From the NCBI GenBank assembly GCA_028279595.1, contig JANQNK010000004.1:128001-192000 (forward strand): a stretch of 64,000 nucleotides of DNA. Direction: 5' to 3'. The stretch comes from Thermoplasmatota archaeon. Lineage in GTDB: Archaea > Thermoplasmatota > JAKEGO01. Shown here in pieces: positions 1 to 64,000 of this stretch. A program made the translations under genes and the position numbers. The stretch's first letter is position 1; every line of letters starts with the position of its first letter. Under the pieces are notes generated by a model. It ran no database searches. It was not told where the DNA came from and worked only from the letters and a program-made list of their open reading frames with translations.

Positions 1-3000
1 GTACCCCAGTCTCCGCTGACTTCGGGGACGATATCCTCTTCGCGGAGATCGGAGGGGAGACCGGACCGGACATGATCGTCGCCGATGCGGAGGCAGGGAC
101 CGGAGGAGAGGTATACATCCTCCTGGACCCTGACGAGGGTAATTTGACAGTGTCGGACGCCGACATCACATTGACTGGTGCGGCCGGCAGCATGTTCGGG
201 TCCGGGGTCTCGTTCACCGACATGAACGACGACAACGTGACGGACCTGATAGTGGGAGCTCCGATGGCCGACAACGGGAACGGAACGGTCTATCTCTTCC
301 TAGGACCTATAGCCAACGGCTCCTACCAGAATGCGAATATTACTCTTGACGCGCCCGAGGACACGCTGGGATTCGGTGCATCGGTCCAGGCCTCCGAGAT
401 CAACGGGGATACGAGGCCCGACATCGCGATAGCGAGCATCTACCAGCCCGGTGGGAACGGTCTCGTGGGATCGTACTACGATGACATCGACCTGTCCGAA
501 CTGATGTACGTCCAGGTCGACGACGATATCGATTTCAACTGGGGACTTGGCGCGCCGACGAACCTTAGCGCTGACACCTTCTCGATACGCTGGACCGGTC
601 TCTTGTACTGCGAGGAGACCGGCGAGCACACCTTCTGGGTGGACGCCGACGATGCTATCCGCGTCTACATCGACGGCGACATGGTCATCGATGCGTGGGG
701 TGGAGCGCCGAATGCATCGGAAGGTGTGTACCTCCTAGAGGGATATCACGACATCAAGGTCGAGTACGCCGATGATACGCTCGACGCGTACGTGAACCTC
801 AATTGGACGACGGCATATTCTAGTGGTCCCGTCCCGACCGCGAACCTGGTCCCGTCCTTGTCCAGTCCGTTGTTCATAGTCAACGGAAAGACGAACCTCT
901 CGAACCTGGAGGTCTCGGACATCCTCGTCGGAGAGGTGATGGGTAGCACATTCGGCAGCGAGATGATCGATTCCGACGAGGGATTGGTGGTGGGCTCCTG
1001 GTCGACCGGCCACGTCTTCATCCATGACGCGGACACGGCCGGAGACACCGAGACCTACTATGCCTATCCACAGTACAAGGGATCAGGGGATGAGACTGGT
1101 GAACCCGTCAGTGATCTGTGGGGCGATGACAATAACTATTACGAGGTCGAGAGAGGGAACAGCGAGGACGATCTGGAAATAGATACGTTCTACATCTACC
1201 AGCTACCGGCAATAGCCCGTCAATACGGGGAGATAGCTGGCGTCAACCTTTTGGTAAGGTGGTCCACCGACCAGTACTACATCTGGCAGGGCAACGGGGA
1301 TATGAACTATGTCCAGTTCGCGATAGAGGGGGATGCATATGAGGACCTCGTTCAGCCGACAAGGACCACAACTGAGGCCACGATCACTGGCAACCTCTAC
1401 AACAAGGGAGTAGATACGTACGGTGAGATCGAGGACCTCAACATACATTTCAACAATGGAGATGTCGGAAGCAGCGCGGATTCGGTCTACTTCGAGTTCA
1501 TCCTGGTGGAGATCGAGGTCTCTCTACCCGTGATGGACGAGTATGTGGACGGACCGGCCTCCTTCGGTATGTCCCTCGCCTCGTATGGCGATGACCTGTA
1601 CGTAGGGGCGCCCTATGCTGGTCCGATGACCAACGATCACGAGCTCGTGGGGATGTCCGGCGGAGGAAGCGCGTACTCCTTCGACATGACATCGTTGCCC
1701 GATGCTGCGGCGGAGGCGGGGGGCATCCTCTTCGGGACGCCCGGGTCCGAGTTCGGAAGCTCGTTGGCCACCGCCGACGGCATGTTGGCCATCGGCGCAC
1801 CTGAAGCATTCCTAGCCGACGACACCGGGGCCGTGTTCCTCGCCGAGGACATGGACCTCTCCGGATCCGGCCTTTGCCCGTACGGATCGGGCAACGCGGG
1901 GACAGTGGTCGCGATGAACGGCACATTGCTCGCCGCGGGAAATCCGGAGACCGACACCATCCATCTCATAGACATCACCGACGCCCCGACCATGGAGGTC
2001 GACAGGTCCGACTCGGTCCATGTGCCGACATCCGAGCAGTACACCATTGACATCAGCTCGACGGGCGTTCTCGCCATCACATCATATACGATCCCTGCCT
2101 GGGACTCCGATTTCAACGGAACTGACTGGATCAGGATGAGCGCCGGGGACCTCGACATGGATGTCGATATCAACACGGCGCCCGGACACGATACACCGGT
2201 AAGCATAGTCGGCAGGAGCCTTGACGGCCTGACATGCGGGCTCGACGTCATCTGGTTCAGGACGATGGAGGACAGCTTCTCCGTCGACGACCTTCACATC
2301 GTACGGGCGGACGGCAAGGCCTTCGCCTCGCCAGAGGGCGGCGTGGCCGGCGAGGTCAGCACGGTGAGGCCGTTCGTAAGGTACAGTGGGCCTGGTACGA
2401 CCGCTACAGACGTGGAGATCTCCACGGGAGGTTCCTACCTGAACCGGACAGTGCCACTGCCGTCGGACCTCATGGTCCTGGGCGACAACCTAACGGTCTC
2501 GAGCTACGGGACGGAGGCCTGGAGGGCCACCGACCAGATGGGCAGCTCGTACACGACAATCTCATTGACCGAGAGCCACTACTCCTGGAGGGTGATCGTC
2601 AACGGTTCATACCTACTCCAGAGGAGCGGATCGGTCGGCCTAAGGTTCTACACGCCGGTCGCGCTCACCTTCGATCAGGTCTCCATCGCGAGGGCGAGCG
2701 GGGATGATAGGAACATCTTCGACGAGACCCTCACGGAGGTCTCCTTCGGCGGGATGCCGTACTACCGTGCGGCAGCCGGAGAGGTCTTCGTATCGGATTG
2801 GACCGATTTCTCGATCGATCCGGACGGCATCTACGCCGTCTCCTTCCACACCCAGACTAACAGCACCAACGAGTTGACGTACTTCTACGGGTCTGGCATC
2901 GGAGAGACCTATTACAGGACTGGCGATTACAGGAGCGATCCAGACTGGTCCGACAACGCACCTTCGTCCTCGGCGTTCTCTGCCTATCTAATATCGGTGC

Positions 3001-6000
3001 AGAGCGAGACGCTCCCATCGGTATCCGGGATCGTATCGATTCCCTGGTACTCGCCCGTTGGCTGGAACTCCATCGGATGGACAGCGACCACTCCGGGCGG
3101 CAGCTCGGTGAGGGGGAGCATCAGGACCGCGGACGATGTGGGCGGTATGCCCGCGAACTGGTCTGCCTGGAGGGGTCCGTCTGGAGAGGACCCGTACCTC
3201 GCACCGTCAGCGATGACTGAAACGTCCTCCTGGATCCAGTACAGGGCCGAACTCGTCACCTCGGACGGGATGGCCCCGATCCTTCACAGTTTCTATCTTG
3301 GGACCACACAGGGCGACGCGGTCCAGGACGAATGGACCACCATCTGGGATCCCACATGGGGCACCGGGGATATTACGGGGATCGAGATGCAGTACCGGCT
3401 GGACAGCCTGTGGACGGGCTCGGTCGGATATCACAACATAACGGTCGGCCTGGGCGGTGAGACCGGTACGTTCATGGTCGAGATGGAATCGAACGCTCCC
3501 AACGGGGTGGTCACCATCTCCGGACGTACGGAGGACATCCAGGCGTACGCGCTAACGGGGGCTGCAATATCACTATCCAACCTTCGGACAGGGAGCATGT
3601 TGAACACGACCTCCGACGGATCGGGCGATTATTCGCTCGACCTCTCGAGCCTGCCTGGCGGCTACATCGACGGGGAGGCATTCATCATAAATGCGACGCA
3701 CATGGGGTCCTTCGGTACGGAGGCCTTCACTATCTACTCGGAGGACGGGGACAGGACGATCGATATCGCCCTAGAGCTCGAGGGGCTCGAGATCTTCGTC
3801 GATCTGCAGGACACACCGTATGGACAGAGGTTCATCAGGATGAACCGGGAGTCGGACGGTGCGGAGACCGATACGCCGGTTGAGGGAGAGGACACGCTCC
3901 TGTCCGCGAGGATCGGTAACAGGGGGCAGCTCGACGCCAAGAACGTCACCCTCGGATTCTTCGACAACGGGACGATCATCGGAGCGGAGCAGAAATTGAA
4001 CATAACCTCCGGAGATGTCGTCGAGATCCAGCAGTGGTGGACGCCAACGCCTGGATGGACGAACCTTTCAGTGAAGGCCTGGGGGATGTGGAACACGGAA
4101 CACTACTTCTGGGCGGACCTCTGGGACTCACCCATCGACTGGGGAGGCGCGGTGGACTTCACGACCGAGGCATACAACACCCCCGACGATCTCAACACAT
4201 GGTGGATCGACGGGGCGGACCCGAACAGCTCCATGGATGGCTGGGATTGGCTGCCCTTCGCATATGGAAGCACGGATGAGGATTACACCTGGCTCGGTGA
4301 ACCGAGTGGGGAGGCGGACTATGTTGAAGCGGGACAGATCGAGATAAGGATAGGCCGCTACAGCGGCTGGGGGAACTCGGGCATGGACGGGGAATCGTCC
4401 GGCGCCTTCGGAACGCAGTTCTACATAGAGCCGGACGCTTTCGCGGAATGGACCGGTGGAAAGGCGATACTCAGGTTCGTCTGGGACTGGGACCAGTGGT
4501 CCGGCACGGAGGAAAGATGCTCCCTGCTGGGACGGATCAGGACCAGGAACGACACCCTTTGGCTGGGGTCAGATGTGAGCACAGCCTACTATCCAAATTC
4601 CTCGGCGGCCATCTACGGAAAGAACGAGGACGAGAACACCAACCAGGACTTCTGGGACCAGAATTTCGTCCAGGACGTAACGTCGATCTTCAACCAGTCG
4701 GGTCATTACTATCTCGACCTAGGCGCATGGGTCGATGACACGTCCCGCAAGGGTGAAGGGGCGAGCGCATCCTTCGATGATATCTCCCTCGAGTTCGTCA
4801 GGGAGGTCACGGACCAGTTCCCCGACAACGACGAGGGGTGGATGAACGTCACGGTACTTCCCAATCAACCTGTGACGCCGTTCAATGCCAGCGTCCAGTT
4901 CATAGACAATTACAATCTCACGGGCCTCAGGGTCAACTTCACCTCGTACACGACCTCCGGATCATGGTCGCTGGACGACAGGGCCAATGGCACGGGACAT
5001 TACGATATCGGAATACCGGCGATCAACTATACCGAGGCTGATATGCTAAATATCGTCGTCGACGATGTCCTGGATGGAGTGCGTTTCCTGGGTTCGTACC
5101 AGACCGTACTCTATTCCTACGAGAGCCCGGCCTCGATCGTGATCCCGCTGTTCAGCTACGGGTTCAGCATGACGCCAGTGAGCACACATGCAGTTCTCTC
5201 ACCCGGTGATTCATTCAATTACTCATTGATGGTCATGAGCGACTCGAACGTCGGTGTTGACATCTATCTGAACGTTACCGGACTTCCGGCAGGATGGGAC
5301 GTGGTCCTGTCCGGATCGAACGTCAACAAGTCTGGAGGTCAGTACACCGTGTGGGTACCAGCTTATGGCTCGGTCACGGTAACCGTATTCCTTGAGCTCG
5401 ACGAGGACCCGCTGTCGTCATTGCCTGGCAACTACTCATGGTCGGTGGACGGCGGGGCGTGGTTCGGAAAGGACTCGATCACCATGCTGTCGGACGTCAT
5501 TCCCGTATACACCTTCGAGATCTCCGATATCGACGTGGAGACCATCGTTCCTGGAGGGACCGTCTTCTACAACGTCACCGTGCTCAGCACCGGCAACGTC
5601 GACAACATCATCGACTTCAACCTCACCGCTCCAGACAACTGGACGGTGCATATCCCGAACACCGCCCTGCCATTGGCAGCGAGCACGAGCGAGAACATCG
5701 TGTTCTACATCACTGCTCCCGATTGGCCCGGAAAGAACATGACCCAGGGAACGGACTACAACCTGACTCTCGACGGGGCGAGCCGGCATTCCGCCGACGC
5801 AGACATGAAGGCGGTCGATCTGGAGATCGGCAGCATTCACGATATCAGACTCGAAGGGGATGACATGGAATGCGAGCCGGGCATCCCGGTGTTCTATCCG
5901 ATCAACATCACGAACCACGGCAATGTCAGGGAGACGGTGACCTTGATGCTCGAGTGGAATGCCACGATCGGGAATGTCTCTACGCCGACGCCTATCGTCC

Positions 6001-9000
6001 TGGACCCGGGCGAGTGGTACATACTGGACATCGTTTTCACACCGTCGCCCGACTACAACGTCTCTACCGCCGACAGGGTCCTCGAGATAAACGCCAGCTA
6101 CGGCAGTGCCCTGCTCAACGCGAGGTTCACCGTGGAGCGGGTATACGACCTTCACTTCATCGTACCGGACACCATAGATACCGTCATCGGACAGGAGACC
6201 GAGTTCGAGGTCACGATCGAGAACCGTGGGAACGGTGATGCCACATACAAGATCGGGGTTTCGAACGGGATCCCGAGCACACCCTTCATGGAGCTCGTGA
6301 CATGGGACCCGAGGACATTGGGTGTCAAGATGACGCCGGACACGGAGGGGTGGTCCAACGTCACGCTGTCGCTCATCCTCGACTCAGAGACCATCGGCCA
6401 GATCGCTGTTCCGATCAAGGCCAGCAGAGGATACATCGACTTCGTCATGGGTGATAGCGAGGTTGTCATCAACGACGTGGACGCCTATGACATCTCCCCG
6501 TCCACCATGGACATGGCCTACATCTCCGCAGGGAATGCCTACTATCTCCCGGCCAACGGCACAGCGGTCGATCTCGGTGCAACGAATGCGACCGACATCG
6601 CGATCACGAACCTCGGATCAGCCTTCATCGCGCTGGCGAAGCCTGACGCGGTGATGGTACACGAGGTCTCGGGGAACGCTCCCTACAACATCGTTGAGAC
6701 CTGGAACATGTCGGTCGGCGGTACCATGGTCGAGATGGACTCCAGCACCTACACGACGGACGGGAACGCGGTCTACCTCGTTTGGATAGCGCCTGGAGGT
6801 GTGAAGTTCCGTTCACTCAGCAACTGGCAGAGCAAGGACTGGAACACGGTTGCGAACATCTACTCGGGAACTGCGACCGCCATCGACCTGGTCGCGTCCG
6901 GTTCCCGGATAAATATTGCATGGGGCGCCTCGAACGGGGTGCACTACGAGCGGGTATCATATCTCGGTTCCGAGGACATCGCCCCCGTGAGGGTCGCCAA
7001 CGTCGCTCCTCCGACCTCGGTCGCCCTATCGAACCCGATGGACCTGCACCTCGCGTGGGCGTCCAACGGCGTGGTCTCCTATGCGACCTACAACGGGTCC
7101 TGGTCGTCGGCGACCAGGCTGCGCGAGGGTTTCGAGGTCGCCGGAGCCGTGGCGGGGGACATCACGTCGTTCGCTATATCCGAGGACTTCGTCTCCGTCG
7201 TACACCCGCCGCAGGGATTCTGGCAGGCATCCGAGAGGGGGGACCCATCGTCCCCGACCATCGTCTGGGACGACGGAATGTACGTCTATTACCTGGATGG
7301 TGACCTCCACGTCAACGAGATCGGGCTTCCGTTCCTGATGGACTGGGGCGAGGAAGCGGAGATCGATGTGACCCTGTACAACCGCGGATCCCGCAACATG
7401 GATGTTTCGCCCACCGCGTCGGTCCACGAGGATTGGACTGCGGACATCGGTTCGGACCCCGTCCCCAAGGGAGGAACGGGGATGATAACGCTCGAGGTGA
7501 AGGCCCCTTACACGATATCATCGGAGGACTCCACGGATGTGGTGATCTCGCTTGACGGGATCGAGATGGTGAGGATACCGGCGCGGGCGTTGGGCGGAGA
7601 GGTCCACGAGGTGTCCGTCGAGGGAGACCTTGCGGCTACGCCGGGTGAGACCCTAGAGACCACCCTGACCTTCACCAACACCGGGAATTCGCATGAGAAC
7701 ATCACGATCGAGCTCATCGTCCCCGAAGGCTGGGAGATGGTCCTCGACTCTGATTCGCTATCGATACCGGCCGGCGGGACGGGTGCCGTGGGAGTGACCG
7801 TAACAGCACCGATCGACACGATCGCACAGGACGACCTGTCCGTCAACCTCACGTTCGCCGGGACGACCACCGTCGTGATGGCGCCAGTGGCCGTCGCCCC
7901 GATGGCCCCACATATCGGGAGCGTCAACGTCACCACCGGTCTCTCGGGAGACATGATATGGATGAATGCGACGGTGTTCAGGGCGCTCTCGGTCGAATGG
8001 TTCCTGCCCAACGGCACGGAACTGTCCGGTACCGAGGTGGTGGGAGCGTTCGACATCCCTGGAACTGCCGTCGTACAGCTCGTCGCCACCAATGAGGCGG
8101 GTGTTGAGTCGACGTTCGTCAACGTCACCATCGGGAACAGACTGCCCACAGGCGTGGACTTCGCGACGGGCAAACTGAAGGCCGGAGAGAGCATCATGCT
8201 CGAGGCCAACGGTACCGACCCCGAGGGAACGCTCCTCACTTTCACCTGGACGATCGAGGGTGAGGAATACGTTGGAACCTCCGTCGATTACCGCTTCGAG
8301 GAAAAGGGAACCTACAAGGTTCTCTTGACAGCGGTGGACGAGCACGGTGGTGCCACGGAGGTCTCGCACAACGTAGTCGTCACCGGTGGTGAGGAGGACG
8401 GCGTTGCCGGGATGGACATGATCGACCTGATGCTGATCATCTCGCTGATACTCCTCATCCTGATCCTCCTGCTCCTCCTGGTGAAGAAACGCAAGGCGCC
8501 GGTCGCCGAGAAGGCCCTCAAGGACGAGAGCATGTTCGAGATGGTCCACCGCCTGTGGCCCCAGTACGTCGACACCGTTCGAGACCTCGATCCGAAGGTG
8601 GCCGACATACTGGAGCAGGCGAAGCTGTTGAACTACGACGAGACGACGAACGTGCTAACACTGGGTCTCGCAGAGGGTGAGGACTTCAAGAAGGCTGTGA
8701 TGCCCGAGGTACTCGAGGTGATGGAGCGCGGATTCCACGACCTCCACGGGACCAGGGTATTCCTGTTCATCGAGAGCGGGATGGGCGCGGCTCCGAAGGA
8801 GGAAAGCGGTCCGACGCTGACCCTCGTCAAGGACGAGCCACCTAAGAAGGGTGGCGCGGCAGAGCCCGGGGCAGTGAAGAAGGGCCCCCGGAAGAGGAAG
8901 GCCAAGAGACCCCAGGCGAAGAATGGACCGCAGCAGGAAGGGGGCGCAAAGGACGCACCGAAGAAGAAGGTCGCAAGGCCGAAGAAGAAGGGGCCGAAGG

Positions 9001-12000
9001 GTCCGTTCTGCCTTGTCCTGATGGTACTGATGATAGGGCTGTTGGGTGTTGCCTCCGGCGAGCAGCTCACGCTCGCCGACGTGGACCTTGACGGAGCGGA
9101 CGACGTTGCCGTAGGATTCCCCGATGATGACTCCATTGGTTACGCGACTGGACCCCTGTCACGGGGAGAAGTGGCACTGACCACCGTCGAGGGCCAGGCA
9201 GGCTCGGGATACGGTTACGCCCTCGCATCGACGAACGGGACACTGGCCGTCATGGCGCATTCCAATGCATCCACGGTCGTCTACCTCTACGATGCGTTCG
9301 GCACCTGGGACAGCTTCGATTCGAACATATCGACGATCTCGCCCTCCGGAGTGAACTCGCTCGCTGTCGGGGACTACGATGGCGATGACGAGGTCGACAT
9401 CGCGGTCGCTTCATCGGCAGGCACCGTTCGGGTGTACTTCGGCCCCGAGTACTCATCGACCATGACGATCGATGTTCCCGCGTCCGGGGACATCGCCCTG
9501 GTGCTCGAGGACATCGACGGCTCCGGCGAGGACGAGCTGGTGGTCGGAGTACCGTCCATCGGCATCGTCCTGATATTCGAAGGAGGGGTCGATTACCAGA
9601 CCCAGTTGATCGCGCCCGACCTGGAGGACATGGAGTCCGGCATCAACCTGACATGGGAGGACGACGGCCTCATGCTCGCGAGACTGGGCGAGATCGAGAA
9701 CGGAGACGGCTCTGACGGCATGGTTGGTTGGTGGACCACGGACAACAGGGACGGGAACGAGAACGGTTTGATCCGTCTCCTCGACGGAGACATTGGAAGC
9801 TGGAAGGTCAGCCCAGACAGCGGAGCACCGACCGTCGGTTTCGGCTCGAACCGGGACACAATGGTCCAGGACGGGGAGAACAAGGCATATTCCGGCACAC
9901 TTTGCAGTCCATCGTTCGAGATACCCGACAACGTGGAATACCTCCACCTGTGGTACCGTTACGTCCTGGCCAGCTTCGATAGATGGGAGGGCGTCTATGT
10001 CGATATCTACAACGATGTGAACAACAACAAGCTCCTCAGTGTACATCAGAGGAGGTTCGGTGACAACGGTAACTGGAGAACCTACGAGGAGTCGAAGATC
10101 ATCGAGGTGTCGAGCTTCCAGGGATACACTGTCTACTTCGGCGGAGAACTGGACGGCGACGACGGACGTGATTCCGCCCTCATAACCATGGACGACATCT
10201 ACTTCTCCGACGAAGAGGGCAACATAGCCCGCAAGGACACGGGACACTACGTTTCCTATCCCCAGACGGTGGGATTCAACATAACGTCGGTGGTTCCGAT
10301 ATGGGACGCTGACCTGAACGGCGAGGAGATAGAGATCAGGGCGAGGGCGTCATCGAGCGTTCCCTGGACCTCGATCGAACCGCTCGAGAACTCGGTATTG
10401 AACGAGCTGTCCGTCGCCGGGACCGCCTTCGAGTACAACATCACATTGAGGTCGGATAACATCGGCATCAGCCCGGTACTTAGGAGCCTGACCTTCGAGC
10501 TCATGTCCGCTCCGGGAGCGGTCATCAAGGGCAAGGCCAACACCGGCTTCGGGTCCACGCTGAAGGTGTCGGTGGACCATGACACGCTAGTCGTTGGTTC
10601 CCCGACCTACTTCACGAAGGGATCGGCGTTCGGTTACGACCTTCCCTCCATCGGGGACAGTCTCACGCTCGCAAACACGACGTTCACCGTGGAAACGAAC
10701 GAACTCGATGCCGGTCTTGGTACGGGAGTCGCCCTGGCTGACCTGACCGGGGACGGTATGGCAGAGGTCCTGGTCTCGGCGCCAATGGCGAGGTTTAAGG
10801 CCGACGACGGTGGAGCGGTATACGGGTTCTCGCAGGCATCCGGAGACCTTACGATCAAGGAGTCGGAGGTCCAGTATGCCGGCGACGGTGGACTCGGGAC
10901 AGCGATGGCATCGTGCTGGGACAGGATCGCCGTCCTCGAGGGCGAGACCGTGAGCATCATCGAGGGATGGCACGCCCTCCGTTTCATCACGACGGACGCG
11001 AACTCCTTCCCCGACAATTCGATCTCGATACCGATCTCCATAGAGAACCTGTTCGACGCCGAACAGATCGACCTCGGATTGATACTTCCAGGCAACTGGA
11101 CCGGCCATTTCGAGGACGGTGGCACGGTCACATCGGTTTCTGTAGGCGCTGGAACGACCAAGAACCTGACCCTGGTGGTCGATATCCCCGAGACGGCGTC
11201 GGACGACGACTTCGAGGTCTCACTTATCGGGATCGGTGCGGACGGGATCGCTTACAACGTCTCCACGCTCACTGTGGACGTGTTCATCCCGGACATCTAT
11301 CCGAACTATCTCTTCATGCTCAGGGGCGACGGATGGAACGCCACCGACAATTCACGTCACCTGATAGCGGGAGAGGTCGCCAACATAACGGTGGAGTTCT
11401 ACACGATCAGCGATTCGCCGCTTCCCGAGATAACGATCACTTTCTTCGAGGAGTACAATACAGGTTCGTCGTGGGACTATTCGGTCATCGACAACTTCAC
11501 GGTACAGCCGGTCCCGGGGGAGAGCACATGGCTCAGCACCGACTGGACACCCTTCACGGACGGCGAGTTCTACATCGGCGCGATGATCGACTCGCTCGAG
11601 ACCGTGCTTGAGACTGACGAGGACAATGAGATCAAGTACAAGAGGGACATACTCGACGACATTCCTGAAAGCGTTTACACCATCAGCGGAAAGGTGTTCG
11701 ACACCGACAACACGACAGTGAACGCATCGATAACCGTCTCCGGACCTAGGGGATACATGGACTCGTTCACCTCGAGCGATTCCGGAGATTACTCCACCGT
11801 GATCGACAACAGCAGCTATTTCGAGGGCGAGGTGTTCTGGATCAACGCGACCCTTTCCGGACCTCCCGGTTCTGCATCGGAGTCGATCGCACTCTACTCA
11901 GAGGATGTAGGTTCCGAGATCGATCTCGACCTCCACTTCGATGGGGTCGACGTCGCGCTGGAAGAATTCGACGACGCCACAGGGACGGTCGATATCTCGA

Positions 12001-15000
12001 TCCTGAGGTACGGTGACGGGATGGCCGATGACACTGTGGTGGCGGGACTCCCGGTCACCCTGGAGATCGAGGTAAAGAACAGGGGAACCGACGATGTGTC
12101 AGTGGACGCGTCCTTCTGGACGAACACGTCCATCGGTTCCGTGGTGAGGACGGTGGACGCGCTGTCCGCGGACAGGATTAATATCTCGTGGACCCCGGCC
12201 TCGGCGGGAACATACGACCTATACGTCCAGCTCAATGCGAGCGGTGACATATATTCCGCCAATGACATGGGTTCCAGACTGTCGGTGGTATGCATTCCGA
12301 GGACGCCTTCGATGGACATCTGGATCAACGGAACGGTATTTGACACGGAGGGAGACCCACTCTCCGGCGTGCAGGTGCCTGTCGAGAACCTTGGTTCGTC
12401 ATGGATGAACAGTTCGATAATCACGAACGGCACTGGCTGGTTCTCGACCCTGATCAACATGTCATCATATCTCGAGGGAGACAGGATCGACATCAACGTG
12501 TCGCACAGCGGGAACTGGGGGAACACGACGATCCACCTCTTCTCGTACGACGGCGACCACGACGTGACCCTCCTGCTGAGGAGGTACGGGGTCGGACTCA
12601 CGGGCGACGCTTCCGCGAAGGTAATGCCGTGGGACATGGCGATGTATCAGCTCAACCTCTCGAGCGGTGCGAACTTCAACGACACGTTCACCGTAAGGGC
12701 ATCCGGGGTCCCGTCCGGCTGGGACCACTACTTCCTCTACGGCAATGGTTCCATGGTGAGTCCGTTCTCTTGGGGCCTTGATCCCGATGGTTCGATCGAG
12801 CTTTACCTGGTGATGTGGACAGAGACCGATCCATGGCTGGTCCTTCCGGACACGTACGCTGTTACGGTGAGGGCTTTCATGGACTCTCATCCTACCACAT
12901 CGGTCGACCTCATGGTCTCGCTGGAGGTCCTTCCGACATACAACTTCACACTGACGGGCGTGAACACCAGCTGGTCGGTGGCGCCCAATGGAACGGTCAT
13001 GTTCGAGTATGACCTGACGAACTGGGCGAACGGCAACGTCTCCGTCCTCGTGACGGCGTTCTCTGACGAGCCCGATGTCGGGCTGGTCTACCCGAGCTCG
13101 ATCTCGCTCGGTTACGGCGATACGGAGACCCTTTTCATAGAGGCCACTGCCCCACCTCTGTCGTCGGATATCGAGGCGGGATCCGAGATAGAGATCACCC
13201 TCAAGGTGGCAGCGCTCAACGATTCCAAGATGGACAGATGGGCGACGCCGGTCATGACCGTCGAGGGCATCGTCGCCCTTGAGTGGTCCGGGACCATGGC
13301 CGAGGAGGCGGTCCCGGGCGATGAGGCGGTCTACGAACTGGTCCTTACGAACGTAGGCAATGCCGACTTCTCAGGGAACGTCTCGATCGGGGGTGCCGAT
13401 TTCTATACATGGGTGTACCCGGACGGTGTGGACCTCGGACCTGGAGATTCGGAGACGTTCACGATATTCGCCGAGGCTGACTTCGAGGATATAGGCGGCG
13501 ACAGCCTGCCGGCGGGAACGATGCTCGACTTCAACGTCACGGTCGGCAACGTTACCGCGGACCTTACGCTCACGTCGCTATCGAAGCACTCGATCACGAT
13601 ATCGAGTGACGCGACCGACACCTGGGCGCACCACACGGACGCCCAGACGTTCGAGGTCGTCATCAGGAACAAGGGCAACGTTCCGGAGGACGTCATCATG
13701 TACATGGCCGGAGAGAACACCTCATGGGTGTCCCTCGCGATGGACGACTTCACGCTCGGAATCAACGAGGTGCTCAAGTTCAACCTGACGATCGACCCCG
13801 ATGGTCCGGGGGTTTGCGACATTGCGATCTACGGATCGAGCGATGACGCGGTGTCGAACTCTCTCAATGTGTTCGTGACCTTCGACGATCGGACCGATCA
13901 GGTGCTGGTATATTCACCAGCCTTCATGATAACCGACGATGCGGAGGAGTTCGACTCCTGCGGCGACGCCGTGGTATGGAGGAGCTCGGGCGGGATCCAC
14001 GTCGATGACGGCACCGGGGCGATATCCCTCGGGGATGGATCTCTGCCGACCGTCGGAACCTACGGCGACCTCGTTGGAGTATCGTGGTTCGAGGATGGAT
14101 CTGTGATGTTCGCAACGTCGGCCGGGGATTACGCGACCCAGGAGGTCTCCGACCTGACGCCCGTCCGTTTGGAGGTATCGCCAGGCCCGGTAAGGGCCGT
14201 GGCCATCGACACGGGTTCGGCTATCAAGGTGCTGACGTTCAGCGGCGGGAACTGGACCCAGGCCCACTATCCGCACGGCGACTTCGCCCTGATACCCCAT
14301 GGTGATGAGCTCTATCTACTCCACATCAATTCAACGAACGCCTCCATCAGAACACTCCCGGACGGCGATGTGGTCGAGGAGCTAGACCTCGACGAGGTCC
14401 ACCAGGTCCTGGTCGATGACGCCATCGGGATCCTGGGGGAATACGAGGGCGCGGGCGTTCTCATCTGGGGCGAGCCCGGGGACTGGACAACGACCAAGGG
14501 GCCGGTCTGGGGAGAGGCCCTGATCTCGACCGGACAGTGTCCGATCGCAGTCGGATACACTACTGGGGAGATGGTCCTCAAGAGCGACTGCGGACGCTTC
14601 ACCATGCCGATGAGGCCAACCTGGCCCCTGGCGATGATGGACGGCGGTTATCTGCCCCCGGTACCGACATCAGACCTTGGCGGCGGCGATGCGGTCTATT
14701 ACATCTCCGGTGACTCGCTCTACATGATGCCGCTCGACATGATCGTACGACCCGACGAGACCGGTGAGACCTTCGAGGTGTTCGTGTATGGCAACGCAGA
14801 GGGGTTGACCCCCATCATCGACGGCATGGCGAGCATCGTCTCCTCGGATGTCAACACTACGACTGGTATCGTCTCGGTGACGATCGTATCGGACCCGGTC
14901 GAGGCGGGTGAATCATATCCGCTCTCCATCTCGCTCATGGATGGCAGCGGATCCACCAATGGGCTCGGGTTCATAATGATCCCCAGGAGCTACGTCCAGA

Positions 15001-16583
15001 TAGACGTCCTGTCGGTCGAAGGGGACGTCATGCCTGGTGACACTTCATCCGTGGAGTTCGAGGTCGTCAACAACGGGACCGGGACGGAGAGCATGCTGAT
15101 CAAGTTCACACTACCGGACGGATGGACCGCCGACCATGACGTGTCCATCAGCCTGGATGCCGGAGAGACGGACACCTTCACGGTCGACCTCACACTACTC
15201 ACCGAGGAGGACGGTTCGAACATCGTGCTCTATCTCAACGGGTCCGAGGACAGGAGTTTCGACTTCACCCTCGGGACCCTGACACCGATGCCGTCGGCCG
15301 TCATCCTGTCACTCGACCAGGCGGTCTCGTTCAGGAACGTCAACTTCATCGCGGAGGAGGGGTACGGCGAGAACTGGACCTGGACGTTCGGCGACGGCAG
15401 CGTCGTGGAGGGCATGGAGATAAGTCACGCCTTCGGAAGACCTGGCGAGTACATGGTCACACTGACGGTCACGAACTCCGTCGGAGTGGACCGGGCCTAC
15501 AAGAACGTCACGATTACCAACCTCGTTCCCGAGGTGAGGATAGGGCCGGTCTCGGATGCCGAGTCAGGCTCGGTGGTCCAGATAACGGCGGCGGGAACCG
15601 TGGACAGAGACGGGACCATCGTCTCGTACACCTGGACGTTCAGCGACGGCGGTTCGGCCTCCGGAGCGGTGGTCAGCCACAAGTTCTCGACGACGGGGAT
15701 CAATGTGATCACCCTCAACGTCACCGACGAGCTCGGCGGCACGAACTGGACCACCTACAGTTTCAATGTGACATCCAAGGACGATGGTTCGGCGCTCGGA
15801 GACCTGGCAACGAAGATCGGTCTCGTCGTCGGGATCCTCATAATACTGATACTGATAATACTCGTTCTGATCGGGAAGATCGGACTGAAGAGGAAGGCCG
15901 CACCGGTGAAGCAGGAGCCCGTAGAGAAGAAGCCGCCTGCGAAGAAGCCCCGTGCGGGCGAGGGTCCACCGAAGAAGAAGGCGTCCCGTGGACCGCCCGT
16001 TGCCGGAGCTCCGGTCAAGCGGAAGGTCAGGAAGCCGGTTCCCGAGAAGGGGACGCCCCAGGATGAGGAGGCCTTCGCCGAGGTCCCGCCACCGGAAGAG
16101 GCCCCTCCGGCGGATGAAGTGCCCGAGACACCTCCGGAGGACGAGAAGCCATCCGCCTTCGTTCCAATGGGAAAGAAGGAGAAACCGGTCCTTCCGACAG
16201 GGCCAGCCGAGGAGGAGACCCCGGCCCCGGTGGAAGAAAGGGCGAGCGCGTTCACCACGAAGGACGCCCGGAAGAAACCCGTTCTCCCGACGGCGGTGGA
16301 TGAGCCGCCAGCACCTGAGGAGGCTCCGACACCGCCTCCCGCGGAGGAGCCCCCAGCGTGGGAGCCGCCCACGCCAGCTCCTGAGCCACCTGTGATGGAG
16401 CCGGAACCTGCTCCGGTCGCACCGGCACCGATCGTGGAGGAGCCACCAGTCGAAGAGACCACCCCGCCCATGGACGAACCTCCTGAGGAGGAGAAGGTGG
16501 ACGAGGGCGAGATCTCACAGCAGCTCGACGACCTCGAAGCCCTTATGAAGAAGCTCGACGGTTACACCGAGGAAGAGGAGTGA
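1..16583 (+). CDS. Giant cell-surface glycoprotein/adhesin (>5503 aa, 5'-truncated by the window): FG-GAP repeats, PA14, CARDB/NEW3-like Ig folds, PKD domains, three hydrophobic segments, Pro/Glu-rich tail
   Basis: The frame is open from the window start, with no stop upstream of ATG 72. Motifs seen: FG-GAP (DMNDDNVTDLIVGAP, DLTGDGMAEVLVSAP); PA14 (GLVGSYY...IDFNWG...FSIRWTG); PKD (WTFGDG); many N-x-S/T sequons. TM segments lie at ~8421-8483, ~9003-9059 and ~15815-15875. Confidence 0.9.
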   Translation, partial: TPVSADFGDDILFAEIGGETGPDMIVADAEAGTGGEVYILLDPDEGNLTVSDADITLTGAAGSMFGSGVSFTDMNDDNVTDLIVGAPMADNGNGTVYLFLGPIANGSYQNANITLDAPEDTLGFGASVQASEINGDTRPDIAIASIYQPGGNGLVGSYYDDIDLSELMYVQVDDDIDFNWGLGAPTNLSADTFSIRWTGLLYCEETGEHTFWVDADDAIRVYIDGDMVIDAWGGAPNASEGVYLLEGYHDIKVEYADDTLDAYVNLNWTTAYSSGPVPTANLVPSLSSPLFIVNGKTNLSNLEVSDILVGEVMGSTFGSEMIDSDEGLVVGSWSTGHVFIHDADTAGDTETYYAYPQYKGSGDETGEPVSDLWGDDNNYYEVERGNSEDDLEIDTFYIYQLPAIARQYGEIAGVNLLVRWSTDQYYIWQGNGDMNYVQFAIEGDAYEDLVQPTRTTTEATITGNLYNKGVDTYGEIEDLNIHFNNGDVGSSADSVYFEFILVEIEVSLPVMDEYVDGPASFGMSLASYGDDLYVGAPYAGPMTNDHELVGMSGGGSAYSFDMTSLPDAAAEAGGILFGTPGSEFGSSLATADGMLAIGAPEAFLADDTGAVFLAEDMDLSGSGLCPYGSGNAGTVVAMNGTLLAAGNPETDTIHLIDITDAPTMEVDRSDSVHVPTSEQYTIDISSTGVLAITSYTIPAWDSDFNGTDWIRMSAGDLDMDVDINTAPGHDTPVSIVGRSLDGLTCGLDVIWFRTMEDSFSVDDLHIVRADGKAFASPEGGVAGEVSTVRPFVRYSGPGTTATDVEISTGGSYLNRTVPLPSDLMVLGDNLTVSSYGTEAWRATDQMGSSYTTISLTESHYSWRVIVNGSYLLQRSGSVGLRFYTPVALTFDQVSIARASGDDRNIFDETLTEVSFGGMPYYRAAAGEVFVSDWTDFSIDPDGIYAVSFHTQTNSTNELTYFYGSGIGETYYRTGDYRSDPDWSDNAPSSSAFSAYLISVQSETLPSVSGIVSIPWYSPVGWNSIGWTATTPGGSSVRGSIRTADDVGGMPANWSAWRGPSGEDPYLAPSAMTETSSWIQYRAELVTSDGMAPILHSFYLGTTQGDAVQDEWTTIWDPTWGTGDITGIEMQYRLDSLWTGSVGYHNITVGLGGETGTFMVEMESNAPNGVVTISGRTEDIQAYALTGAAISLSNLRTGSMLNTTSDGSGDYSLDLSSLPGGYIDGEAFIINATHMGSFGTEAFTIYSEDGDRTIDIALELEGLEIFVDLQDTPYGQRFIRMNRESDGAETDTPVEGEDTLLSARIGNRGQLDAKNVTLGFFDNGTIIGAEQKLNITSGDVVEIQQWWTPTPGWTNLSVKAWGMWNTEHYFWADLWDSPIDWGGAVDFTTEAYNTPDDLNTWWIDGADPNSSMDGWDWLPFAYGSTDEDYTWLGEPSGEADYVEAGQIEIRIGRYSGWGNSGMDGESSGAFGTQFYIEPDAFAEWTGGKAILRFVWDWDQWSGTEERCSLLGRIRTRNDTLWLGSDVSTAYYPNSSAAIYGKNEDENTNQDFWDQNFVQDVTSIFNQSGHYYLDLGAWVDDTSRKGEGASASFDDISLEFVREVTDQFPDNDEGWMNVTVLPNQPVTPFNASVQFIDNYNLTGLRVNFTSYTTSGSWSLDDRANGTGHYDIGIPAINYTEADMLNIVVDDVLDGVRFLGSYQTVLYSYESPASIVIPLFSYGFSMTPVSTHAVLSPGDSFNYSLMVMSDSNVGVDIYLNVTGLPAGWDVVLSGSNVNKSGGQYTVWVPAYGSVTVTVFLELDEDPLSSLPGNYSWSVDGGAWFGKDSITMLSDVIPVYTFEISDIDVETIVPGGTVFYNVTVLSTGNVDNIIDFNLTAPDNWTVHIPNTALPLAASTSENIVFYITAPDWPGKNMTQGTDYNLTLDGASRHSADADMKAVDLEIGSIHDIRLEGDDMECEPGIPVFYPINITNHGNVRETVTLMLEWNATIGNVSTPTPIVLDPGEWYILDIVFTPSPDYNVSTADRVLEINASYGSALLNARFTVERVYDLHFIVPDTIDTVIGQETEFEVTIENRGNGDATYKIGVSNGIPSTPFMELVTWDPRTLGVKMTPDTEGWSNVTLSLILDSETIGQIAVPIKASRGYIDFVMGDSEVVINDVDAYDISPSTMDMAYISAGNAYYLPANGTAVDLGATNATDIAITNLGSAFIALAKPDAVMVHEVSGNAPYNIVETWNMSVGGTMVEMDSSTYTTDGNAVYLVWIAPGGVKFRSLSNWQSKDWNTVANIYSGTATAIDLVASGSRINIAWGASNGVHYERVSYLGSEDIAPVRVANVAPPTSVALSNPMDLHLAWASNGVVSYATYNGSWSSATRLREGFEVAGAVAGDITSFAISEDFVSVVHPPQGFWQASERGDPSSPTIVWDDGMYVYYLDGDLHVNEIGLPFLMDWGEEAEIDVTLYNRGSRNMDVSPTASVHEDWTADIGSDPVPKGGTGMITLEVKAPYTISSEDSTDVVISLDGIEMVRIPARALGGEVHEVSVEGDLAATPGETLETTLTFTNTGNSHENITIELIVPEGWEMVLDSDSLSIPAGGTGAVGVTVTAPIDTIAQDDLSVNLTFAGTTTVVMAPVAVAPMAPHIGSVNVTTGLSGDMIWMNATVFRALSVEWFLPNGTELSGTEVVGAFDIPGTAVVQLVATNEAGVESTFVNVTIGNRLPTGVDFATGKLKAGESIMLEANGTDPEGTLLTFTWTIEGEEYVGTSVDYRFEEKGTYKVLLTAVDEHGGATEVSHNVVVTGGEEDGVAGMDMIDLMLIISLILLILILLLLLVKKRKAPVAEKALKDESMFEMVHRLWPQYVDTVRDLDPKVADILEQAKLLNYDETTNVLTLGLAEGEDFKKAVMPEVLEVMERGFHDLHGTRVFLFIESGMGAAPKEESGPTLTLVKDEPPKKGGAAEPGAVKKGPRKRKAKRPQAKNGPQQEGGAKDAPKKKVARPKKKGPKGPFCLVLMVLMIGLLGVASGEQLTLADVDLDGADDVAVGFPDDDSIGYATGPLSRGEVALTTVEGQAGSGYGYALASTNGTLAVMAHSNASTVVYLYDAFGTWDSFDSNISTISPSGVNSLAVGDYDGDDEVDIAVASSAGTVRVYFGPEYSSTMTIDVPASGDIALVLEDIDGSGEDELVVGVPSIGIVLIFEGGVDYQTQLIAPDLEDMESGINLTWEDDGLMLARLGEIENGDGSDGMVGWWTTDNRDGNENGLIRLLDGDIGSWKVSPDSGAPTVGFGSNRDTMVQDGENKAYSGTLCSPSFEIPDNVEYLHLWYRYVLASFDRWEGVYVDIYNDVNNNKLLSVHQRRFGDNGNWRTYEESKIIEVSSFQGYTVYFGGELDGDDGRDSALITMDDIYFSDEEGNIARKDTGHYVSYPQTVGFNITSVVPIWDADLNGEEIEIRARASSSVPWTSIEPLENSVLNELSVAGTAFEYNITLRSDNIGISPVLRSLTFELMSAPGAVIKGKANTGFGSTLKVSVDHDTLVVGSPTYFTKGSAFGYDLPSIGDSLTLANTTFTVETNELDAGLGTGVALADLTGDGMAEVLVSAPMARFKADDGGAVYGFSQASGDLTIKESEVQYAGDGGLGTAMASCWDRIAVLEGETVSIIEGWHALRFITTDANSFPDNSISIPISIENLFDAEQIDLGLILPGNWTGHFEDGGTVTSVSVGAGTTKNLTLVVDIPETASDDDFEVSLIGIGADGIAYNVSTLTVDVFIPDIYPNYLFMLRGDGWNATDNSRHLIAGEVANITVEFYTISDSPLPEITITFFEEYNTGSSWDYSVIDNFTVQPVPGESTWLSTDWTPFTDGEFYIGAMIDSLETVLETDEDNEIKYKRDILDDIPESVYTISGKVFDTDNTTVNASITVSGPRGYMDSFTSSDSGDYSTVIDNSSYFEGEVFWINATLSGPPGSASESIALYSEDVGSEIDLDLHFDGVDVALEEFDDATGTVDISILRYGDGMADDTVVAGLPVTLEIEVKNRGTDDVSVDASFWTNTSIGSVVRTVDALSADRINISWTPASAGTYDLYVQLNASGDIYSANDMGSRLSVVCIPRTPSMDIWINGTVFDTEGDPLSGVQVPVENLGSSWMNSSIITNGTGWFSTLINMSSYLEGDRIDINVSHSGNWGNTTIHLFSYDGDHDVTLLLRRYGVGLTGDASAKVMPWDMAMYQLNLSSGANFNDTFTVRASGVPSGWDHYFLYGNGSMVSPFSWGLDPDGSIELYLVMWTETDPWLVLPDTYAVTVRAFMDSHPTTSVDLMVSLEVLPTYNFTLTGVNTSWSVAPNGTVMFEYDLTNWANGNVSVLVTAFSDEPDVGLVYPSSISLGYGDTETLFIEATAPPLSSDIEAGSEIEITLKVAALNDSKMDRWATPVMTVEGIVALEWSGTMAEEAVPGDEAVYELVLTNVGNADFSGNVSIGGADFYTWVYPDGVDLGPGDSETFTIFAEADFEDIGGDSLPAGTMLDFNVTVGNVTADLTLTSLSKHSITISSDATDTWAHHTDAQTFEVVIRNKGNVPEDVIMYMAGENTSWVSLAMDDFTLGINEVLKFNLTIDPDGPGVCDIAIYGSSDDAVSNSLNVFVTFDDRTDQVLVYSPAFMITDDAEEFDSCGDAVVWRSSGGIHVDDGTGAISLGDGSLPTVGTYGDLVGVSWFEDGSVMFATSAGDYATQEVSDLTPVRLEVSPGPVRAVAIDTGSAIKVLTFSGGNWTQAHYPHGDFALIPHGDELYLLHINSTNASIRTLPDGDVVEELDLDEVHQVLVDDAIGILGEYEGAGVLIWGEPGDWTTTKGPVWGEALISTGQCPIAVGYTTGEMVLKSDCGRFTMPMRPTWPLAMMDGGYLPPVPTSDLGGGDAVYYISGDSLYMMPLDMIVRPDETGETFEVFVYGNAEGLTPIIDGMASIVSSDVNTTTGIVSVTIVSDPVEAGESYPLSISLMDGSGSTNGLGFIMIPRSYVQIDVLSVEGDVMPGDTSSVEFEVVNNGTGTESMLIKFTLPDGWTADHDVSISLDAGETDTFTVDLTLLTEEDGSNIVLYLNGSEDRSFDFTLGTLTPMPSAVILSLDQAVSFRNVNFIAEEGYGENWTWTFGDGSVVEGMEISHAFGRPGEYMVTLTVTNSVGVDRAYKNVTITNLVPEVRIGPVSDAESGSVVQITAAGTVDRDGTIVSYTWTFSDGGSASGAVVSHKFSTTGINVITLNVTDELGGTNWTTYSFNVTSKDDGSALGDLATKIGLVVGILIILILIILVLIGKIGLKRKAAPVKQEPVEKKPPAKKPRAGEGPPKKKASRGPPVAGAPVKRKVRKPVPEKGTPQDEEAFAEVPPPEEAPPADEVPETPPEDEKPSAFVPMGKKEKPVLPTGPAEEETPAPVEERASAFTTKDARKKPVLPTAVDEPPAPEEAPTPPPAEEPPAWEPPTPAPEPPVMEPEPAPVAPAPIVEEPPVEETTPPMDEPPEEEKVDEGEISQQLDDLEALMKKLDGYTEEEE

Positions 16584-17920
16584 ACTTGAGGCCGGAAACC
16601 GCCTTCGCGGGCAGGCTGCTCATGGACGGAGAGTTGGTCAGCGGAGCGGTCGAGGTCACCGACGGGCGGATCACGGACATCGTGAAGACCTCCGACGCCG
16701 AGGACGTCCTCGACTTCGGGGACGCGCTCGTCCTACCGGGCGGCGTCGACATGCACGTCCATTTCAGGGACCCGGGTTACACACACAAGGAGGATTTCCT
16801 TACAGGGAGTTCGGCAGCCGTCTTTGGCGGAACTACAACTGTGGTTGACATGCCGAACACCATACCGTTCATCGCGGACAGGACGACCTTCGTCGAGAAG
16901 GCGGGAGCGATGGCCGACTCCTGGGTCGACTTCGGGCTCGCGTCCGCGTTGGCAGCGGGAAGGGACCCGGTGGCGATGGCGGACCTGGCGGTATGCTACA
17001 AGCTCTTCATGGCCTCCACGACAGGTGTCGAGGGCGGCGACTACGAGGAATCCTTGCACAGGGCGGTGGGCGTCGCGAAGCCCATTGTGGTGCACGCTGA
17101 AGACCCTGGACAGTTCAGGGCTTCCCCCGGGGTCGACCTGGAGGACCATTCGCGTGCGCGGCCTTTCATCGCCGAGGTCGAGGGGATACGGCGGATCTAC
17201 TCGCTGGCTTCCCATCAGATACCGGCTCCGAGCGTGCATCCCGCCCAGGGAGAGAACCATCCCAACTTCTGGATCCACATCGCGCATCTCACGTCCGCGG
17301 AGGGAGCCGACGTCGTGAGAGGGTTGAGACCGGCGGGTTTCACCGCCGAGGTCACGCCCCACCATCTGTTCCTCGATTCGTCCATGGAGCTCGGGACTTT
17401 GGGAAAGGTCAACCCCCCTCTGAGGACGGTCAACGACCGATCCGCCCTCTGGAGGGCTCTCGGTGATGGAACTATCGATGCGGTCGCATCCGATCACGCG
17501 CCACATCTCCCCGAGGAGAAGGACACGGATTTCGCCGATGCCCCGGCGGGTATCCCCGGGGTGGAGACATTGTATCCTCTGATGCTCCATTCCGTCAAAA
17601 GGGACATGCTCCCATTGAACCGTGTCGTCGATGCCGTCGCCACCAGACCGGCAGAGATCCTCGGGATCCCGAAGGGAAAGGTCGAGGTCGGTTACGATGC
17701 GGACCTCGCGATCTTCGATTCCAGCAACGTCACCGAGATCAAGGGGGAGGATCTCCATTCAAGGTGCGGATGGACGCCGTTCGATGGCATGGAGGCGATA
17801 TTCCCGGTCGCGACCGTGGTCTGCGGCAGGATGCACCAACGCGACGGAGCACTGTTCGGGGATCCGGAGGGCAAGATGCTGATACAGCCGCAGCATAGCC
17901 GGACCATGAACGGAGGATAG
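16580..17920 (+). CDS. pyrC: Dihydroorotase (amidohydrolase superfamily)
   Basis: Motifs DMHVHFRDPG, GGTTTVVDMPNT, EVTPHHL, KVNPPLR and SDHAPH. The GTG start overlaps the upstream stop (GTGA). Confidence 0.85.
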   Translation: MNLRPETAFAGRLLMDGELVSGAVEVTDGRITDIVKTSDAEDVLDFGDALVLPGGVDMHVHFRDPGYTHKEDFLTGSSAAVFGGTTTVVDMPNTIPFIADRTTFVEKAGAMADSWVDFGLASALAAGRDPVAMADLAVCYKLFMASTTGVEGGDYEESLHRAVGVAKPIVVHAEDPGQFRASPGVDLEDHSRARPFIAEVEGIRRIYSLASHQIPAPSVHPAQGENHPNFWIHIAHLTSAEGADVVRGLRPAGFTAEVTPHHLFLDSSMELGTLGKVNPPLRTVNDRSALWRALGDGTIDAVASDHAPHLPEEKDTDFADAPAGIPGVETLYPLMLHSVKRDMLPLNRVVDAVATRPAEILGIPKGKVEVGYDADLAIFDSSNVTEIKGEDLHSRCGWTPFDGMEAIFPVATVVCGRMHQRDGALFGDPEGKMLIQPQHSRTMNGG

Positions 17921-17941
17921 GATATCTCCGAATCCACAACG

Positions 17942-18008
17942 CTTAAGAACAGGATTTCATTAGTGGTCCCACGCGGGCCTGTAGCTCAGCACGGCAGAGC
18001 AGATCGGC
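17942..18008 (+). repeat. Direct repeat of the tRNA-Lys promoter/leader plus the 5' half of the tRNA (partial tRNA copy 17975-18008)
   Basis: cttaagaac...attagtggtcccacgcgggcctgtagctcagcacggcagagc(a)gatcggc recurs at 18107-18172. Confidence 0.9.
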
Positions 18009-18139
18009 CGGCCTTTTTCAGAAAAAGGGGCGGCGAAAAAGGGACCGTTCTTCAACTCTTGATCCCGCATACCGAACGGGCCAGAACGGCAGTATGTTGC
18101 AAAACTCTTAAGAACGGGATGTTATTAGTGGTCCCACGC

Positions 18140-18213
18140 GGGCCTGTAGCTCAGCACGGCAGAGCGATCGGCTCTTAACCGATCGGTCGGGGGTTCGAAT
18201 CCCTCCAGGCCCG
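18140..18213 (+). tRNA. tRNA-Lys(CTT)
   Basis: Acceptor stem GGGCCTG/CAGGCCC, D-arm TAGCTCAG..GG..AGAGC, anticodon arm ATCGG-CTCTTAA-CCGAT, T-loop GTTCGAATC. No intron and no encoded CCA. Confidence 0.97.
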
Positions 18214-18519
18214 TTCATTTCTTAGTGATTTCCAATTGGAGAACGGGCCATAGGAAGCGAACCCCGGAACGGGCGGGGTTGTTCGGAAATATGATGGAAT
18301 TATCTTTATAGAATATTTCCGAACGAGGATGAACCGAAGGATCATCCGTTCGAATCCCTCCAGGCCCGTTTTTCATTATTCAATGTTAGGAGGGCCTGGA
18401 GAGGATGGGAACCCCTTGGTCAAACGGGGTTGTTTGTACCGATCGAATGTGGAATCCAATACAGGCACAAACCCGGATGATGCGAAGCATCATCACGGCG
18501 GATCCCTCCAGGCCCGTTC
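18199..18519 (+). repeat. tRNA-linked repeat array: the tRNA 3' end is repeated at 18348-18370 and 18502-18519, separated by structured ~130-nt spacers
   Basis: atccctccaggcccgtt occurs at 18199, 18354 and 18502 (periods 155 and 148 bp). Both spacers carry equivalent hairpins. Confidence 0.9.
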
Positions 18520-18679
18520 CCGATGCCGATCCAATTCGTCGTATGACGATTTGTTAACACAAACTGCGTAAATATTATGATTATATGCAGAAAAATTAAC
18601 TTTTAAGTCGAAATAAAAATCATTACAGTAGTAAGTAAGGTATTAATACAACGTCCATCGCTTTCTCTGAATAGGACAC

Positions 18680-21600
18680 GTGCAGGTGAACAGCATGAGG
18701 TTTGGTAGTTTAGTTATCGTTGGGATTATGCTTGCAATGGCGCTCACGCTAGTAGTGGGTGTGGAGGGTGCCGACATATATGTGGACGATGATTGGCCCG
18801 GAGCCGATTATGAGACCATACAGGACGCCCTCGACAACTCCCTGGATGGGGACACCATCTATGTGTATGCGGGAACGTACAATGAGACATGTACCGTCAA
18901 TGCCCAGGTCGAGATCTACGGCAACGGGACCGGTGAGACGATGGTCGACGGGGACCCTGACGGGAACATGAGCGGCGATAGGGGTTTCTATATCGCCGAT
19001 GACAAGGTCCTCCTGCAGGGACTCTCGGTCACGGGACATCCCGATGGGATATATATCGACAATAGCGCAGACGTCACGATCAATGATTGTGAGGTCTATG
19101 GCGGAAATTCCGGTATTTACATTTACCAATCACCACGATGCTGGGTTCTGAACAGCACTGTCCACAGTACACTGTACGGCATGTGGGTATACGAAAGTAA
19201 CGATGTGCATCTATACGAGAATTACATTACAAACGTTAGCAATTCGGGCGTGAGACCGTACTTCTCGAACGACCTGCTGATGGCCTACAACAACATCACC
19301 GACACGTGGATGGCGGCCAACGTCTACATGGCCAGACATGCTGTGATCAGGGGCAACGACATGCATTTCAACAATGCAGGCATCATCGATTATTACGGTT
19401 ACGAGAACGTGTTCTCGAACAACAACCTAACCGGAGACGGGAAGACCTACGGCGTACAACTGTACTACACTTACAATGCGTTCATCGGAACCAACACAAT
19501 GGTTGGCAGCGGTTTGATGATCAACGGAGGGAACTACACAAACCACTATCACAAGATCACGCTTGATAACACCGTCAATGGCCTTCCGCTGGAGTACAGG
19601 ACGGAGGATACTTCCGAACTGTTGAACAGCAACTACGGACAGGTCATCTTGGTCGGATGCGAGGATTTCATTGTCGAGAACCAGACCTTCGCCAACACCT
19701 CCGCTGGTGTCCTGCTCTTTTTCACGAATACGTCGAAGGTTAGGAACTGTACGTTCGACAATATCATCTACGGTATCTATTCTTTGGGATCCGACGAGAT
19801 AACGGTGAAGAAGTGCAATTTCACGGAAATCAACTACGGAATCAAAATGAACTTCGACGATAACGACTGGACGTTCGACCTGTTGACGTTCGATCAACTT
19901 GAGTTCAGTGCGATCAAGGCCTACATGTCGGATATCATCGATATTAAGGACCTTATACTCAATGGCTCGGACAATTATGCCATCGATCTGTACAATTGCG
20001 ATTTCGTAACGATGAGCGACCTCGTGATGTCGAACATTACCAGCCATGCTGTGTACGCCCAGTTTGTCCGTATCTTCTCCATCATGGACGTTTCCATCGA
20101 CGGAGTACACGATGGCATTCATCTCGAACACGTCAGGGGTAGCATCATCGAGCGGGTGAGCGTGAACGGGGCCGTCAATGGTATATCCATCGCCCAGGAT
20201 GGGAACACAACAGTCCGCGACTGTGACCTAGCGGTGAACACCACCGGAATATATCTTGATTCGGTATTCGATGGGACATTCTGGAACAACACGATGGTAG
20301 GCGGTGGGTTGATCCTCAACGGCGGCAACATGGACGAGGTCAACACGCACGACATTCCGACGAACAACACGTACGATTCAAAACCCATCATGTACGTAGC
20401 GAATGGAACGGACCTCCTGCTTGACGGGGATTACGCTCAGGTGATACTCGTGAACAGCACGAATGTCACATTAAGCGGACAGATCGTTGACGGGTTCATA
20501 CCTCTGATGGCGTACTATTCCTCGCATTGCAGGATAACCGATGTCCAGTACACCGGTGCGCTCGAGCTCGCGGCCATCGTGTACTATTCCGACAACTTCA
20601 CCTTCGATAATGGATCGTGGACCGATAACTACGGCGGCATCGCGGTAATTGGCTGCGACAACACTACAGTGGAGTACAATCTGTTCGAGAACAATACGGT
20701 GGAGGCATTCGCTTCCTTCAAGTCGAAGTCCAACCTCGTCTACATGAACGAGTTCATCGACAATGGGGCCTCGCAGGTCAGCGACGCCAGCACCTATGGC
20801 GGTAATATGTGGGACAACGGCACGATCGGCAACTACTGGACGGACTACATGGGCTACGATTACGATGGCGATGGGATCGGCAATAATTCGCATCCGATCC
20901 GGGTGATAAGCGGTCCAGCGCAGTACGATAACTATCCGTGGGGCGAGTTCGCGCCGAAGCTGACCAACTGCTCTGTCTCACCCAAGAATGGGACTGCGAC
21001 CACCACGTACACATACTACGTCAAGTACAGCGATTACGAGGGACGCGCTGCAGAGGTCGTCAGGGTCTACATCGATGGTAAGCATTACAATATGACCGCG
21101 AACGGCACCGGCGACTGGACCACGGGATGGTGGTTCACGTTCACGACCGATGAGAACATCACCCTCTCCAAGGGAGCCCACCTCATGGACTTCACCGCCT
21201 ACGATGGGATCCGTTGGGAGGGCCACAACTGCAGTGCAGGGCCCTATGTCAACGTACCGGCTCTTATCTTGAACATCAGTGCCGATCCGATGAGCGGGGC
21301 GAGCACCGAGACCTACACGTTCTATGCGGATTTCTACGACTTCGAGAACGCGACGGCCGAGGAGATGACGATCTCCATCAATGGAGGGGGGTCTCAGGAT
21401 ATGTGGAAGTACAATTCCAGTGACGACATCTCGTTCGATGGGATCACGTACATGTACATCACGACTCTGGATCCCGGCAATCACACCTTCAACCTCTCGG
21501 CACACGACACATGGGAGTGGACATACTCCGTCAACAACACGGGCCCTGTCGTGAACCATCCGCCAGAACTCCCGATGTGGATGGTGGACCCCTCATGGGG

Positions 21601-24448
21601 GGACAACAGCACGAACTTCACCTTCATGGTATCATACAATGACAACGAGACCGAGGAAGCGACCTTGATCTACATCGACTTCGACTGGGGCTCGTACATG
21701 ATGGACCTGAACGGATCGTGTCCATGCACGGGTGGGGCCCAATACCTCTACAATACGACGCTGCCATTCGGGTACCACAACTTCAGCTTCAGAGCATACG
21801 ATGGCGTCGAATGGACGTCCACGGTCATCGACCATGTCAAGGTGAACCAGATACCCGAGATCATGGATGGTTCGTTGTATCCGCTGGAGGGGAATTCCTC
21901 CATGCTATTCACGTTCAATGTGACCTATCTAGACCTGGACGGCGACGAGCCAGAATGGGTGCATGTCAACCTCAACAACGATTCGTACCTGATGAGTCAG
22001 GTCGATGCGATGGACACGAACTACACGAACGCCACGCTCTACGAATACGAGACGTACCTGCTTGCGGGCAATTACACCTACAACTTCTCCGCGAGCGATG
22101 GATATGTCACCATATGGCTTGCCGGCGGCGACATCAGGGTGAACCAGTCAGACGTTCCAGTCAAACCGATCGCTTACATCGACGAGTTATCACCGAACCC
22201 GGCGAGGTCGTTCGACCTGGTCCATTTCCTGGGCCACGGGAGCGGTGGGAACATCACGGAATGGAACTGGACCTCGGATATCGATGGAATGCTACACAAC
22301 GGCCCCGAGTACAATTCAAGTGACCTCAGTTACGGGGACCACAATATCTCGTTCACCGTCATGAACGAGGATGAGCTGTGGAGCGACCCGGTCGTTGTCA
22401 TGCTGTACGTGAACAACCCGCCCGAGCTGTCCGACATGTCGGTCGACCCCGAGTGGGGCACCGACGAGACCGTGTTCAACTTCACCGTCATCTACTCCGA
22501 CGTCGAGGACGTCAACGCGACCGAAGTCGACCTGAACATCGGAGGAACGATCCACATCATGGATATCGCCGATTGGTGTCCGTGTGGTCCGAATACTACC
22601 TACACCCTGATTACAACGCTCGATTTCGGTGAGTATACATTCAACTTCAGTGCGTTCGACGGCATGGAGTGGGTCTGGAGCCCGGACGAGACATTGAAGG
22701 TCGACCAGGCACCGGAACTCTCCGGGTTCAGTATCGAGCCGCTCGGTGGGAACACCTCGACGGTCATCTACTTCAACATTACCTACACGGATGCGGACGA
22801 CGATGCGCCCGAGTACATCGATGTGATGATCGACGGTGACGACTATCCGATGACCAAGGTCGAATCCGGTGACATGGACTACACTGACGGTGTGGAATAC
22901 ACATACTTCGCGCTGATCAGCGAGGGTAACCACACATACTACGTCGAAGCGAGTGACGGATGGATCTCCGTCAGGAGCGACCAGAGGACTGGCTATCTCG
23001 AGGAGGGCAACGAGGAGACGTTCATCCTCGAGGACACGTCGTACGTCGGGAACGCCACGTTCACCATCACATGGGAGGATGAGGAGGACCACACCGGAGC
23101 GGAGAACGAGGGCGACACCTTCAAGCTGACCATCACCGACCCGAACGGGACGGAGATGAACGCGACCGCGACTAACGAGCATGGCGAGCCGGGTGAGATC
23201 ACCATCGTCTTCGAGTACGGTGAGAACGAGACGGTCACCGGCGATTGGACGATCGTCGTCGAGCTTGTCGACGCCGGCGAACAGGAGGCGGTCGGATTCC
23301 CGGTGAACACATCCGATTTCGCGAACAACTTCACGCTGCTTACACCCGCCACACCGCTGGCGGTCGAGGAGGCCGAAGGCCCGGTCAAACCGATCGCATA
23401 CATCGATTCCATAACCCCGAACCCCGCAGAGCCAGGTCAGAAGGTCACGTTCGTCGGGCATGGGACCGGCGGGACCATCGTGGACTATGAGTGGATGTCG
23501 AACATCGACGACGCAATGGAGCTCAGCGACCAGGACATGTTCAACAAGAGCACCCTGTCAGTGGGCACCCACAACATCACCCTGCGTGTGCGCAACGACG
23601 ACGGCCTTTGGAGCGACACGGTGATGGAGCAGCTCATCGTCAGGGGAACGGCTCCACTTCCCGATCTCAAGATCGATACGATAACCATGGTTCCCTCAGA
23701 GCCGAAGGCGGACGAGGAGGTCTCCATCGTCATCAACCTCGAGAACATCGGAAATGCAAGCGCCGAATTCACCATTGGAGTGTACTATCACGATGCGAAC
23801 ACGTCATACATGACCATCGGTGACCTCACCCTGATCGAGACATTCAATATAACGATCGGAGCCGACGGCTCGGATTCGTACACGGCATACTGGGACGCCG
23901 TCGAGGGCGAGTGGGAGATAGTGATCTGGGGCGATCCGGAGGACGAAGTAGTCGAGCTCCGGAAGAACAACAACGTCAAGGACAAGGACATCACGGTATC
24001 CAAGTCGACCGAGAAGGATGAGGACAAGGCGGAGGGCATCGACGCCACCGTCGGGTTCATCATGCTCCTTATCATCCTCGGCGTCGTAGCTGCGATCTTC
24101 TTCCTGATGAGGAAGGCTCCCGAAGGGAAACCACCTGCAGAGGGACCTGAGGACCGGGGCTGGGATAGAGATGAGGACCTCGGTGAGGAGAGGACCGGTG
24201 AGAGCCCCATGCATGAAGAGGGAGGCACCGAGGGCGAGAACCCGATGTACGAGGAGGAGGGCGCCGCTGACGCACCTGACGATCCGGATGCCGGAGACTC
24301 CAAGGCCCCGGAGGATGGCATCGATGACGACCGCAGTCGACGGAAGTCCATCGGGTCCCCTGCAAGCTACGAGGAGAACTTCAACCCGGAAGGCCCGGAC
24401 GATGCGGCCCCTGCCCAGGACTACAACTCATCGAGATCGAACTCGTAA
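18680..24448 (+). CDS. Large membrane-anchored surface protein: signal peptide, right-handed beta-helix (NosD/CASH-like), Ig/PKD-like repeats, CARDB, C-terminal TM and acidic tail
   Basis: N-terminal hydrophobic signal; IYVDDD..ADY.TIQDA start; GNYWTDY.G.D.DGDGIG motif; PDLKI CARDB motif; TM VGFIMLLIILGVVAAIFFLMRK. Confidence 0.88.
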   Translation: MQVNSMRFGSLVIVGIMLAMALTLVVGVEGADIYVDDDWPGADYETIQDALDNSLDGDTIYVYAGTYNETCTVNAQVEIYGNGTGETMVDGDPDGNMSGDRGFYIADDKVLLQGLSVTGHPDGIYIDNSADVTINDCEVYGGNSGIYIYQSPRCWVLNSTVHSTLYGMWVYESNDVHLYENYITNVSNSGVRPYFSNDLLMAYNNITDTWMAANVYMARHAVIRGNDMHFNNAGIIDYYGYENVFSNNNLTGDGKTYGVQLYYTYNAFIGTNTMVGSGLMINGGNYTNHYHKITLDNTVNGLPLEYRTEDTSELLNSNYGQVILVGCEDFIVENQTFANTSAGVLLFFTNTSKVRNCTFDNIIYGIYSLGSDEITVKKCNFTEINYGIKMNFDDNDWTFDLLTFDQLEFSAIKAYMSDIIDIKDLILNGSDNYAIDLYNCDFVTMSDLVMSNITSHAVYAQFVRIFSIMDVSIDGVHDGIHLEHVRGSIIERVSVNGAVNGISIAQDGNTTVRDCDLAVNTTGIYLDSVFDGTFWNNTMVGGGLILNGGNMDEVNTHDIPTNNTYDSKPIMYVANGTDLLLDGDYAQVILVNSTNVTLSGQIVDGFIPLMAYYSSHCRITDVQYTGALELAAIVYYSDNFTFDNGSWTDNYGGIAVIGCDNTTVEYNLFENNTVEAFASFKSKSNLVYMNEFIDNGASQVSDASTYGGNMWDNGTIGNYWTDYMGYDYDGDGIGNNSHPIRVISGPAQYDNYPWGEFAPKLTNCSVSPKNGTATTTYTYYVKYSDYEGRAAEVVRVYIDGKHYNMTANGTGDWTTGWWFTFTTDENITLSKGAHLMDFTAYDGIRWEGHNCSAGPYVNVPALILNISADPMSGASTETYTFYADFYDFENATAEEMTISINGGGSQDMWKYNSSDDISFDGITYMYITTLDPGNHTFNLSAHDTWEWTYSVNNTGPVVNHPPELPMWMVDPSWGDNSTNFTFMVSYNDNETEEATLIYIDFDWGSYMMDLNGSCPCTGGAQYLYNTTLPFGYHNFSFRAYDGVEWTSTVIDHVKVNQIPEIMDGSLYPLEGNSSMLFTFNVTYLDLDGDEPEWVHVNLNNDSYLMSQVDAMDTNYTNATLYEYETYLLAGNYTYNFSASDGYVTIWLAGGDIRVNQSDVPVKPIAYIDELSPNPARSFDLVHFLGHGSGGNITEWNWTSDIDGMLHNGPEYNSSDLSYGDHNISFTVMNEDELWSDPVVVMLYVNNPPELSDMSVDPEWGTDETVFNFTVIYSDVEDVNATEVDLNIGGTIHIMDIADWCPCGPNTTYTLITTLDFGEYTFNFSAFDGMEWVWSPDETLKVDQAPELSGFSIEPLGGNTSTVIYFNITYTDADDDAPEYIDVMIDGDDYPMTKVESGDMDYTDGVEYTYFALISEGNHTYYVEASDGWISVRSDQRTGYLEEGNEETFILEDTSYVGNATFTITWEDEEDHTGAENEGDTFKLTITDPNGTEMNATATNEHGEPGEITIVFEYGENETVTGDWTIVVELVDAGEQEAVGFPVNTSDFANNFTLLTPATPLAVEEAEGPVKPIAYIDSITPNPAEPGQKVTFVGHGTGGTIVDYEWMSNIDDAMELSDQDMFNKSTLSVGTHNITLRVRNDDGLWSDTVMEQLIVRGTAPLPDLKIDTITMVPSEPKADEEVSIVINLENIGNASAEFTIGVYYHDANTSYMTIGDLTLIETFNITIGADGSDSYTAYWDAVEGEWEIVIWGDPEDEVVELRKNNNVKDKDITVSKSTEKDEDKAEGIDATVGFIMLLIILGVVAAIFFLMRKAPEGKPPAEGPEDRGWDRDEDLGEERTGESPMHEEGGTEGENPMYEEEGAADAPDDPDAGDSKAPEDGIDDDRSRRKSIGSPASYEENFNPEGPDDAAPAQDYNSSRSNS

Positions 24449-24562
24449 GATGCCGTTCCAGGCTCGGTCATCGAAACCTGAATGGGTCACGCAGCCCAAC
24501 GTGGGCCAGCATCCTTAAATGTAGCGAGTACGTAACGTGGTAGCGATAGGGGGACTGGTAGA

Positions 24563-27190
24563 CTGAGACCGCTGATTCCGCTCGTGATCGCCGTGACGTT
24601 CCTAGCCATGACCGTGTTCGCAGCAGGTGAGACGATAACCGTGGCACCGGACGAGGGGCCCGGTGTGGATTACACCGTGATACAGGAAGCGATCAATGCA
24701 TCGTCCGCAGGTGATACGATATACATCATGAATGGCGGATATTACGAAATGATCACCATAGACAAGGACATCACTTTGAGGGGGGAGATCGCCGGGCAGG
24801 CCATCATCAATGGCAGCAATCTCTGGGATGTGGTCACCATCCTCGCAGATAATGTCACCATCATCGATCTCACCATTGAAGCGAGCAATCACGCGGTCTC
24901 CGGGATCGCAGGGATCCATATCGAGGGATCGAACTGTACGATATCAGGCTGCATCGTGCGATGGAACCGCAACGGTATAATCATTAAGGACGCCCTTGAA
25001 CCATATGGACATATTTCCAACATATCCATAGTTGACAGCCACTTCGAGGACAATCAGTGGGGCGTCAATGCCTATCTGAACTCGTCAGGTGTGTCAGTGA
25101 GGAACTGCACTTTCATCAACAATTCAGACGGGGTCCAGTTCTGGAGTTCCGACGACGGTTCCGTCCTGGACTGTTCCTTCGACAACAACGTCTACGCCAT
25201 CGATATGCAGGTCTCGAATCGGACCGCGATCGAGGGTGTCGACATCGTTGGACGATACTATGGCATTCAGATGGTGGGTTGCAACGATGTCACGGTCCGG
25301 AGTACCAATATCACCGATGCTCCGTTCGGTGGGTTCACGATCTCGAACTGCCTCGGCATCGGGATGTACGAGGTCGTGATGGTCAACAGCCTCTTCACCC
25401 TGGCAGGCGATGACAGCGGCCACTACGCCACACACACCATCGAGAACTGCACGTCAGATGGTGAGGGCATTCAATATCTGGTCGGGCTGAGCGACAGTGA
25501 ACTGTCCATCGGCGGTGGACCCGTCTACCTCATCGACGGCGCCAACGTAACGATGAGGGATGCGAACAGGACATCGCTGAGATACGGGTTCGTGATCGTC
25601 AATTGCACCGGTGTGACGATCGAAAACGTCTCCTTTTCACAGAATGTCTACGACCTGAGGGCGATAGACTGTACCGATCTGACCGTAAGCGGATGTGTCT
25701 TCGAGGACCCCACTTACAGATCGGTCTGGATAACCCGGGGTTCGGGAACAGCCTTGATCGACAATGACATCCTGAACGGCACAGGGATCTATCTGGATTC
25801 CAGTACGGACCACGAGCTGATGGGGAACAGGATCGCAAGCGGCGATATCATCATCGTCGGAGACGAGCTCGACCATTTCCTGGGCACGTGGACGAACAAC
25901 ACCGTGGACGAAGAGCCTGTGATATACGTTAGAGACGTCCACTCAGGGACATTTACCATCGAAGGCAGCCTTGTCTATCTCGTCAACTGTACCGGTATCG
26001 GAGTGGAGAACGAGACGATATCCCACGATATCCTCGATCTGAACGTCTACTTCTGTGATGACCTCCACTTCACTGACGTCACCTTCAACGGGAGCGAGAT
26101 CGATGGAATGGTAAGGAATTCAACGGTATCCTTCCTCAACAACTCCATCACTTCCGACCTCGAACTGGTCGCCTACGATTCGAGGATCGTGTTCCGGGAC
26201 AACGTACTCGAAAACGAGGACCTTTCCATCAGGTACTACGATCCCGTCTCGGCATCCTTCGAGAGGAACGATATCACCTCGGGTTCGGGCAGGATCAGTG
26301 TTACCCGGGGGAGCTGCAACGTATCCTGGAACGATCTGGATGGATGCAGTCTCTGGTACGGCAGCGTGCAGGACTCCATGGTCCTGTTCAATGATCTGAA
26401 TGGATCCGAGATAAGTCTCTTCACCTGCGAATACATGACCATCTCGAACAATATCGTCATGAACGCTTCGACCGGATTACTTGTCGAAAGGGGATCGCAT
26501 CTATCGATCGCCTCGAACGAATTCACATCTGTGGGTTCAGGGATCGTCATGAACACAGCGGATAACTGCACCATCAGTTCCAACGAGGTCCTTTCGGACC
26601 AAAGATGGGGCTCGGGGATCAGTGTTTCGATATCGGATTCCGAGATCAGCGATAACATCTGCGAAGGGCTGTCATACGGGATCGGTGTGGATTCCTCGGA
26701 CAACCTTACCATATCCGGAAATCACTGTGACGACAATGCATACTCGGGCATCAAGGTAGGCAGGTTCACAACGAACTCGACGGTAACCGCCAATGATTGC
26801 GAGGAGAACACCTACGGGATCGAGATCGACCCCGACGCCAGCAGGAACGTCATCAGCTGGAACGTCCTGATCAACAACACGCTGGGCATCAACGGGAACG
26901 GCACGAACAACACCTTCCTGAACAATACGGTCGAGGACAGGAAGGGATCGCCCCCTGGGCCATCGCCCACGACCGATGGCGACGATGACGACATGGGGAT
27001 CAGGGTCGAGGACCTCATCTGCGTCATCTCACTCTTCGTCTTCGTGATCGTGTTCCTGATATCGGCGTTCGCTCCGAAACATGTGAAGAGGAAGAAAAAG
27101 GAGTTAAAGACCCGTCACAAGACCAGCCAGGACAAGTACCTTAGGACGAAGACGAACCTACCAGAGCATAGGAAGAGAAGATTAAAGTAG
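24563..27190 (+). CDS. Membrane-anchored right-handed beta-helix (NosD/pectin-lyase fold) surface protein
   Basis: DYTVIQEAINASSAGDTIYI start, parallel beta-helix repeats, C-terminal TM followed by a basic tail. The ORF track starts at GTG 24584; an in-frame CTG at 24563 behind AGGGGGA gives a better signal peptide. Confidence 0.85.
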   Translation: MRPLIPLVIAVTFLAMTVFAAGETITVAPDEGPGVDYTVIQEAINASSAGDTIYIMNGGYYEMITIDKDITLRGEIAGQAIINGSNLWDVVTILADNVTIIDLTIEASNHAVSGIAGIHIEGSNCTISGCIVRWNRNGIIIKDALEPYGHISNISIVDSHFEDNQWGVNAYLNSSGVSVRNCTFINNSDGVQFWSSDDGSVLDCSFDNNVYAIDMQVSNRTAIEGVDIVGRYYGIQMVGCNDVTVRSTNITDAPFGGFTISNCLGIGMYEVVMVNSLFTLAGDDSGHYATHTIENCTSDGEGIQYLVGLSDSELSIGGGPVYLIDGANVTMRDANRTSLRYGFVIVNCTGVTIENVSFSQNVYDLRAIDCTDLTVSGCVFEDPTYRSVWITRGSGTALIDNDILNGTGIYLDSSTDHELMGNRIASGDIIIVGDELDHFLGTWTNNTVDEEPVIYVRDVHSGTFTIEGSLVYLVNCTGIGVENETISHDILDLNVYFCDDLHFTDVTFNGSEIDGMVRNSTVSFLNNSITSDLELVAYDSRIVFRDNVLENEDLSIRYYDPVSASFERNDITSGSGRISVTRGSCNVSWNDLDGCSLWYGSVQDSMVLFNDLNGSEISLFTCEYMTISNNIVMNASTGLLVERGSHLSIASNEFTSVGSGIVMNTADNCTISSNEVLSDQRWGSGISVSISDSEISDNICEGLSYGIGVDSSDNLTISGNHCDDNAYSGIKVGRFTTNSTVTANDCEENTYGIEIDPDASRNVISWNVLINNTLGINGNGTNNTFLNNTVEDRKGSPPGPSPTTDGDDDDMGIRVEDLICVISLFVFVIVFLISAFAPKHVKRKKKELKTRHKTSQDKYLRTKTNLPEHRKRRLK

Positions 27191-29626
27191 GAACTTCGTG
27201 AGGAACTTGTCCTCGTTCCCGGATAGTCCGTCGAAGTAGACGACACGGCTTCCCTTCGTCGAAACGTAAGTTACCCTGTAGTATGGATAGAGGACGTCCT
27301 CGAGGCGGATGACGTCGCCCTTGTACAGGAGGCCGACCATCCTCTCGATCTCCTTGTGGCTCGTCGTGGGCTTGAAGAGCTCCTCGAACACCGGAGCCTG
27401 TTCTATTGATGGCATCTCCTTTGAGTAGAGCTTGAATTTTACCGTCATCGATTGGAGGTAGACGTCCTCCTCGAAACGTACGAGTCCATCCTCCTTCAAT
27501 CGGTGGAGCATCCGTTCGACGACGGATTCATCCATCTGGAGGGTCTCGACGAGGTTTCCCAGGGTGTGAGGGTCCTTCAGTGCCATGAAGAGCCTTACCT
27601 CGTCGTCCGACAGGCCCATGAGCAGGGGGATGCCCTCAGACCTCCTGAGTCCCGATCCTCCTATCCTTCCGACCTCGCCGGTCATCCTGTCCCATAGCAG
27701 GGTCCGGATGGCCTGCTTCTTCATGATCAGGCCTGACTTGACATGCCGGAAGGTGACCTTGGTCAGCGGGAGGCCCACATCCTCGACGGATTCGACCATC
27801 TCCTTGGTCATGAACCCCTTTGCCTTGGATGTGGCGATCTCCGTGATATCCTCCTTATCGTGGAGCGGAGCGAATATCGCCATGGTCGGGCCGTCGGTCT
27901 CCCCGGGTCCCTCCTCTGGCTCGATGTCCGGTTCGTCATCCTCTCCCGACTGCAACTCGTCGAGAGAGAAGCTCGGGAGGCCTTCTGGGTCCGTTGGTCC
28001 GTCATCCTCATCGGGGAAGCCCACGCGGTCGATGTCGACCTCGTCCTCGGGATCTCCCGAGTGTTCGTCTTCAGCATCGGGTTCCTCGATCGCTGTATCG
28101 GGGACATCGGCGTCTATCGTTTCTTGCTCGTCATCGATATCAGGTTCCTCGTCCTCGTCGGGATCGAGTTCCTGTTCGCGCTCTCGCGGGCGATAGGTCG
28201 CCCCCGCGAACGGCGCTGGGTCGCCCCGCTTCCTCGCCGAGGGTGCGATGTCGCTCTTCCTGTCCGTTGGAACGGCCTGCCTTCCAGCGTGGTGGCTTGC
28301 CCTTGGTCGGACAGTGAACACGAACGATCTGTTCTGTGTCTGCTGGTCCGCGAGCACGCCGACGCCGATGGGGAGACCCCTGATGAAATCCGAGTCCGCC
28401 ATCATGGACGGCATCTTGGCGGGCATCCGCCTCCTCAGGGCGGTGATGTCGTCCTCGAGCGCGAGATTGTGACCGATCATGACATCGACCTGGGAAAGCA
28501 CGTCGTCGTTCGTCGCAGCCGGCCTCTGGGTGGCGAGAACGAGCGCGCAACCTGGCTTTCTGCCCAACTTGGCGTATTCCACCAATGAGGAGGTGGCCGG
28601 TGTCTCCCCCTTGTGGGGAAGCATGAGATGTGCCTCATCGATGAGCAGCCATGTGACGGGGATCGTCTCGGCGGTCATTGCCGAGTCCGCTATTATCTCT
28701 GCGTCCTCGGCCCTGGTCGCCTGGATCCTTGCCTCAAGCACCTTCCTGGCCAGTATCCCGACCACGAGCGCCCTGGAGTTCTCGCCGAGCCGTTGATGGC
28801 TGACGTCGATGACGGTTACCTGGTTCGGTACGGAGATCTGGTCCATCGAGGAGCCCTCCTCCTCGAATATGCCCCAGAGCTTGGCGGATTCGAAACGCGC
28901 GATGACGGACCGCCGGGTCGCCGGGGCGAAGCCGCGGTCCCTTGAGAGTATGTCGACGTCCTTCTCGATGACGGTGATGACGTCGTCGATGCTGTACTTC
29001 TCGCGTCCCTCGACCTTCATCTTCCGGCCCTTCGGGCTGAGGTACCTGTATCCCTCGAGCGCCTTCTGGAGGGCCGTGCCGATGAGAAGTCCCTGGACCT
29101 TGAACCGGTCTATGTCGAAGACCGAACACCAGTCCTCGGCGGTCATGTCGGACACGGTGATGCTGAAGGGTTCGTCCACTGTCTCGCGTAGCTCGTTGAA
29201 GTAGCCGGCGGGGGCCATGACCTTCATGTTGTTGAGGCCCTGGACCTTCATCCCCCACTTCTTGAGCGCGTCACGTTCCGACTTCGACCTGTTGGGGAAC
29301 TTCATGGACCAGAATACGCCCACAGGATCGACGATTACCACGCCTATGCCTGTCTTCGTCCCCGCGAGCTCCTCCGCGACGACCCCGAGGGTGTAACTCT
29401 TGCCGGACCCCCTCTTCCCGCAGATGAACACGATGTGGGGGAACCTGGCATCGACCATCACCTTCCGCTCGTGGAACTTGCCGGCCTCGGTCACGGCCCC
29501 GACGTACATGAGGCCTTTCTTCCCTGCGCGCTTGTGTCCAGTGGACGAGCGTCCGATGACGACCATGTCCCTGTCCTCGAGCGGGCTGAACGGGGAATCG
29601 ACCGGTATAGGAACAAGCTTTGGCAT
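27182..29626 (-). CDS. HerA/FtsK-superfamily ATPase (DUF87-like) with an acidic linker and a C-terminal winged-helix-containing region
   Basis: PHIVFICGKRGSGKS (Walker A), IVDPVG, LLIDEAH (Walker B) and ATQRP. Confidence 0.88.
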   Translation of the reverse strand: MPKLVPIPVDSPFSPLEDRDMVVIGRSSTGHKRAGKKGLMYVGAVTEAGKFHERKVMVDARFPHIVFICGKRGSGKSYTLGVVAEELAGTKTGIGVVIVDPVGVFWSMKFPNRSKSERDALKKWGMKVQGLNNMKVMAPAGYFNELRETVDEPFSITVSDMTAEDWCSVFDIDRFKVQGLLIGTALQKALEGYRYLSPKGRKMKVEGREKYSIDDVITVIEKDVDILSRDRGFAPATRRSVIARFESAKLWGIFEEEGSSMDQISVPNQVTVIDVSHQRLGENSRALVVGILARKVLEARIQATRAEDAEIIADSAMTAETIPVTWLLIDEAHLMLPHKGETPATSSLVEYAKLGRKPGCALVLATQRPAATNDDVLSQVDVMIGHNLALEDDITALRRRMPAKMPSMMADSDFIRGLPIGVGVLADQQTQNRSFVFTVRPRASHHAGRQAVPTDRKSDIAPSARKRGDPAPFAGATYRPREREQELDPDEDEEPDIDDEQETIDADVPDTAIEEPDAEDEHSGDPEDEVDIDRVGFPDEDDGPTDPEGLPSFSLDELQSGEDDEPDIEPEEGPGETDGPTMAIFAPLHDKEDITEIATSKAKGFMTKEMVESVEDVGLPLTKVTFRHVKSGLIMKKQAIRTLLWDRMTGEVGRIGGSGLRRSEGIPLLMGLSDDEVRLFMALKDPHTLGNLVETLQMDESVVERMLHRLKEDGLVRFEEDVYLQSMTVKFKLYSKEMPSIEQAPVFEELFKPTTSHKEIERMVGLLYKGDVIRLEDVLYPYYRVTYVSTKGSRVVYFDGLSGNEDKFLTKFLL

Positions 29627-29886
29627 CCTCCCGCCATCGTGTGGAAATTATTTAAACTGTCGCAAAGTGGGTGGTGGTCACTTCTGCTCGGAACGGCTAT
29701 AGACTGTGGTCACGGATGGGTAGGGAGAAGGGAATTCGATGTCTGTCATCATAGGAAACGGACCTGTACGCGGTACCATGGGAGCATTTACCAGTTGGCA
29801 TCAGGTTTATATATTCACTATCGATGGCATGACATCATCGCTCACGTTGGACCGATATCCTTAGAACAATGTCATGAGGTGTTGTT

Positions 29887-32760
29887 ATGAACGAGAAATT
29901 GGGGAGATTCGTCGTTGACAGACCCGCGCTGACGGTGCTCGTTATCCTGATGATAACGTTCACCCTTGGATTCGTCAATTCCAGTCCGGAGACCTTCGGG
30001 CTTGAGAAGAACACGACCGAGCGCGAGGACCAGTGGCTTCCGGACAACGATATCGTCAATGCCGACCAGGAGATCAGCGACAATTACGGGATCCAGGTCA
30101 GGTACATGCAGGTCATCGTCAAGGCGGACAACATCCTGGACAGGGACACGCTCATCGAGATCATGGAGATGGAGATGGCAATAGCGAACAGGTCATCGGT
30201 CAAGGACATCCTGTTCCCGCAGGAGGGAAATGTCACGTCCATATCCAGCATCATCGCCTATGGCTACTGGAACCAGCTCGAGGAGATGAACGCTACGGGG
30301 GGTATGGAGTTCGACCCGATGGGGCTCCTTCTGTCGATGAACCAGACGACGATCAACCAGACTATCATGGGAATAGAGAATGCAGAGTTCGCCCAGTTCA
30401 GGCCCTCCATGGTCCTCACTAAGGACTTCCCGAAGAACATCGAGCGGAACATGACCAAGGCGAAGGGATCGATGATCCTGATAATGCTCAATTCGTCGAT
30501 GTATGACAGGATCGACGGGGACTACAACCCGATCCTCGACGCGGACAAGGATGTTATCAGGACGATCGAACGCATGGACCTGGAGCATGTCAAGGACACG
30601 GGCCTCATCGAGGATGAGTACATCAGCTACAGGATAGAGGAGGACTCCGGTGACGTGATGGGATTCCTCTTCATGATGGTCTTCGTCCTAATCATAACCA
30701 TTCTCTTCCTGACATACAGGTCTGTCTTCGACACCGTCATCAGCATCATAGCCCTCATGTTCGCCATAACATGGATGGACGGGATAGGCGTCCTTCTGGG
30801 CCTGACCTTCCATTCTATGTACCAGGCGGTACCGATCCTGTTGATGGGTCTGGGCGTCGATTACGCCATCCACCTCGTCATGAGATATCGTGAGGAGCGT
30901 GTCCATTTCAACAAGACAATAAGGGATTCGTTGATACTCACATCCGTCTCTGTCGGCGCTGCCCTGTTCCTCGCCACGCTTACCACGTCGATAAGCTTCG
31001 GCTCGAACACGGTCTCCGAGATCAAGCCGATGCAGGAGTTCGCGATATTCGCACTGGTGGGTATCATCGCCGCCTTCATCACGATGGTAACGTTCGTGCC
31101 CGCGATGAAGATGCTCTACCACACGTTCCAGCAGAAGAGGGGCATCAAGGAGTTCAAGAAGATAAGGGGGAAGAGGACGAAGAGCGGGAAGAAGAAGACC
31201 GGGTCCTCCTCGCTGCTCTCGCGCGGCCTGGCAAAGGGTGCGGTTGCCGCGGAGCACCACGCATACACCGTGATATTCGCCGTGGTCGTTGTCTCGCTCA
31301 TGAGCACCTACCTGGCCTTCCAGCTGGAGACCGAGTTCGATTTCACCGAGTTCCTCCCCGAGGGCTCGGAGATGACGGACGACATCCTGTATCTCGTCGA
31401 CAACTACGACTTCGGCACCGAGCAATCGAACGTCCTCATCAAGGGCGACATCACCGACCCGGATGTGTTACGGGCGATGAACGAAACTGAGAACAGGATA
31501 CTCAACGACCCCTACGTGAACGAGGAGCAACCGATCGAATCGATCCTGACGTTGATGAGAGGCGTCGCGGGCGGACAGTACATCATCAACGGGTCCCCGG
31601 CGGAGGACCCCGTGTTCGCAGGCATGTACAATGCAGCTGACACAGATGGTGACGATGTCCCCGATACCAACGTCGAGGGCCTCTTCGACTACCTCATGAA
31701 CGACGAGCGGTACGAGTTCTCCACCGTGCGCGTCCTTCATTACAATGAGGATAAGGACGAGTACGATGGCACGGTGATCAGGGTCAGTGTCAACTCGCAG
31801 AACGCGGCCAAGGCGAAGGACATCTCGGACGACCTCGAGGATGACATCAAACCTCTGGAGAGGGAGAGCGGGGTCAAAGAGGTCACGGCAACGAGCGGTC
31901 CGGTGTTGATCCACTACATCATCAACTCCATCGAGGTCAGCGGTATGCAGTCGTTGCTGATCAGCATTGTCGTGGCTGGAATTATACTGACCATCGTATT
32001 CTACGTCACTGACAAGTCCCTCGTGCTCGGCATATTGACTGAGATCCCGGTCATACTCGTCATTGCATGGGTCTTCGCCTCGATGTACCTCATCGGCATG
32101 CAGTTGAACGTCATGACCATCATGATAGCCTCCTTGACGGTGGGGCTGGGAATAACGTACGGCATCCACGTGACGCACCGGTTCGTGGAGGACCTCGCGG
32201 CCCTGAACGACATCGACGAAGCGACCAGGAGCACGGTCGTCAACACAGGTACTGCACTGTTCGGGGCGGCGATAACCACGATAGGCGGTTTCGGCATCCT
32301 GGTGTTCTCGCCGATACCCCCGATGAAGAAGTTCGGGGCCATCAGCGCCCTCGCCATCTTCTTCAGCCTCATAGCGTCGATATTCGTCCTTCCGACCTTC
32401 CTGTCCATCTGGGCCAAGTGGGTCAAGAAGAGGGACCCCTGCTACTTCGAGCACCACGCCGACGTCCAGAAGGAGATAGAGAGGAAGGCTCTGGCTTGCG
32501 AGACCCCCGAGGAGGAGGTCACGAAGAGGCCGAAACCGGTGAAGCGACCTGTCAGCAAGGCTGTCAAGAAGGGCGCCAAGAAACCCGCTGCGAAGAGACC
32601 CGCACCCAAGAAGCAGGTAGAGGAAGAACCGGAGGACACCGAGGCCGACGAGGAACCCGACGACCTGAACAAGGATGAGGACATGGACCTCAAGGCTGCG
32701 GAGTCACCAAAGGAGGAGGAGCCCTCCGAAGCCGCCGACGATGAGGACCTCGAAGACTGA
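29887..32760 (+). CDS. RND/MMPL-family (HAE3-like) transporter
   Basis: Two repeats of TM + large extracellular domain + 5 TM. Motifs GLGVDYAIH and GLGITYGIH. Lys/Glu-rich tail. Confidence 0.92.
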   Translation: MNEKLGRFVVDRPALTVLVILMITFTLGFVNSSPETFGLEKNTTEREDQWLPDNDIVNADQEISDNYGIQVRYMQVIVKADNILDRDTLIEIMEMEMAIANRSSVKDILFPQEGNVTSISSIIAYGYWNQLEEMNATGGMEFDPMGLLLSMNQTTINQTIMGIENAEFAQFRPSMVLTKDFPKNIERNMTKAKGSMILIMLNSSMYDRIDGDYNPILDADKDVIRTIERMDLEHVKDTGLIEDEYISYRIEEDSGDVMGFLFMMVFVLIITILFLTYRSVFDTVISIIALMFAITWMDGIGVLLGLTFHSMYQAVPILLMGLGVDYAIHLVMRYREERVHFNKTIRDSLILTSVSVGAALFLATLTTSISFGSNTVSEIKPMQEFAIFALVGIIAAFITMVTFVPAMKMLYHTFQQKRGIKEFKKIRGKRTKSGKKKTGSSSLLSRGLAKGAVAAEHHAYTVIFAVVVVSLMSTYLAFQLETEFDFTEFLPEGSEMTDDILYLVDNYDFGTEQSNVLIKGDITDPDVLRAMNETENRILNDPYVNEEQPIESILTLMRGVAGGQYIINGSPAEDPVFAGMYNAADTDGDDVPDTNVEGLFDYLMNDERYEFSTVRVLHYNEDKDEYDGTVIRVSVNSQNAAKAKDISDDLEDDIKPLERESGVKEVTATSGPVLIHYIINSIEVSGMQSLLISIVVAGIILTIVFYVTDKSLVLGILTEIPVILVIAWVFASMYLIGMQLNVMTIMIASLTVGLGITYGIHVTHRFVEDLAALNDIDEATRSTVVNTGTALFGAAITTIGGFGILVFSPIPPMKKFGAISALAIFFSLIASIFVLPTFLSIWAKWVKKRDPCYFEHHADVQKEIERKALACETPEEEVTKRPKPVKRPVSKAVKKGAKKPAAKRPAPKKQVEEEPEDTEADEEPDDLNKDEDMDLKAAESPKEEEPSEAADDEDLED

Positions 32761-32794
32761 GCCGACGCTCCATCACCCTTCCGGCACTCCCGAT

Positions 32795-32843
32795 ACGCGT
32801 CGCTGGCGCTACGGCCCGCCAGCGAGCGTGATTTCATTATTTG
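32795..32843 (+). terminator. Hairpin with T-rich tail downstream of the MMPL gene
   Basis: tcgctggcg (32800-32808) pairs with cgccagcga (32817-32825), followed by atttcattattt. Confidence 0.45.
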
Positions 32844-32932
32844 ACGATATCAGCGAGTGTTAGTTGTGACATTACCCATCCCAGGGGGGGTCATGCAGAA
32901 GACTTAATAGCGGAAAACGGGATTCTGCAGGC

Positions 32933-34030
32933 ATGTCCGACGTCTACATAGCGCGCCTGAGGGCATCAGGCAAGCAGGAGAACGTCCAGTCCAAGGTCAG
33001 ATCCCTCTTCAGGAGGGCCGGATTCGCCGAGTTCATCAATCCGCGGGACTTCGTGGCCCTGAAGGTCCACTTCGGAGAACCTGGGAACACCGGTTTCATC
33101 CCGCCGTACAATCTCAAGCCGGTGGTCGAGGAAGCCCTCGCGGCGGGCGGTAAACCATTCCTTACCGATGCCAACACCATCTACCTGGGAGGCCGCTCCG
33201 ACGCTGTAGACCACCTTAACGTGGCGTACGCGCACGGGTTCCTTCCCGCCGTCGTCGGTGCCCCAGTTATCATCGCGGACGGGCTTCGCGGATCGGATTT
33301 CCAAAAGGTCCCCGTGGGATTGAAGCATTTCAATGAGGTCAACATCAGCGGCGCGGCCGTCAGCTCCGAGGTGATCATCGGTCTGACGCACTTCAAGGGC
33401 CACATGCTGGGAGGGTTCGGCGGAACCCTGAAGAACATGGGAATGGGCTTTGCCGCCCGCTCTGGCAAGCAGCTCCAGCATTCCGATCTCAAACCGTGCG
33501 TCGACCAGGACACCTGCGTGGCCTGCTTCGAGTGCATGAAGGCGTGCCCGGTGACCGCCATATCCGAAAGGGACGGGAAGGCGTTCATATCGGAGGATTC
33601 GTGCATCGGCTGCGGCGAATGCACAGCGACCTGCCGCTTCGGGGCCATCGAGGTGCAGTGGAAGACCGACAACGTCGTGTTCCTCGAGAAGATGATGGAG
33701 TATGCCTACGGCGTTCTCGGCAACAAGCTGGACAAGTGCGGTTTCTTCAACTTCATTGTGAACGTCACCCCGGACTGCGATTGCCTCGGGTGGTCCGACG
33801 CAGCCCTGGTCCATGATATCGGGATCGTTGCGTCGAAGGACCCGGTGGCCATCGATCAGGCTTCGGCCGACCTTGTGAACGAGGCCGCCGGTCTGCCCGA
33901 CACCAGATTATCTGCGACAGATGTGGAGGACAAGTTCGCCGACGTCCATAACGTTCCTTGGCGAAGACAGCTGGAGTATGCCGAGGAACTGGGGCTCGGC
34001 ACGAGGGAGTACAGGCTCGTCGACCTTTGA
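32933..34030 (+). CDS. DUF362-domain iron-sulfur protein with an inserted 2x[4Fe-4S] ferredoxin
   Basis: VALKVHFGE.GN, THFKGH..GFGG.LKN.GMG, two CxxCxxCxxxC motifs, PDCDC and DPVAIDQA. Confidence 0.92.
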   Translation: MSDVYIARLRASGKQENVQSKVRSLFRRAGFAEFINPRDFVALKVHFGEPGNTGFIPPYNLKPVVEEALAAGGKPFLTDANTIYLGGRSDAVDHLNVAYAHGFLPAVVGAPVIIADGLRGSDFQKVPVGLKHFNEVNISGAAVSSEVIIGLTHFKGHMLGGFGGTLKNMGMGFAARSGKQLQHSDLKPCVDQDTCVACFECMKACPVTAISERDGKAFISEDSCIGCGECTATCRFGAIEVQWKTDNVVFLEKMMEYAYGVLGNKLDKCGFFNFIVNVTPDCDCLGWSDAALVHDIGIVASKDPVAIDQASADLVNEAAGLPDTRLSATDVEDKFADVHNVPWRRQLEYAEELGLGTREYRLVDL

Positions 34031-34163
34031 AACATACCATAGATGATCGGGAACAAATGCCAAGTATTCGAGGAGAATGCAAACTTTTTTATGCGATTTT
34101 CGCGATATCTACGATGAGGGTTGCTATTCGGGTAGCGACCGCTCACGAGAAGGTGATGTGCGT

Positions 34164-37100
34164 ATGTTTGATTTTCCCCGCGGGAAGCGGGTGGTGGGGT
34201 CAGCGATAGCTGGGCTCGTCGTCCTGATGGTATTTAGCGTTCTGAACGCTAGCGCGAACGGAGATTATGTCGAGGCGGACGCCGGAGAGGATATCACTAT
34301 CCTCGAAACGGACCCGGTTGCAGACTTCGACGGATCCGGGTCATCGGCGTATCCCAACGATATCGCCGAGTACGCCTGGGTGTTCGGGGATGGTTCCGAC
34401 GCCGGCTACGGCGAGACGATCTCCCACGAATATTGGGCAGACGACGGCGAGTATCTTGTCTATCTGATCGTCAGCGACACGGAGGGCAACATGGACGACG
34501 ATATGTCGACCGTCACGGTCGAGAACGTCGATCCTGAGGTCTGGGCAGGCCGGGACGTCGAGATATTCGAGGGTTACTATGCGATCTTCAACGGTCAGTT
34601 CAACGACACCGCGAAGGACACCCACGAGATCCGCTGGGAGTTCGGCGATGGATCGAATTCGACCGGAAGCAACTACACCTGGCACCGTTACACGGACCAA
34701 GGCACCTACGAGGTCACCCTGACCGTGACCGACGATGATGGCGGTGTCGGAATGGACTCCCTGTACGTGACAGTGATCAACAGGCCTCCTTACGCAAGGC
34801 TATGGTGGGCCGACTCCTACTACGAAGAACCGGTCATAGACGAGGGGGACACCCTGAACTTCTACGCCCAGTACTACGACTCGGGATGGACCGACGACCT
34901 GACCATCGAGCTGGACTACGGTGACGGTTCCCCGATCGAGGAATGGGAGGACACCTACTACGGATGGGAGCTCATGCACCACGTCTACGAGGACGACGGC
35001 TTCTACAATATCACATTGACGGTGACGGACGAGGATGGCGCTGTCGGCACCGACACCATGATGGTGGAGGTCCACAACGTCGCTCCGACCGTCGAGCTTG
35101 GCGGACCGTACATGACCACGACCGAGGGCGCCTGCAACTACTTCGATGCCACAATGATCGATCCCGGAGCGGACGATACACACACGATAGAGTGGGACTT
35201 CGGTGACGGAACGACCGCATCGGGCTCCCTGGCCCTGTATCATCGATACACGGAGAACGGGGTATACAACGTAACGCTGAACGTCACGGACGATGACGGC
35301 GGTTTCGGCAGCGACACCATGATTATCGCCGTCGACAACGTGGCGCCGAGGGTCTACCTCCTCTGGGACCAGACGGTCGACGAGGGGGATGTCGTGGAGT
35401 TCAAGGCCTACTACTGCGACCCCGGTATCGACGACACGCATATCCTGGTCTGGGACTTCGGGGACGGGACGGTGATCACCGATGATGATCCCGATTCTAC
35501 AGATATCTACTGCAGCAGTGTCTGCACCTTCGCTGCGGAGGACCTTGAGGATGAAGACAATGACTTGAACGATTGCCAGTGCTCGTACTCCTGTTGTCAT
35601 GTGGTGACGATCGAGCACACCTACGTAGACGACGGGGATTTCATGGTGACGCTCACCGTACTCGATGACGACGGTGATTGGGGCAGTGACACATGCGAGG
35701 TGACAGTGGAGAACGTCGCTCCCGAGGTGGATGCGGGAGAGGCCATGGCCATCTACGAAGGCGGCTATGCCATCTTCCAGGGTTCCTTCGAGGACCCGGG
35801 GGCGAACGACACGCACACCATCGAATGGGACTTCGGTGACGGAACGAGCGGGTCCGGTGCTCTCTACACATGGCACCGCTACATGGACGAGGGAGAGTAC
35901 ACCGTGACCCTGACCGTGACGGACGACGATGGCGGTGTGGGCACGGACACCCTGACCCTCTGGGTCCAGAACCGGGCTCCGTGGGCGTACCTGTACGGGA
36001 TCGTGTACACCGAGAACGGCTACGGCTACTACTCGTACTACGCGGAGCCGACGGTCGACGAGGGAGAGCCACTGGACTTCTACGTCTACTACTACGACTA
36101 CGGCTGGAACGACACCCTTGAGGTCACGCTTGACTTCGGTGACGGAACGGCCTCGCTGAGCTGGACCGACGACTACTACGGCTACTTCGTCATGAACCAC
36201 ACCTACATGGACGACGGCGAGTACACCATGACGCTGACCGTTGAGGACAGTGATGGTGGTGTGGGGACCGACACCATGCTGGTAACGGTCGAGAACGTAG
36301 CGCCGCAGATCGGCGACGACGACGAATATGAGGGCCTCGAGGGCGAGTTCCTTACGTTCGAGGCCGAGGTGACGGACCAGGGCGACGACGAACTGACATA
36401 CGAATGGGAATTCGGCGACGGCGAGACAGGCACTGGGATGCCGGTCACCCATGCCTACGGGGACAACGGGGTCTACACCCTGACACTTACGGTCACCGAC
36501 GACGATGGCGGCTCGGACTCCGAGTCGTGGCCTGTCACGATAACGAACGCCGACCCCGTGGCCGATGCCGGCTACTACTACGTCTACACCACCCCCGGCG
36601 AGACCGTGGAGTTCGAGGGTTCGATCACCGACCCGGGTTGGCTCGACACGCACTCTGTCAACTGGAACTTCGCGGACGGGACCGAGGAGAACGATACCCT
36701 GACCCCCGAGCACGCGTTCGATGACATCGGCTACTATCTCGTCTGGTTGACGGTCACCGACGACGACGGCGGTGTCGGAACGGATTACATCTACGTGATA
36801 GTCCGCCAGGAGGGGCCCTACGCCTACCTTTACTGGGACCAGACCGTTGACGAGGGCGAGATGGCCAACTTCTACGCATACGGCTACAACCCGATCAACC
36901 AGGGCGACCTTGAGATGGAGGTGGACTTCGGGGACGGTTCCGCGCCCGTGGAGTGGACCGGGACCTACTATGCCTGGAAGATGCTGAACCACACCTATGG
37001 CGACGATGGCAACTACACGGTCACGCTGACCGTGACGGACGAAGAGGGCGACGAGACCACGGACACCGTCCTGGTGACCGTACTGAACGTCGATCCCGAC

Positions 37101-38189
37101 GTCGAGTGCGACAGCTACCTGGAGACCACCGACGAGGCGCATTACGTCTGGTTCGAGGCGACCATCGATGACCCGGGATGGGAGGACACTCACACGATCG
37201 TCTGGGACTTCGGCGACGGAACGTTCTGGAACGATACGCTGACCCCGTGGCACCGCTACGGCGACAACGGGATCTACAACGTAACTGTGACCGTTACCGA
37301 CGACGACGGCGGTTCTGACAGCGACACTGTCATGGTGAGCGTGTCGAACGTCGACCCATACGTCTGGGCATACTACGATGTCACAGTCAACGAATCCGAG
37401 GTCGCGACGTTCTACGGGGTGTTCTACGATCCCGGATACCTCGACACCCACACGTTCATCTGGGAGTTCGGCGACGGGACGTCCATCGTGACCACGAACT
37501 ACACGGAATACTGGAACGTGGTCGGCCTGTCGATAATGAACCATTCCTACGACGACGACGGCACGTACTACGTGAACGTAACGGTCTTCGATGACGATGG
37601 CGGTTCGAACACCGACACCGTGGAGGTAACCGTGCTCAATCTTCCGCCGGACGTCGAGGCGGGAGCGGACATAACGACCTACGAGGGCTACTACGTCCGC
37701 TTCAACGGATCCTACATGGACCCGAGCCCCGAGGACACGCACACCGTCGAATGGGAGTTCGGAGACGGTACCAACGGCTCCGGAACGCTCACGCCCTACC
37801 ACTGGTACTACGAGGAGGGGGAGTACGACGTGAACCTCACCGTGACCGACGACGACGGAGGCGTCGGCGAGGACTCGCTCGTCGTGACCGTCCTGAACCG
37901 TGCTCCATATGCGTACCTCTACTATCCGCGCTACGACGATCTGAACGTGACGTTCTATCTGTACTACTACGATCCCGGCAGGGACGACCTCGAGATCACG
38001 CTCGATTACGGTGACGGCACGGAGGAGTCCTGGAGCGACACCTACTATCACTGGGAACAGGTGACGCACACATACGAGGAGAGCGGGACCTACACCATAA
38101 CCATGACAGTGGAGGACGACGATGGTGCGAGCACGACAGTGACGCTTTCGGTCACCGTAGAGGGACCGGATCCACCGGACGACCCATAG
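34164..38189 (+). CDS. Secreted poly-PKD-domain protein (14 PKD repeats, Tyr/Asp-rich, no C-terminal anchor)
   Basis: 14 WxFGDG/xDYGDG...YTVTLTVTDDDG repeats. AGGTGA RBS before ATG 34164, then a signal peptide. The ORF-track start at 34077 is probably too long. Confidence 0.9.
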   Translation: MFDFPRGKRVVGSAIAGLVVLMVFSVLNASANGDYVEADAGEDITILETDPVADFDGSGSSAYPNDIAEYAWVFGDGSDAGYGETISHEYWADDGEYLVYLIVSDTEGNMDDDMSTVTVENVDPEVWAGRDVEIFEGYYAIFNGQFNDTAKDTHEIRWEFGDGSNSTGSNYTWHRYTDQGTYEVTLTVTDDDGGVGMDSLYVTVINRPPYARLWWADSYYEEPVIDEGDTLNFYAQYYDSGWTDDLTIELDYGDGSPIEEWEDTYYGWELMHHVYEDDGFYNITLTVTDEDGAVGTDTMMVEVHNVAPTVELGGPYMTTTEGACNYFDATMIDPGADDTHTIEWDFGDGTTASGSLALYHRYTENGVYNVTLNVTDDDGGFGSDTMIIAVDNVAPRVYLLWDQTVDEGDVVEFKAYYCDPGIDDTHILVWDFGDGTVITDDDPDSTDIYCSSVCTFAAEDLEDEDNDLNDCQCSYSCCHVVTIEHTYVDDGDFMVTLTVLDDDGDWGSDTCEVTVENVAPEVDAGEAMAIYEGGYAIFQGSFEDPGANDTHTIEWDFGDGTSGSGALYTWHRYMDEGEYTVTLTVTDDDGGVGTDTLTLWVQNRAPWAYLYGIVYTENGYGYYSYYAEPTVDEGEPLDFYVYYYDYGWNDTLEVTLDFGDGTASLSWTDDYYGYFVMNHTYMDDGEYTMTLTVEDSDGGVGTDTMLVTVENVAPQIGDDDEYEGLEGEFLTFEAEVTDQGDDELTYEWEFGDGETGTGMPVTHAYGDNGVYTLTLTVTDDDGGSDSESWPVTITNADPVADAGYYYVYTTPGETVEFEGSITDPGWLDTHSVNWNFADGTEENDTLTPEHAFDDIGYYLVWLTVTDDDGGVGTDYIYVIVRQEGPYAYLYWDQTVDEGEMANFYAYGYNPINQGDLEMEVDFGDGSAPVEWTGTYYAWKMLNHTYGDDGNYTVTLTVTDEEGDETTDTVLVTVLNVDPDVECDSYLETTDEAHYVWFEATIDDPGWEDTHTIVWDFGDGTFWNDTLTPWHRYGDNGIYNVTVTVTDDDGGSDSDTVMVSVSNVDPYVWAYYDVTVNESEVATFYGVFYDPGYLDTHTFIWEFGDGTSIVTTNYTEYWNVVGLSIMNHSYDDDGTYYVNVTVFDDDGGSNTDTVEVTVLNLPPDVEAGADITTYEGYYVRFNGSYMDPSPEDTHTVEWEFGDGTNGSGTLTPYHWYYEEGEYDVNLTVTDDDGGVGEDSLVVTVLNRAPYAYLYYPRYDDLNVTFYLYYYDPGRDDLEITLDYGDGTEESWSDTYYHWEQVTHTYEESGTYTITMTVEDDDGASTTVTLSVTVEGPDPPDDP

Positions 38190-38216
38190 GCCCGGACCGG
38201 GCCTGAAGCGAGTTGA

Positions 38217-38253
38217 GGGGGTCGGGACGCTGACCCCCGTTTTATCTTTTTTT
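38217..38253 (+). terminator. Terminator-like hairpin with T tract after the PKD gene
   Basis: gggggtc/gaccccc stem followed by gttttatcttttttt. Confidence 0.6.
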
Positions 38254-38369
38254 ACGTTATTTTCTTATGCAAATACGGTATTTTTCAAGCAGGTCCCTTT
38301 TCGACGATTCACGTCAATCTACCATTTCTGCCGAAGGGTATTTATGTATGAAGGATTGATAGTTATAGT

Positions 38370-38447
38370 GGAGAGCGGGGAACCATCGCGAGTCATTTGG
38401 TCCCCTCTGCGATGGCCTTTCTTTGGCACCCATTCCCGCTCTCTTTT
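38370..38447 (+). ncRNA. Candidate small structured RNA of unknown class
   Basis: TATA-like TTTATGTA at 38341-38348, at the expected distance from 38370. Terminal stem gagagcggg(g)aa/ttcccgctctc, inner stem ccatcgc/gcgatgg, then TTTT. Confidence 0.4.
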
Positions 38448-38649
38448 CCCATTCCCGCCAGCACGGACTGCGGCAGTGTTTCGAGTTATGAGGCGACACC
38501 CGTGCAGGTGGTTGACGGCTCCTTTTCGAGCTCTATGAAACCTCAGTCCGGAGTAGGTCTCCGTAAGGTTCTGATGCTCGGATCCGATGATCGGACCAGT
38601 CGTAGAAAGGATTATAACGACGCATTTCGTTCAATCTTACGGGATCCGC

Positions 38650-40479
38650 ATGAAACTACGAAACGCACTCGGAATGATGATAGCCTTAGTCTTAGCGCTG
38701 TTGATCGTGTCGGCTCAGAATGCCGCTGGAGGATATTCGGCCAATCCAGTCGTTGTCATGTCAGAGCTGCCGGATGGAGATTACGAGGTCGGCGACGAAG
38801 TGACGTTCACCGTGAACGTTTTCGAGAAGGGAGAACGCGTCGATGCCGACAACATCACCGTGACGGTCGGTTGGTACTTCGAGGATCGCAAGGTCAATGC
38901 GACACCTACGGGCACTCCAGGCGTCTACGAGGTGACCTTTACAATACAGGAGAACGACTCGTACGAGGGCGAGATCGATATATTCATCACGGTCGAGGTA
39001 GGGAACGTCACCTCGGGCGATTACATCTATTTCTATCTCTATGAAGGGGAGGAGGAACCCGAGGTAGAGGTGGAGGCCAAACCAACATCCTCGTCACTCC
39101 TGAAGCCCGGCGAGACCTTCACCTGCGAGGTCACTGTAACAGAGGATGGGGAGGCGGTCAACGCTGACGATAAGGACATCACCCTTTATGGACCGGAAGG
39201 CACGGAGAAATTGAACTGGACGAAGACCGGGAAGGGCATGTACATGATAACGTACACTGTCCCCGACCACATCACCGATTACAAGAAGTTCTCGATCCAC
39301 ATCTACGTGGATGTCGGAAATTTGACGGAATATGCGTATGCGACCTTCACGGTACTCGACATCCAGGTATGGTACGAGAAGGGTAGTGTCAACAAGACGG
39401 AGCTGGTGGCAACGTTCTGGGTGAACGACCTTGATGGGAACGTTGTGAACGGCGCCCAGGTAAAGATAGAGTACGACCACGACAACGACTACTTCACAGC
39501 GAGACTGATGAAGAGCGGAACCACCGTCAACGGCTCCGTCGAATTGACCCTACCGCACGCCAACCTGACAGGCATCTATGTGACGATAACGGTGAAGATC
39601 ACCAATAGGACTTACTTGATCGGGACAGGGATCGACTGGGACATGGAGGAAATGGAGGAACCAGAGGTCCCCGAACCCTCCGAGGAGGAGTTCGATGTCG
39701 TCCCCGAGGACATGGGATACGAGACGGGACAGCATACGTATGATTTCACAGCTTACAACTATTCCGAGCCCTGGGCCAGTGACTGGGTGTACTATTACGC
39801 AGGATTCTACGGCTCCCCATGTAGGAAGGTCCTCGCATTCGGCAAGGTCAAGACGAACGCTGAGGGCGAGTTCTCCATCAGCTTCAGCACACCCTCGGAT
39901 GAGGGAATGTACATCATGATCTTCTTCCAAGCTGCTACGGGCGACGCGGAGTACGAGGGACAGAGCAACGATGGCAGGGCTTACGAACAGGCCACGGTCT
40001 TCCTCTCGAAATTGACCGTGGAGGGCTCGGTCAAGAGCTCCAGCGTCAAGATCTCTGCAAAGGGCGCGCTGAAATTGAACGATACCAACGATTTCCAGGT
40101 CACGATACCTGGCGAGAGCGGTTTCCTCATGGTGTTCATCATCCCCGTGGACGCCGAGCCGGACTCCCAGATGGAAGCGTATCCCTTCATCCTCTGGGCA
40201 TTGATCCTGCCTGCTGACATTCCGCTCATGACAGGCACCCAGACGGTCTCGGTACTGCTGCCGGCTTATCTGCCCGAAGACCAGAAGTTCCTTTTCGTCG
40301 TGGTGTCGCTCAACGACGAGGGATTGAAGTACAACTACCTCATGCTTAAGGTCGGCCAGAGCGGTGGCACGGGCGACGACGATGACGACGACGGCGGTTT
40401 CTTCCCCGGATTCGAGGGTATCACTGTAGCCGCAGCGCTCGGCGTCGCCTTGGTCGCTATGAGGAGGAAGAGAAGATAG
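38650..40479 (+). CDS. Secreted surface protein with Ig-like domains and a PGF-CTERM archaeosortase sorting signal
   Basis: Signal peptide from ATG 38650 (MKLRNALGMMIALVLALLIVSA). C-terminus FPGFEGITVAAALGVALVAMRRKRR. Confidence 0.88.
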   Translation: MKLRNALGMMIALVLALLIVSAQNAAGGYSANPVVVMSELPDGDYEVGDEVTFTVNVFEKGERVDADNITVTVGWYFEDRKVNATPTGTPGVYEVTFTIQENDSYEGEIDIFITVEVGNVTSGDYIYFYLYEGEEEPEVEVEAKPTSSSLLKPGETFTCEVTVTEDGEAVNADDKDITLYGPEGTEKLNWTKTGKGMYMITYTVPDHITDYKKFSIHIYVDVGNLTEYAYATFTVLDIQVWYEKGSVNKTELVATFWVNDLDGNVVNGAQVKIEYDHDNDYFTARLMKSGTTVNGSVELTLPHANLTGIYVTITVKITNRTYLIGTGIDWDMEEMEEPEVPEPSEEEFDVVPEDMGYETGQHTYDFTAYNYSEPWASDWVYYYAGFYGSPCRKVLAFGKVKTNAEGEFSISFSTPSDEGMYIMIFFQAATGDAEYEGQSNDGRAYEQATVFLSKLTVEGSVKSSSVKISAKGALKLNDTNDFQVTIPGESGFLMVFIIPVDAEPDSQMEAYPFILWALILPADIPLMTGTQTVSVLLPAYLPEDQKFLFVVVSLNDEGLKYNYLMLKVGQSGGTGDDDDDDGGFFPGFEGITVAAALGVALVAMRRKRR

Positions 40480-40551
40480 TCTGGGCCAACCTTCCTAGGA
40501 AAGGCCGTTAATGGACCCACATATCACTGATAGTGGGAACTAGGTCGATGG

Positions 40552-40586
40552 AAAATGGGGGGGTGGCGCGGGCTCCTGCCCGCGCC
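40552..40586 (-). terminator. GC-rich hairpin terminating the acn-aclBA-icd operon
   Basis: ggcgcgggc-tcct-gcccgcgcc (40565-40586), with a pyrimidine/T run following on the minus strand, between convergent genes. Confidence 0.55.
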
Positions 40587-40620
40587 GCTGTCACCTCTTT
40601 CGTCTTGCCTCGATACTGGA

Positions 40621-44743
<4,123 letters not shown>

Positions 44744-46030
44744 TCAATCACCTCCCTTGAGCGCCATCGAAACGATCTTCGTCATGTGGGTCTCGGGTCC
44801 GTACACCTCGATCGGGATGCCGATGCTCTCTCCCGTCTGGCGCATCTTCGCCAGACCCTCCTTGAAGTTCGGTCCTCCGCGCCTTACGTAGATCTTCACT
44901 CCGGTGTCCTGGAGCTTCGGAGCGAACTCCTCGAGCGCCTGGATTATCCCGGTGAACGTCTTGGCGACGTCCGTGAAGTTCGCGATGCCTCCGCCGATGA
45001 TCAGGTACTTGGGCGTACCGTCGTCGTTCTTCGCCCGGGTCATCAGGTCGAGCACCGTCTTCGTGTACTCGTACGTGAGCTCCTGGGACGGATTGCCGCT
45101 GTACTCGCCGTAGTTGGCGAGCTCCTTGGCAAAGCCCAGGTCAGCGACCGTGTCGGCGTAGATGACGCTCGCGCCGCCTCCTGCCACGAGGTTCCATACC
45201 TTCCCGGTGGGATTGAGCACCGTGAGCTTCAGGGAAGCTCCGGTCCTCTCGTCGAGGTCGGCCACGTACTCCTCCTCCTTGGTCTTCGACAGACCGAAGG
45301 GGTTAGGGAAGCTGACGCCGCCCCACTTGTCGTGACAGCTGAAGGACGCGTAGTCGTCCAGCTTTGCCACCGTGTCGAGTGGGACGATTGTGTCGCCCAC
45401 GAACGTGAACGGGTTCAGCTCGATGTAGGTGAAGTGGTAGTCCACCACGATGTTGTAGAGGGCCGTCACGAAATCCGCCACTGTCTGCCTCTTGTCGCCG
45501 AGCTCGTCCGGAAGCTGTCCTGCCACATCGACCTCGTCGATCGAGGACAGGATCGGGATGTGTATCTCCTTGACCGTGTCCCATACCTCCTCGATGTCGA
45601 CGCCCCCGCTGGTCGAGAAGTGTATCGTATCGCCGTCCCGGTGTGTCGTTATTGCGACGTAGTACTCCTCCTCGTGCGGGACGAAGGGTTCGATCAGGAA
45701 GTGTGTCAGCGTCCCCGACGACTCTCCGGTCGTCTGGACGATCGTCACCTCCTTCTCCATCCTCTCACGGATCCATTCGACCGCCTCGTCCAGCGTCTTG
45801 TCGATGAACAGGAGGTTGTTCTTCCCCCTCTTCCCGAAGAGCTGGTCGGGCTTGACTACCAATTTCTTCTCGCGAAGCCACGGGTATGCCGTGCCGAGCC
45901 CGTCAAGGTCGGTCTCCGGACCGACCAGTACGAGGTCGGTGGTCATCGAGAACTTCCCGTCCGAGAACTCGGACAGGGCTCCAGCCACCATGCGCTTCGC
46001 ATCGTATTCTCTGATGCCTTTCTCTGCCAT
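44744..46030 (-). CDS. aclB: ATP-citrate lyase small (beta, ATP-grasp/citrate-binding) subunit
   Basis: KGIREY, KPDQLFGKRGK, AGGGASVIYADT, ANYGEYSGNP, GGGIANFTDVA and YGPETHMT. GAGGTGA RBS before ATG 46030. Confidence 0.95.
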   Translation of the reverse strand: MAEKGIREYDAKRMVAGALSEFSDGKFSMTTDLVLVGPETDLDGLGTAYPWLREKKLVVKPDQLFGKRGKNNLLFIDKTLDEAVEWIRERMEKEVTIVQTTGESSGTLTHFLIEPFVPHEEEYYVAITTHRDGDTIHFSTSGGVDIEEVWDTVKEIHIPILSSIDEVDVAGQLPDELGDKRQTVADFVTALYNIVVDYHFTYIELNPFTFVGDTIVPLDTVAKLDDYASFSCHDKWGGVSFPNPFGLSKTKEEEYVADLDERTGASLKLTVLNPTGKVWNLVAGGGASVIYADTVADLGFAKELANYGEYSGNPSQELTYEYTKTVLDLMTRAKNDDGTPKYLIIGGGIANFTDVAKTFTGIIQALEEFAPKLQDTGVKIYVRRGGPNFKEGLAKMRQTGESIGIPIEVYGPETHMTKIVSMALKGGD

Positions 46031-46035
46031 CTCAT

Positions 46036-47988
46036 TCACCTCATCTGTTGTGCTATCAGGTTCAGGGTCCCCCCTGCCAGGATCTTCTCCTTATCCTTCT
46101 CTGAAAGGTCGAAGCTCGCCTGGAACTCCGTCCCCTTCGTCATGTTCTTGACCGTAACGGTATTGCCCGCACCCTCGAGCGCGGACCGGACGTCCGGGAT
46201 CTCCAGGCCGTCCCCCTGGTCTATGCCATCGTAGTCGGCCGGGTCTGCGAAGTTGAGCGGGACGATGCCGAAGTTCACAAGGTTCGCCTTGTGGATCCTC
46301 TCCATCCCCTTCGTTATCACGGCCTTCACTCCCATGTACATCGGGCACAGGGCGGCGTGCTCGCGGGACGAGCCCTGTCCGTAACTGATCCCGGCGACGA
46401 TCACGTTGTCGTTGCCGGAGTCGCGTATCCCCTTGGCCCTGTCGAAGAATGTGTCGTCAACGACCTCGAAGAGGAACTCCGAGTACTTCGGCACGTTCGA
46501 CCTGTACTTCATCTTGCTGCCCGCGGGAATGATGTGGTCGGTGGTTATCTCGTCGCCGACCTTGATCGCGACCTCGCCGGCTATGACATCCGGCAGCGGC
46601 GCGTTCTTCGGCGGGTCCCCGATGTTCGGACCGCGGACTATCTCCACGTCCCCGGGGTCGTCAACGGGCGGCATGATCATGTTGTCGTTCACGATGAAAT
46701 CGTCAGGCATCTCGACCGCTGGGTACTCGATGCCCATGTCCTCCAGTTTCCTGGGGTCGATGAACTTCCCTGTTATCGCGCCGGCCGCTGCTGTCTCCGG
46801 GCTCACGAGGTACGCGTTGGCGCTCTTCGTGCCCGAGCGTCCCAGGAAGTTCCTGTTGCTGGTCCTCAGCGATATCGCCTCGGTCTTCGGCGACTGGCTG
46901 TTGCCGATGCAGAATCCGCAGGCGTTCTCGGCCATCCTGACCCCGGCGCCGAGTATGTAGGCCAGGCGTCCGTTCTCGGAGAGCATCTCGACCACCTGCT
47001 TCGAGCCGGGACCCACCACCGCGCTGACGTTCGGGTGGATCGTCCGGCCCTTCAGGAGCTCGGCAAATATCATCATGTCCCTGTAGGACGAGTTCGTGCA
47101 CGAGCCCATGCAGACCTGGTCGACGGCCATCTCGTTCGCGTCGGCGACCGTCATGATGTTCCCGGGGCTGTGCGGTGCAGCAGCAAGCGGTTCGAGCGTG
47201 CTGAGATCGACCTGCACAACACGGTCGTACTCCGCGTCAGGGTCCGCTGCCATGGCGACCCACTGGTCGCCGCGGCCCTGCGCGTCGAGGAACTGCTTCG
47301 TAACGTCGTCGCTCGGGAAGATGGATGTCGTCACACCGCACTCGGCCCCCATGTTCGTGATTGTGGCGCGCTCCGGTACGGTGAGTGTGGCGATCCCCTC
47401 GCCGCCGTACTCGAAGACCGTCCCGACGTTCCCGTGCGTGGTGAAGGTCTCGAGGACCTTCAGGATGACGTCCTTCGCGCTCACCCAAGGCCTAAGTTCG
47501 CCCGTGAGCTCGATCTTGACCACCTTCGGACAGGTGACGTTGAAATGTCCGCCCGCCATGGCGACGGCGACGTCGAGGCCCCCCGCTCCGACGGCGATCA
47601 TGCCGATCCCGCCTCCAGTGGGCGTGTGACTGTCACTTCCGAGAAGCGTCCTTCCAGGACGGCCGAAGCGTTCCAGGTGTACCTGGTGGCATATGCCGTT
47701 CCCGGCCCGCGAGTAGTATATCCCGAACTTCTTCGCCACGGACTGAAGGTACTTGTGGTCGTCGGCGTTCTCGTAGCCGATCTGGACGGTATTGTGGTCC
47801 ACGTAGCTGACCGAAAGCTCGGTCTTGACCCTCGGTACCCCCATCGCCTCGAACTGGAGGTATGCCATGGTCCCGGTGGCGTCCTGGGTCAGGGTCTGGT
47901 CGATCCTGATCCCTATCTCCTCTCCCTTTACGTACTCTCCTACAACTAGGTGCTCTTCCAATATCTTCTGCGTCAGGGTCTTGCCCAT
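46036..47988 (-). CDS. acn: Aconitate hydratase (short ~650-aa Aquifex/archaeal type)
   Basis: TQDATGTMA, GICHQVHLE, DSHT, GSCTNSS, CGFCIG, NRNF.GR, ITTDHI.P and YGQGSSREHA. Confidence 0.93.
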   Translation of the reverse strand: MGKTLTQKILEEHLVVGEYVKGEEIGIRIDQTLTQDATGTMAYLQFEAMGVPRVKTELSVSYVDHNTVQIGYENADDHKYLQSVAKKFGIYYSRAGNGICHQVHLERFGRPGRTLLGSDSHTPTGGGIGMIAVGAGGLDVAVAMAGGHFNVTCPKVVKIELTGELRPWVSAKDVILKVLETFTTHGNVGTVFEYGGEGIATLTVPERATITNMGAECGVTTSIFPSDDVTKQFLDAQGRGDQWVAMAADPDAEYDRVVQVDLSTLEPLAAAPHSPGNIMTVADANEMAVDQVCMGSCTNSSYRDMMIFAELLKGRTIHPNVSAVVGPGSKQVVEMLSENGRLAYILGAGVRMAENACGFCIGNSQSPKTEAISLRTSNRNFLGRSGTKSANAYLVSPETAAAGAITGKFIDPRKLEDMGIEYPAVEMPDDFIVNDNMIMPPVDDPGDVEIVRGPNIGDPPKNAPLPDVIAGEVAIKVGDEITTDHIIPAGSKMKYRSNVPKYSEFLFEVVDDTFFDRAKGIRDSGNDNVIVAGISYGQGSSREHAALCPMYMGVKAVITKGMERIHKANLVNFGIVPLNFADPADYDGIDQGDGLEIPDVRSALEGAGNTVTVKNMTKGTEFQASFDLSEKDKEKILAGGTLNLIAQQMR

Positions 47989-48091
47989 GATATCCCTCCT
48001 CTGTGCCCCCTTTCGGGTGATACCCGGCCAGGGATGTCTCCCCTGGCTACGAGTTTGGATATTGATTGCGGGCTTGCCCTGTACGCCTATT

Positions 48092-49447
48092 TCAACTTTC
48101 TAGTTCGTCCAGGAAAGCCCCCGTCATCGCGGCGAACGTCTTGAAGTCGTCCGTCCAGTCGTACCTGCTGTCGTACTCCTTCCTGTGGGCCTTGTCGTAG
48201 CTCGACAGATACTTGTTGAGGTGCCTCTTCCACCTCTCCTTAGAGGCCAGCCGCTTGGTCTGGAGCTGGTTCGATATGTCGTACGAGACCACGCCGTCCA
48301 TGCTGTCGAATACGTCCTTGGCGAAGGTCTGGGCGGACTTTCTCGAGTCAGTGAGCAATGAAAGCAATATATCGTCCTGCCCCAGCGAGAAGGAGAGGTA
48401 GGTCGGGAAGACGTTCTCCTTGAGTCCATGGGTGATGAACTTGGACCTGATCGCCTGGTACTGGCTCGGATCGCCCCGAATGGAGACCAGGTACCTGTAC
48501 AGGTCGCTCGGATGGTCCTTCGGGAGCAGGAAGTACGTTGGTTGCAGGAGCGGCACGGTCCGCGTCTTGCGGACGTCGGCCAGAGTGTGGACGTTGTTGA
48601 CAAGGAAGTCCTTCAGGACCTCGAAGTTGTCCACCTCGAATATCACGTTGATGAACTCCTTGTTCTCCTGCTGTGACGCATACAATGGTGTTACATGGTC
48701 GGTCTCGAACTTCTGGATGTTCTTCTCGACGTCGTTCCATAGCTGCGGCATGCCGGACTTGGCGAATAGCCTCACGATCACGGTGAATGGCGACCGTTCC
48801 TTCAGGTATGCCTCGAACTCTGCCTTGTTCGCCATCCTGCCCTTCGTTCCGGCGGGCTTGGAATACCTGAACCTGTCCTTGTGCGCCTCGAGCTTGTTCT
48901 GGGGGAGTAGCGACAGGCTGTTGACGATCCTCGAAGTGTCGTATCCTACGACCCCGGGGATCTTGGATATCTTCCTCTCGACGAACCCGCGGGCCGTCTC
49001 CCTGTCCTTCGACAGGACCGAGAGGATGATGTCGTCGTCCCCGAACGAGTACGACAGGTAGGTCATGAAGGTGCTCTTCGTCCACTTGAGCTCGATGAGC
49101 TTGCTGTAGACGTCCCGGTAGTTCTCGGGATTGACCCTCAGGAAGACCAGGAACCGCTGGAGGTCCTTGGCGTGCTCCTTCGGCGGGGGGAAGTAGACAG
49201 GGCTCATTATCGGGATGGTCCTTGTGTCCCTGACGGCAGCCATCGTCTCGAGGTTCTTCAGGAATACCTGCTGGACGGAGTCCAGGCGCTTGACCTTCAG
49301 AAGTATGCTGAGATATCTTTTTCCCTCCTGGCGGATAGCGTACAGGGGTTCTACGTCCTCCCAGTACAGGTTCCGCTTCTCGGCCTCGATCACGCTGCAG
49401 AGATTGTTCAGACCACCCTTCGGAAAGAGCCTTACCATTACCAGCAT
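48092..49447 (-). CDS. Hypothetical protein with an internal tandem duplication; about four Lrp/AsnC ligand-binding (RAM)-like domains and no HTH
   Basis: The two halves align (VRLF.K.G, PLYA, VR.TRT.P, P.YF..PK.H, TYLS.S.G.DDI.LS.L, GVV.YD.S). The G.DDI...I..IPGV pattern resembles the AsnC C-terminal domain. Confidence 0.7.
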   Translation of the reverse strand: MLVMVRLFPKGGLNNLCSVIEAEKRNLYWEDVEPLYAIRQEGKRYLSILLKVKRLDSVQQVFLKNLETMAAVRDTRTIPIMSPVYFPPPKEHAKDLQRFLVFLRVNPENYRDVYSKLIELKWTKSTFMTYLSYSFGDDDIILSVLSKDRETARGFVERKISKIPGVVGYDTSRIVNSLSLLPQNKLEAHKDRFRYSKPAGTKGRMANKAEFEAYLKERSPFTVIVRLFAKSGMPQLWNDVEKNIQKFETDHVTPLYASQQENKEFINVIFEVDNFEVLKDFLVNNVHTLADVRKTRTVPLLQPTYFLLPKDHPSDLYRYLVSIRGDPSQYQAIRSKFITHGLKENVFPTYLSFSLGQDDILLSLLTDSRKSAQTFAKDVFDSMDGVVSYDISNQLQTKRLASKERWKRHLNKYLSSYDKAHRKEYDSRYDWTDDFKTFAAMTGAFLDELES

Positions 49448-49486
49448 TCTATACCCCCCCTGGGGATTCCCCGAATGAGTCGAATG

Positions 49487-49632
49487 CTATAAAAATCTTA
49501 TTCTGTTTATAGGGCTCGATTTCGATAATCGCATTAATTTTACCGCGAAGATGTGAAAAAGAGAATGTGCAGGCCCGTCGTTTCCAAGTTTTCGTCAATC
49601 GAGTGCGGTGGAATCAAAAACAGATATATATC
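49487..49632. promoter_or_regulatory. Divergent promoter region with TATA-like boxes
   Basis: TTTTTATAG on the minus strand at 49487-49495, part of a ctataaa/tttatag inverted repeat ending at 49512. GATATATATC at 49623-49632 follows an A-rich BRE-like run upstream of sucC. Confidence 0.5.
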
Positions 49633-49661
49633 GCTCTCCCATTTGGGACGGGGGAATTCAG

Positions 49662-50828
49662 TTGAAGATACACGAGTATCAGGCGAAGGAGCTTTTCAGG
49701 AAATACAGCATTCCCGTGCCGGACGGCAGGATAGCGACGACTGCCGCCGAGGCGCGCGCGATAGCCGAGGAGATAGGCGGACGGGTCATAGTAAAGGCAC
49801 AGATACATGCTGGAGGACGCGGAAAGGGGGGCGGTGTGAAGCTTGCCGCCGACGCGAACGAGGCCGAATCGCTTGCGGACCAGATCCTCGGGATGACACT
49901 CGTGACCCACCAGACCGGTCCCGATGGGAAGGTCGTGGGAAAGGTGCTCGTCGAGGCTGCGTCGAACATCGAGAGCGAGATGTACATCGCGTTCGTTCTC
50001 GACAGGGAGACGTCGCAGCTCGTGATAATCGCTTCCTCCGAGGGTGGCGTCGAGATCGAGAAGGTGGCAGCCGAGACCCCCGAGAAGATATTCAAGACCT
50101 GGGTGGACCCATCGGTAGGGCTCATGTCATACCAGGCCAGGGAGGTCTGCTTCGCCCTCGGGCTGAAGGGCCAGGCATTCAAGGACGGCGTCAAGGCCAT
50201 AACGAACCTTTACAGGTTGTACGAAGGTGAGGACGCGACGCTTGCCGAGATCAATCCGTTCATAGTTACATCGGAAGGGAACGCCATGGCGATCGACGCC
50301 AAGGTGAACCTGGACGACGACGCGGGATACAGACAGGCGGATCATGCCGAGCTCCGGGACCTCACGGAGGAGGAGCCGCTCGAGACCGAGGCGAAGAAGT
50401 TCGGACTGAACTACATCAAGCTCGACGGTTCGGTTGGATGCATGGTCAACGGCGCCGGGCTGGCAATGGCCACCATGGACCTCATCAAGCTCTGCGGGTC
50501 CGAGCCGGCGAACTTCCTGGACGTCGGAGGAGGGGCCTCCGCGGAGGGGGTCGAGAACGCGTTCAAGATACTCATGAGCGACGAGAACGTGAAATGCGTA
50601 CTGATCAACATATTCGGCGGCATCGTAAGGTGCGACCGCGTCGCACAGGGGGTCGTCGAGGCGATCAGGAACATCGGCCAGATCGATGTCCCGATCGTCG
50701 TCAGGCTGGAGGGAACGAACGCAGCGGAGGGACAGGCCATACTTGAGGAGTCCGGACTGGACTTCCATACCGTTGTCGGGTTCCAGGCAGCGGCTCAAAA
50801 GGCCGCCGACCTAGCGGGAGGTGACTGA
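49662..50828 (+). CDS. sucC: Succinyl-CoA synthetase beta subunit
   Basis: TTG start giving [12 protein letters not shown]. Motifs [35 protein letters not shown] and [10 protein letters not shown]. Confidence 0.97.
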
Positions 50829-50829
50829 G

Positions 50830-51702
50830 ATGGCCATACTGCTAACGGACGACACGAAGGCGATAGTCCAGGGCCTGGGAAAGGAGGGCCAGTTCCACAC
50901 CGAGAGGATGCTCGATTACGGGACGAAGCTCGTAGGCGGAGTACGCCCCGGCAAGGCTGGCGAGGACTGCCTCGGCCTGCCCGCGTTCAACACTGTGAAC
51001 GACGCCGTCGATGCGACCGGCGCGAATGCGTCGATCATCTTCGTCCCCGCGCGGTTCGCAAAGGACGCCGCCATCGAGGCCATCGACGCCGAACTGGACC
51101 TGGTGGTATTGATAACCGAGGGGATTCCGCCGATCGATATGATCAAGGTCAAGGACAAGCTGAAGCGGTCCGAGACCCACTTGATAGGACCCAACTGCCC
51201 CGGGATAATCACCCCTGGCGTCGGCAAGCTCGGTATCCTGCCCGTGGAGATCCATACACCCGGAGTCGCCGGGGTCATCTCGCGCTCGGGCACCCTGACC
51301 TACGAGGTCGCGGCCCAGCTGACGGCAGAGGGCATCGGACAGTCGACCTGTATGGGCATAGGCGGGGATCCGATAATCGGGACCAAGCACCGGGACGCAT
51401 TGGAGCTCTTCAACGACGACCCTGACACAGAGATCGTCATATTGATCGGAGAGATAGGAGGCACCGACGAGGAGCTCGCGGCCGAGTTCATCCGGAACCA
51501 CATGACGAAGCCAGTGGTCGCGTTCATCGCCGGAAGCACTGCGCCGCCAGGCAAGAGGATGGGCCACGCCGGAGCCATCATCGCCGGAGGCAAGGGCACT
51601 GCTGCAGAGAAGAAGGCTGCCTTGAGTGATGCTGGTGCAACGGTCTGCGATTCTCCTGCCGATGTCGGGGCAACCGCTAAGAAGGTCCTCGACGGTCTTT
51701 GA
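50830..51702 (+). CDS. sucD: Succinyl-CoA synthetase alpha subunit
   Basis: [20 protein letters not shown] and RMGHAGA. Confidence 0.97.
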
Positions 51703-51706
51703 GGTC

Positions 51707-52021
51707 ATGTCAAGGATCGCCATAGCCTGCTACAGACCCAACGAAGGTTCTGAGAAGGAACTCATCGAACTGGTCAGAGTGCATTATCCATTGCTCAGGT
51801 CCCAGGACCTGGTCACGGACAGGGAACCCACCCTGATGAAGGCAGGGGACGGGACCATCCTCGAAGTGTTCGAATGGATAGGTGTCGAGGAAAAGGACAT
51901 GGCCCACAGCAATAAGGAGGTCATGGCCCTTTGGAACAGGTTCGACGAGATCTCGGAGAGCGTTCCATTGCTGGACCTGGCCGAGGCTAAGCACAAGTAC
52001 GCCAACTTCCAACCGTTGTGA
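51707..52021 (+). CDS. Small hypothetical protein (dimeric alpha-beta barrel/ABM-like)
   Basis: ATG 4 nt after the sucD stop, with a GAGGT RBS. IACYRP..G...EVFEW...AH pattern. Confidence 0.65.
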   Translation: MSRIAIACYRPNEGSEKELIELVRVHYPLLRSQDLVTDREPTLMKAGDGTILEVFEWIGVEEKDMAHSNKEVMALWNRFDEISESVPLLDLAEAKHKYANFQPL

Positions 52022-52025
52022 CGGA

Positions 52026-52340
52026 TCAGGACTCGTCCGGGGTATCTCCCTCGGCGGCTTCCTCGCCGCCCTCACCCTCGGCTTCGCCCTCGCCCTCTTC
52101 TCCCTCATCGGCCTCCTCGTCCTCGCCGGAGGCGGCCGCTTCCGCGGCTCTCTGCGCTTCGAGCGCTGCGAGCCTCGCCTTCTCCTTCTCCTCCTGCTCG
52201 TGGAGGGCTTTCTGTTCCGCAATGGCCTCCCTGGCATGGGCCGCGCTAGCCTTGGTCCTTCCACACTTCTTGCAGAATCCGGCATAGTTCAGGAACCGCA
52301 TCGTCCCACAGAGCTCGCATCGACCGTACGCCTTTGCCAT
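52026..52340 (-). CDS. Small zinc-ribbon protein with a helical middle and an acidic tail
   Basis: MAKAYGRCELCG...FCKKC (2x CxxC). AGGTG RBS before ATG 52340. Confidence 0.7.
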   Translation of the reverse strand: MAKAYGRCELCGTMRFLNYAGFCKKCGRTKASAAHAREAIAEQKALHEQEEKEKARLAALEAQRAAEAAASGEDEEADEGEEGEGEAEGEGGEEAAEGDTPDES

Positions 52341-52546
52341 ACGTGAACACCTACCGAGGGAAGGCGATAACGCCTGTCCGTCAATCCACGCCATTACACC
52401 CTCTCCTATTTATACGCATCGAGCAGAAAAAACCATGAATACAGCCAAGCCAGCACTCCCGAGGCGCGTTGACCCCTGACTCGGCCAGGGTCGAACGCCC
52501 CCGAAACCGTTTTATCGATTCCTGCTGTTAGACAACAGGGGATAGG

Positions 52547-53077
52547 ATGAAGGTCACGTTCGAAGGGATAGACATCGAGATAGTCCAGGGTAATATCGTC
52601 GCGCAGCCCGACCTGGACACGATCGTGAATGCCGCGAATGCGCAGCTCCGGATGGGCGGAGGCGTCGCCGGCGCGATCCATCGTGCCGCGGGATCAGGGC
52701 TGGAGCAGGAGTGCAGGCCGCTAGCGCCGATAACCCCCGGAGAAGCGGTGATAACGAGCGGCCACGATCTTCCGAACGCCCATGTGATTCACTGTCTGGG
52801 GCCGATCTACGGTCGGGACAAGCCTTCCGATGTTCTGTTGGCAGATTGTTACAGGAACGCGCTGAAAGTCGCCGACGAAAATGAGGTCGAATCCATAGGG
52901 TTCCCGGCGATCTCGACCGGGGCATTCGGCTATCCGCTCGAGGAGGCAGCGGAGGTAGCTCTAAGGGCTGTCAAACAGACCGTGCCGAACCTGAGCAAGG
53001 TCAAGACCATCAGGTTCGTCCTCTACGGAGATGACGTCCAACAGGTGCACGAACGGGCCATGGACAATATCTTCTGA
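52547..53077 (+). CDS. Macrodomain protein (O-acetyl-ADP-ribose deacetylase / ADP-ribosylhydrolase, MacroD/YmdB-like)
   Basis: IVNAAN..L.MGGGVAGAIHRAAG, VIHCLGP and FPAISTGAFGYP. Confidence 0.93.
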   Translation: MKVTFEGIDIEIVQGNIVAQPDLDTIVNAANAQLRMGGGVAGAIHRAAGSGLEQECRPLAPITPGEAVITSGHDLPNAHVIHCLGPIYGRDKPSDVLLADCYRNALKVADENEVESIGFPAISTGAFGYPLEEAAEVALRAVKQTVPNLSKVKTIRFVLYGDDVQQVHERAMDNIF

Positions 53078-53107
53078 AAAATGGGTGGGAGGGGGTTGAC
53101 CCCCCTC
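53078..53107. terminator. Hairpin between the convergent macrodomain and MerR genes
   Basis: gaggggg-ttgac-ccccctc, with an A/T run on the left side. Confidence 0.45.
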
Positions 53108-53951
53108 ACTCGACGGGTATCTGGATCTCGGAGAGCAGCTCCGATTCCGGAACTTCCTTCGGGTCGTTCAGGAAGAGCTCGCGGCTCGGGCCGTTCATCT
53201 TCAATCCCTCTCGGCTGATGTACTCCATCACGGCGGCGAATGCGGGTCCGACCTCCTCGTATGGACCCTTGTACAGGTACGAGACCATGCGACCACCGTC
53301 GAGGGTTTTGACCTCGTATCCCTCGCCTACGGTCACGTTCCCAGCGATCGGGATCGCGATCTCGATGTCGGCGTCCTCCGCCTTCTCCTCGTCGTCGTGG
53401 CAGATGAACATCGGCGGACCGGTCACGCGGACCTGGGCCCTCTGGTTCTCGGGACTGAAGAGCATCCCGAAGGACTGCTTCATCAGACGCGGGATCGTCT
53501 CCTCGTAGGTCCCGATCTCCCTTATGCTCACGACTCTCTGGCTTGGCACTTCCTTTATGCAGGGTTCGTTCTTCTCCATGTTCAATACCTCCAAGAAGCT
53601 CCTCCGGAGCAACGATCCCCTTATCTTCTCGAGCCGGGCGATGTCGCCATCGATGGCCTCGATCCGTTCCAGTAGCAACTCGTTCAGCCGTTCCTCGCGC
53701 CTCTCCTCGGGGCACTCCTCGAGGATGTCCATTATCTCCTTCATCTCAGGGATTCCGAAGCCGAGGTTCGCCAGCCGCTTGATGCGGATACCCTTCGCCA
53801 TCTGCGAGAACGAGTAGAGCCTGTACCCGGTTATCTCTCGCTTGATCGGGTGCAGCAGACCCTTCTCGTCGTACAACCGCAGGGCGCGCTTCGTGAGCCG
53901 TGTCACGACGGAGAACGTTCCGATACCGATGCTCCTGTCATCGTCCGACAT
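53106..53951 (-). CDS. MerR-family transcriptional regulator with a GyrI-like effector domain
   Basis: IGTFS......RALRLYDEKGLL.P...GYRLYS HTH, a coiled coil, and a GyrI-like C-terminus (YKGPYEE, GPSRELFLNDP). Confidence 0.93.
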   Translation of the reverse strand: MSDDDRSIGIGTFSVVTRLTKRALRLYDEKGLLHPIKREITGYRLYSFSQMAKGIRIKRLANLGFGIPEMKEIMDILEECPEERREERLNELLLERIEAIDGDIARLEKIRGSLLRRSFLEVLNMEKNEPCIKEVPSQRVVSIREIGTYEETIPRLMKQSFGMLFSPENQRAQVRVTGPPMFICHDDEEKAEDADIEIAIPIAGNVTVGEGYEVKTLDGGRMVSYLYKGPYEEVGPAFAAVMEYISREGLKMNGPSRELFLNDPKEVPESELLSEIQIPVE

Positions 53952-54024
53952 GGGGACCGGATAGCGATTATGGCTCTTATACTTTAATCGCCGGAGTCTG
54001 ACGCGGGTGAGGTTCTGACTCGGG

Positions 54025-57000
54025 TCAAGGTTCCTTTTGGTCCTCCGGGTCCTCGTCCCCCTCCTTCATCTCGTCATCAGGCCCTGATTTCGGCTCTTGA
54101 TCTTCGGATCCCTCCTCGGGTTCGGGATCCTCCTTGACCTCCTCCTCGGGCTCTGGTTCAGGCTCCTGTTCCTCGGAATCGGGGTCATCGGTCTCGGGTT
54201 CCTCGTCGTCCTCTGGTTCAGATCCCTCTGGCTCCTCTGAAGGTTCCTTTGTCCAAAACGGCCGTCCGAGCATCTGATTGAGAAGGATGATCAGGAGCAG
54301 TATTATCACGATGATGAGCAGGATCGTGTTGGGGTCGCCTCCATCATCGTCGTCGTCCGAGACTCCAGCGATGTCATCGCTCATTGCCTCGATCGCATCG
54401 TCAAGGTCCTCGAGCTCGGTCAAGATGGTTTCGACGTTGGAGATCCCCGCTAGGCTTGTGTTGATCTCGTCCAGGCGAGTCTCGATCTCGGCTTCGAGAG
54501 CGCCGATGGATGCCATGATGCTCGTGATGTTGGCGTCCGTTTCGGCGAATCCAGTGGACATATCGCCAAGGACGATGCTGATGTTGGTGAGTGATTCGGT
54601 GTCGAGCGAGTCGAGCAGCGACGACAGGGTTGCAATGTCCGAAAGAAGGTCAGCGCTGACGTTCCCCTGGTCCTCGGCATGTTGCTCGAGATCGGCCGCG
54701 AGGGCGGTCAAGGAAGTGTCCAGATCGGCGTAGGAGGAGGTCAGTAGAGTGTCCAGGTCACCGAGTGCCTGATGCAAAGACATGTTGGCCGAGCTGAGGT
54801 TCTGCTCGAGTTGTCCAAGGACCGTTTCCAGCCAAAGTTGGAGATCGGCCTGACCCGAGACGTTCAGGGAAGCGATCTCGGCCGCAAGCGAGTTGTTCAT
54901 CATGGCCATGAACGCTGTCAGATTGACCTCGGTCTGAGCCAATCGTGAACTGATCGAGCTGCCAACAACGTCTATGTCAGTGGACAGGCCGTCGAGCAGG
55001 CCAGTGAGGGAAGTATTCAGGCCGCCGAGGGCGGCATCAAGGTCGGATATGCTGGCATCGACGACGTCAAGTCTTGACACGACGGTCGTCAGGTTCCCCA
55101 GGATCTCTCCAAGGTCCATTCCGACGCTCGCGTTCATCCCCTCGATGTATGTGCGGAGGTCGAGTATGGTCTGGTTCAGGTACGCGAGCTGGTCGTCGAT
55201 GTCCTGGAGCTCGTCGGCGCGTCCCTTCTTCGTCACCTCGAAGTAGGTCCAGTTCGTGGAGTTCCATATCAACGATGTGCCGTTGTATCCGAACGCCTCG
55301 ACGGTTACGTTATACATCCCGAGGGGGGCGTGGCTGTATATTGGCAATCCGATGATGTGGGTCGTGTTGATGGAAAGACCGCTCTTGTGGGCCTCGAGGG
55401 TCGTTCCGTTCGGGTCGGTGTAGCTGACGACGAGCTCGAGGTTGTCGTAGGACGGTGCTGCGACCGTCCCGATGGTGATGGTGGCGGTGTCGTCCGGCTT
55501 GTACGTGGAGCGAAGTGCATCTACGAGGAGGTAGTCTCCGGCCATGACCTGATTGTTCACGTACAGATCGATCGATACGGAGACGATCCCGCCGATGTCG
55601 AGAACGGCATCGACGCGCAACGGCACCTTCGAGTCCTCGGTGAACCCAGAGGTGTTGACAAGATACCGATACGGGGATACGGGGTCGGATCCGACGTATG
55701 TTCCGTCGAGGTAGAGCCGGACCTCGCTAACCGCCCAGGTGGTCACCACTTCGAACACTTCCATTCCTTCGATGTAATCTCCGTTCGAATGGCTCGTGAT
55801 GGCGATCTTGCCGCTGGGAGGTTCGTCCAGTTTGAGGACGAGTGGATAGACGTCCTGCCCGCCATGGAACACATATGGCGTGTCGCCGATGGTGTCGCCG
55901 CCGCTGATGTCCTGGTCTGGCCCTGAAAGATAGTCGCCGCCGGGATAATCGTCCCAGTGGTTGCCGCCGCTCGGATATGAGAGGTTCCAGATGTTCCGGG
56001 CGGTCTGATAAGCGCCGATAGCGTTGTCGAAGAATTCGTTGTGATATACCATATTTCCGGATTGGTTCAAGAACTGGATGCCGATGTCGTTGTCCCTGAT
56101 CTCGTTGTAAATGATCGTGTTCTCTCCAACGTCGGGACCCCACATACAGATCTCATAGTCGCCATCCTCGAATCTGCCCCATACTATCTGGCCGGCGTTG
56201 TTGATCCTTGGCGATTGGTCGGAAAGATTGTTGTCTGTCAATTGTTCGACCCTGGATCCCCTCCATAGGAAGATCTCCCAGCCATCTCCGTCATTTCCCA
56301 TCCACACGATCTCCCCGGCCGAATTGATCTTGGGACTGGCGTCAATGAAGGTATTATCGGATATCTGTTTGACCTTCTTCCCGTTCCAGAAGTATATCTC
56401 AAGGTCGGAACCGTCCGAACCATACCACGTGATCTCGCCAGCATCGTTCAAACTTGGATTATAACCGCCTCCGGTGCCGTCCGTCACCTGGATGACCGCG
56501 GAACCGTTCCAGAAGAAGATCTGATCATAGTTCCCATCAGAGGCCTGCCATACGACCTGCCCGGCATCGTTGATCCGATGATTGATCTCGGCAAATGAGT
56601 CGTTCGTTAGCTGTAGGGTCCCCGTTCCGTTCCACAGGAAGAGATCGGTATTGTTACCGGACCTACTGGACCAAACAATATCCCCGGCCGAGTTGATCTG
56701 TGGATCCGTATCGTGACGACTGTTGTTGCTGACGTTTGTCACCGATATTCCATCCCAGAAATAGATCTCTTCGTCATTTCCATCATTACCGACCCAGGCG
56801 ACCTCGCCCGCTGAGTTGATCTGGGGTCGCGAGTCATTGTACGGGTTGGCGGAGATGTTCTGGGTGTTTTCGCCATCCCAGACGTATATATCGTAATCGT
56901 AGCCGTTCCACTTAACCCATAGGACCTCCCCCCTCGCATTGATCTGAGGTGGAGAATCGGTCTGGACGCCAACGAGAGGGTCAGCCGTTGAGCCATTCCA

Positions 57001-60000
57001 ATGGAAGATGCCGTAATAACCAACGCCGACGTTCTTCAGCCAGACGACCTCCCCTGAGGGATTGATACTTGGCATGGTGTCATTGTATTGATCATCGGTA
57101 AGATAATCGATCCTGTCCAGATCGCCTTTGATACCTACGTTGTTCGAGGCCACGAGGTTGTTGGTGATCCGGTTCGAGCTAGAACCTCTGAGGATCGACA
57201 CGCCGTCCCCCTCCCCGGAATGGATCGTGTTGTTGGTGATGGTGTTGTTCCATGCTGCGAACAGCTTGATCCCTGACTCGCCGAATGATGAGATATTGTT
57301 GTGTTCTATCAGGTTACTCGAAGATGTATCGATGTAGATCCCGAACTCGGAATTACCGTTCAGATGGTTCTGGGTGATCAGATTATGCCTTGAACTCGTG
57401 GAAAGTTTGATCCCTCCAACGTTGTCCGATGCATTGTTACGGTAGACAATTGTGTGGTTCATCTCCCAGAGATGGACCCCCGAAAGGGAATTTCCGAAAA
57501 GGGTGTTTTCCGAGATGTTGATCCCATTGCAGAAGTGGACGGATATCCCGGCCCGGTTTCGACCCATGGTGTTGTTCATGATCGTGATGTTGTTCCCTTC
57601 GTTGGAACCGATACCAGAGTTACCGTTGAAGTATCCCTCGTTATCGGCGATCGTGATGTTGTCTGAACCACTGGAGTATATTCCATCATAGTAGTTCTCG
57701 GTACAATTGTTGTCAGATATCGTGATGTTATGGGTCACGAAGATACCTATGCCCCACCAGCTACCGATCGCCGTGTTGTTGATCAGATCGGTGTGGTTCG
57801 CGTATGCCAGGGTGATGCCATAGAAGTAATTGTCAGTGACAATATTGTCTTCGATACTGTTATTCTCACATATGCGCACATTTATCCCATAGCCATCGTT
57901 CGAACCCAACTGGTTCCCACGTACGGTATTGTTCGAGGAAGCAAGATGGATCCCGTGACCAACGTTCCAGTTGACGATGTTGTCAGAGATCTCGAGATGG
58001 TGCGACGATTCGCGCACGTGGATCCCATCACCGCTTGAAGAGAGGATCGTATTGCCATCGATGTCGTTGTAGGGCGATTCATCCAGATCCACCCCATAAC
58101 CCGAATTGTTGTTCAGGTAGTTTCCAGATAATGTGTTGTTGCTGGAACGGATGGTTAGGTTGATAGCGGTTTCGGAATTTGACCATAGGTCATTATCAGC
58201 GATGGTGTTCTCGCTGACGAAAGCGAGATAAATCCCGTTGCTGTTACCACTCACGTTGTTGCCAGATATCAAGTTGCCGAAGCAGTTAGTGGAAAGAGAG
58301 ATGCCGTCATTTTTATTGGAAAGGACTGTATTGTTGACGATGGTTCCGTTGCTGCATGTATTCAGATATATGCCATCATCGTCATTCGAGGAGATATCGT
58401 TCCACATGATGTTGGTGTCTGAAAAGTATAGGAGGATACCGACATTGTTCGAATTCACAGTATTGTTCAGTATGTAAATGTCAGATGCGTGCCACAAGTG
58501 GATCCCGTGGTCTCCGTTCGAGCTGATATCGTTGTTCGTGATATTGTTCCGGTCACAGGATGTCATGACATAGATGCCTTTTTCGATGTTCGAACCCACG
58601 GTGTTGTTGATGATGGTATTGTTCGTGGAACCGAACATCATGTAGATGCCGTGTTGTTTGCTCTCATTGATCGTGTTGTTGGAGATCACGTTCCAGGAAG
58701 CATTGATGAGGTATATGCCATGACGTTGATTGACGCTCACATTGTTGTTGATGATCGTGTTGTTGACGGAATCGGAGACATGGATGCCGTCATCACCGTT
58801 CGCGTTCCAGGTATTGTTATCGATGGTGTTGTTGTTCGATCCATCTAGCCATATGCCAACACCGCCCCCTACGCTCGCACCGTTGTCTCGTATCTCGTTG
58901 TCGTGTGAGTTCTCGATATAGACTCCCATCCAGTTGATGTTCGCTGTGTTGTTTTGAACTGTAATGCGCTCGCACCATGAGAGCTCTATCCCTCTCCGAT
59001 TCCCCATTGCGCTGTTCCAACCAATGACAACCTCGGTCGAGTTGTCCACCGATATACCTGACCTATGCATACCCACATTGTTGTCGAAGACATCGATATC
59101 GGTTGAATATCCGATGATGATCCCTCTCACGTTCGCTGTGACGCTATTGTTGTAAAGGTCGGCGTCTTCAGTATCATTGAGATAGATGCCCATTCCATTG
59201 TAGAACACCATGTTGTCGGAGACGTTCACATCGGTCGAGTTCAACATGCGTATAGCCCACTGAGAGTAGAGCACAAGGTTCCCGCTCACGAAGTGGCCGG
59301 TGCCCCCGGGTACATCGATCGCTGTCCTGTTCCCGCTGAAAGTCGAGTTGATGATCCTGGCTGAGTCACCGACGACCCGCAATGCCAGCTTGCTGCCGGT
59401 TATCTCAGAGTCCTCGACGGTCAGATTATCACCCTGGACCCTCACTCCAATGTCGGCAGCCAGGCTGTCGAGGAAATAGACATCGTATACGCCTGATCTA
59501 TTGTCCACCCACACCACATCGTCATTGTTGTTGATCTTGTGATACCAGCCATGGGAATTCGCCGCCGAGACGTTGACGACAGAGTTGCCGTCCCACACAC
59601 GGATGACGGCTGTCGTTGTGGTGTACTCCCTCCACGCGATCCGTCCATTGTCGTTCAGGATCGGTTCTTGAAGATTGGGCCCATACGTGGTGATGATGGA
59701 GGTGGAATAGTCACCGTTCCAGTACATGATATCGGATATATCGGGAGCCATCCACGCCCGCCATGCCACCTCTCCGTTGTTGTTGATGCTGGGATTGAGG
59801 TTGAGGATGCCGTTGGCACTGATGTTGCGGACCGAGTTCCCATCCCAGAGCCAGATCTGATAGATAGTGCTGTAGTCATCCCTCCAGACGACCTGGCCGG
59901 CATCATTCAAATCGATCTGGCTATCATGTTCGGTCGATTTTCCCATGATCCGTATTGAGGTGCCATTCCACAGGAACACGTCGTTGCTGGCATTGTTCAT

Positions 60001-60810
60001 CCCGATCCAAGCGACATCGCCTCGGTTATTGATCAAGATCTCTTCTATATTGCTCGATGAGTTCCAGAGCTCGATCGTGTCCGATCCGTTCCAAAGCATG
60101 ACGCGGAAGAGTGTATCGTAGGCGATCCAGGCCACCCAACCATCGTCGTTTATGTGCGGATGGTCGTCCCAGCGGCTGTCGTTCGTGAGCCTGGTCGTGA
60201 TACCGTCATCCCACATGAAGACCTCGGTGGTTCCGTTCACCCAGCCCCTCCAGACTATCGTACCGTGGGAGTTGACATCGGGTATCTCATCGTGATTCGA
60301 CCTATTGGTCAATTGCATGGTCTCATTGAGGTCCCAATAGAAGATCTCGTACAACGGGGCAGGTGCGACCCAGGCAGTCTGTCCCTTGTCGTTCATATCG
60401 AGTTCCTTCTCGGACTGGTTGCTGTTGCTGAGTCTGATAGCGTTCGCGGGATTGAATATGCTTGCCCTCCGAACGAAGCTTCCCGAGAAGTTCAATCCGA
60501 TGAGCGTGACGTTGTCAGCCTCGATCGACATCGTGTACTCCTTGTATGCGGGATAGACGATGGTATCCGTGGTACCGTTCCCGGTCAGCGTCAACGTCTT
60601 GTTCAGAACCAGGGATTCGGTATAGGTTCCCGCATACACCATGACGGTGTCGTTGACGCTTGCCGCGTCGATCGCATCCTGTATGCTGGCGTAGTCCGCT
60701 CCAGCCCAGTTGTCATCCACCACGATCGTGGCCGCGTTCGTCGGGCTCAGTGCGATAACGGTCAGTACCATTACAAATAACGAGATAGCAGCTGCTGTAC
60801 CCCATTTCAT
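54025..60810 (-). CDS. Large membrane-anchored surface protein: beta-helix (NosD-like) with two inserted 8-repeat beta-propellers, Ig domains, a coiled-coil stalk, TM and acidic tail
   Basis: Signal peptide; IVVDDNWAGADYASIQDAI; N-N-x-x-GI repeats; 2x8 copies of P.IN..G.V.W; heptad-rich region; TM ILLIIVIILLLIILL. Confidence 0.9.
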   Translation of the reverse strand: MKWGTAAAISLFVMVLTVIALSPTNAATIVVDDNWAGADYASIQDAIDAASVNDTVMVYAGTYTESLVLNKTLTLTGNGTTDTIVYPAYKEYTMSIEADNVTLIGLNFSGSFVRRASIFNPANAIRLSNSNQSEKELDMNDKGQTAWVAPAPLYEIFYWDLNETMQLTNRSNHDEIPDVNSHGTIVWRGWVNGTTEVFMWDDGITTRLTNDSRWDDHPHINDDGWVAWIAYDTLFRVMLWNGSDTIELWNSSSNIEEILINNRGDVAWIGMNNASNDVFLWNGTSIRIMGKSTEHDSQIDLNDAGQVVWRDDYSTIYQIWLWDGNSVRNISANGILNLNPSINNNGEVAWRAWMAPDISDIMYWNGDYSTSIITTYGPNLQEPILNDNGRIAWREYTTTTAVIRVWDGNSVVNVSAANSHGWYHKINNNDDVVWVDNRSGVYDVYFLDSLAADIGVRVQGDNLTVEDSEITGSKLALRVVGDSARIINSTFSGNRTAIDVPGGTGHFVSGNLVLYSQWAIRMLNSTDVNVSDNMVFYNGMGIYLNDTEDADLYNNSVTANVRGIIIGYSTDIDVFDNNVGMHRSGISVDNSTEVVIGWNSAMGNRRGIELSWCERITVQNNTANINWMGVYIENSHDNEIRDNGASVGGGVGIWLDGSNNNTIDNNTWNANGDDGIHVSDSVNNTIINNNVSVNQRHGIYLINASWNVISNNTINESKQHGIYMMFGSTNNTIINNTVGSNIEKGIYVMTSCDRNNITNNDISSNGDHGIHLWHASDIYILNNTVNSNNVGILLYFSDTNIMWNDISSNDDDGIYLNTCSNGTIVNNTVLSNKNDGISLSTNCFGNLISGNNVSGNSNGIYLAFVSENTIADNDLWSNSETAINLTIRSSNNTLSGNYLNNNSGYGVDLDESPYNDIDGNTILSSSGDGIHVRESSHHLEISDNIVNWNVGHGIHLASSNNTVRGNQLGSNDGYGINVRICENNSIEDNIVTDNYFYGITLAYANHTDLINNTAIGSWWGIGIFVTHNITISDNNCTENYYDGIYSSGSDNITIADNEGYFNGNSGIGSNEGNNITIMNNTMGRNRAGISVHFCNGINISENTLFGNSLSGVHLWEMNHTIVYRNNASDNVGGIKLSTSSRHNLITQNHLNGNSEFGIYIDTSSSNLIEHNNISSFGESGIKLFAAWNNTITNNTIHSGEGDGVSILRGSSSNRITNNLVASNNVGIKGDLDRIDYLTDDQYNDTMPSINPSGEVVWLKNVGVGYYGIFHWNGSTADPLVGVQTDSPPQINARGEVLWVKWNGYDYDIYVWDGENTQNISANPYNDSRPQINSAGEVAWVGNDGNDEEIYFWDGISVTNVSNNSRHDTDPQINSAGDIVWSSRSGNNTDLFLWNGTGTLQLTNDSFAEINHRINDAGQVVWQASDGNYDQIFFWNGSAVIQVTDGTGGGYNPSLNDAGEITWYGSDGSDLEIYFWNGKKVKQISDNTFIDASPKINSAGEIVWMGNDGDGWEIFLWRGSRVEQLTDNNLSDQSPRINNAGQIVWGRFEDGDYEICMWGPDVGENTIIYNEIRDNDIGIQFLNQSGNMVYHNEFFDNAIGAYQTARNIWNLSYPSGGNHWDDYPGGDYLSGPDQDISGGDTIGDTPYVFHGGQDVYPLVLKLDEPPSGKIAITSHSNGDYIEGMEVFEVVTTWAVSEVRLYLDGTYVGSDPVSPYRYLVNTSGFTEDSKVPLRVDAVLDIGGIVSVSIDLYVNNQVMAGDYLLVDALRSTYKPDDTATITIGTVAAPSYDNLELVVSYTDPNGTTLEAHKSGLSINTTHIIGLPIYSHAPLGMYNVTVEAFGYNGTSLIWNSTNWTYFEVTKKGRADELQDIDDQLAYLNQTILDLRTYIEGMNASVGMDLGEILGNLTTVVSRLDVVDASISDLDAALGGLNTSLTGLLDGLSTDIDVVGSSISSRLAQTEVNLTAFMAMMNNSLAAEIASLNVSGQADLQLWLETVLGQLEQNLSSANMSLHQALGDLDTLLTSSYADLDTSLTALAADLEQHAEDQGNVSADLLSDIATLSSLLDSLDTESLTNISIVLGDMSTGFAETDANITSIMASIGALEAEIETRLDEINTSLAGISNVETILTELEDLDDAIEAMSDDIAGVSDDDDDGGDPNTILLIIVIILLLIILLNQMLGRPFWTKEPSEEPEGSEPEDDEEPETDDPDSEEQEPEPEPEEEVKEDPEPEEGSEDQEPKSGPDDEMKEGDEDPEDQKEP

Positions 60811-60912
60811 TCTAAGTCACCTCGGGGAATGACATCAAAGGAACTCTATTTAGTGATATCTGTGTCTGGGGTTGTGGGAATTGAGAACATTCTCAATGGA
60901 AGCGATAATGGC

Positions 60913-61341
60913 TCACTTCTTTGCTTCGGCGTCGTCGATCTCCTGCTTGAGCCACGACTCGACGTCCCCGCCGTGCACCAGTCCGTCGATCTCGTCCTCG
61001 TCGGAGGGTTCGAGCTTCATGATCCAGCCTTCACCGTATGGATCCGTGTTGATGAGCGTCGGGTCGTCCTCCAGGTCCTCGTTCACCTCGAGGACCTCAC
61101 CTGACAATGGTGCGACGAACTTGCCCACCCACTTCGCGGACTGGATCTTCCCGCAGGTCTCTCCGGCCTCGACGTCGTCGCCCTCGAAGGGAAGGTCTAT
61201 GTACGTGGTGTCCCCGGCGGTCTTCTGGTAGAAGTCGTTCATGCCAATGGTCACGTTGCCGTCGTCCTCCTTCCTGACCCACGCGTGCTCTCCGTGGTAG
61301 TACAGCTCATCGGGCATGTCGTATCCGTGGTAAACCGCCAT
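60913..61341 (-). CDS. gcvH: Glycine cleavage H-like lipoyl-carrier protein
   Basis: EHAWVR, IGMNDF, lipoyl-Lys motif IQSAKWVG, APLSGEV.EVN and INTDPYGEGW. Confidence 0.9.
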   Translation of the reverse strand: MAVYHGYDMPDELYYHGEHAWVRKEDDGNVTIGMNDFYQKTAGDTTYIDLPFEGDDVEAGETCGKIQSAKWVGKFVAPLSGEVLEVNEDLEDDPTLINTDPYGEGWIMKLEPSDEDEIDGLVHGGDVESWLKQEIDDAEAKK

Positions 61342-61401
61342 TTGAACACCTCATACTATTTCTACGGACTTGAATTGATAAACGTTGTTTTAAGGCTTTT
61401 C

Positions 61402-61839
61402 CTAGGTTGTGCCGTCGTCCACAACGACGGTCGGTTCGATGATAACGTCAGACCTGACGGATTTGAAGACAAGACAGTAATCCCGTATGTCGACGAGGCA
61501 CTTCTCGACCTTCTGGCGGTCTGATTCCTCGGCGATCGTGATGACCGGGCGCACAACAACTTGCGTGAACCTTAGCGAACCCTCGGACATCGTGGCCAGT
61601 CCTTCGGCCTCGCTCTCGTATGAGACAAGTCGGATGCGCCGTTTCTCAGCGAGCCACAGGAAGGTCGACATGGTGCAGTGCTCGACCGATGCGACGAATA
61701 GGTCCTCCGGGTTCCAGTAACCTTCGTGGCCGCCGAACTCGGGTCCGCAGGCGACCTCAAGGTTTGGCTTTCCCTCGCTGCCGAGGACCCCTTTCCGCTC
61801 GCCGGTCCACCTCAACCGGGTCCGGTAGGTGTACTCCAT
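61402..61839 (-). CDS. OsmC/Ohr-family peroxiredoxin
   Basis: PEFGG...WNPEDLF.AS..HC.M.TF plus a second Cys (YCLVFKSV). The likely start is ATG 61839. Confidence 0.9.
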   Translation of the reverse strand: MEYTYRTRLRWTGERKGVLGSEGKPNLEVACGPEFGGHEGYWNPEDLFVASVEHCTMSTFLWLAEKRRIRLVSYESEAEGLATMSEGSLRFTQVVVRPVITIAEESDRQKVEKCLVDIRDYCLVFKSVRSDVIIEPTVVVDDGTT

Positions 61840-61850
61840 CCGCTCTCCCT

Positions 61851-63095
61851 TCACACTATCTCCTCCAGGACGGGCACGGTCCATGTCCCGTTCGGCATGA
61901 TGATGACGCTGGGTTCCTTCCCGCGGGAACGCATCGTCGCCATGGCCTCATCGACAGCGGCCTGAATATCGGTAAAGGGCCTCAGGTGCGCCTTGGTGAT
62001 GAGCTCATCGTCGACGCCCATGACGGTCCATATCTCGGCCCATTGAAGCGTTTGCATGATCCTCAGCGCCTTGTGGTCGCCCAGATGATATCCCCCGGAG
62101 ATGCTGGCCTCGACGTCGTCCAGGCTCTCGATCCCGTGGAGGAAACGTAGGAACGCGTCGTTGCCGACACCGTTCCTGCAGGCAGAGACCCAGATGATGA
62201 TGCCGCCCTCGTTCAGGACCAGTTTACCGTTCTCCAGCGCGTGCTGCGACTGGTACATCTCGAGGTCCTTGGGCGGGGGGACGCAGGTGACGACTATGTC
62301 AGCCTTCCTCGTGACAGGGACGCACTGTAGCGCCATGGCATCCCTGGCAGCAGCTTCGAAGGCTCCGACGATATCGCCGCCGTGTGCAGGAAGAACGCGC
62401 TTCTCGCTGTCGAGGACGAGCTGCATGGTGAATATCCTCTCCGTCCGGAGGAACGACACTGCCTCGGCCATGTCCTCGTGGATAGGGTTCCTGACCAGCG
62501 CGGCTGGTTTCGAGCCGTCGGTCACGGCCAGAGAATGGTTCGCCTCGATCGTCTTGAACCCGGCGATGCCTGGCAGGAAAGACTTCCGCCCTCCGGAGAA
62601 CCCGGCGAAGTAATGGGGCTCGACGCTATTGATCGTTATTATCCTCTCAGCGTCGACCGCTAACTTGTTGAAAGTTACCGGTGTCCCACGGGTGGTTGTC
62701 CCGACCGAAACCAGCTTGCTTTCGTCGCGCGCGTCGTGCACCTCGATCATGTCGCGAAAGCGATCCAGGTGACGTCCGAATATCGTCCGGAGCTGCTCCT
62801 CCGTCGGAGAACGATGTGTTCCGGTGGCCACCAGGAATGTCAACTCGGGTCCGCCGTCAAGGAAAGGGACCACGGAATCCAGCACCTCGGCCGTTGGGGT
62901 AGCCCTTGTAGCATCGTTGACTATGATGAGGACGTTCTGTGCACCTTCCACGAACTCCTCCATCGAAGGTCCGTCGTCGGGCGGTTCCGTCAGAGGAAGC
63001 GAGGACGCATCGTTGGGATGGATGACCTCGCACTCTGCAACTACGCTGATCGTGATCGTCTCTCCGCCGTAATCGATGTCGACGGTCCTCATCAC
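61851..63095 (-). CDS. larA: Nickel-pincer-dependent lactate racemase (LarA) family protein
   Basis: IVNDATRATP, ATGTHR, VHDA, PHYFAGFSGGRKS and C.NGVG. Confidence 0.88.
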   Translation of the reverse strand: MMRTVDIDYGGETITISVVAECEVIHPNDASSLPLTEPPDDGPSMEEFVEGAQNVLIIVNDATRATPTAEVLDSVVPFLDGGPELTFLVATGTHRSPTEEQLRTIFGRHLDRFRDMIEVHDARDESKLVSVGTTTRGTPVTFNKLAVDAERIITINSVEPHYFAGFSGGRKSFLPGIAGFKTIEANHSLAVTDGSKPAALVRNPIHEDMAEAVSFLRTERIFTMQLVLDSEKRVLPAHGGDIVGAFEAAARDAMALQCVPVTRKADIVVTCVPPPKDLEMYQSQHALENGKLVLNEGGIIIWVSACRNGVGNDAFLRFLHGIESLDDVEASISGGYHLGDHKALRIMQTLQWAEIWTVMGVDDELITKAHLRPFTDIQAAVDEAMATMRSRGKEPSVIIMPNGTWTVPVLEEIV

Positions 63096-63134
63096 GATTA
63101 GGAATGTAAGGATGTTATTTCATACATCCGGTGC

Positions 63135-64000
63135 TCAGAACTCCGGGACCATCTCCTTGACTTCCTGGTACGTGAAGACAGGGCCGTGCTTGCACACGTA
63201 GATGTCGCCGATGTTGCAGCGGCCGCACTTGCCTATGCCGCACTTCATCCTGTTCTCCAGGGTCGTGTAGATCTGGTCCGAGGACCAGCCGAGCTTCTCG
63301 AGGGCCTGGGTGATGAACTTGATGGCGATCGGAGGTCCACACGTGACGACGATGGAGTTCTCCGGTGACGGCTTGACCACCTCGACCAGCTGCGGTACGA
63401 AACAGGTGAACCTGTTCTGTCCGGCAGGTATCTCGGTGTCGCCTGGCGACTTCATGTTTATCGCCGGCCAGTCCTCGTGGGACGCCGCCTCGATCGGGCC
63501 GTCGGGTCCGAACTTCCAGTCGATGCAGAGCCAGAGGTCCAGGTCGTCGCGGGCCTCGATCTCCTTGAACTCCTCCTTGTAGGCCAGGTCCGCCGGTGTC
63601 CTGGCGCCGTAGATGAGCGTGACATCGCCGTAATCCTTCCTGTGATCGGGATGGAGCACCCACTGGTAGACGCTCCTGACCGGGGAGATGCCGATACCGG
63701 CACCGATGAAGACCATGTTCTTGCCCTTCCAGTCGTCCACGGGGAAGTCGTTGCCATAGGGACCTCTCAGTCCGACCTTGTCGCCGACATCGAGCTCGTG
63801 GAGCTTTCCAGTGACGTTGCCAACCCGCATCGCCGAGACCTCGACTATTCCGTCGGTGTTCGGGAAAGAGGATATCGCGAAGACGCTCTCGCCGGTGCCG
63901 AAGTGGCTGACGATGCAGAACTGGCCCGGCTTGTGGAGGAAGTCCTCGCGCTCGGACTCGTCGTCGATCTGCATCTTGAACGTCCGTATCGGACGGCCGC
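63135..64000 (-). CDS. FAD/NAD(P)-binding [2Fe-2S] oxidoreductase (sulfhydrogenase gamma / AsrB / FlxA family), 5'-truncated by the window
   Basis: PGQF, RGPYGN.F, GAGIGISP, YGART, CGPP and ENRMKCGIGKCGRC...VCKHGPVF. The frame stays open to the window end. Confidence 0.9.
   Translation of the reverse strand, partial: GRPIRTFKMQIDDESEREDFLHKPGQFCIVSHFGTGESVFAISSFPNTDGIVEVSAMRVGNVTGKLHELDVGDKVGLRGPYGNDFPVDDWKGKNMVFIGAGIGISPVRSVYQWVLHPDHRKDYGDVTLIYGARTPADLAYKEEFKEIEARDDLDLWLCIDWKFGPDGPIEAASHEDWPAINMKSPGDTEIPAGQNRFTCFVPQLVEVVKPSPENSIVVTCGPPIAIKFITQALEKLGWSSDQIYTTLENRMKCGIGKCGRCNIGDIYVCKHGPVFTYQEVKEMVPEF

Follow-up and report, generated by a model that had tools for sequence, protein, structure and literature searches.

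Among the systems closest to the locus described here, the FbcH cytochrome b/c1 precursor of Bradyrhizobium japonicum is one prokaryotic ORF made from two former genes, in which the second signal peptide is internal and directs a cut that yields two membrane proteins in a 1:1 ratio. Thony-Meyer, James and Hennecke reportedly showed this cleavage by experiment in 1991; in the giant archaeal ORF considered below, it is a proposal. FbcH is bacterial, however, its parts are unrelated subunits of respiratory complexes, and the cut is made by a LepB-type peptidase. The vertebrate adhesion-type proteins astrotactin 1 and 2 begin with a signal and an outward N-domain, cross the membrane at TM1 and again at TM2 with a cytoplasmic loop in between, and end in a large outward C-domain; they are cut just after TM2 by the Sec11-type signal peptidase of the ER (bioRxiv 10.1101/493858, Lara et al.). 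Unlike the archaeal protein, astrotactins are eukaryotic and have a small N-terminal ectodomain, parts that are not paralogues, no known gene-fusion origin, and fragments that stay disulfide-linked; the two systems are unrelated in sequence. In the large adhesin MXAN_5598 of Myxococcus xanthus, a C-terminal membrane/sorting element now lies inside the chain, with a second exported protein downstream of it in the same frame, a layout that the authors attribute to fusion of two genes (PMC11980579). The element at the junction is a MYXO-CTERM tag handled by myxosortase, the second protein is a non-paralogous OmpA-type barrel, and the host is a diderm bacterium. Flavivirus and bunyavirus glycoprotein polyproteins alternate stop-transfer and internal signals, place several outward domains on one chain, and are cut after the internal signals by the host Sec11-type peptidase (PMC7926653, PMC8277137). 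These are viral, small, and unrelated in sequence, whereas the ORF described here is chromosomal, archaeal, and apparently derived from tandem paralogues. A literature search turned up no archaeal protein cut by signal peptidase at an internal site, and we know of no signal-peptidase-processed cellular polyprotein in Archaea.

The window analyzed, a stretch of 64,000 nucleotides, comes from a MAG of an uncultured Thermoplasmata archaeon (86% complete, 21 contigs) and opens within a giant ORF on the forward strand. An earlier note, made from the letters alone, placed this ORF at 1 to 16583. The frame is indeed open to 16583, but the start given was cut by the window edge, since the true ATG lies at window -60 (contig position 127940), 60 nt 5' of the window, where it is preceded by a GGTGA ribosome-binding site and followed by a typical N-terminal signal peptide. 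Beyond that peptide, three hydrophobic segments occur (8427-8483, 9006-9050, and 15816-15875), and by its predicted features the ORF is two units in series, each comprising a signal peptide, an ectodomain, a membrane anchor, and a cytoplasmic tail:

1..16583 (from -60), + strand: giant ORF; 5,547 aa, 595 kDa, pI 4.05, no internal stop
1..18, + strand: final six codons of the N-terminal signal peptide, which spans residues 1-26; predicted cut after V-S-A, before DFGDD
19..8426, + strand: predicted ectodomain A; FG-GAP propeller with PA14 insert, CarboxypepD_reg, CARDB, NEW3, PKD
8427..8483, + strand: TM1; 19-residue, all-apolar predicted stop-transfer anchor, followed by KKRK
8484..8957, + strand: predicted cytoplasmic loop; globular domain at 8529-8780, then a Lys/Pro/Gly-rich linker
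8958..9005, + strand: internal signal, basic n-region; eight Lys/Arg in 16 residues
9006..9050, + strand: internal signal, h-region; 15 apolar residues
9051..9059, + strand: internal signal, c-region A-S-G; predicted signal peptidase I cut between 9059 and 9060, before EQLTLADV
9060..15815, + strand: predicted ectodomain B; FG-GAP propeller with a different, unnamed insert, CARDB, CarboxypepD_reg, NEW3, two PKD
15816..15875, + strand: TM3; predicted 20-residue anchor with a basic flank after it
15876..16583, + strand: predicted cytoplasmic tail of unit B; Pro/Glu/Lys-rich, with a terminal helix motif (16524-16559) conserved in the orthologue

The two halves are paralogous and share their domain order, as the earlier note had proposed. 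BLASTP of half 1 against half 2 (numbered from residue 3041 of the full protein) returned four ordered HSPs with E-values from 6e-4 to 5e-19, along which ectodomains A and B are colinear at 24-29% identity:

HSP 1: half 1 576-809, half 2 521-776
HSP 2: half 1 1187-1480, half 2 869-1156
HSP 3: half 1 1683-2098, half 2 1123-1540
HSP 4: half 1 2503-2827, half 2 1942-2249

Every motif pair quoted in the earlier note falls within these HSPs. Half 2 is the top match of half 1 in the genome (210 bits over 1,035 residues, vs. at most 52 bits for other long frames), and half 1 is in turn the broadest match of half 2. Pfam domains occur in the same order in both halves, namely FG-GAP (40-46 bits), CarboxypepD_reg, CARDB (32-36 bits in half 2), NEW3/NPCBM_assoc (36-40 bits), and PKD (43-105 bits), with PA14 (68-70 bits) in half 1 only; the scores given are above gathering. 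Two PKD domains per half had been expected, and half 2 has two, but only one scores in Pfam in half 1, where a degenerate copy aligns to the first PKD of half 2. Both halves are thus probably archaeal surface proteins of the adhesin type (FG-GAP/PA14/CARDB/PKD), exported and anchored. The genome's other giant type I surface proteins likewise have a signal peptide, an FG-GAP/CARDB/PKD-type ectodomain (roughly 1,800-2,900 aa or more), a C-terminal anchor, and a charged tail. Among the 40 longest frames of the genome, nearly all hold exactly one such unit and only the giant ORF has two in series. Very long archaeal ORFs with this signal-anchor-signal-anchor pattern should not be split or dismissed as errors in annotation; a single locus may give rise to two surface proteins.

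The distribution of N-x-S/T sequons was used to orient the segments. Ectodomain A has 59 sequons (23 +/- 4.4 in shuffles) and 3.5% K+R, and ectodomain B has 50 (17.9 +/- 3.8 in shuffles) and 3.6% K+R, while the loop between them has 20% K+R and zero sequons. In both genera in which the fused gene occurs (see below), sequons are 2.5-3x enriched in both ectodomains and absent from loop and tail. Hydropathy, charge bias, and sequon pattern all support the order stop-transfer anchor, loop, internal signal, and on this compositional basis both halves should face outward. The N-terminal signal peptide would start Sec export of ectodomain A, TM1 would halt transfer, and the basic loop with its small globular module would remain cytoplasmic; the internal signal would then re-enter the translocon N-in/C-out and start export of ectodomain B, which TM3 would anchor.

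The globular module of the loop (8529-8780) has no Pfam match. Profile and fold similarity place it with the KH-like fold of DnaA domain I, the Pol III tau C-terminal domain, and DciA. Its AF2 model (pLDDT 76) has the order helix-helix-strand-strand-helix-helix-strand, and the top Foldseek matches were tau C-terminal domains (5fku_E, 2aya), DnaA domain I (4tps_D), and DciA (7ykm); the superposition on 4tps_D gave a target TM of 0.78 and an rmsd of 2.3, with Foldseek E-values of only ~0.02. A profile of four loop domains also matched three DnaX (tau-type) proteins among 1.84 billion proteins (E 2e-4 to 9e-4). DnaA-domain-I-like modules are otherwise known from bacterial replication proteins. 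The giant protein is the sole carrier of one in its genome, setting it apart from the other giant surface proteins, and the module hints at unit A being tied to something intracellular.

A syntenic orthologue of 5,541 aa is encoded in a second genus of the same family (MCI0496986.1, Thermoplasmata archaeon), with matching neighbors: a zinc-ribbon protein upstream and an amidohydrolase (61% identical) downstream. Its frame is open across the junction, where identity is 45%; the linker adjoining the internal signal has diverged beyond alignment between the two genera. The fusion is thus real and inherited, being present at a syntenic locus in both genera of the family. The source genome is an incomplete MAG, in which a missed stop or indel could mimic a fusion, yet an assembly or sequencing error is a most improbable explanation: the second genome was assembled independently and has the same uninterrupted frame, both genera have no start codon with an n-region ahead of the h-region, and in the window genome GC3 (0.78 in frame) is held at a coding-like level through the linker, within which the other two forward frames carry stops. 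The architecture set out in the earlier note accordingly stands: a single frame encodes two paralogous surface proteins, and the stretch connecting them comprises TM1, a cytoplasmic domain, a basic linker, and an internal signal peptide. No stop or frameshift interrupts the linker in the assembled sequence, and the independent orthologue is open at the junction as well.

In the sister family, represented by the only other species of the class in the collection, there are two genes instead of one. On its contig C63, the TGA of gene A overlaps the ATG of gene B, and gene B has its own GGAGGTGA ribosome-binding site and a normal N-terminal signal peptide. Half 1 is orthologous to gene A (E 7e-66), and the alignment with half 2 spans the entire gene B (E 3e-64). 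With one orthologue fused and one split, relatives are not always two genes. When the internal segments of the fused proteins are aligned to genuine N-terminal signal peptides, including that of the split gene B, they fall in register, 5-9 residues ahead of the first Ca-loop of the FG-GAP propeller. Because gene B of the split relative bears its own N-terminal signal peptide, the internal signal is the retained signal peptide of gene B, and the giant gene, as judged by these alignments, is a conserved in-frame fusion of tandem paralogous genes, A then B. The direction of change, fusion and not fission, is based on three species and on the argument that N-termini are where signal peptides originate. 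Tandem, translationally coupled genes for giant type I surface glycoproteins would have fused in frame with deletion of the stop of A and the start of B, sparing the signal peptide of B; the basic tail of A would now act as the n-region of the internal signal. The two giant proteins, encoded separately in one family and joined in a single chain in its neighbor, form a natural before-and-after pair: with overlapping-gene and single-chain versions available, the effect of fusing exported proteins is directly comparable. Only three species represent the class in the collection, which for now keeps the biological reach narrow.

The internal segment, which reads exactly as the earlier note gave it, begins at residue 3007 of 5,547 instead of at the precursor N-terminus. 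Its basic n-region (eight Lys/Arg in the 16 residues directly ahead of the core; RRKVK seven residues ahead of the core in the second genus), short h-region (15 residues; 13 in the second genus, 15 in the signal peptide that the split orthologue carries at its N-terminus), Gly/Pro breaker, and small -3/-1 residues are kept in both genera. The predicted cut site is G(-5) V A(-3) S G(-1) followed by E in the window genome, and P(-5) C A(-3) T S(-1) followed by E in the second genus; the -3/-1 residues, the helix breaker, and the lack of Pro at +1 were judged by inspection against the von Heijne rule. A class III (type IV pilin-like) signal was also considered on inspection and rejected, as the genera share no Lys/Arg-Gly/Ala cut motif; a pilin-type cut in the window genome would precede Pro-Phe, and the second genus has GGGT there.

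The earlier note had also raised independent initiation of the second half, for instance at ATG 9021. If half B were also, or only, made from an internal start codon, the long frame would in effect be two overlapping genes. In-frame ATG codons do occur at 9021 and 9030 in the window genome, but both lack a ribosome-binding site, and starting there would leave 9-12 residues of h-region and no n-region; both lie inside the h-region, and ATG 9021, which would truncate it, was rejected as a start. In the loop of the window genome, no start codon ahead of the internal signal is preceded by a ribosome-binding site, and no TATA-like element occurs there. Another candidate is found in the second genus, where AGGAGG stands 3 nt ahead of an in-frame GTG that would give a Met-Lys n-region with full h- and c-regions. 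This GTG is GTC in the window genome, however, its spacing of 3 nt compares with 7 and 9 nt from the GGAGG position at the two sure starts of the family, and the AGG AGG codons simply encode Arg-Arg within the basic stretch. Moreover, the loops of both genera are devoid of an AT-rich 8-mer of the archaeal promoter type, and nothing stops ribosomes translating A from continuing into B. We consider internal initiation very unlikely.

How the fused chain is processed depends on whether the internal segment acts as a signal peptide or an anchor. Its 19-residue hydropathy (2.28) is close to the median of the genome's N-terminal signals (2.34) and far below that of the protein's own anchors (3.66 and 3.72; 96th-97th percentile), TM1 being more hydrophobic than every N-terminal segment in the genome. 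Our reading, with a probability of roughly 0.5, is that the fusion product would be cut at its kept internal signal peptide to give proteins of ~325 and 268 kDa, a small correction to the ~270-300 kDa each of the earlier note. That an archaeal Sec11-type peptidase would cut ~3,000 residues into the chain, turning a 595-kDa precursor into two giant paralogous glycoproteins in a fixed 1:1 ratio, is put forward slightly more tentatively. The cut would fall after A-S-G (A-T-S in the second genus); product A (~325 kDa) would end in a TM1-loop-h-region hairpin, and product B (~268 kDa, type I) would begin EQLTLADVDLDG (EQLTLADV), both arising 1:1 at the same site.

Searches of the lineage for signal peptidase with PF00717 and PF10502 gave no matches, and TIGR02228 gave none at the default threshold. 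At a relaxed threshold, a divergent candidate Sec11-type peptidase of 297 aa emerged on contig C9 (TIGR02228, E 7.8e-8, 32 bits, below the NCBIfam cut-off of 52 bits). Ser, His-Arg, and GDNN boxes are present in this protein, its SEC11A matches are weak, and the second-genus and sister-family genomes encode counterparts. To our knowledge, archaea lack the Spc1 subunit of signal peptidase. The yeast enzyme cuts internal signal-anchors more readily when Spc1 is missing (PMC8277137).

Nearly as likely as cleavage is an uncut three-pass chain, in which the internal signal would persist as a permanent second span (N-in/C-out) and the product would be one 593-kDa protein with two giant ectodomains tied by the cytoplasmic loop. 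The charge-to-charge span of the segment (20 residues in the window genome, 24 in the second genus) is long enough to cross the membrane, and it could be a stable TM2 because ~29% to a third of the genome's C-terminal anchors are no more hydrophobic; a genome-internal signal-vs-anchor classifier failed to separate the two, their hydropathy distributions overlapping too much. Long n-regions make poorer substrates for Sec11-type enzymes (PMC8277137), and in corin, positive charges at the cytoplasmic interface gave protection from signal peptidase (PMC11756421); the internal segment has both features, which disfavor cleavage. A permanent tether would itself account for the fusion being kept. Against this, the h-core has become neither longer nor more hydrophobic since fusion (15 and 13 vs. 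15 residues), and the real anchors of the protein look very different in hydropathy. The -5 breaker and small -3/-1 residues also persist in both genera despite the unalignable linker beside them, although with only two fused sequences the retention of the small residues is statistically not compelling. How signal peptides and anchors are told apart when the signal is internal has been examined to date in yeast and mammalian cells, and the locus offers a natural test substrate for whether a single-subunit archaeal Sec11-type enzyme distinguishes an internal signal peptide from an anchor. If cleavage at the internal signal is true, the product would be an archaeal cellular polyprotein with a living two-gene relative for comparison.

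Further members of the family were sought beyond the three genomes by which the class is sampled. A word-indexed search over the junction returned, among proteins of near lengths, the window protein and the second-genus orthologue and no others, and none among shorter lengths. Two scans of genome contigs found no relative, and a metagenome-contig scan gave PKD-level matches only. When all 1.84 billion representatives were scanned by HMMER with the loop-domain profile, only the second-genus orthologue, a metagenomic fragment (P0008), and the DnaX proteins were recovered. No relevant longer relatives of P0008 were found; it is inferred to end in a stop, its partial gene spanning 1,038 nt of a 3,023-nt contig. 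P0008 is uninformative on the fused vs. split state because it groups with a solitary paralogue on the sister-family contig C163 and not with gene A of the pair. Six multi-stretch matches in the same HMMER scan look like low-complexity noise.

In the window (C1:128001-192000 of genome G000), a single open frame on the forward strand ran from the first bases to position 16583, and examination of the upstream sequence placed its true start at an ATG 60 nt upstream of the window; this codon has a GGTGA ribosome-binding site and AT-rich sequence in front of it. Typical signal-peptide features open the encoded protein (5,547 aa, 595 kDa, pI 4.05): an n-region with Lys/His, an apolar stretch of 17 residues, and V-S-A ahead of DFGDD. 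Hydropathy revealed three more apolar segments.

8427-8483, forward strand: TM1, 19 residues, all apolar, followed by KKRK (hydropathy)
9006-9050, forward strand: internal segment, 15 apolar residues, with eight Lys/Arg in the 16 residues before it and A-S-G, then Glu, after it
15816-15875, forward strand: TM3, 20 apolar residues, followed by a basic flank (hydropathy)

The earlier note regarded the parts before TM1 (half 1, unit A) and after the internal segment (half 2, unit B) as paralogues. BLASTP between them returned four ordered, colinear alignments of 24-29% identity (E 6e-4 to 5e-19, ~1,000 residues covered in total), within which all the motif pairs it had quoted were located. Pfam agreed with the common domain order it had claimed, placing FG-GAP, CarboxypepD_reg/CARDB, NEW3-type Ig, and PKD domains in both halves; the propeller insert in half 1 is PA14, whereas that of half 2 is different and unnamed. 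The latter (window 9700-10500, ~residues 3260-3520) comprises ~250 residues without a Pfam match, sits where unit A has PA14, and is kept in G001 and in gene B of G002, the related species discussed below; it may serve as a distinct cassette for ligand binding. Among frames of at least 500 aa in the window genome (G000), the best partner of half 1 was half 2 (210 bits over 1,035 residues; runner-up 52 bits) and the broadest partner of half 2 was half 1, hence their likeness is specific and goes beyond commonly shared domains. The 40 longest frames of G000 (up to 13,752 aa) mostly hold one unit, with an N-terminal signal and a C-terminal anchor, and the giant ORF alone has this unit twice in series. 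Stop-free frames in this 2.3-Mb genome include 13,752, 8,224, 5,584, 5,525, and 4,683 aa, plus some thirty others above 1,800 aa (e.g., C18:+210351, C1:-197677, and C11:+91829, as contig positions); since most long frames carry both signal and anchor, a very large coding share is spent on giant surface proteins.

When 500 residues around the junction were searched against 40 relatives, a match was found in the only other genome of the same family (G001, a different genus), covering residues 5-499 at 45% identity within a stop-free frame. This orthologue (5,541 aa, ATG start) is listed at NCBI as MCI0496986.1, 'PKD domain-containing protein [Thermoplasmata archaeon]', and the two loci are syntenic, with a zinc-ribbon protein upstream and, downstream, an amidohydrolase (61% identical) whose start lies at or beside the giant gene's stop. 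Fusion through assembly error, occurring twice in two genera, is very unlikely given that the same open frame is present in both; furthermore, GC3 in G000 is 0.78 throughout the linker in the ORF frame, and the remaining forward frames carry stops there. Two paralogous units in one frame, as the earlier note had described, thus held up, with the linker open in G000 and its counterpart stop-free in G001. In the window, the amidohydrolase (dihydroorotase/allantoinase-like, 16580-17920) has a GTG start overlapping the giant gene's TGA (GTGA), apparently coupling translation of a housekeeping-type enzyme to that of a 16.6-kb surface-protein gene.

On whether relatives are fused or split, both states occurred: two fused species and one split species were present in the collections searched, which cover three species of the class. 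In the split species (G002, another family), contig C63 carries two separate genes, A then B. Gene A, whose 5' end is lost at the contig edge (at least 1,630 aa), ends in the order PKD, anchor, cytoplasmic domain as in the fused genes, and basic/acidic tail. The stop of A (TGA) and the start of gene B (ATG) overlap as ATGA; B has a GGAGGTGA site 6 nt upstream of its start and encodes a normal signal peptide (Lys/Arg n-region, 15 apolar residues, T-S-A, then Gly-Asp). A was colinear with half 1 (tested on G001 half 1, E 7e-66 and 5e-22) and matched half 2 only weakly, while B aligned along its entire length with half 2 (residues 38-645 to 8-596, E 3e-64), its matches to half 1 being confined to single FG-GAP repeats. 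The duplication therefore predates the class, and two tandem genes with coupled translation represent the unfused state. G002 also encodes a third paralogue type, solitary, on contig C163 (L013:13653-15845, minus strand), in which PKD, anchor, and loop domain are followed by a charged tail of 130-170 residues and a stop, with a methyltransferase gene downstream in place of a B-type gene; a JGI metagenomic fragment (P0008) groups with it.

In the fused genes, the signal peptide of B forms the internal segment. An alignment placed the internal segments of both fused genes in register with three N-terminal signals, that of G002 B and those that open half 1 in the two fused genes; every aligned sequence has its predicted cut 5-9 residues ahead of the propeller's first Asp-rich Ca-loop. 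In G002 A, a basic motif lies ~45 residues before the stop and is similar to one directly before the h-region in the fused genes, a likeness that, in low-complexity sequence, suggests that a deletion removed the end of A and about the first ten codons of B.

A separate start of half B at an internal start codon is highly improbable. In G001, an in-frame GTG that would yield a complete signal peptide has an AGGAGG 3 nt ahead of it (L012:8365-8376, minus strand); however, this spacing is far shorter than at the family's two sure starts, the AGG AGG merely codes for Arg-Arg, and the arrangement is not conserved, being missing from G000. There, the candidate start codon before the basic stretch reads GTC, and in-frame starts close to the signal are limited to ATG 9021, ATG 9030, and TTG 9042, all of them inside the h-region and with no ribosome-binding site found before any; ATG 9021, which the earlier note had proposed as a possible start, thus fails on both counts. 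An AT-rich 8-mer was sought in the loops of G000 and G001 and none was found.

Sequons were abundant in both ectodomains and absent from the loop and tail.

Sequon counts in the fused proteins, with shuffled-sequence values in brackets
Ectodomain A: G000, 59 (23 ± 4.4); G001, 48 (15)
Ectodomain B: G000, 50 (17.9 ± 3.8); G001, 33 (12)
Loop and tail: G000, 0; G001, 0

In G000, the ectodomains contain 3.5% Lys+Arg and ~15% Asp+Glu, and the loop 20% Lys+Arg. By composition, both ectodomains thus resemble the exported, glycosylated surface domains of archaea, and the loop resembles a cytoplasmic domain, a combination that fits a signal-out-TM1-in-signal-out-TM3-in topology. The loop contains a domain of 85-90 residues (8529-8780) that is kept in all A-type proteins of the class. 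Across 1.84 billion representative proteins, its profile matched three DnaX (tau-type) proteins (E 2e-4 to 9e-4) and, beyond these, only the three-species class and one metagenomic fragment. Its structural model (pLDDT 76) was closest to the Pol III tau C-terminal domain, DnaA domain I, and DciA; as these are protein-binding modules, unit A probably holds a cytoplasmic partner.

We give a probability of about 0.5 to the internal signal being cut by signal peptidase, which would release A (~325 kDa), with the h-region left at its C-terminal end to form a second membrane segment, and B (~268 kDa). The signal-peptide character proposed in the earlier note was confirmed, the basic n-region, h-region, and A-x-G being present in G000, and a basic n-region and h-region with A-T-S in G001. 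In favor of cleavage, the basic n-region is kept in both genera, with an h-core that is short in both (15 and 13 residues, compared with 15 for the free signal of gene B in G002), as are the residues at -5 (Gly or Pro), -3 (Ala), -1 (Gly or Ser), and +1 (Glu), while the adjoining linker has diverged beyond alignment; the -3/-1 retention rests on two fused sequences, too few to prove selection. Comparable c-regions occur in other surface proteins in the window (e.g., V-E-G, T-N-A, and A-S-A). Hydropathy of the internal segment equals the median of G000 N-terminal signals, and TM1 and TM3 rank at the 96th-97th percentile among its C-terminal anchors, above all N-terminal segments. Archaeal signal peptidase operates without the Spc1 subunit. 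In yeast, loss of Spc1 makes signal peptidase more prone to cut internal signal-anchors (PMC8277137), and in astrotactins, which share the present layout, a Sec11-type peptidase cuts after the second membrane span (bioRxiv 10.1101/493858). Against cleavage, 29% of G000 C-terminal anchors are no more hydrophobic than the internal segment, long n-regions make poorer substrates in yeast (PMC8277137), and positive charges at the interface shielded corin from signal peptidase (PMC11756421). An uncut chain, with the internal segment staying as a span of a three-pass protein, is a serious contender at somewhat below even odds.

Also in favor of cleavage is a candidate archaeal signal peptidase I of 297 aa, encoded on contig C9 of G000 (L015:1012-1905, minus strand), with counterparts in G001 and G002. 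It matched TIGR02228 at E 7.8e-8 and displayed Ser, His-Arg, and GDNN boxes with weak SEC11A matches; its score, under the curated NCBIfam cut-off, counts against. This divergent Sec11-like protein, whose conserved boxes are separated by an insert and which has a C-terminal membrane segment, is the sole signal peptidase I candidate of the lineage, in which two bacterial-type signal peptidase I Pfam models had no match.

Our literature search for internal signal-peptidase cleavage in Archaea found no paper. Retention of an internal signal after gene fusion, with cutting by signal peptidase, is an already known principle, exemplified by astrotactins and viral glycoprotein precursors. FbcH of Bradyrhizobium is reportedly such a fusion, cut at its kept internal signal by signal peptidase. 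MXAN_5598 is a presumed adhesin-partner fusion (PMC11980579). What is new here is that the host is an archaeon, that the parts joined are two giant paralogues instead of unlike partners, that the loop has a DnaA-domain-I-like module, and that a sister lineage still keeps the two overlapping genes apart.

The tail of unit B ends in a helix motif, Leu-Asp-Asp-Leu-Glu-Ala-Leu-Met-Lys-Lys-Leu-Asp (window 16524-16559), which is amphipathic, acidic-flanked, and within the last 25 residues. This motif, near-identical in G001 and in no other long frame of G000, may dock a cytoplasmic factor.

Follow-up and report, generated by a model that had tools for sequence, protein, structure and literature searches.

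The closest described counterparts of the units analysed here are the tRNA-linked repeats (TLRs) of E. coli (Egan & Landy 1978; Rudd 1999; both as described in PMC8144298), which lie behind tRNA or rRNA genes and whose last 18-19 bp repeat the 3' end of the gene they follow (PMC8144298). E. coli carries 22 TLRs in ten loci, including the 178-bp tyrT/tyrV repeats with RttR, the TLRs of the lysT operon, and rrA, rrB and rrF behind 5S rRNA; a function is known for rrA/B/F alone, and for the processed sRNAs RrA/B/F the 3' repeat has been proposed as a processing signal (PMC8144298). Archaeal integrases have been reviewed (PMC8371274) and archaeal integrons exist (PMC9668308), and units like those presented here are described neither in these two papers nor in the full-text literature that we searched.

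Our analysis of a 64,000-nucleotide stretch of Thermoplasmatota DNA (the window) revealed that a unit of 155 bp and another of 148 bp lie behind its sole tRNA gene, tRNA-Lys(CTT). These units belong to an archaeal variant of the known TLR class, in which the whole design is common to both groups and not just the terminal repeat. Folded recombination sites provide a second point of comparison. Integron attC sites and the folded attP of phage CTX recombine as folded single strands; such sites are palindromes, though imperfect, of 60-150 nt in which structure and not sequence is conserved, and they form tandem arrays beside a fixed site. The T-loop, in turn, is the classical crossover site of tRNA-targeting integrases.

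Two units directly behind tRNA-Lys

ARAGORN and Rfam place the limits of the tRNA-Lys(CTT) gene at 18139/18140 and 18213/18214. As with TLRs, the two units lie directly downstream of the gene and end in copies of its own 3' end, identical over 22/22 and 16/16 nt. Each unit also contains an inverted copy of the tRNA tail, the mirror, which was scored by alignment against the reverse complement of the tail; shuffled sequences reach a mean of ~13 and a maximum of 20-24 by this measure. The original prediction had described both units with their mirrors, hairpins A to C and tail ends, and on re-mapping all of these parts and their coordinates hold. The parts of the locus as mapped here are:

17935-18099, plus strand: diverged 165-bp duplicate of 18100-18264, upstream of tRNA-Lys
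18140-18214, plus strand: tRNA-Lys(CTT), the anchor gene (ARAGORN; Rfam RF00005, 68 bits)
18193-18214, plus strand: the copied sequence, the last 22 nt of tRNA-Lys, from T-loop to discriminator plus one base
18215-18240, plus strand: unit 1 linker, T-rich, with TTGGAG at its 3' end
18241-18266, plus strand: unit 1 mirror, comprising the inverted acceptor 3' strand, the T-arm and trailer TTC (score 30, shuffle maximum 24)
18260-18280, plus strand: unit 1 hairpin A, AACCCC-N9-GGGGTT (folding, covariation)
18281-18324, plus strand: unit 1 hairpin B, a perfect 12-bp stem (repeat search, covariation)
18327-18347, plus strand: unit 1 hairpin C, with a GAA triloop (folding, family alignment, covariation)
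18348-18369, plus strand: unit 1 direct tail copy, 22/22 nt identical to 18193-18214
18370-18391, plus strand: unit 2 linker, TTTTTCATT...TTAGGAG
18392-18415, plus strand: unit 2 mirror, GGGCCTGGAG-A-GGAT..GAACCCC (score 34, shuffle maximum 20)
18410-18431, plus strand: unit 2 hairpin A
18432-18472, plus strand: unit 2 hairpin B
18476-18494, plus strand: unit 2 hairpin C, GATGATGC-GAA-GCATCATC (folding, covariation)
18502-18517, plus strand: unit 2 direct tail copy, 16/16 nt, identical from A59 of the T-loop

The terminal TTGGAG of the unit 1 linker is common to units behind other tRNAs. The inverted copy that follows it (GAACGGGCC..GGAAGCGAACCCC, from 18241) provides the 5' strand of the closing helix P1 as well as that of hairpin A, in which the T-stem 5' strand is present both mirrored and in direct orientation, the two copies pairing with each other. 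Hairpin B has a base, GTTCG/CGAAC, that is kept across the family while its upper stem covaries, and no other module of the family is as conserved as hairpin C. The unit 1 tail copy starts at T-arm position G53 and ends one base beyond the discriminator. In unit 2 the inverted copy reads GGGCCTGGAGAGGATGGGAACCCC from 18392, and the P1 helix has an energy of -32.7 kcal/mol. The mirror begins 22-26 nt after the preceding tail in both units.

The left arm of each unit is the inverted tail and not the 5' part of a tRNA, and ARAGORN and RF00005 match just the true tRNA-Lys, with no unit-derived tRNA or pseudogene called. Rfam, which includes RtT RF00391, returned the tRNA and chance matches only when searched with positions 16000-20500 at E <= 1; the ORFs at 17963-18178 and 18329-18571 have no Pfam match, and the window contains no tyrosine recombinase. 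Within the upstream duplicate, the promoter region and tRNA positions 1-34 are repeated with 92% identity over 66 nt, and the remainder consists of an unrelated hairpin with a T5 tract followed by a decayed tail-linker-mirror (GGGACCGTTC ... GAACGGGCCAG). Contigs of the source sample break at tRNA-Lys and the units.

A covarying family behind tRNA genes

Alignment of the paralogues provides a common plan for these three-hairpin (type-I) units, which are gene-less modules of ~100-160 bp located directly 3' of tRNA genes. A T-rich linker, often with terminal TTGGAG, is followed by a mirror of the acceptor 3' strand, the T-stem 3' strand, the T-loop and the T-stem 5' strand; then come 7-10 loop nucleotides, the T-stem 5' strand again in direct orientation (GGGGTT), and finally hairpins B and C and the remaining T-loop and tail. 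It follows that in hairpin A the T-stem 5' strand pairs with its mirrored copy, and that the T-loop is interrupted exactly at hairpins B and C. Every unit carries the tail of its own tRNA in both direct and inverted form, with the inverted copy spanning the last 25-33 bases of the neighbouring tRNA and with CCA, where the gene encodes it, present in both copies. The direct copies are perfect over 13-22 nt across units, and their blocks of identity always begin within the T-loop in the units compared, whereas the mirrors are ~75-85% complementary and the unit cores merely 50-70% identical. Nested T-stem half copies (CGAACCCC / GGGGTTGTTCG / CGAACCC) are also present, and downstream of the tRNA and of every unit there is a T4-5 tract, which in archaea usually acts as a terminator. 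In the informative cases (Leu-TAA, Leu-TAG, Gly-TCC, Thr-CGT and Lys unit 1), the mirror pairs with 3-4 trailer bases of the upstream copy and not of the downstream copy, and a single palindrome thus runs without a break through tail, linker and mirror. The tail-linker-mirror hairpin directly after the tRNA folds with a z of -3.9.

The original prediction that each unit can form a four-way junction is supported by folding, which places the mirror/tail helix as the closing stem. RNA parameters give a z of -4.5 for each of the two mirror-to-tail units and of -3.4 for unit 2 as a whole; with DNA parameters z ranges from -4.4 to -5.8 over both strands, and 0/200 shuffles fold as well. Inspection of the folds by eye revealed no BHB splice motif in the closing helix. 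For hairpins A-C of 12 paralogous units, 94.4% of alignment cells pair, as against 78% in shuffled alignments and ~40% with a slid partner; two-sided changes occur in 16 of the 24 pairs, and the observed values were reached by 0/500 shuffles. The covariation is thus real at the family level, and the structure of the units is under selection while their sequence drifts, which is how the compensatory changes between the two tRNA-Lys units had been read at the outset. Because of this covariation, the alternative that the units are decayed att scars is unlikely.

Further copies behind tRNA genes, which a covariance-model search had been proposed to find, do exist. The host assembly comprises 2.29 Mb and is 86% complete, and the closest relatives of the genes flanking the locus are in Thermoplasmatota MAGs. 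nhmmer detects 18 type-I copies in this genome and the covariance model R1 detects 15, all on the same strand as, and directly behind, tRNA genes, the two exceptions being a copy at the end of a contig and a copy on the distal side of an integrase element. Units behind different tRNAs match R1 with E-values of 1e-23 to 1e-28. At ~16 of the 42 ARAGORN tRNA genes a copy of the gene's own 3' end lies 97-227 nt downstream, several genes having two such copies, and an inverted tail copy lies 20-35 nt downstream of ~20 of the 42. Behind other tRNAs we observed other unit types, namely shorter single-hairpin units and a third type; all unit types together account for about half of the tRNA genes of the genome. 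Its SRP RNA and RNase P RNA genes have neither mirror nor direct units. The tail of one odd unit (C14:117309-117450) has a match elsewhere that falls in a coding region only and is due to chance.

The family extends beyond this genome. R1 identifies 7 units in the single other genome of the same family and 1-3 units in each of five further genomes of the phylum, so that 7/151 sampled genomes match in all. Every one of the 10 matches in other genomes that lie off contig edges is directly behind a tRNA gene, for His, Arg, Gly, Ala, Leu or Ser. The two tRNA-Lys units are 53% identical to each other, no closer than either is to units at other tRNAs; they did not, therefore, arise by recent tandem duplication, and their structure is under long-term selection. 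In the relative G001, the unit on contig C182 and those following the His and Arg-TCT tRNAs have a similarity of 81-86%, whereas the Arg-TCT units of G001 and G000 are less than 62% alike. Unit cores therefore either spread or become homogenised within a genome.

Kinship with tRNA-linked repeats and comparison with other systems

Inspection of the E. coli K-12 record revealed that the likeness to TLRs extends to their interior. In each 178-bp tyrV unit the tRNA-Tyr T-arm is mirrored by GGGGAAGGATGAGAAGCTTCGA (score 32, against at most 24 for shuffled sequence); AAGGTTCGA in direct orientation, hairpins and AATCCTTCCCCCACCACCA come after it, and the unit folds with a mirror/tail helix around three hairpins. 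The 98-100-nt units of the lysT operon share both this layout and this fold with tyrV, and the 156-nt units of that operon contain a perfect 13-nt T-arm mirror. TLRs and archaeal units alike adjoin a stable-RNA gene, occur as 1-5 units per locus and end in the 3' end of the gene (~18-19 nt in TLRs); the tyrT and lysT-operon TLRs also share the inverted T-arm and acceptor strand and the three-hairpin junction, and E. coli TLRs include mini-hairpins of the GCGAAGC type. Since E. coli TLRs carry the mirror, the direct copy and the three hairpins, the archaeal family is a variant of the TLR class, and the kinship with the tyrT repeats to which the original prediction pointed is closer than it had supposed. 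The two groups nevertheless differ in several respects. They have no sequence homology (Rfam including RtT RF00391, E <= 1), and in the archaeal host about every second tRNA gene is followed by units, of which there are several types. The archaeal units are highly diverged, whereas the E. coli copies are near-identical and in tandem, and each archaeal unit is followed by a T-tract. The E. coli TLRs lie inside transcribed operons, where rttR is an annotated RNA.

Comparison with attC sites provides a second set of likenesses, as the units are imperfect palindromes with a conserved fold, variable sequence and tandem arrays, and their layout of site, loop, inverted site, rest and site is the one that folded-site insertion gives. 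They differ from attC in having neither an IntI-type integrase nor cassette ORFs, in having tRNA-specific arms with no one common core, and in folding equally well on both strands, whereas attC has a preferred strand. When compared with the R''/R' boxes (RYYYAAC ... GTTRRRY), only the T-loop GTTCRAA resembles GTTRRRY. The att duplications of tyrosine integrases are similar in that a direct repeat of the tRNA 3' part flanks the unit, with identity starting from the loop, and in their tandem stacking. However, the units are 100-160 bp long and without genes, and they contain an inverted site and covarying hairpins that are absent from the real elements of this genome. REP/BIME/REPIN sequences and IS200/IS605 mini-elements are likewise small, gene-less, strongly folding dispersed repeats of conserved structure, but their location is independent of tRNA ends and they contain no copy of a neighbour. 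A further difference from IS200/IS605 and REP-RAYT mini-elements is that this 86%-complete genome has no match to the Y1 (HUH) transposase PF01797; the enzymes that casposon target duplications or retroelements would call for, Cas1 PF01867 and reverse transcriptase PF00078, were likewise sought in it and neither was found.

A proposed DNA-level module and its rivals

Our preferred reading, held tentatively and at somewhat less than an even chance, is that the units are DNA-level, non-autonomous fold-back modules that are gained and lost by recombination within the segment from the T-loop to the 3' end, the classical integrase target. In its folded state the module would be akin to the folded attP of phage CTX and to the attC sites that integron cassettes carry. 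Its mirror and direct copies would imitate the double-stranded end of a tRNA gene, with the hairpins branching off at the crossover point. A recombinase acting in trans could then insert the module in a way that restores an intact tRNA and leaves a spare tail downstream, and this tail would serve as the docking place for the next module. The mobility of the units, the folded-site mechanism and the enzyme are inferred; perfect tails, divergent cores and identity that starts in the T-loop are predicted by ongoing recombination through the tail copies, and the layout X - loop - X' - rest - X is predicted by folded-site insertion.

The recombinases of the genome bear on this reading in both directions. 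Seven tyrosine recombinases are encoded, one XerA and six Xer-like proteins below all family cut-offs of NCBIfam, and none of the seven reaches the integron-integrase cut-offs. Four recombinases lie within elements integrated at tRNA-Pro-TGG (14.5 kb), tRNA-Arg-TCG, tRNA-Leu-CAA and tRNA-Leu-GAG, and tRNA tails are therefore active docking sites in this genome. At tRNA-Pro-TGG the distal tail copy, the only readable one, begins in the T-loop. At tRNA-Arg-TCG the integrase element is proximal to the tRNA and two older units are displaced distally; a TGGCCCG..CCGGTCC hairpin by the distal tail, considered as the right end of the integrase element, belongs to an older unit distal to it. Against a DNA module, no recombinase linked to the units was found in the genome, the ends of its integrase elements have no mirror and no unit-like hairpins, and no IntI is encoded. 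Arms fitted to at least 15 tRNAs would also be hard for ordinary site-specific recombination to produce, because a foreign module would damage the tRNA.

A possible instance of gain or loss comes from a sediment metagenome contig of 350 nt, ~87% identical to our locus, in which the tRNA and unit 1 are followed by a flank like that after unit 2, at the same 10-nt offset (15/500 shuffles score as well, p ~0.03). This alignment suggests that unit 2 is missing in the sediment relative, with putative break-points at the tail copies, and it is weak evidence because the contig is a single one of low coverage. No orthologous empty site was found in the metagenome and genome contigs scanned, where the flanking amidohydrolase has amino-acid identities of <=44%, and neither a circular form nor a clean empty/filled pair from a close strain was found.

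The main rival, which we consider possible although rather unlikely, is a TLR-type RNA. Here the units would be transcribed by read-through from the tRNA promoter, and as the 3' strand of the tRNA itself is part of their closing helix, RNase P and tRNase Z would release them as stable structured RNAs of ~125 nt, which might have a regulatory or sponge role. The units are always in the orientation of the tRNA and their hairpins covary strongly, and the transcription of E. coli TLRs of the same design and the annotation of rttR keep an RNA reading alive, as does the processing of RrA/B/F (PMC8144298). Among the stem pairs of 31 units we counted 604 Watson-Crick, 14 G.T, 3 A.C and 38 others, and the excess of G.T over A.C hints that the tRNA-sense strand is the selected one; together with the transcribed E. 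coli equivalents, this asymmetry also hints against a DNA module. However, G.U amounts to only ~2% of pairs, a level of wobble that is very rare for structured RNA, and sense and antisense fold alike, with the plus strand more stable in 12 units and the minus strand in 15 (mean difference -0.06 kcal/mol, p = 0.88). The content of the closing helix also argues against tRNA mimicry. Its pairing extends to the discriminator, the encoded CCA and 3-4 trailer bases, it usually has 14-18 bp rather than 12 bp, and it is a poor copy of the tRNA acceptor end. The T4-5 tracts after the tRNA and after each unit stand against read-through, and no promoter-like box was seen at a suitable distance in the linkers.

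The tail copies themselves provide a further argument, as enzymes that read shape have no need of a perfectly identical direct copy. Perfect copies would be expected if recombination, or occasional service as the real end of the tRNA, keeps the tails identical. Taken together, the equal folding of both strands, the rarity of G.U, the content of the helix and the perfect copies that start in the T-loop favour a DNA module over a tRNA-mimic RNA. Of the two mechanisms that were originally offered, tRNA-mimic RNAs released by RNase P/Z thus fit the evidence less well, and the putative serial insertion of small cassettes at the tRNA fits better.

A passive origin, which we regard as improbable, would explain the units through the palindromic T-arm (GGTTCGAACC), at which replication snap-back or template switching could leave functionless tails in direct, inverted and direct order. 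The alternation X, X', X, the further nested T-stem half copies and the 165-bp tandem duplication upstream of tRNA-Lys are all in keeping with such events. Against this origin stand linker motifs and hairpins B and C that are homologous behind different tRNAs, as the covariance-model E-values attest, pairing of 94% at an identity of 50-70%, and the presence of the same architecture both in E. coli and in further families within the phylum.

Scars or miniatures of integrase elements (CIME-like), in which left and right arms were fused with loss of the interior and then stacked by tandem accretion, are in our view very unlikely. The four integrase elements at tRNA genes, the T-loop start of the distal copy at tRNA-Pro-TGG and the integrase element proximal to two older units at tRNA-Arg-TCG show the kind of setting in which they could arise. 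Real element ends here nevertheless carry no mirror or hairpins, decay would be expected where covarying structure is instead kept, and both size and order of parts are uniform over at least 15 tRNAs. The least probable alternative is a signal that serves the host, as a terminator, a 3'-processing hairpin or a decoy tail absorbing integrating elements: the well-folded tail-linker-mirror hairpin right after the tRNA, the T-tracts and a mirror 20-35 nt downstream of about half of the tRNA genes would suit such a role, but the other half of the tRNA genes and the SRP RNA and RNase P RNA genes have no mirror, type-I units occur in only 7/151 sampled genomes of the phylum, and termination needs no multiple stacked units.

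Knowledge of TLRs in E. coli dates back to 1978, and the same design is now seen in an archaeon. That a single design is shared between two domains points either to a general and so far undescribed form of DNA docking at the ends of stable-RNA genes or to a class of structured RNA coupled to tRNA, and the many diverged archaeal copies provide comparative data and clear predictions for the TLR question. A broader proposal, for which we would claim only a modest likelihood, is that TLR-like modules from E. coli to Thermoplasmatota together make up a single class of mobile DNA that has not been described before. Its members would be fold-back cassettes without genes which, once folded, mimic a stable-RNA gene end and are inserted there by a structure-reading recombinase, with arms re-tailored to each target. 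If this were true, a single mechanism would account for the archaeal family described here and for the E. coli TLRs, a puzzle of 45 years' standing.

Surroundings of the tRNA-Lys locus

The tRNA-Lys(CTT) gene and the two units behind it lie between two giant open reading frames, the second of which carries NosD/right-handed beta-helix domains and probably encodes a surface protein.

Window 72-16583, giant open reading frame (5503 aa)
Window 16580-17920, amidohydrolase gene, immediately upstream of the tRNA
Window 17935-18099, diverged 165-bp duplicate of window 18100-18264
Window 18680-24448, giant open reading frame (1922 aa)

The duplicate retains 92% identity to 18100-18264 across the promoter region and the first 34 positions of the tRNA. 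What follows is an unrelated hairpin (CCTTTTTCAGAAAAAGG), accompanied by a T5 tract, and a tail-linker-mirror that has decayed (remnants of the tRNA 3' end, the spacer and the inverted 3'-end copy). A pseudo-tRNA and a gene encoding a 5' tRNA half are possible identities for the duplicate.

Counterparts on the 5' side and limits of the assemblies

Counterparts of the units were also found upstream of three tRNA genes in the assembly of this archaeon (G000; C numbers denote contigs).

C5:36210-36346, upstream of tRNA-Arg-CCT
C4:143705-143817, upstream of tRNA-Asp-GTC
C14, upstream of tRNA-Leu-TAG

Each copies the first 13-23 nt of its tRNA; the copy at tRNA-Arg-CCT also includes promoter and leader sequence of about 85 nt. 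All continue into CACGG-hairpin-CCTGCTCGG, which is the downstream units' hairpin C module in inverted form.

Contig breaks tend to fall in or at units (C92, C74 and C182 of a relative's genome, G001; the end of G000 C15; Logan contigs of run X1), and the G001 tRNA-His array is divided between two contigs; because of this tendency, unit copy numbers from metagenome-assembled genomes are probably underestimates. Two G000 tRNA labels are uncertain, since ARAGORN with introns allowed re-reads 'tRNA-Glu(CTC)' (C4:163734-163840) as an intron-containing tRNA-Tyr(GTA) and 'tRNA-Leu(TAG)' (C7:48510-48601) as tRNA-Met(CAT).

Units, integrase elements and E. coli repeats

In the tyrV and lysT operons of E. 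coli K-12, tRNA-linked repeat units carry the T-arm and acceptor strand of the neighbouring tRNA as an inverted copy; when folded, they form a junction of three hairpins that the mirror/tail helix closes. The description of these repeats in PMC8144298 makes no mention of this feature.

Tyrosine-integrase elements occupy four tRNA genes in G000.

C7:7343-21935, at tRNA-Pro-TGG
C14:112203-117595, at tRNA-Arg-TCG
C5:29112-30743, at tRNA-Leu-CAA
C1:10130-11760, at tRNA-Leu-GAG

The two tRNA-Leu elements are copies of each other (~90% identity), and in the C7 element 8 nt separate the end of the integrase gene from the tRNA. Behind tRNA-Arg-TCG, flanked by the integrase element on one side and an older unit on the other, lies a three-hairpin (type-I) unit (C14:117309-117450) with the tail GGTCGAATCCCCTCTTCCGCA, for which no matching tRNA was found in G000. 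Because its mirror and direct copy agree with each other and yet fit none of the tRNAs detected in the assembly, the arms of a unit can travel with it.
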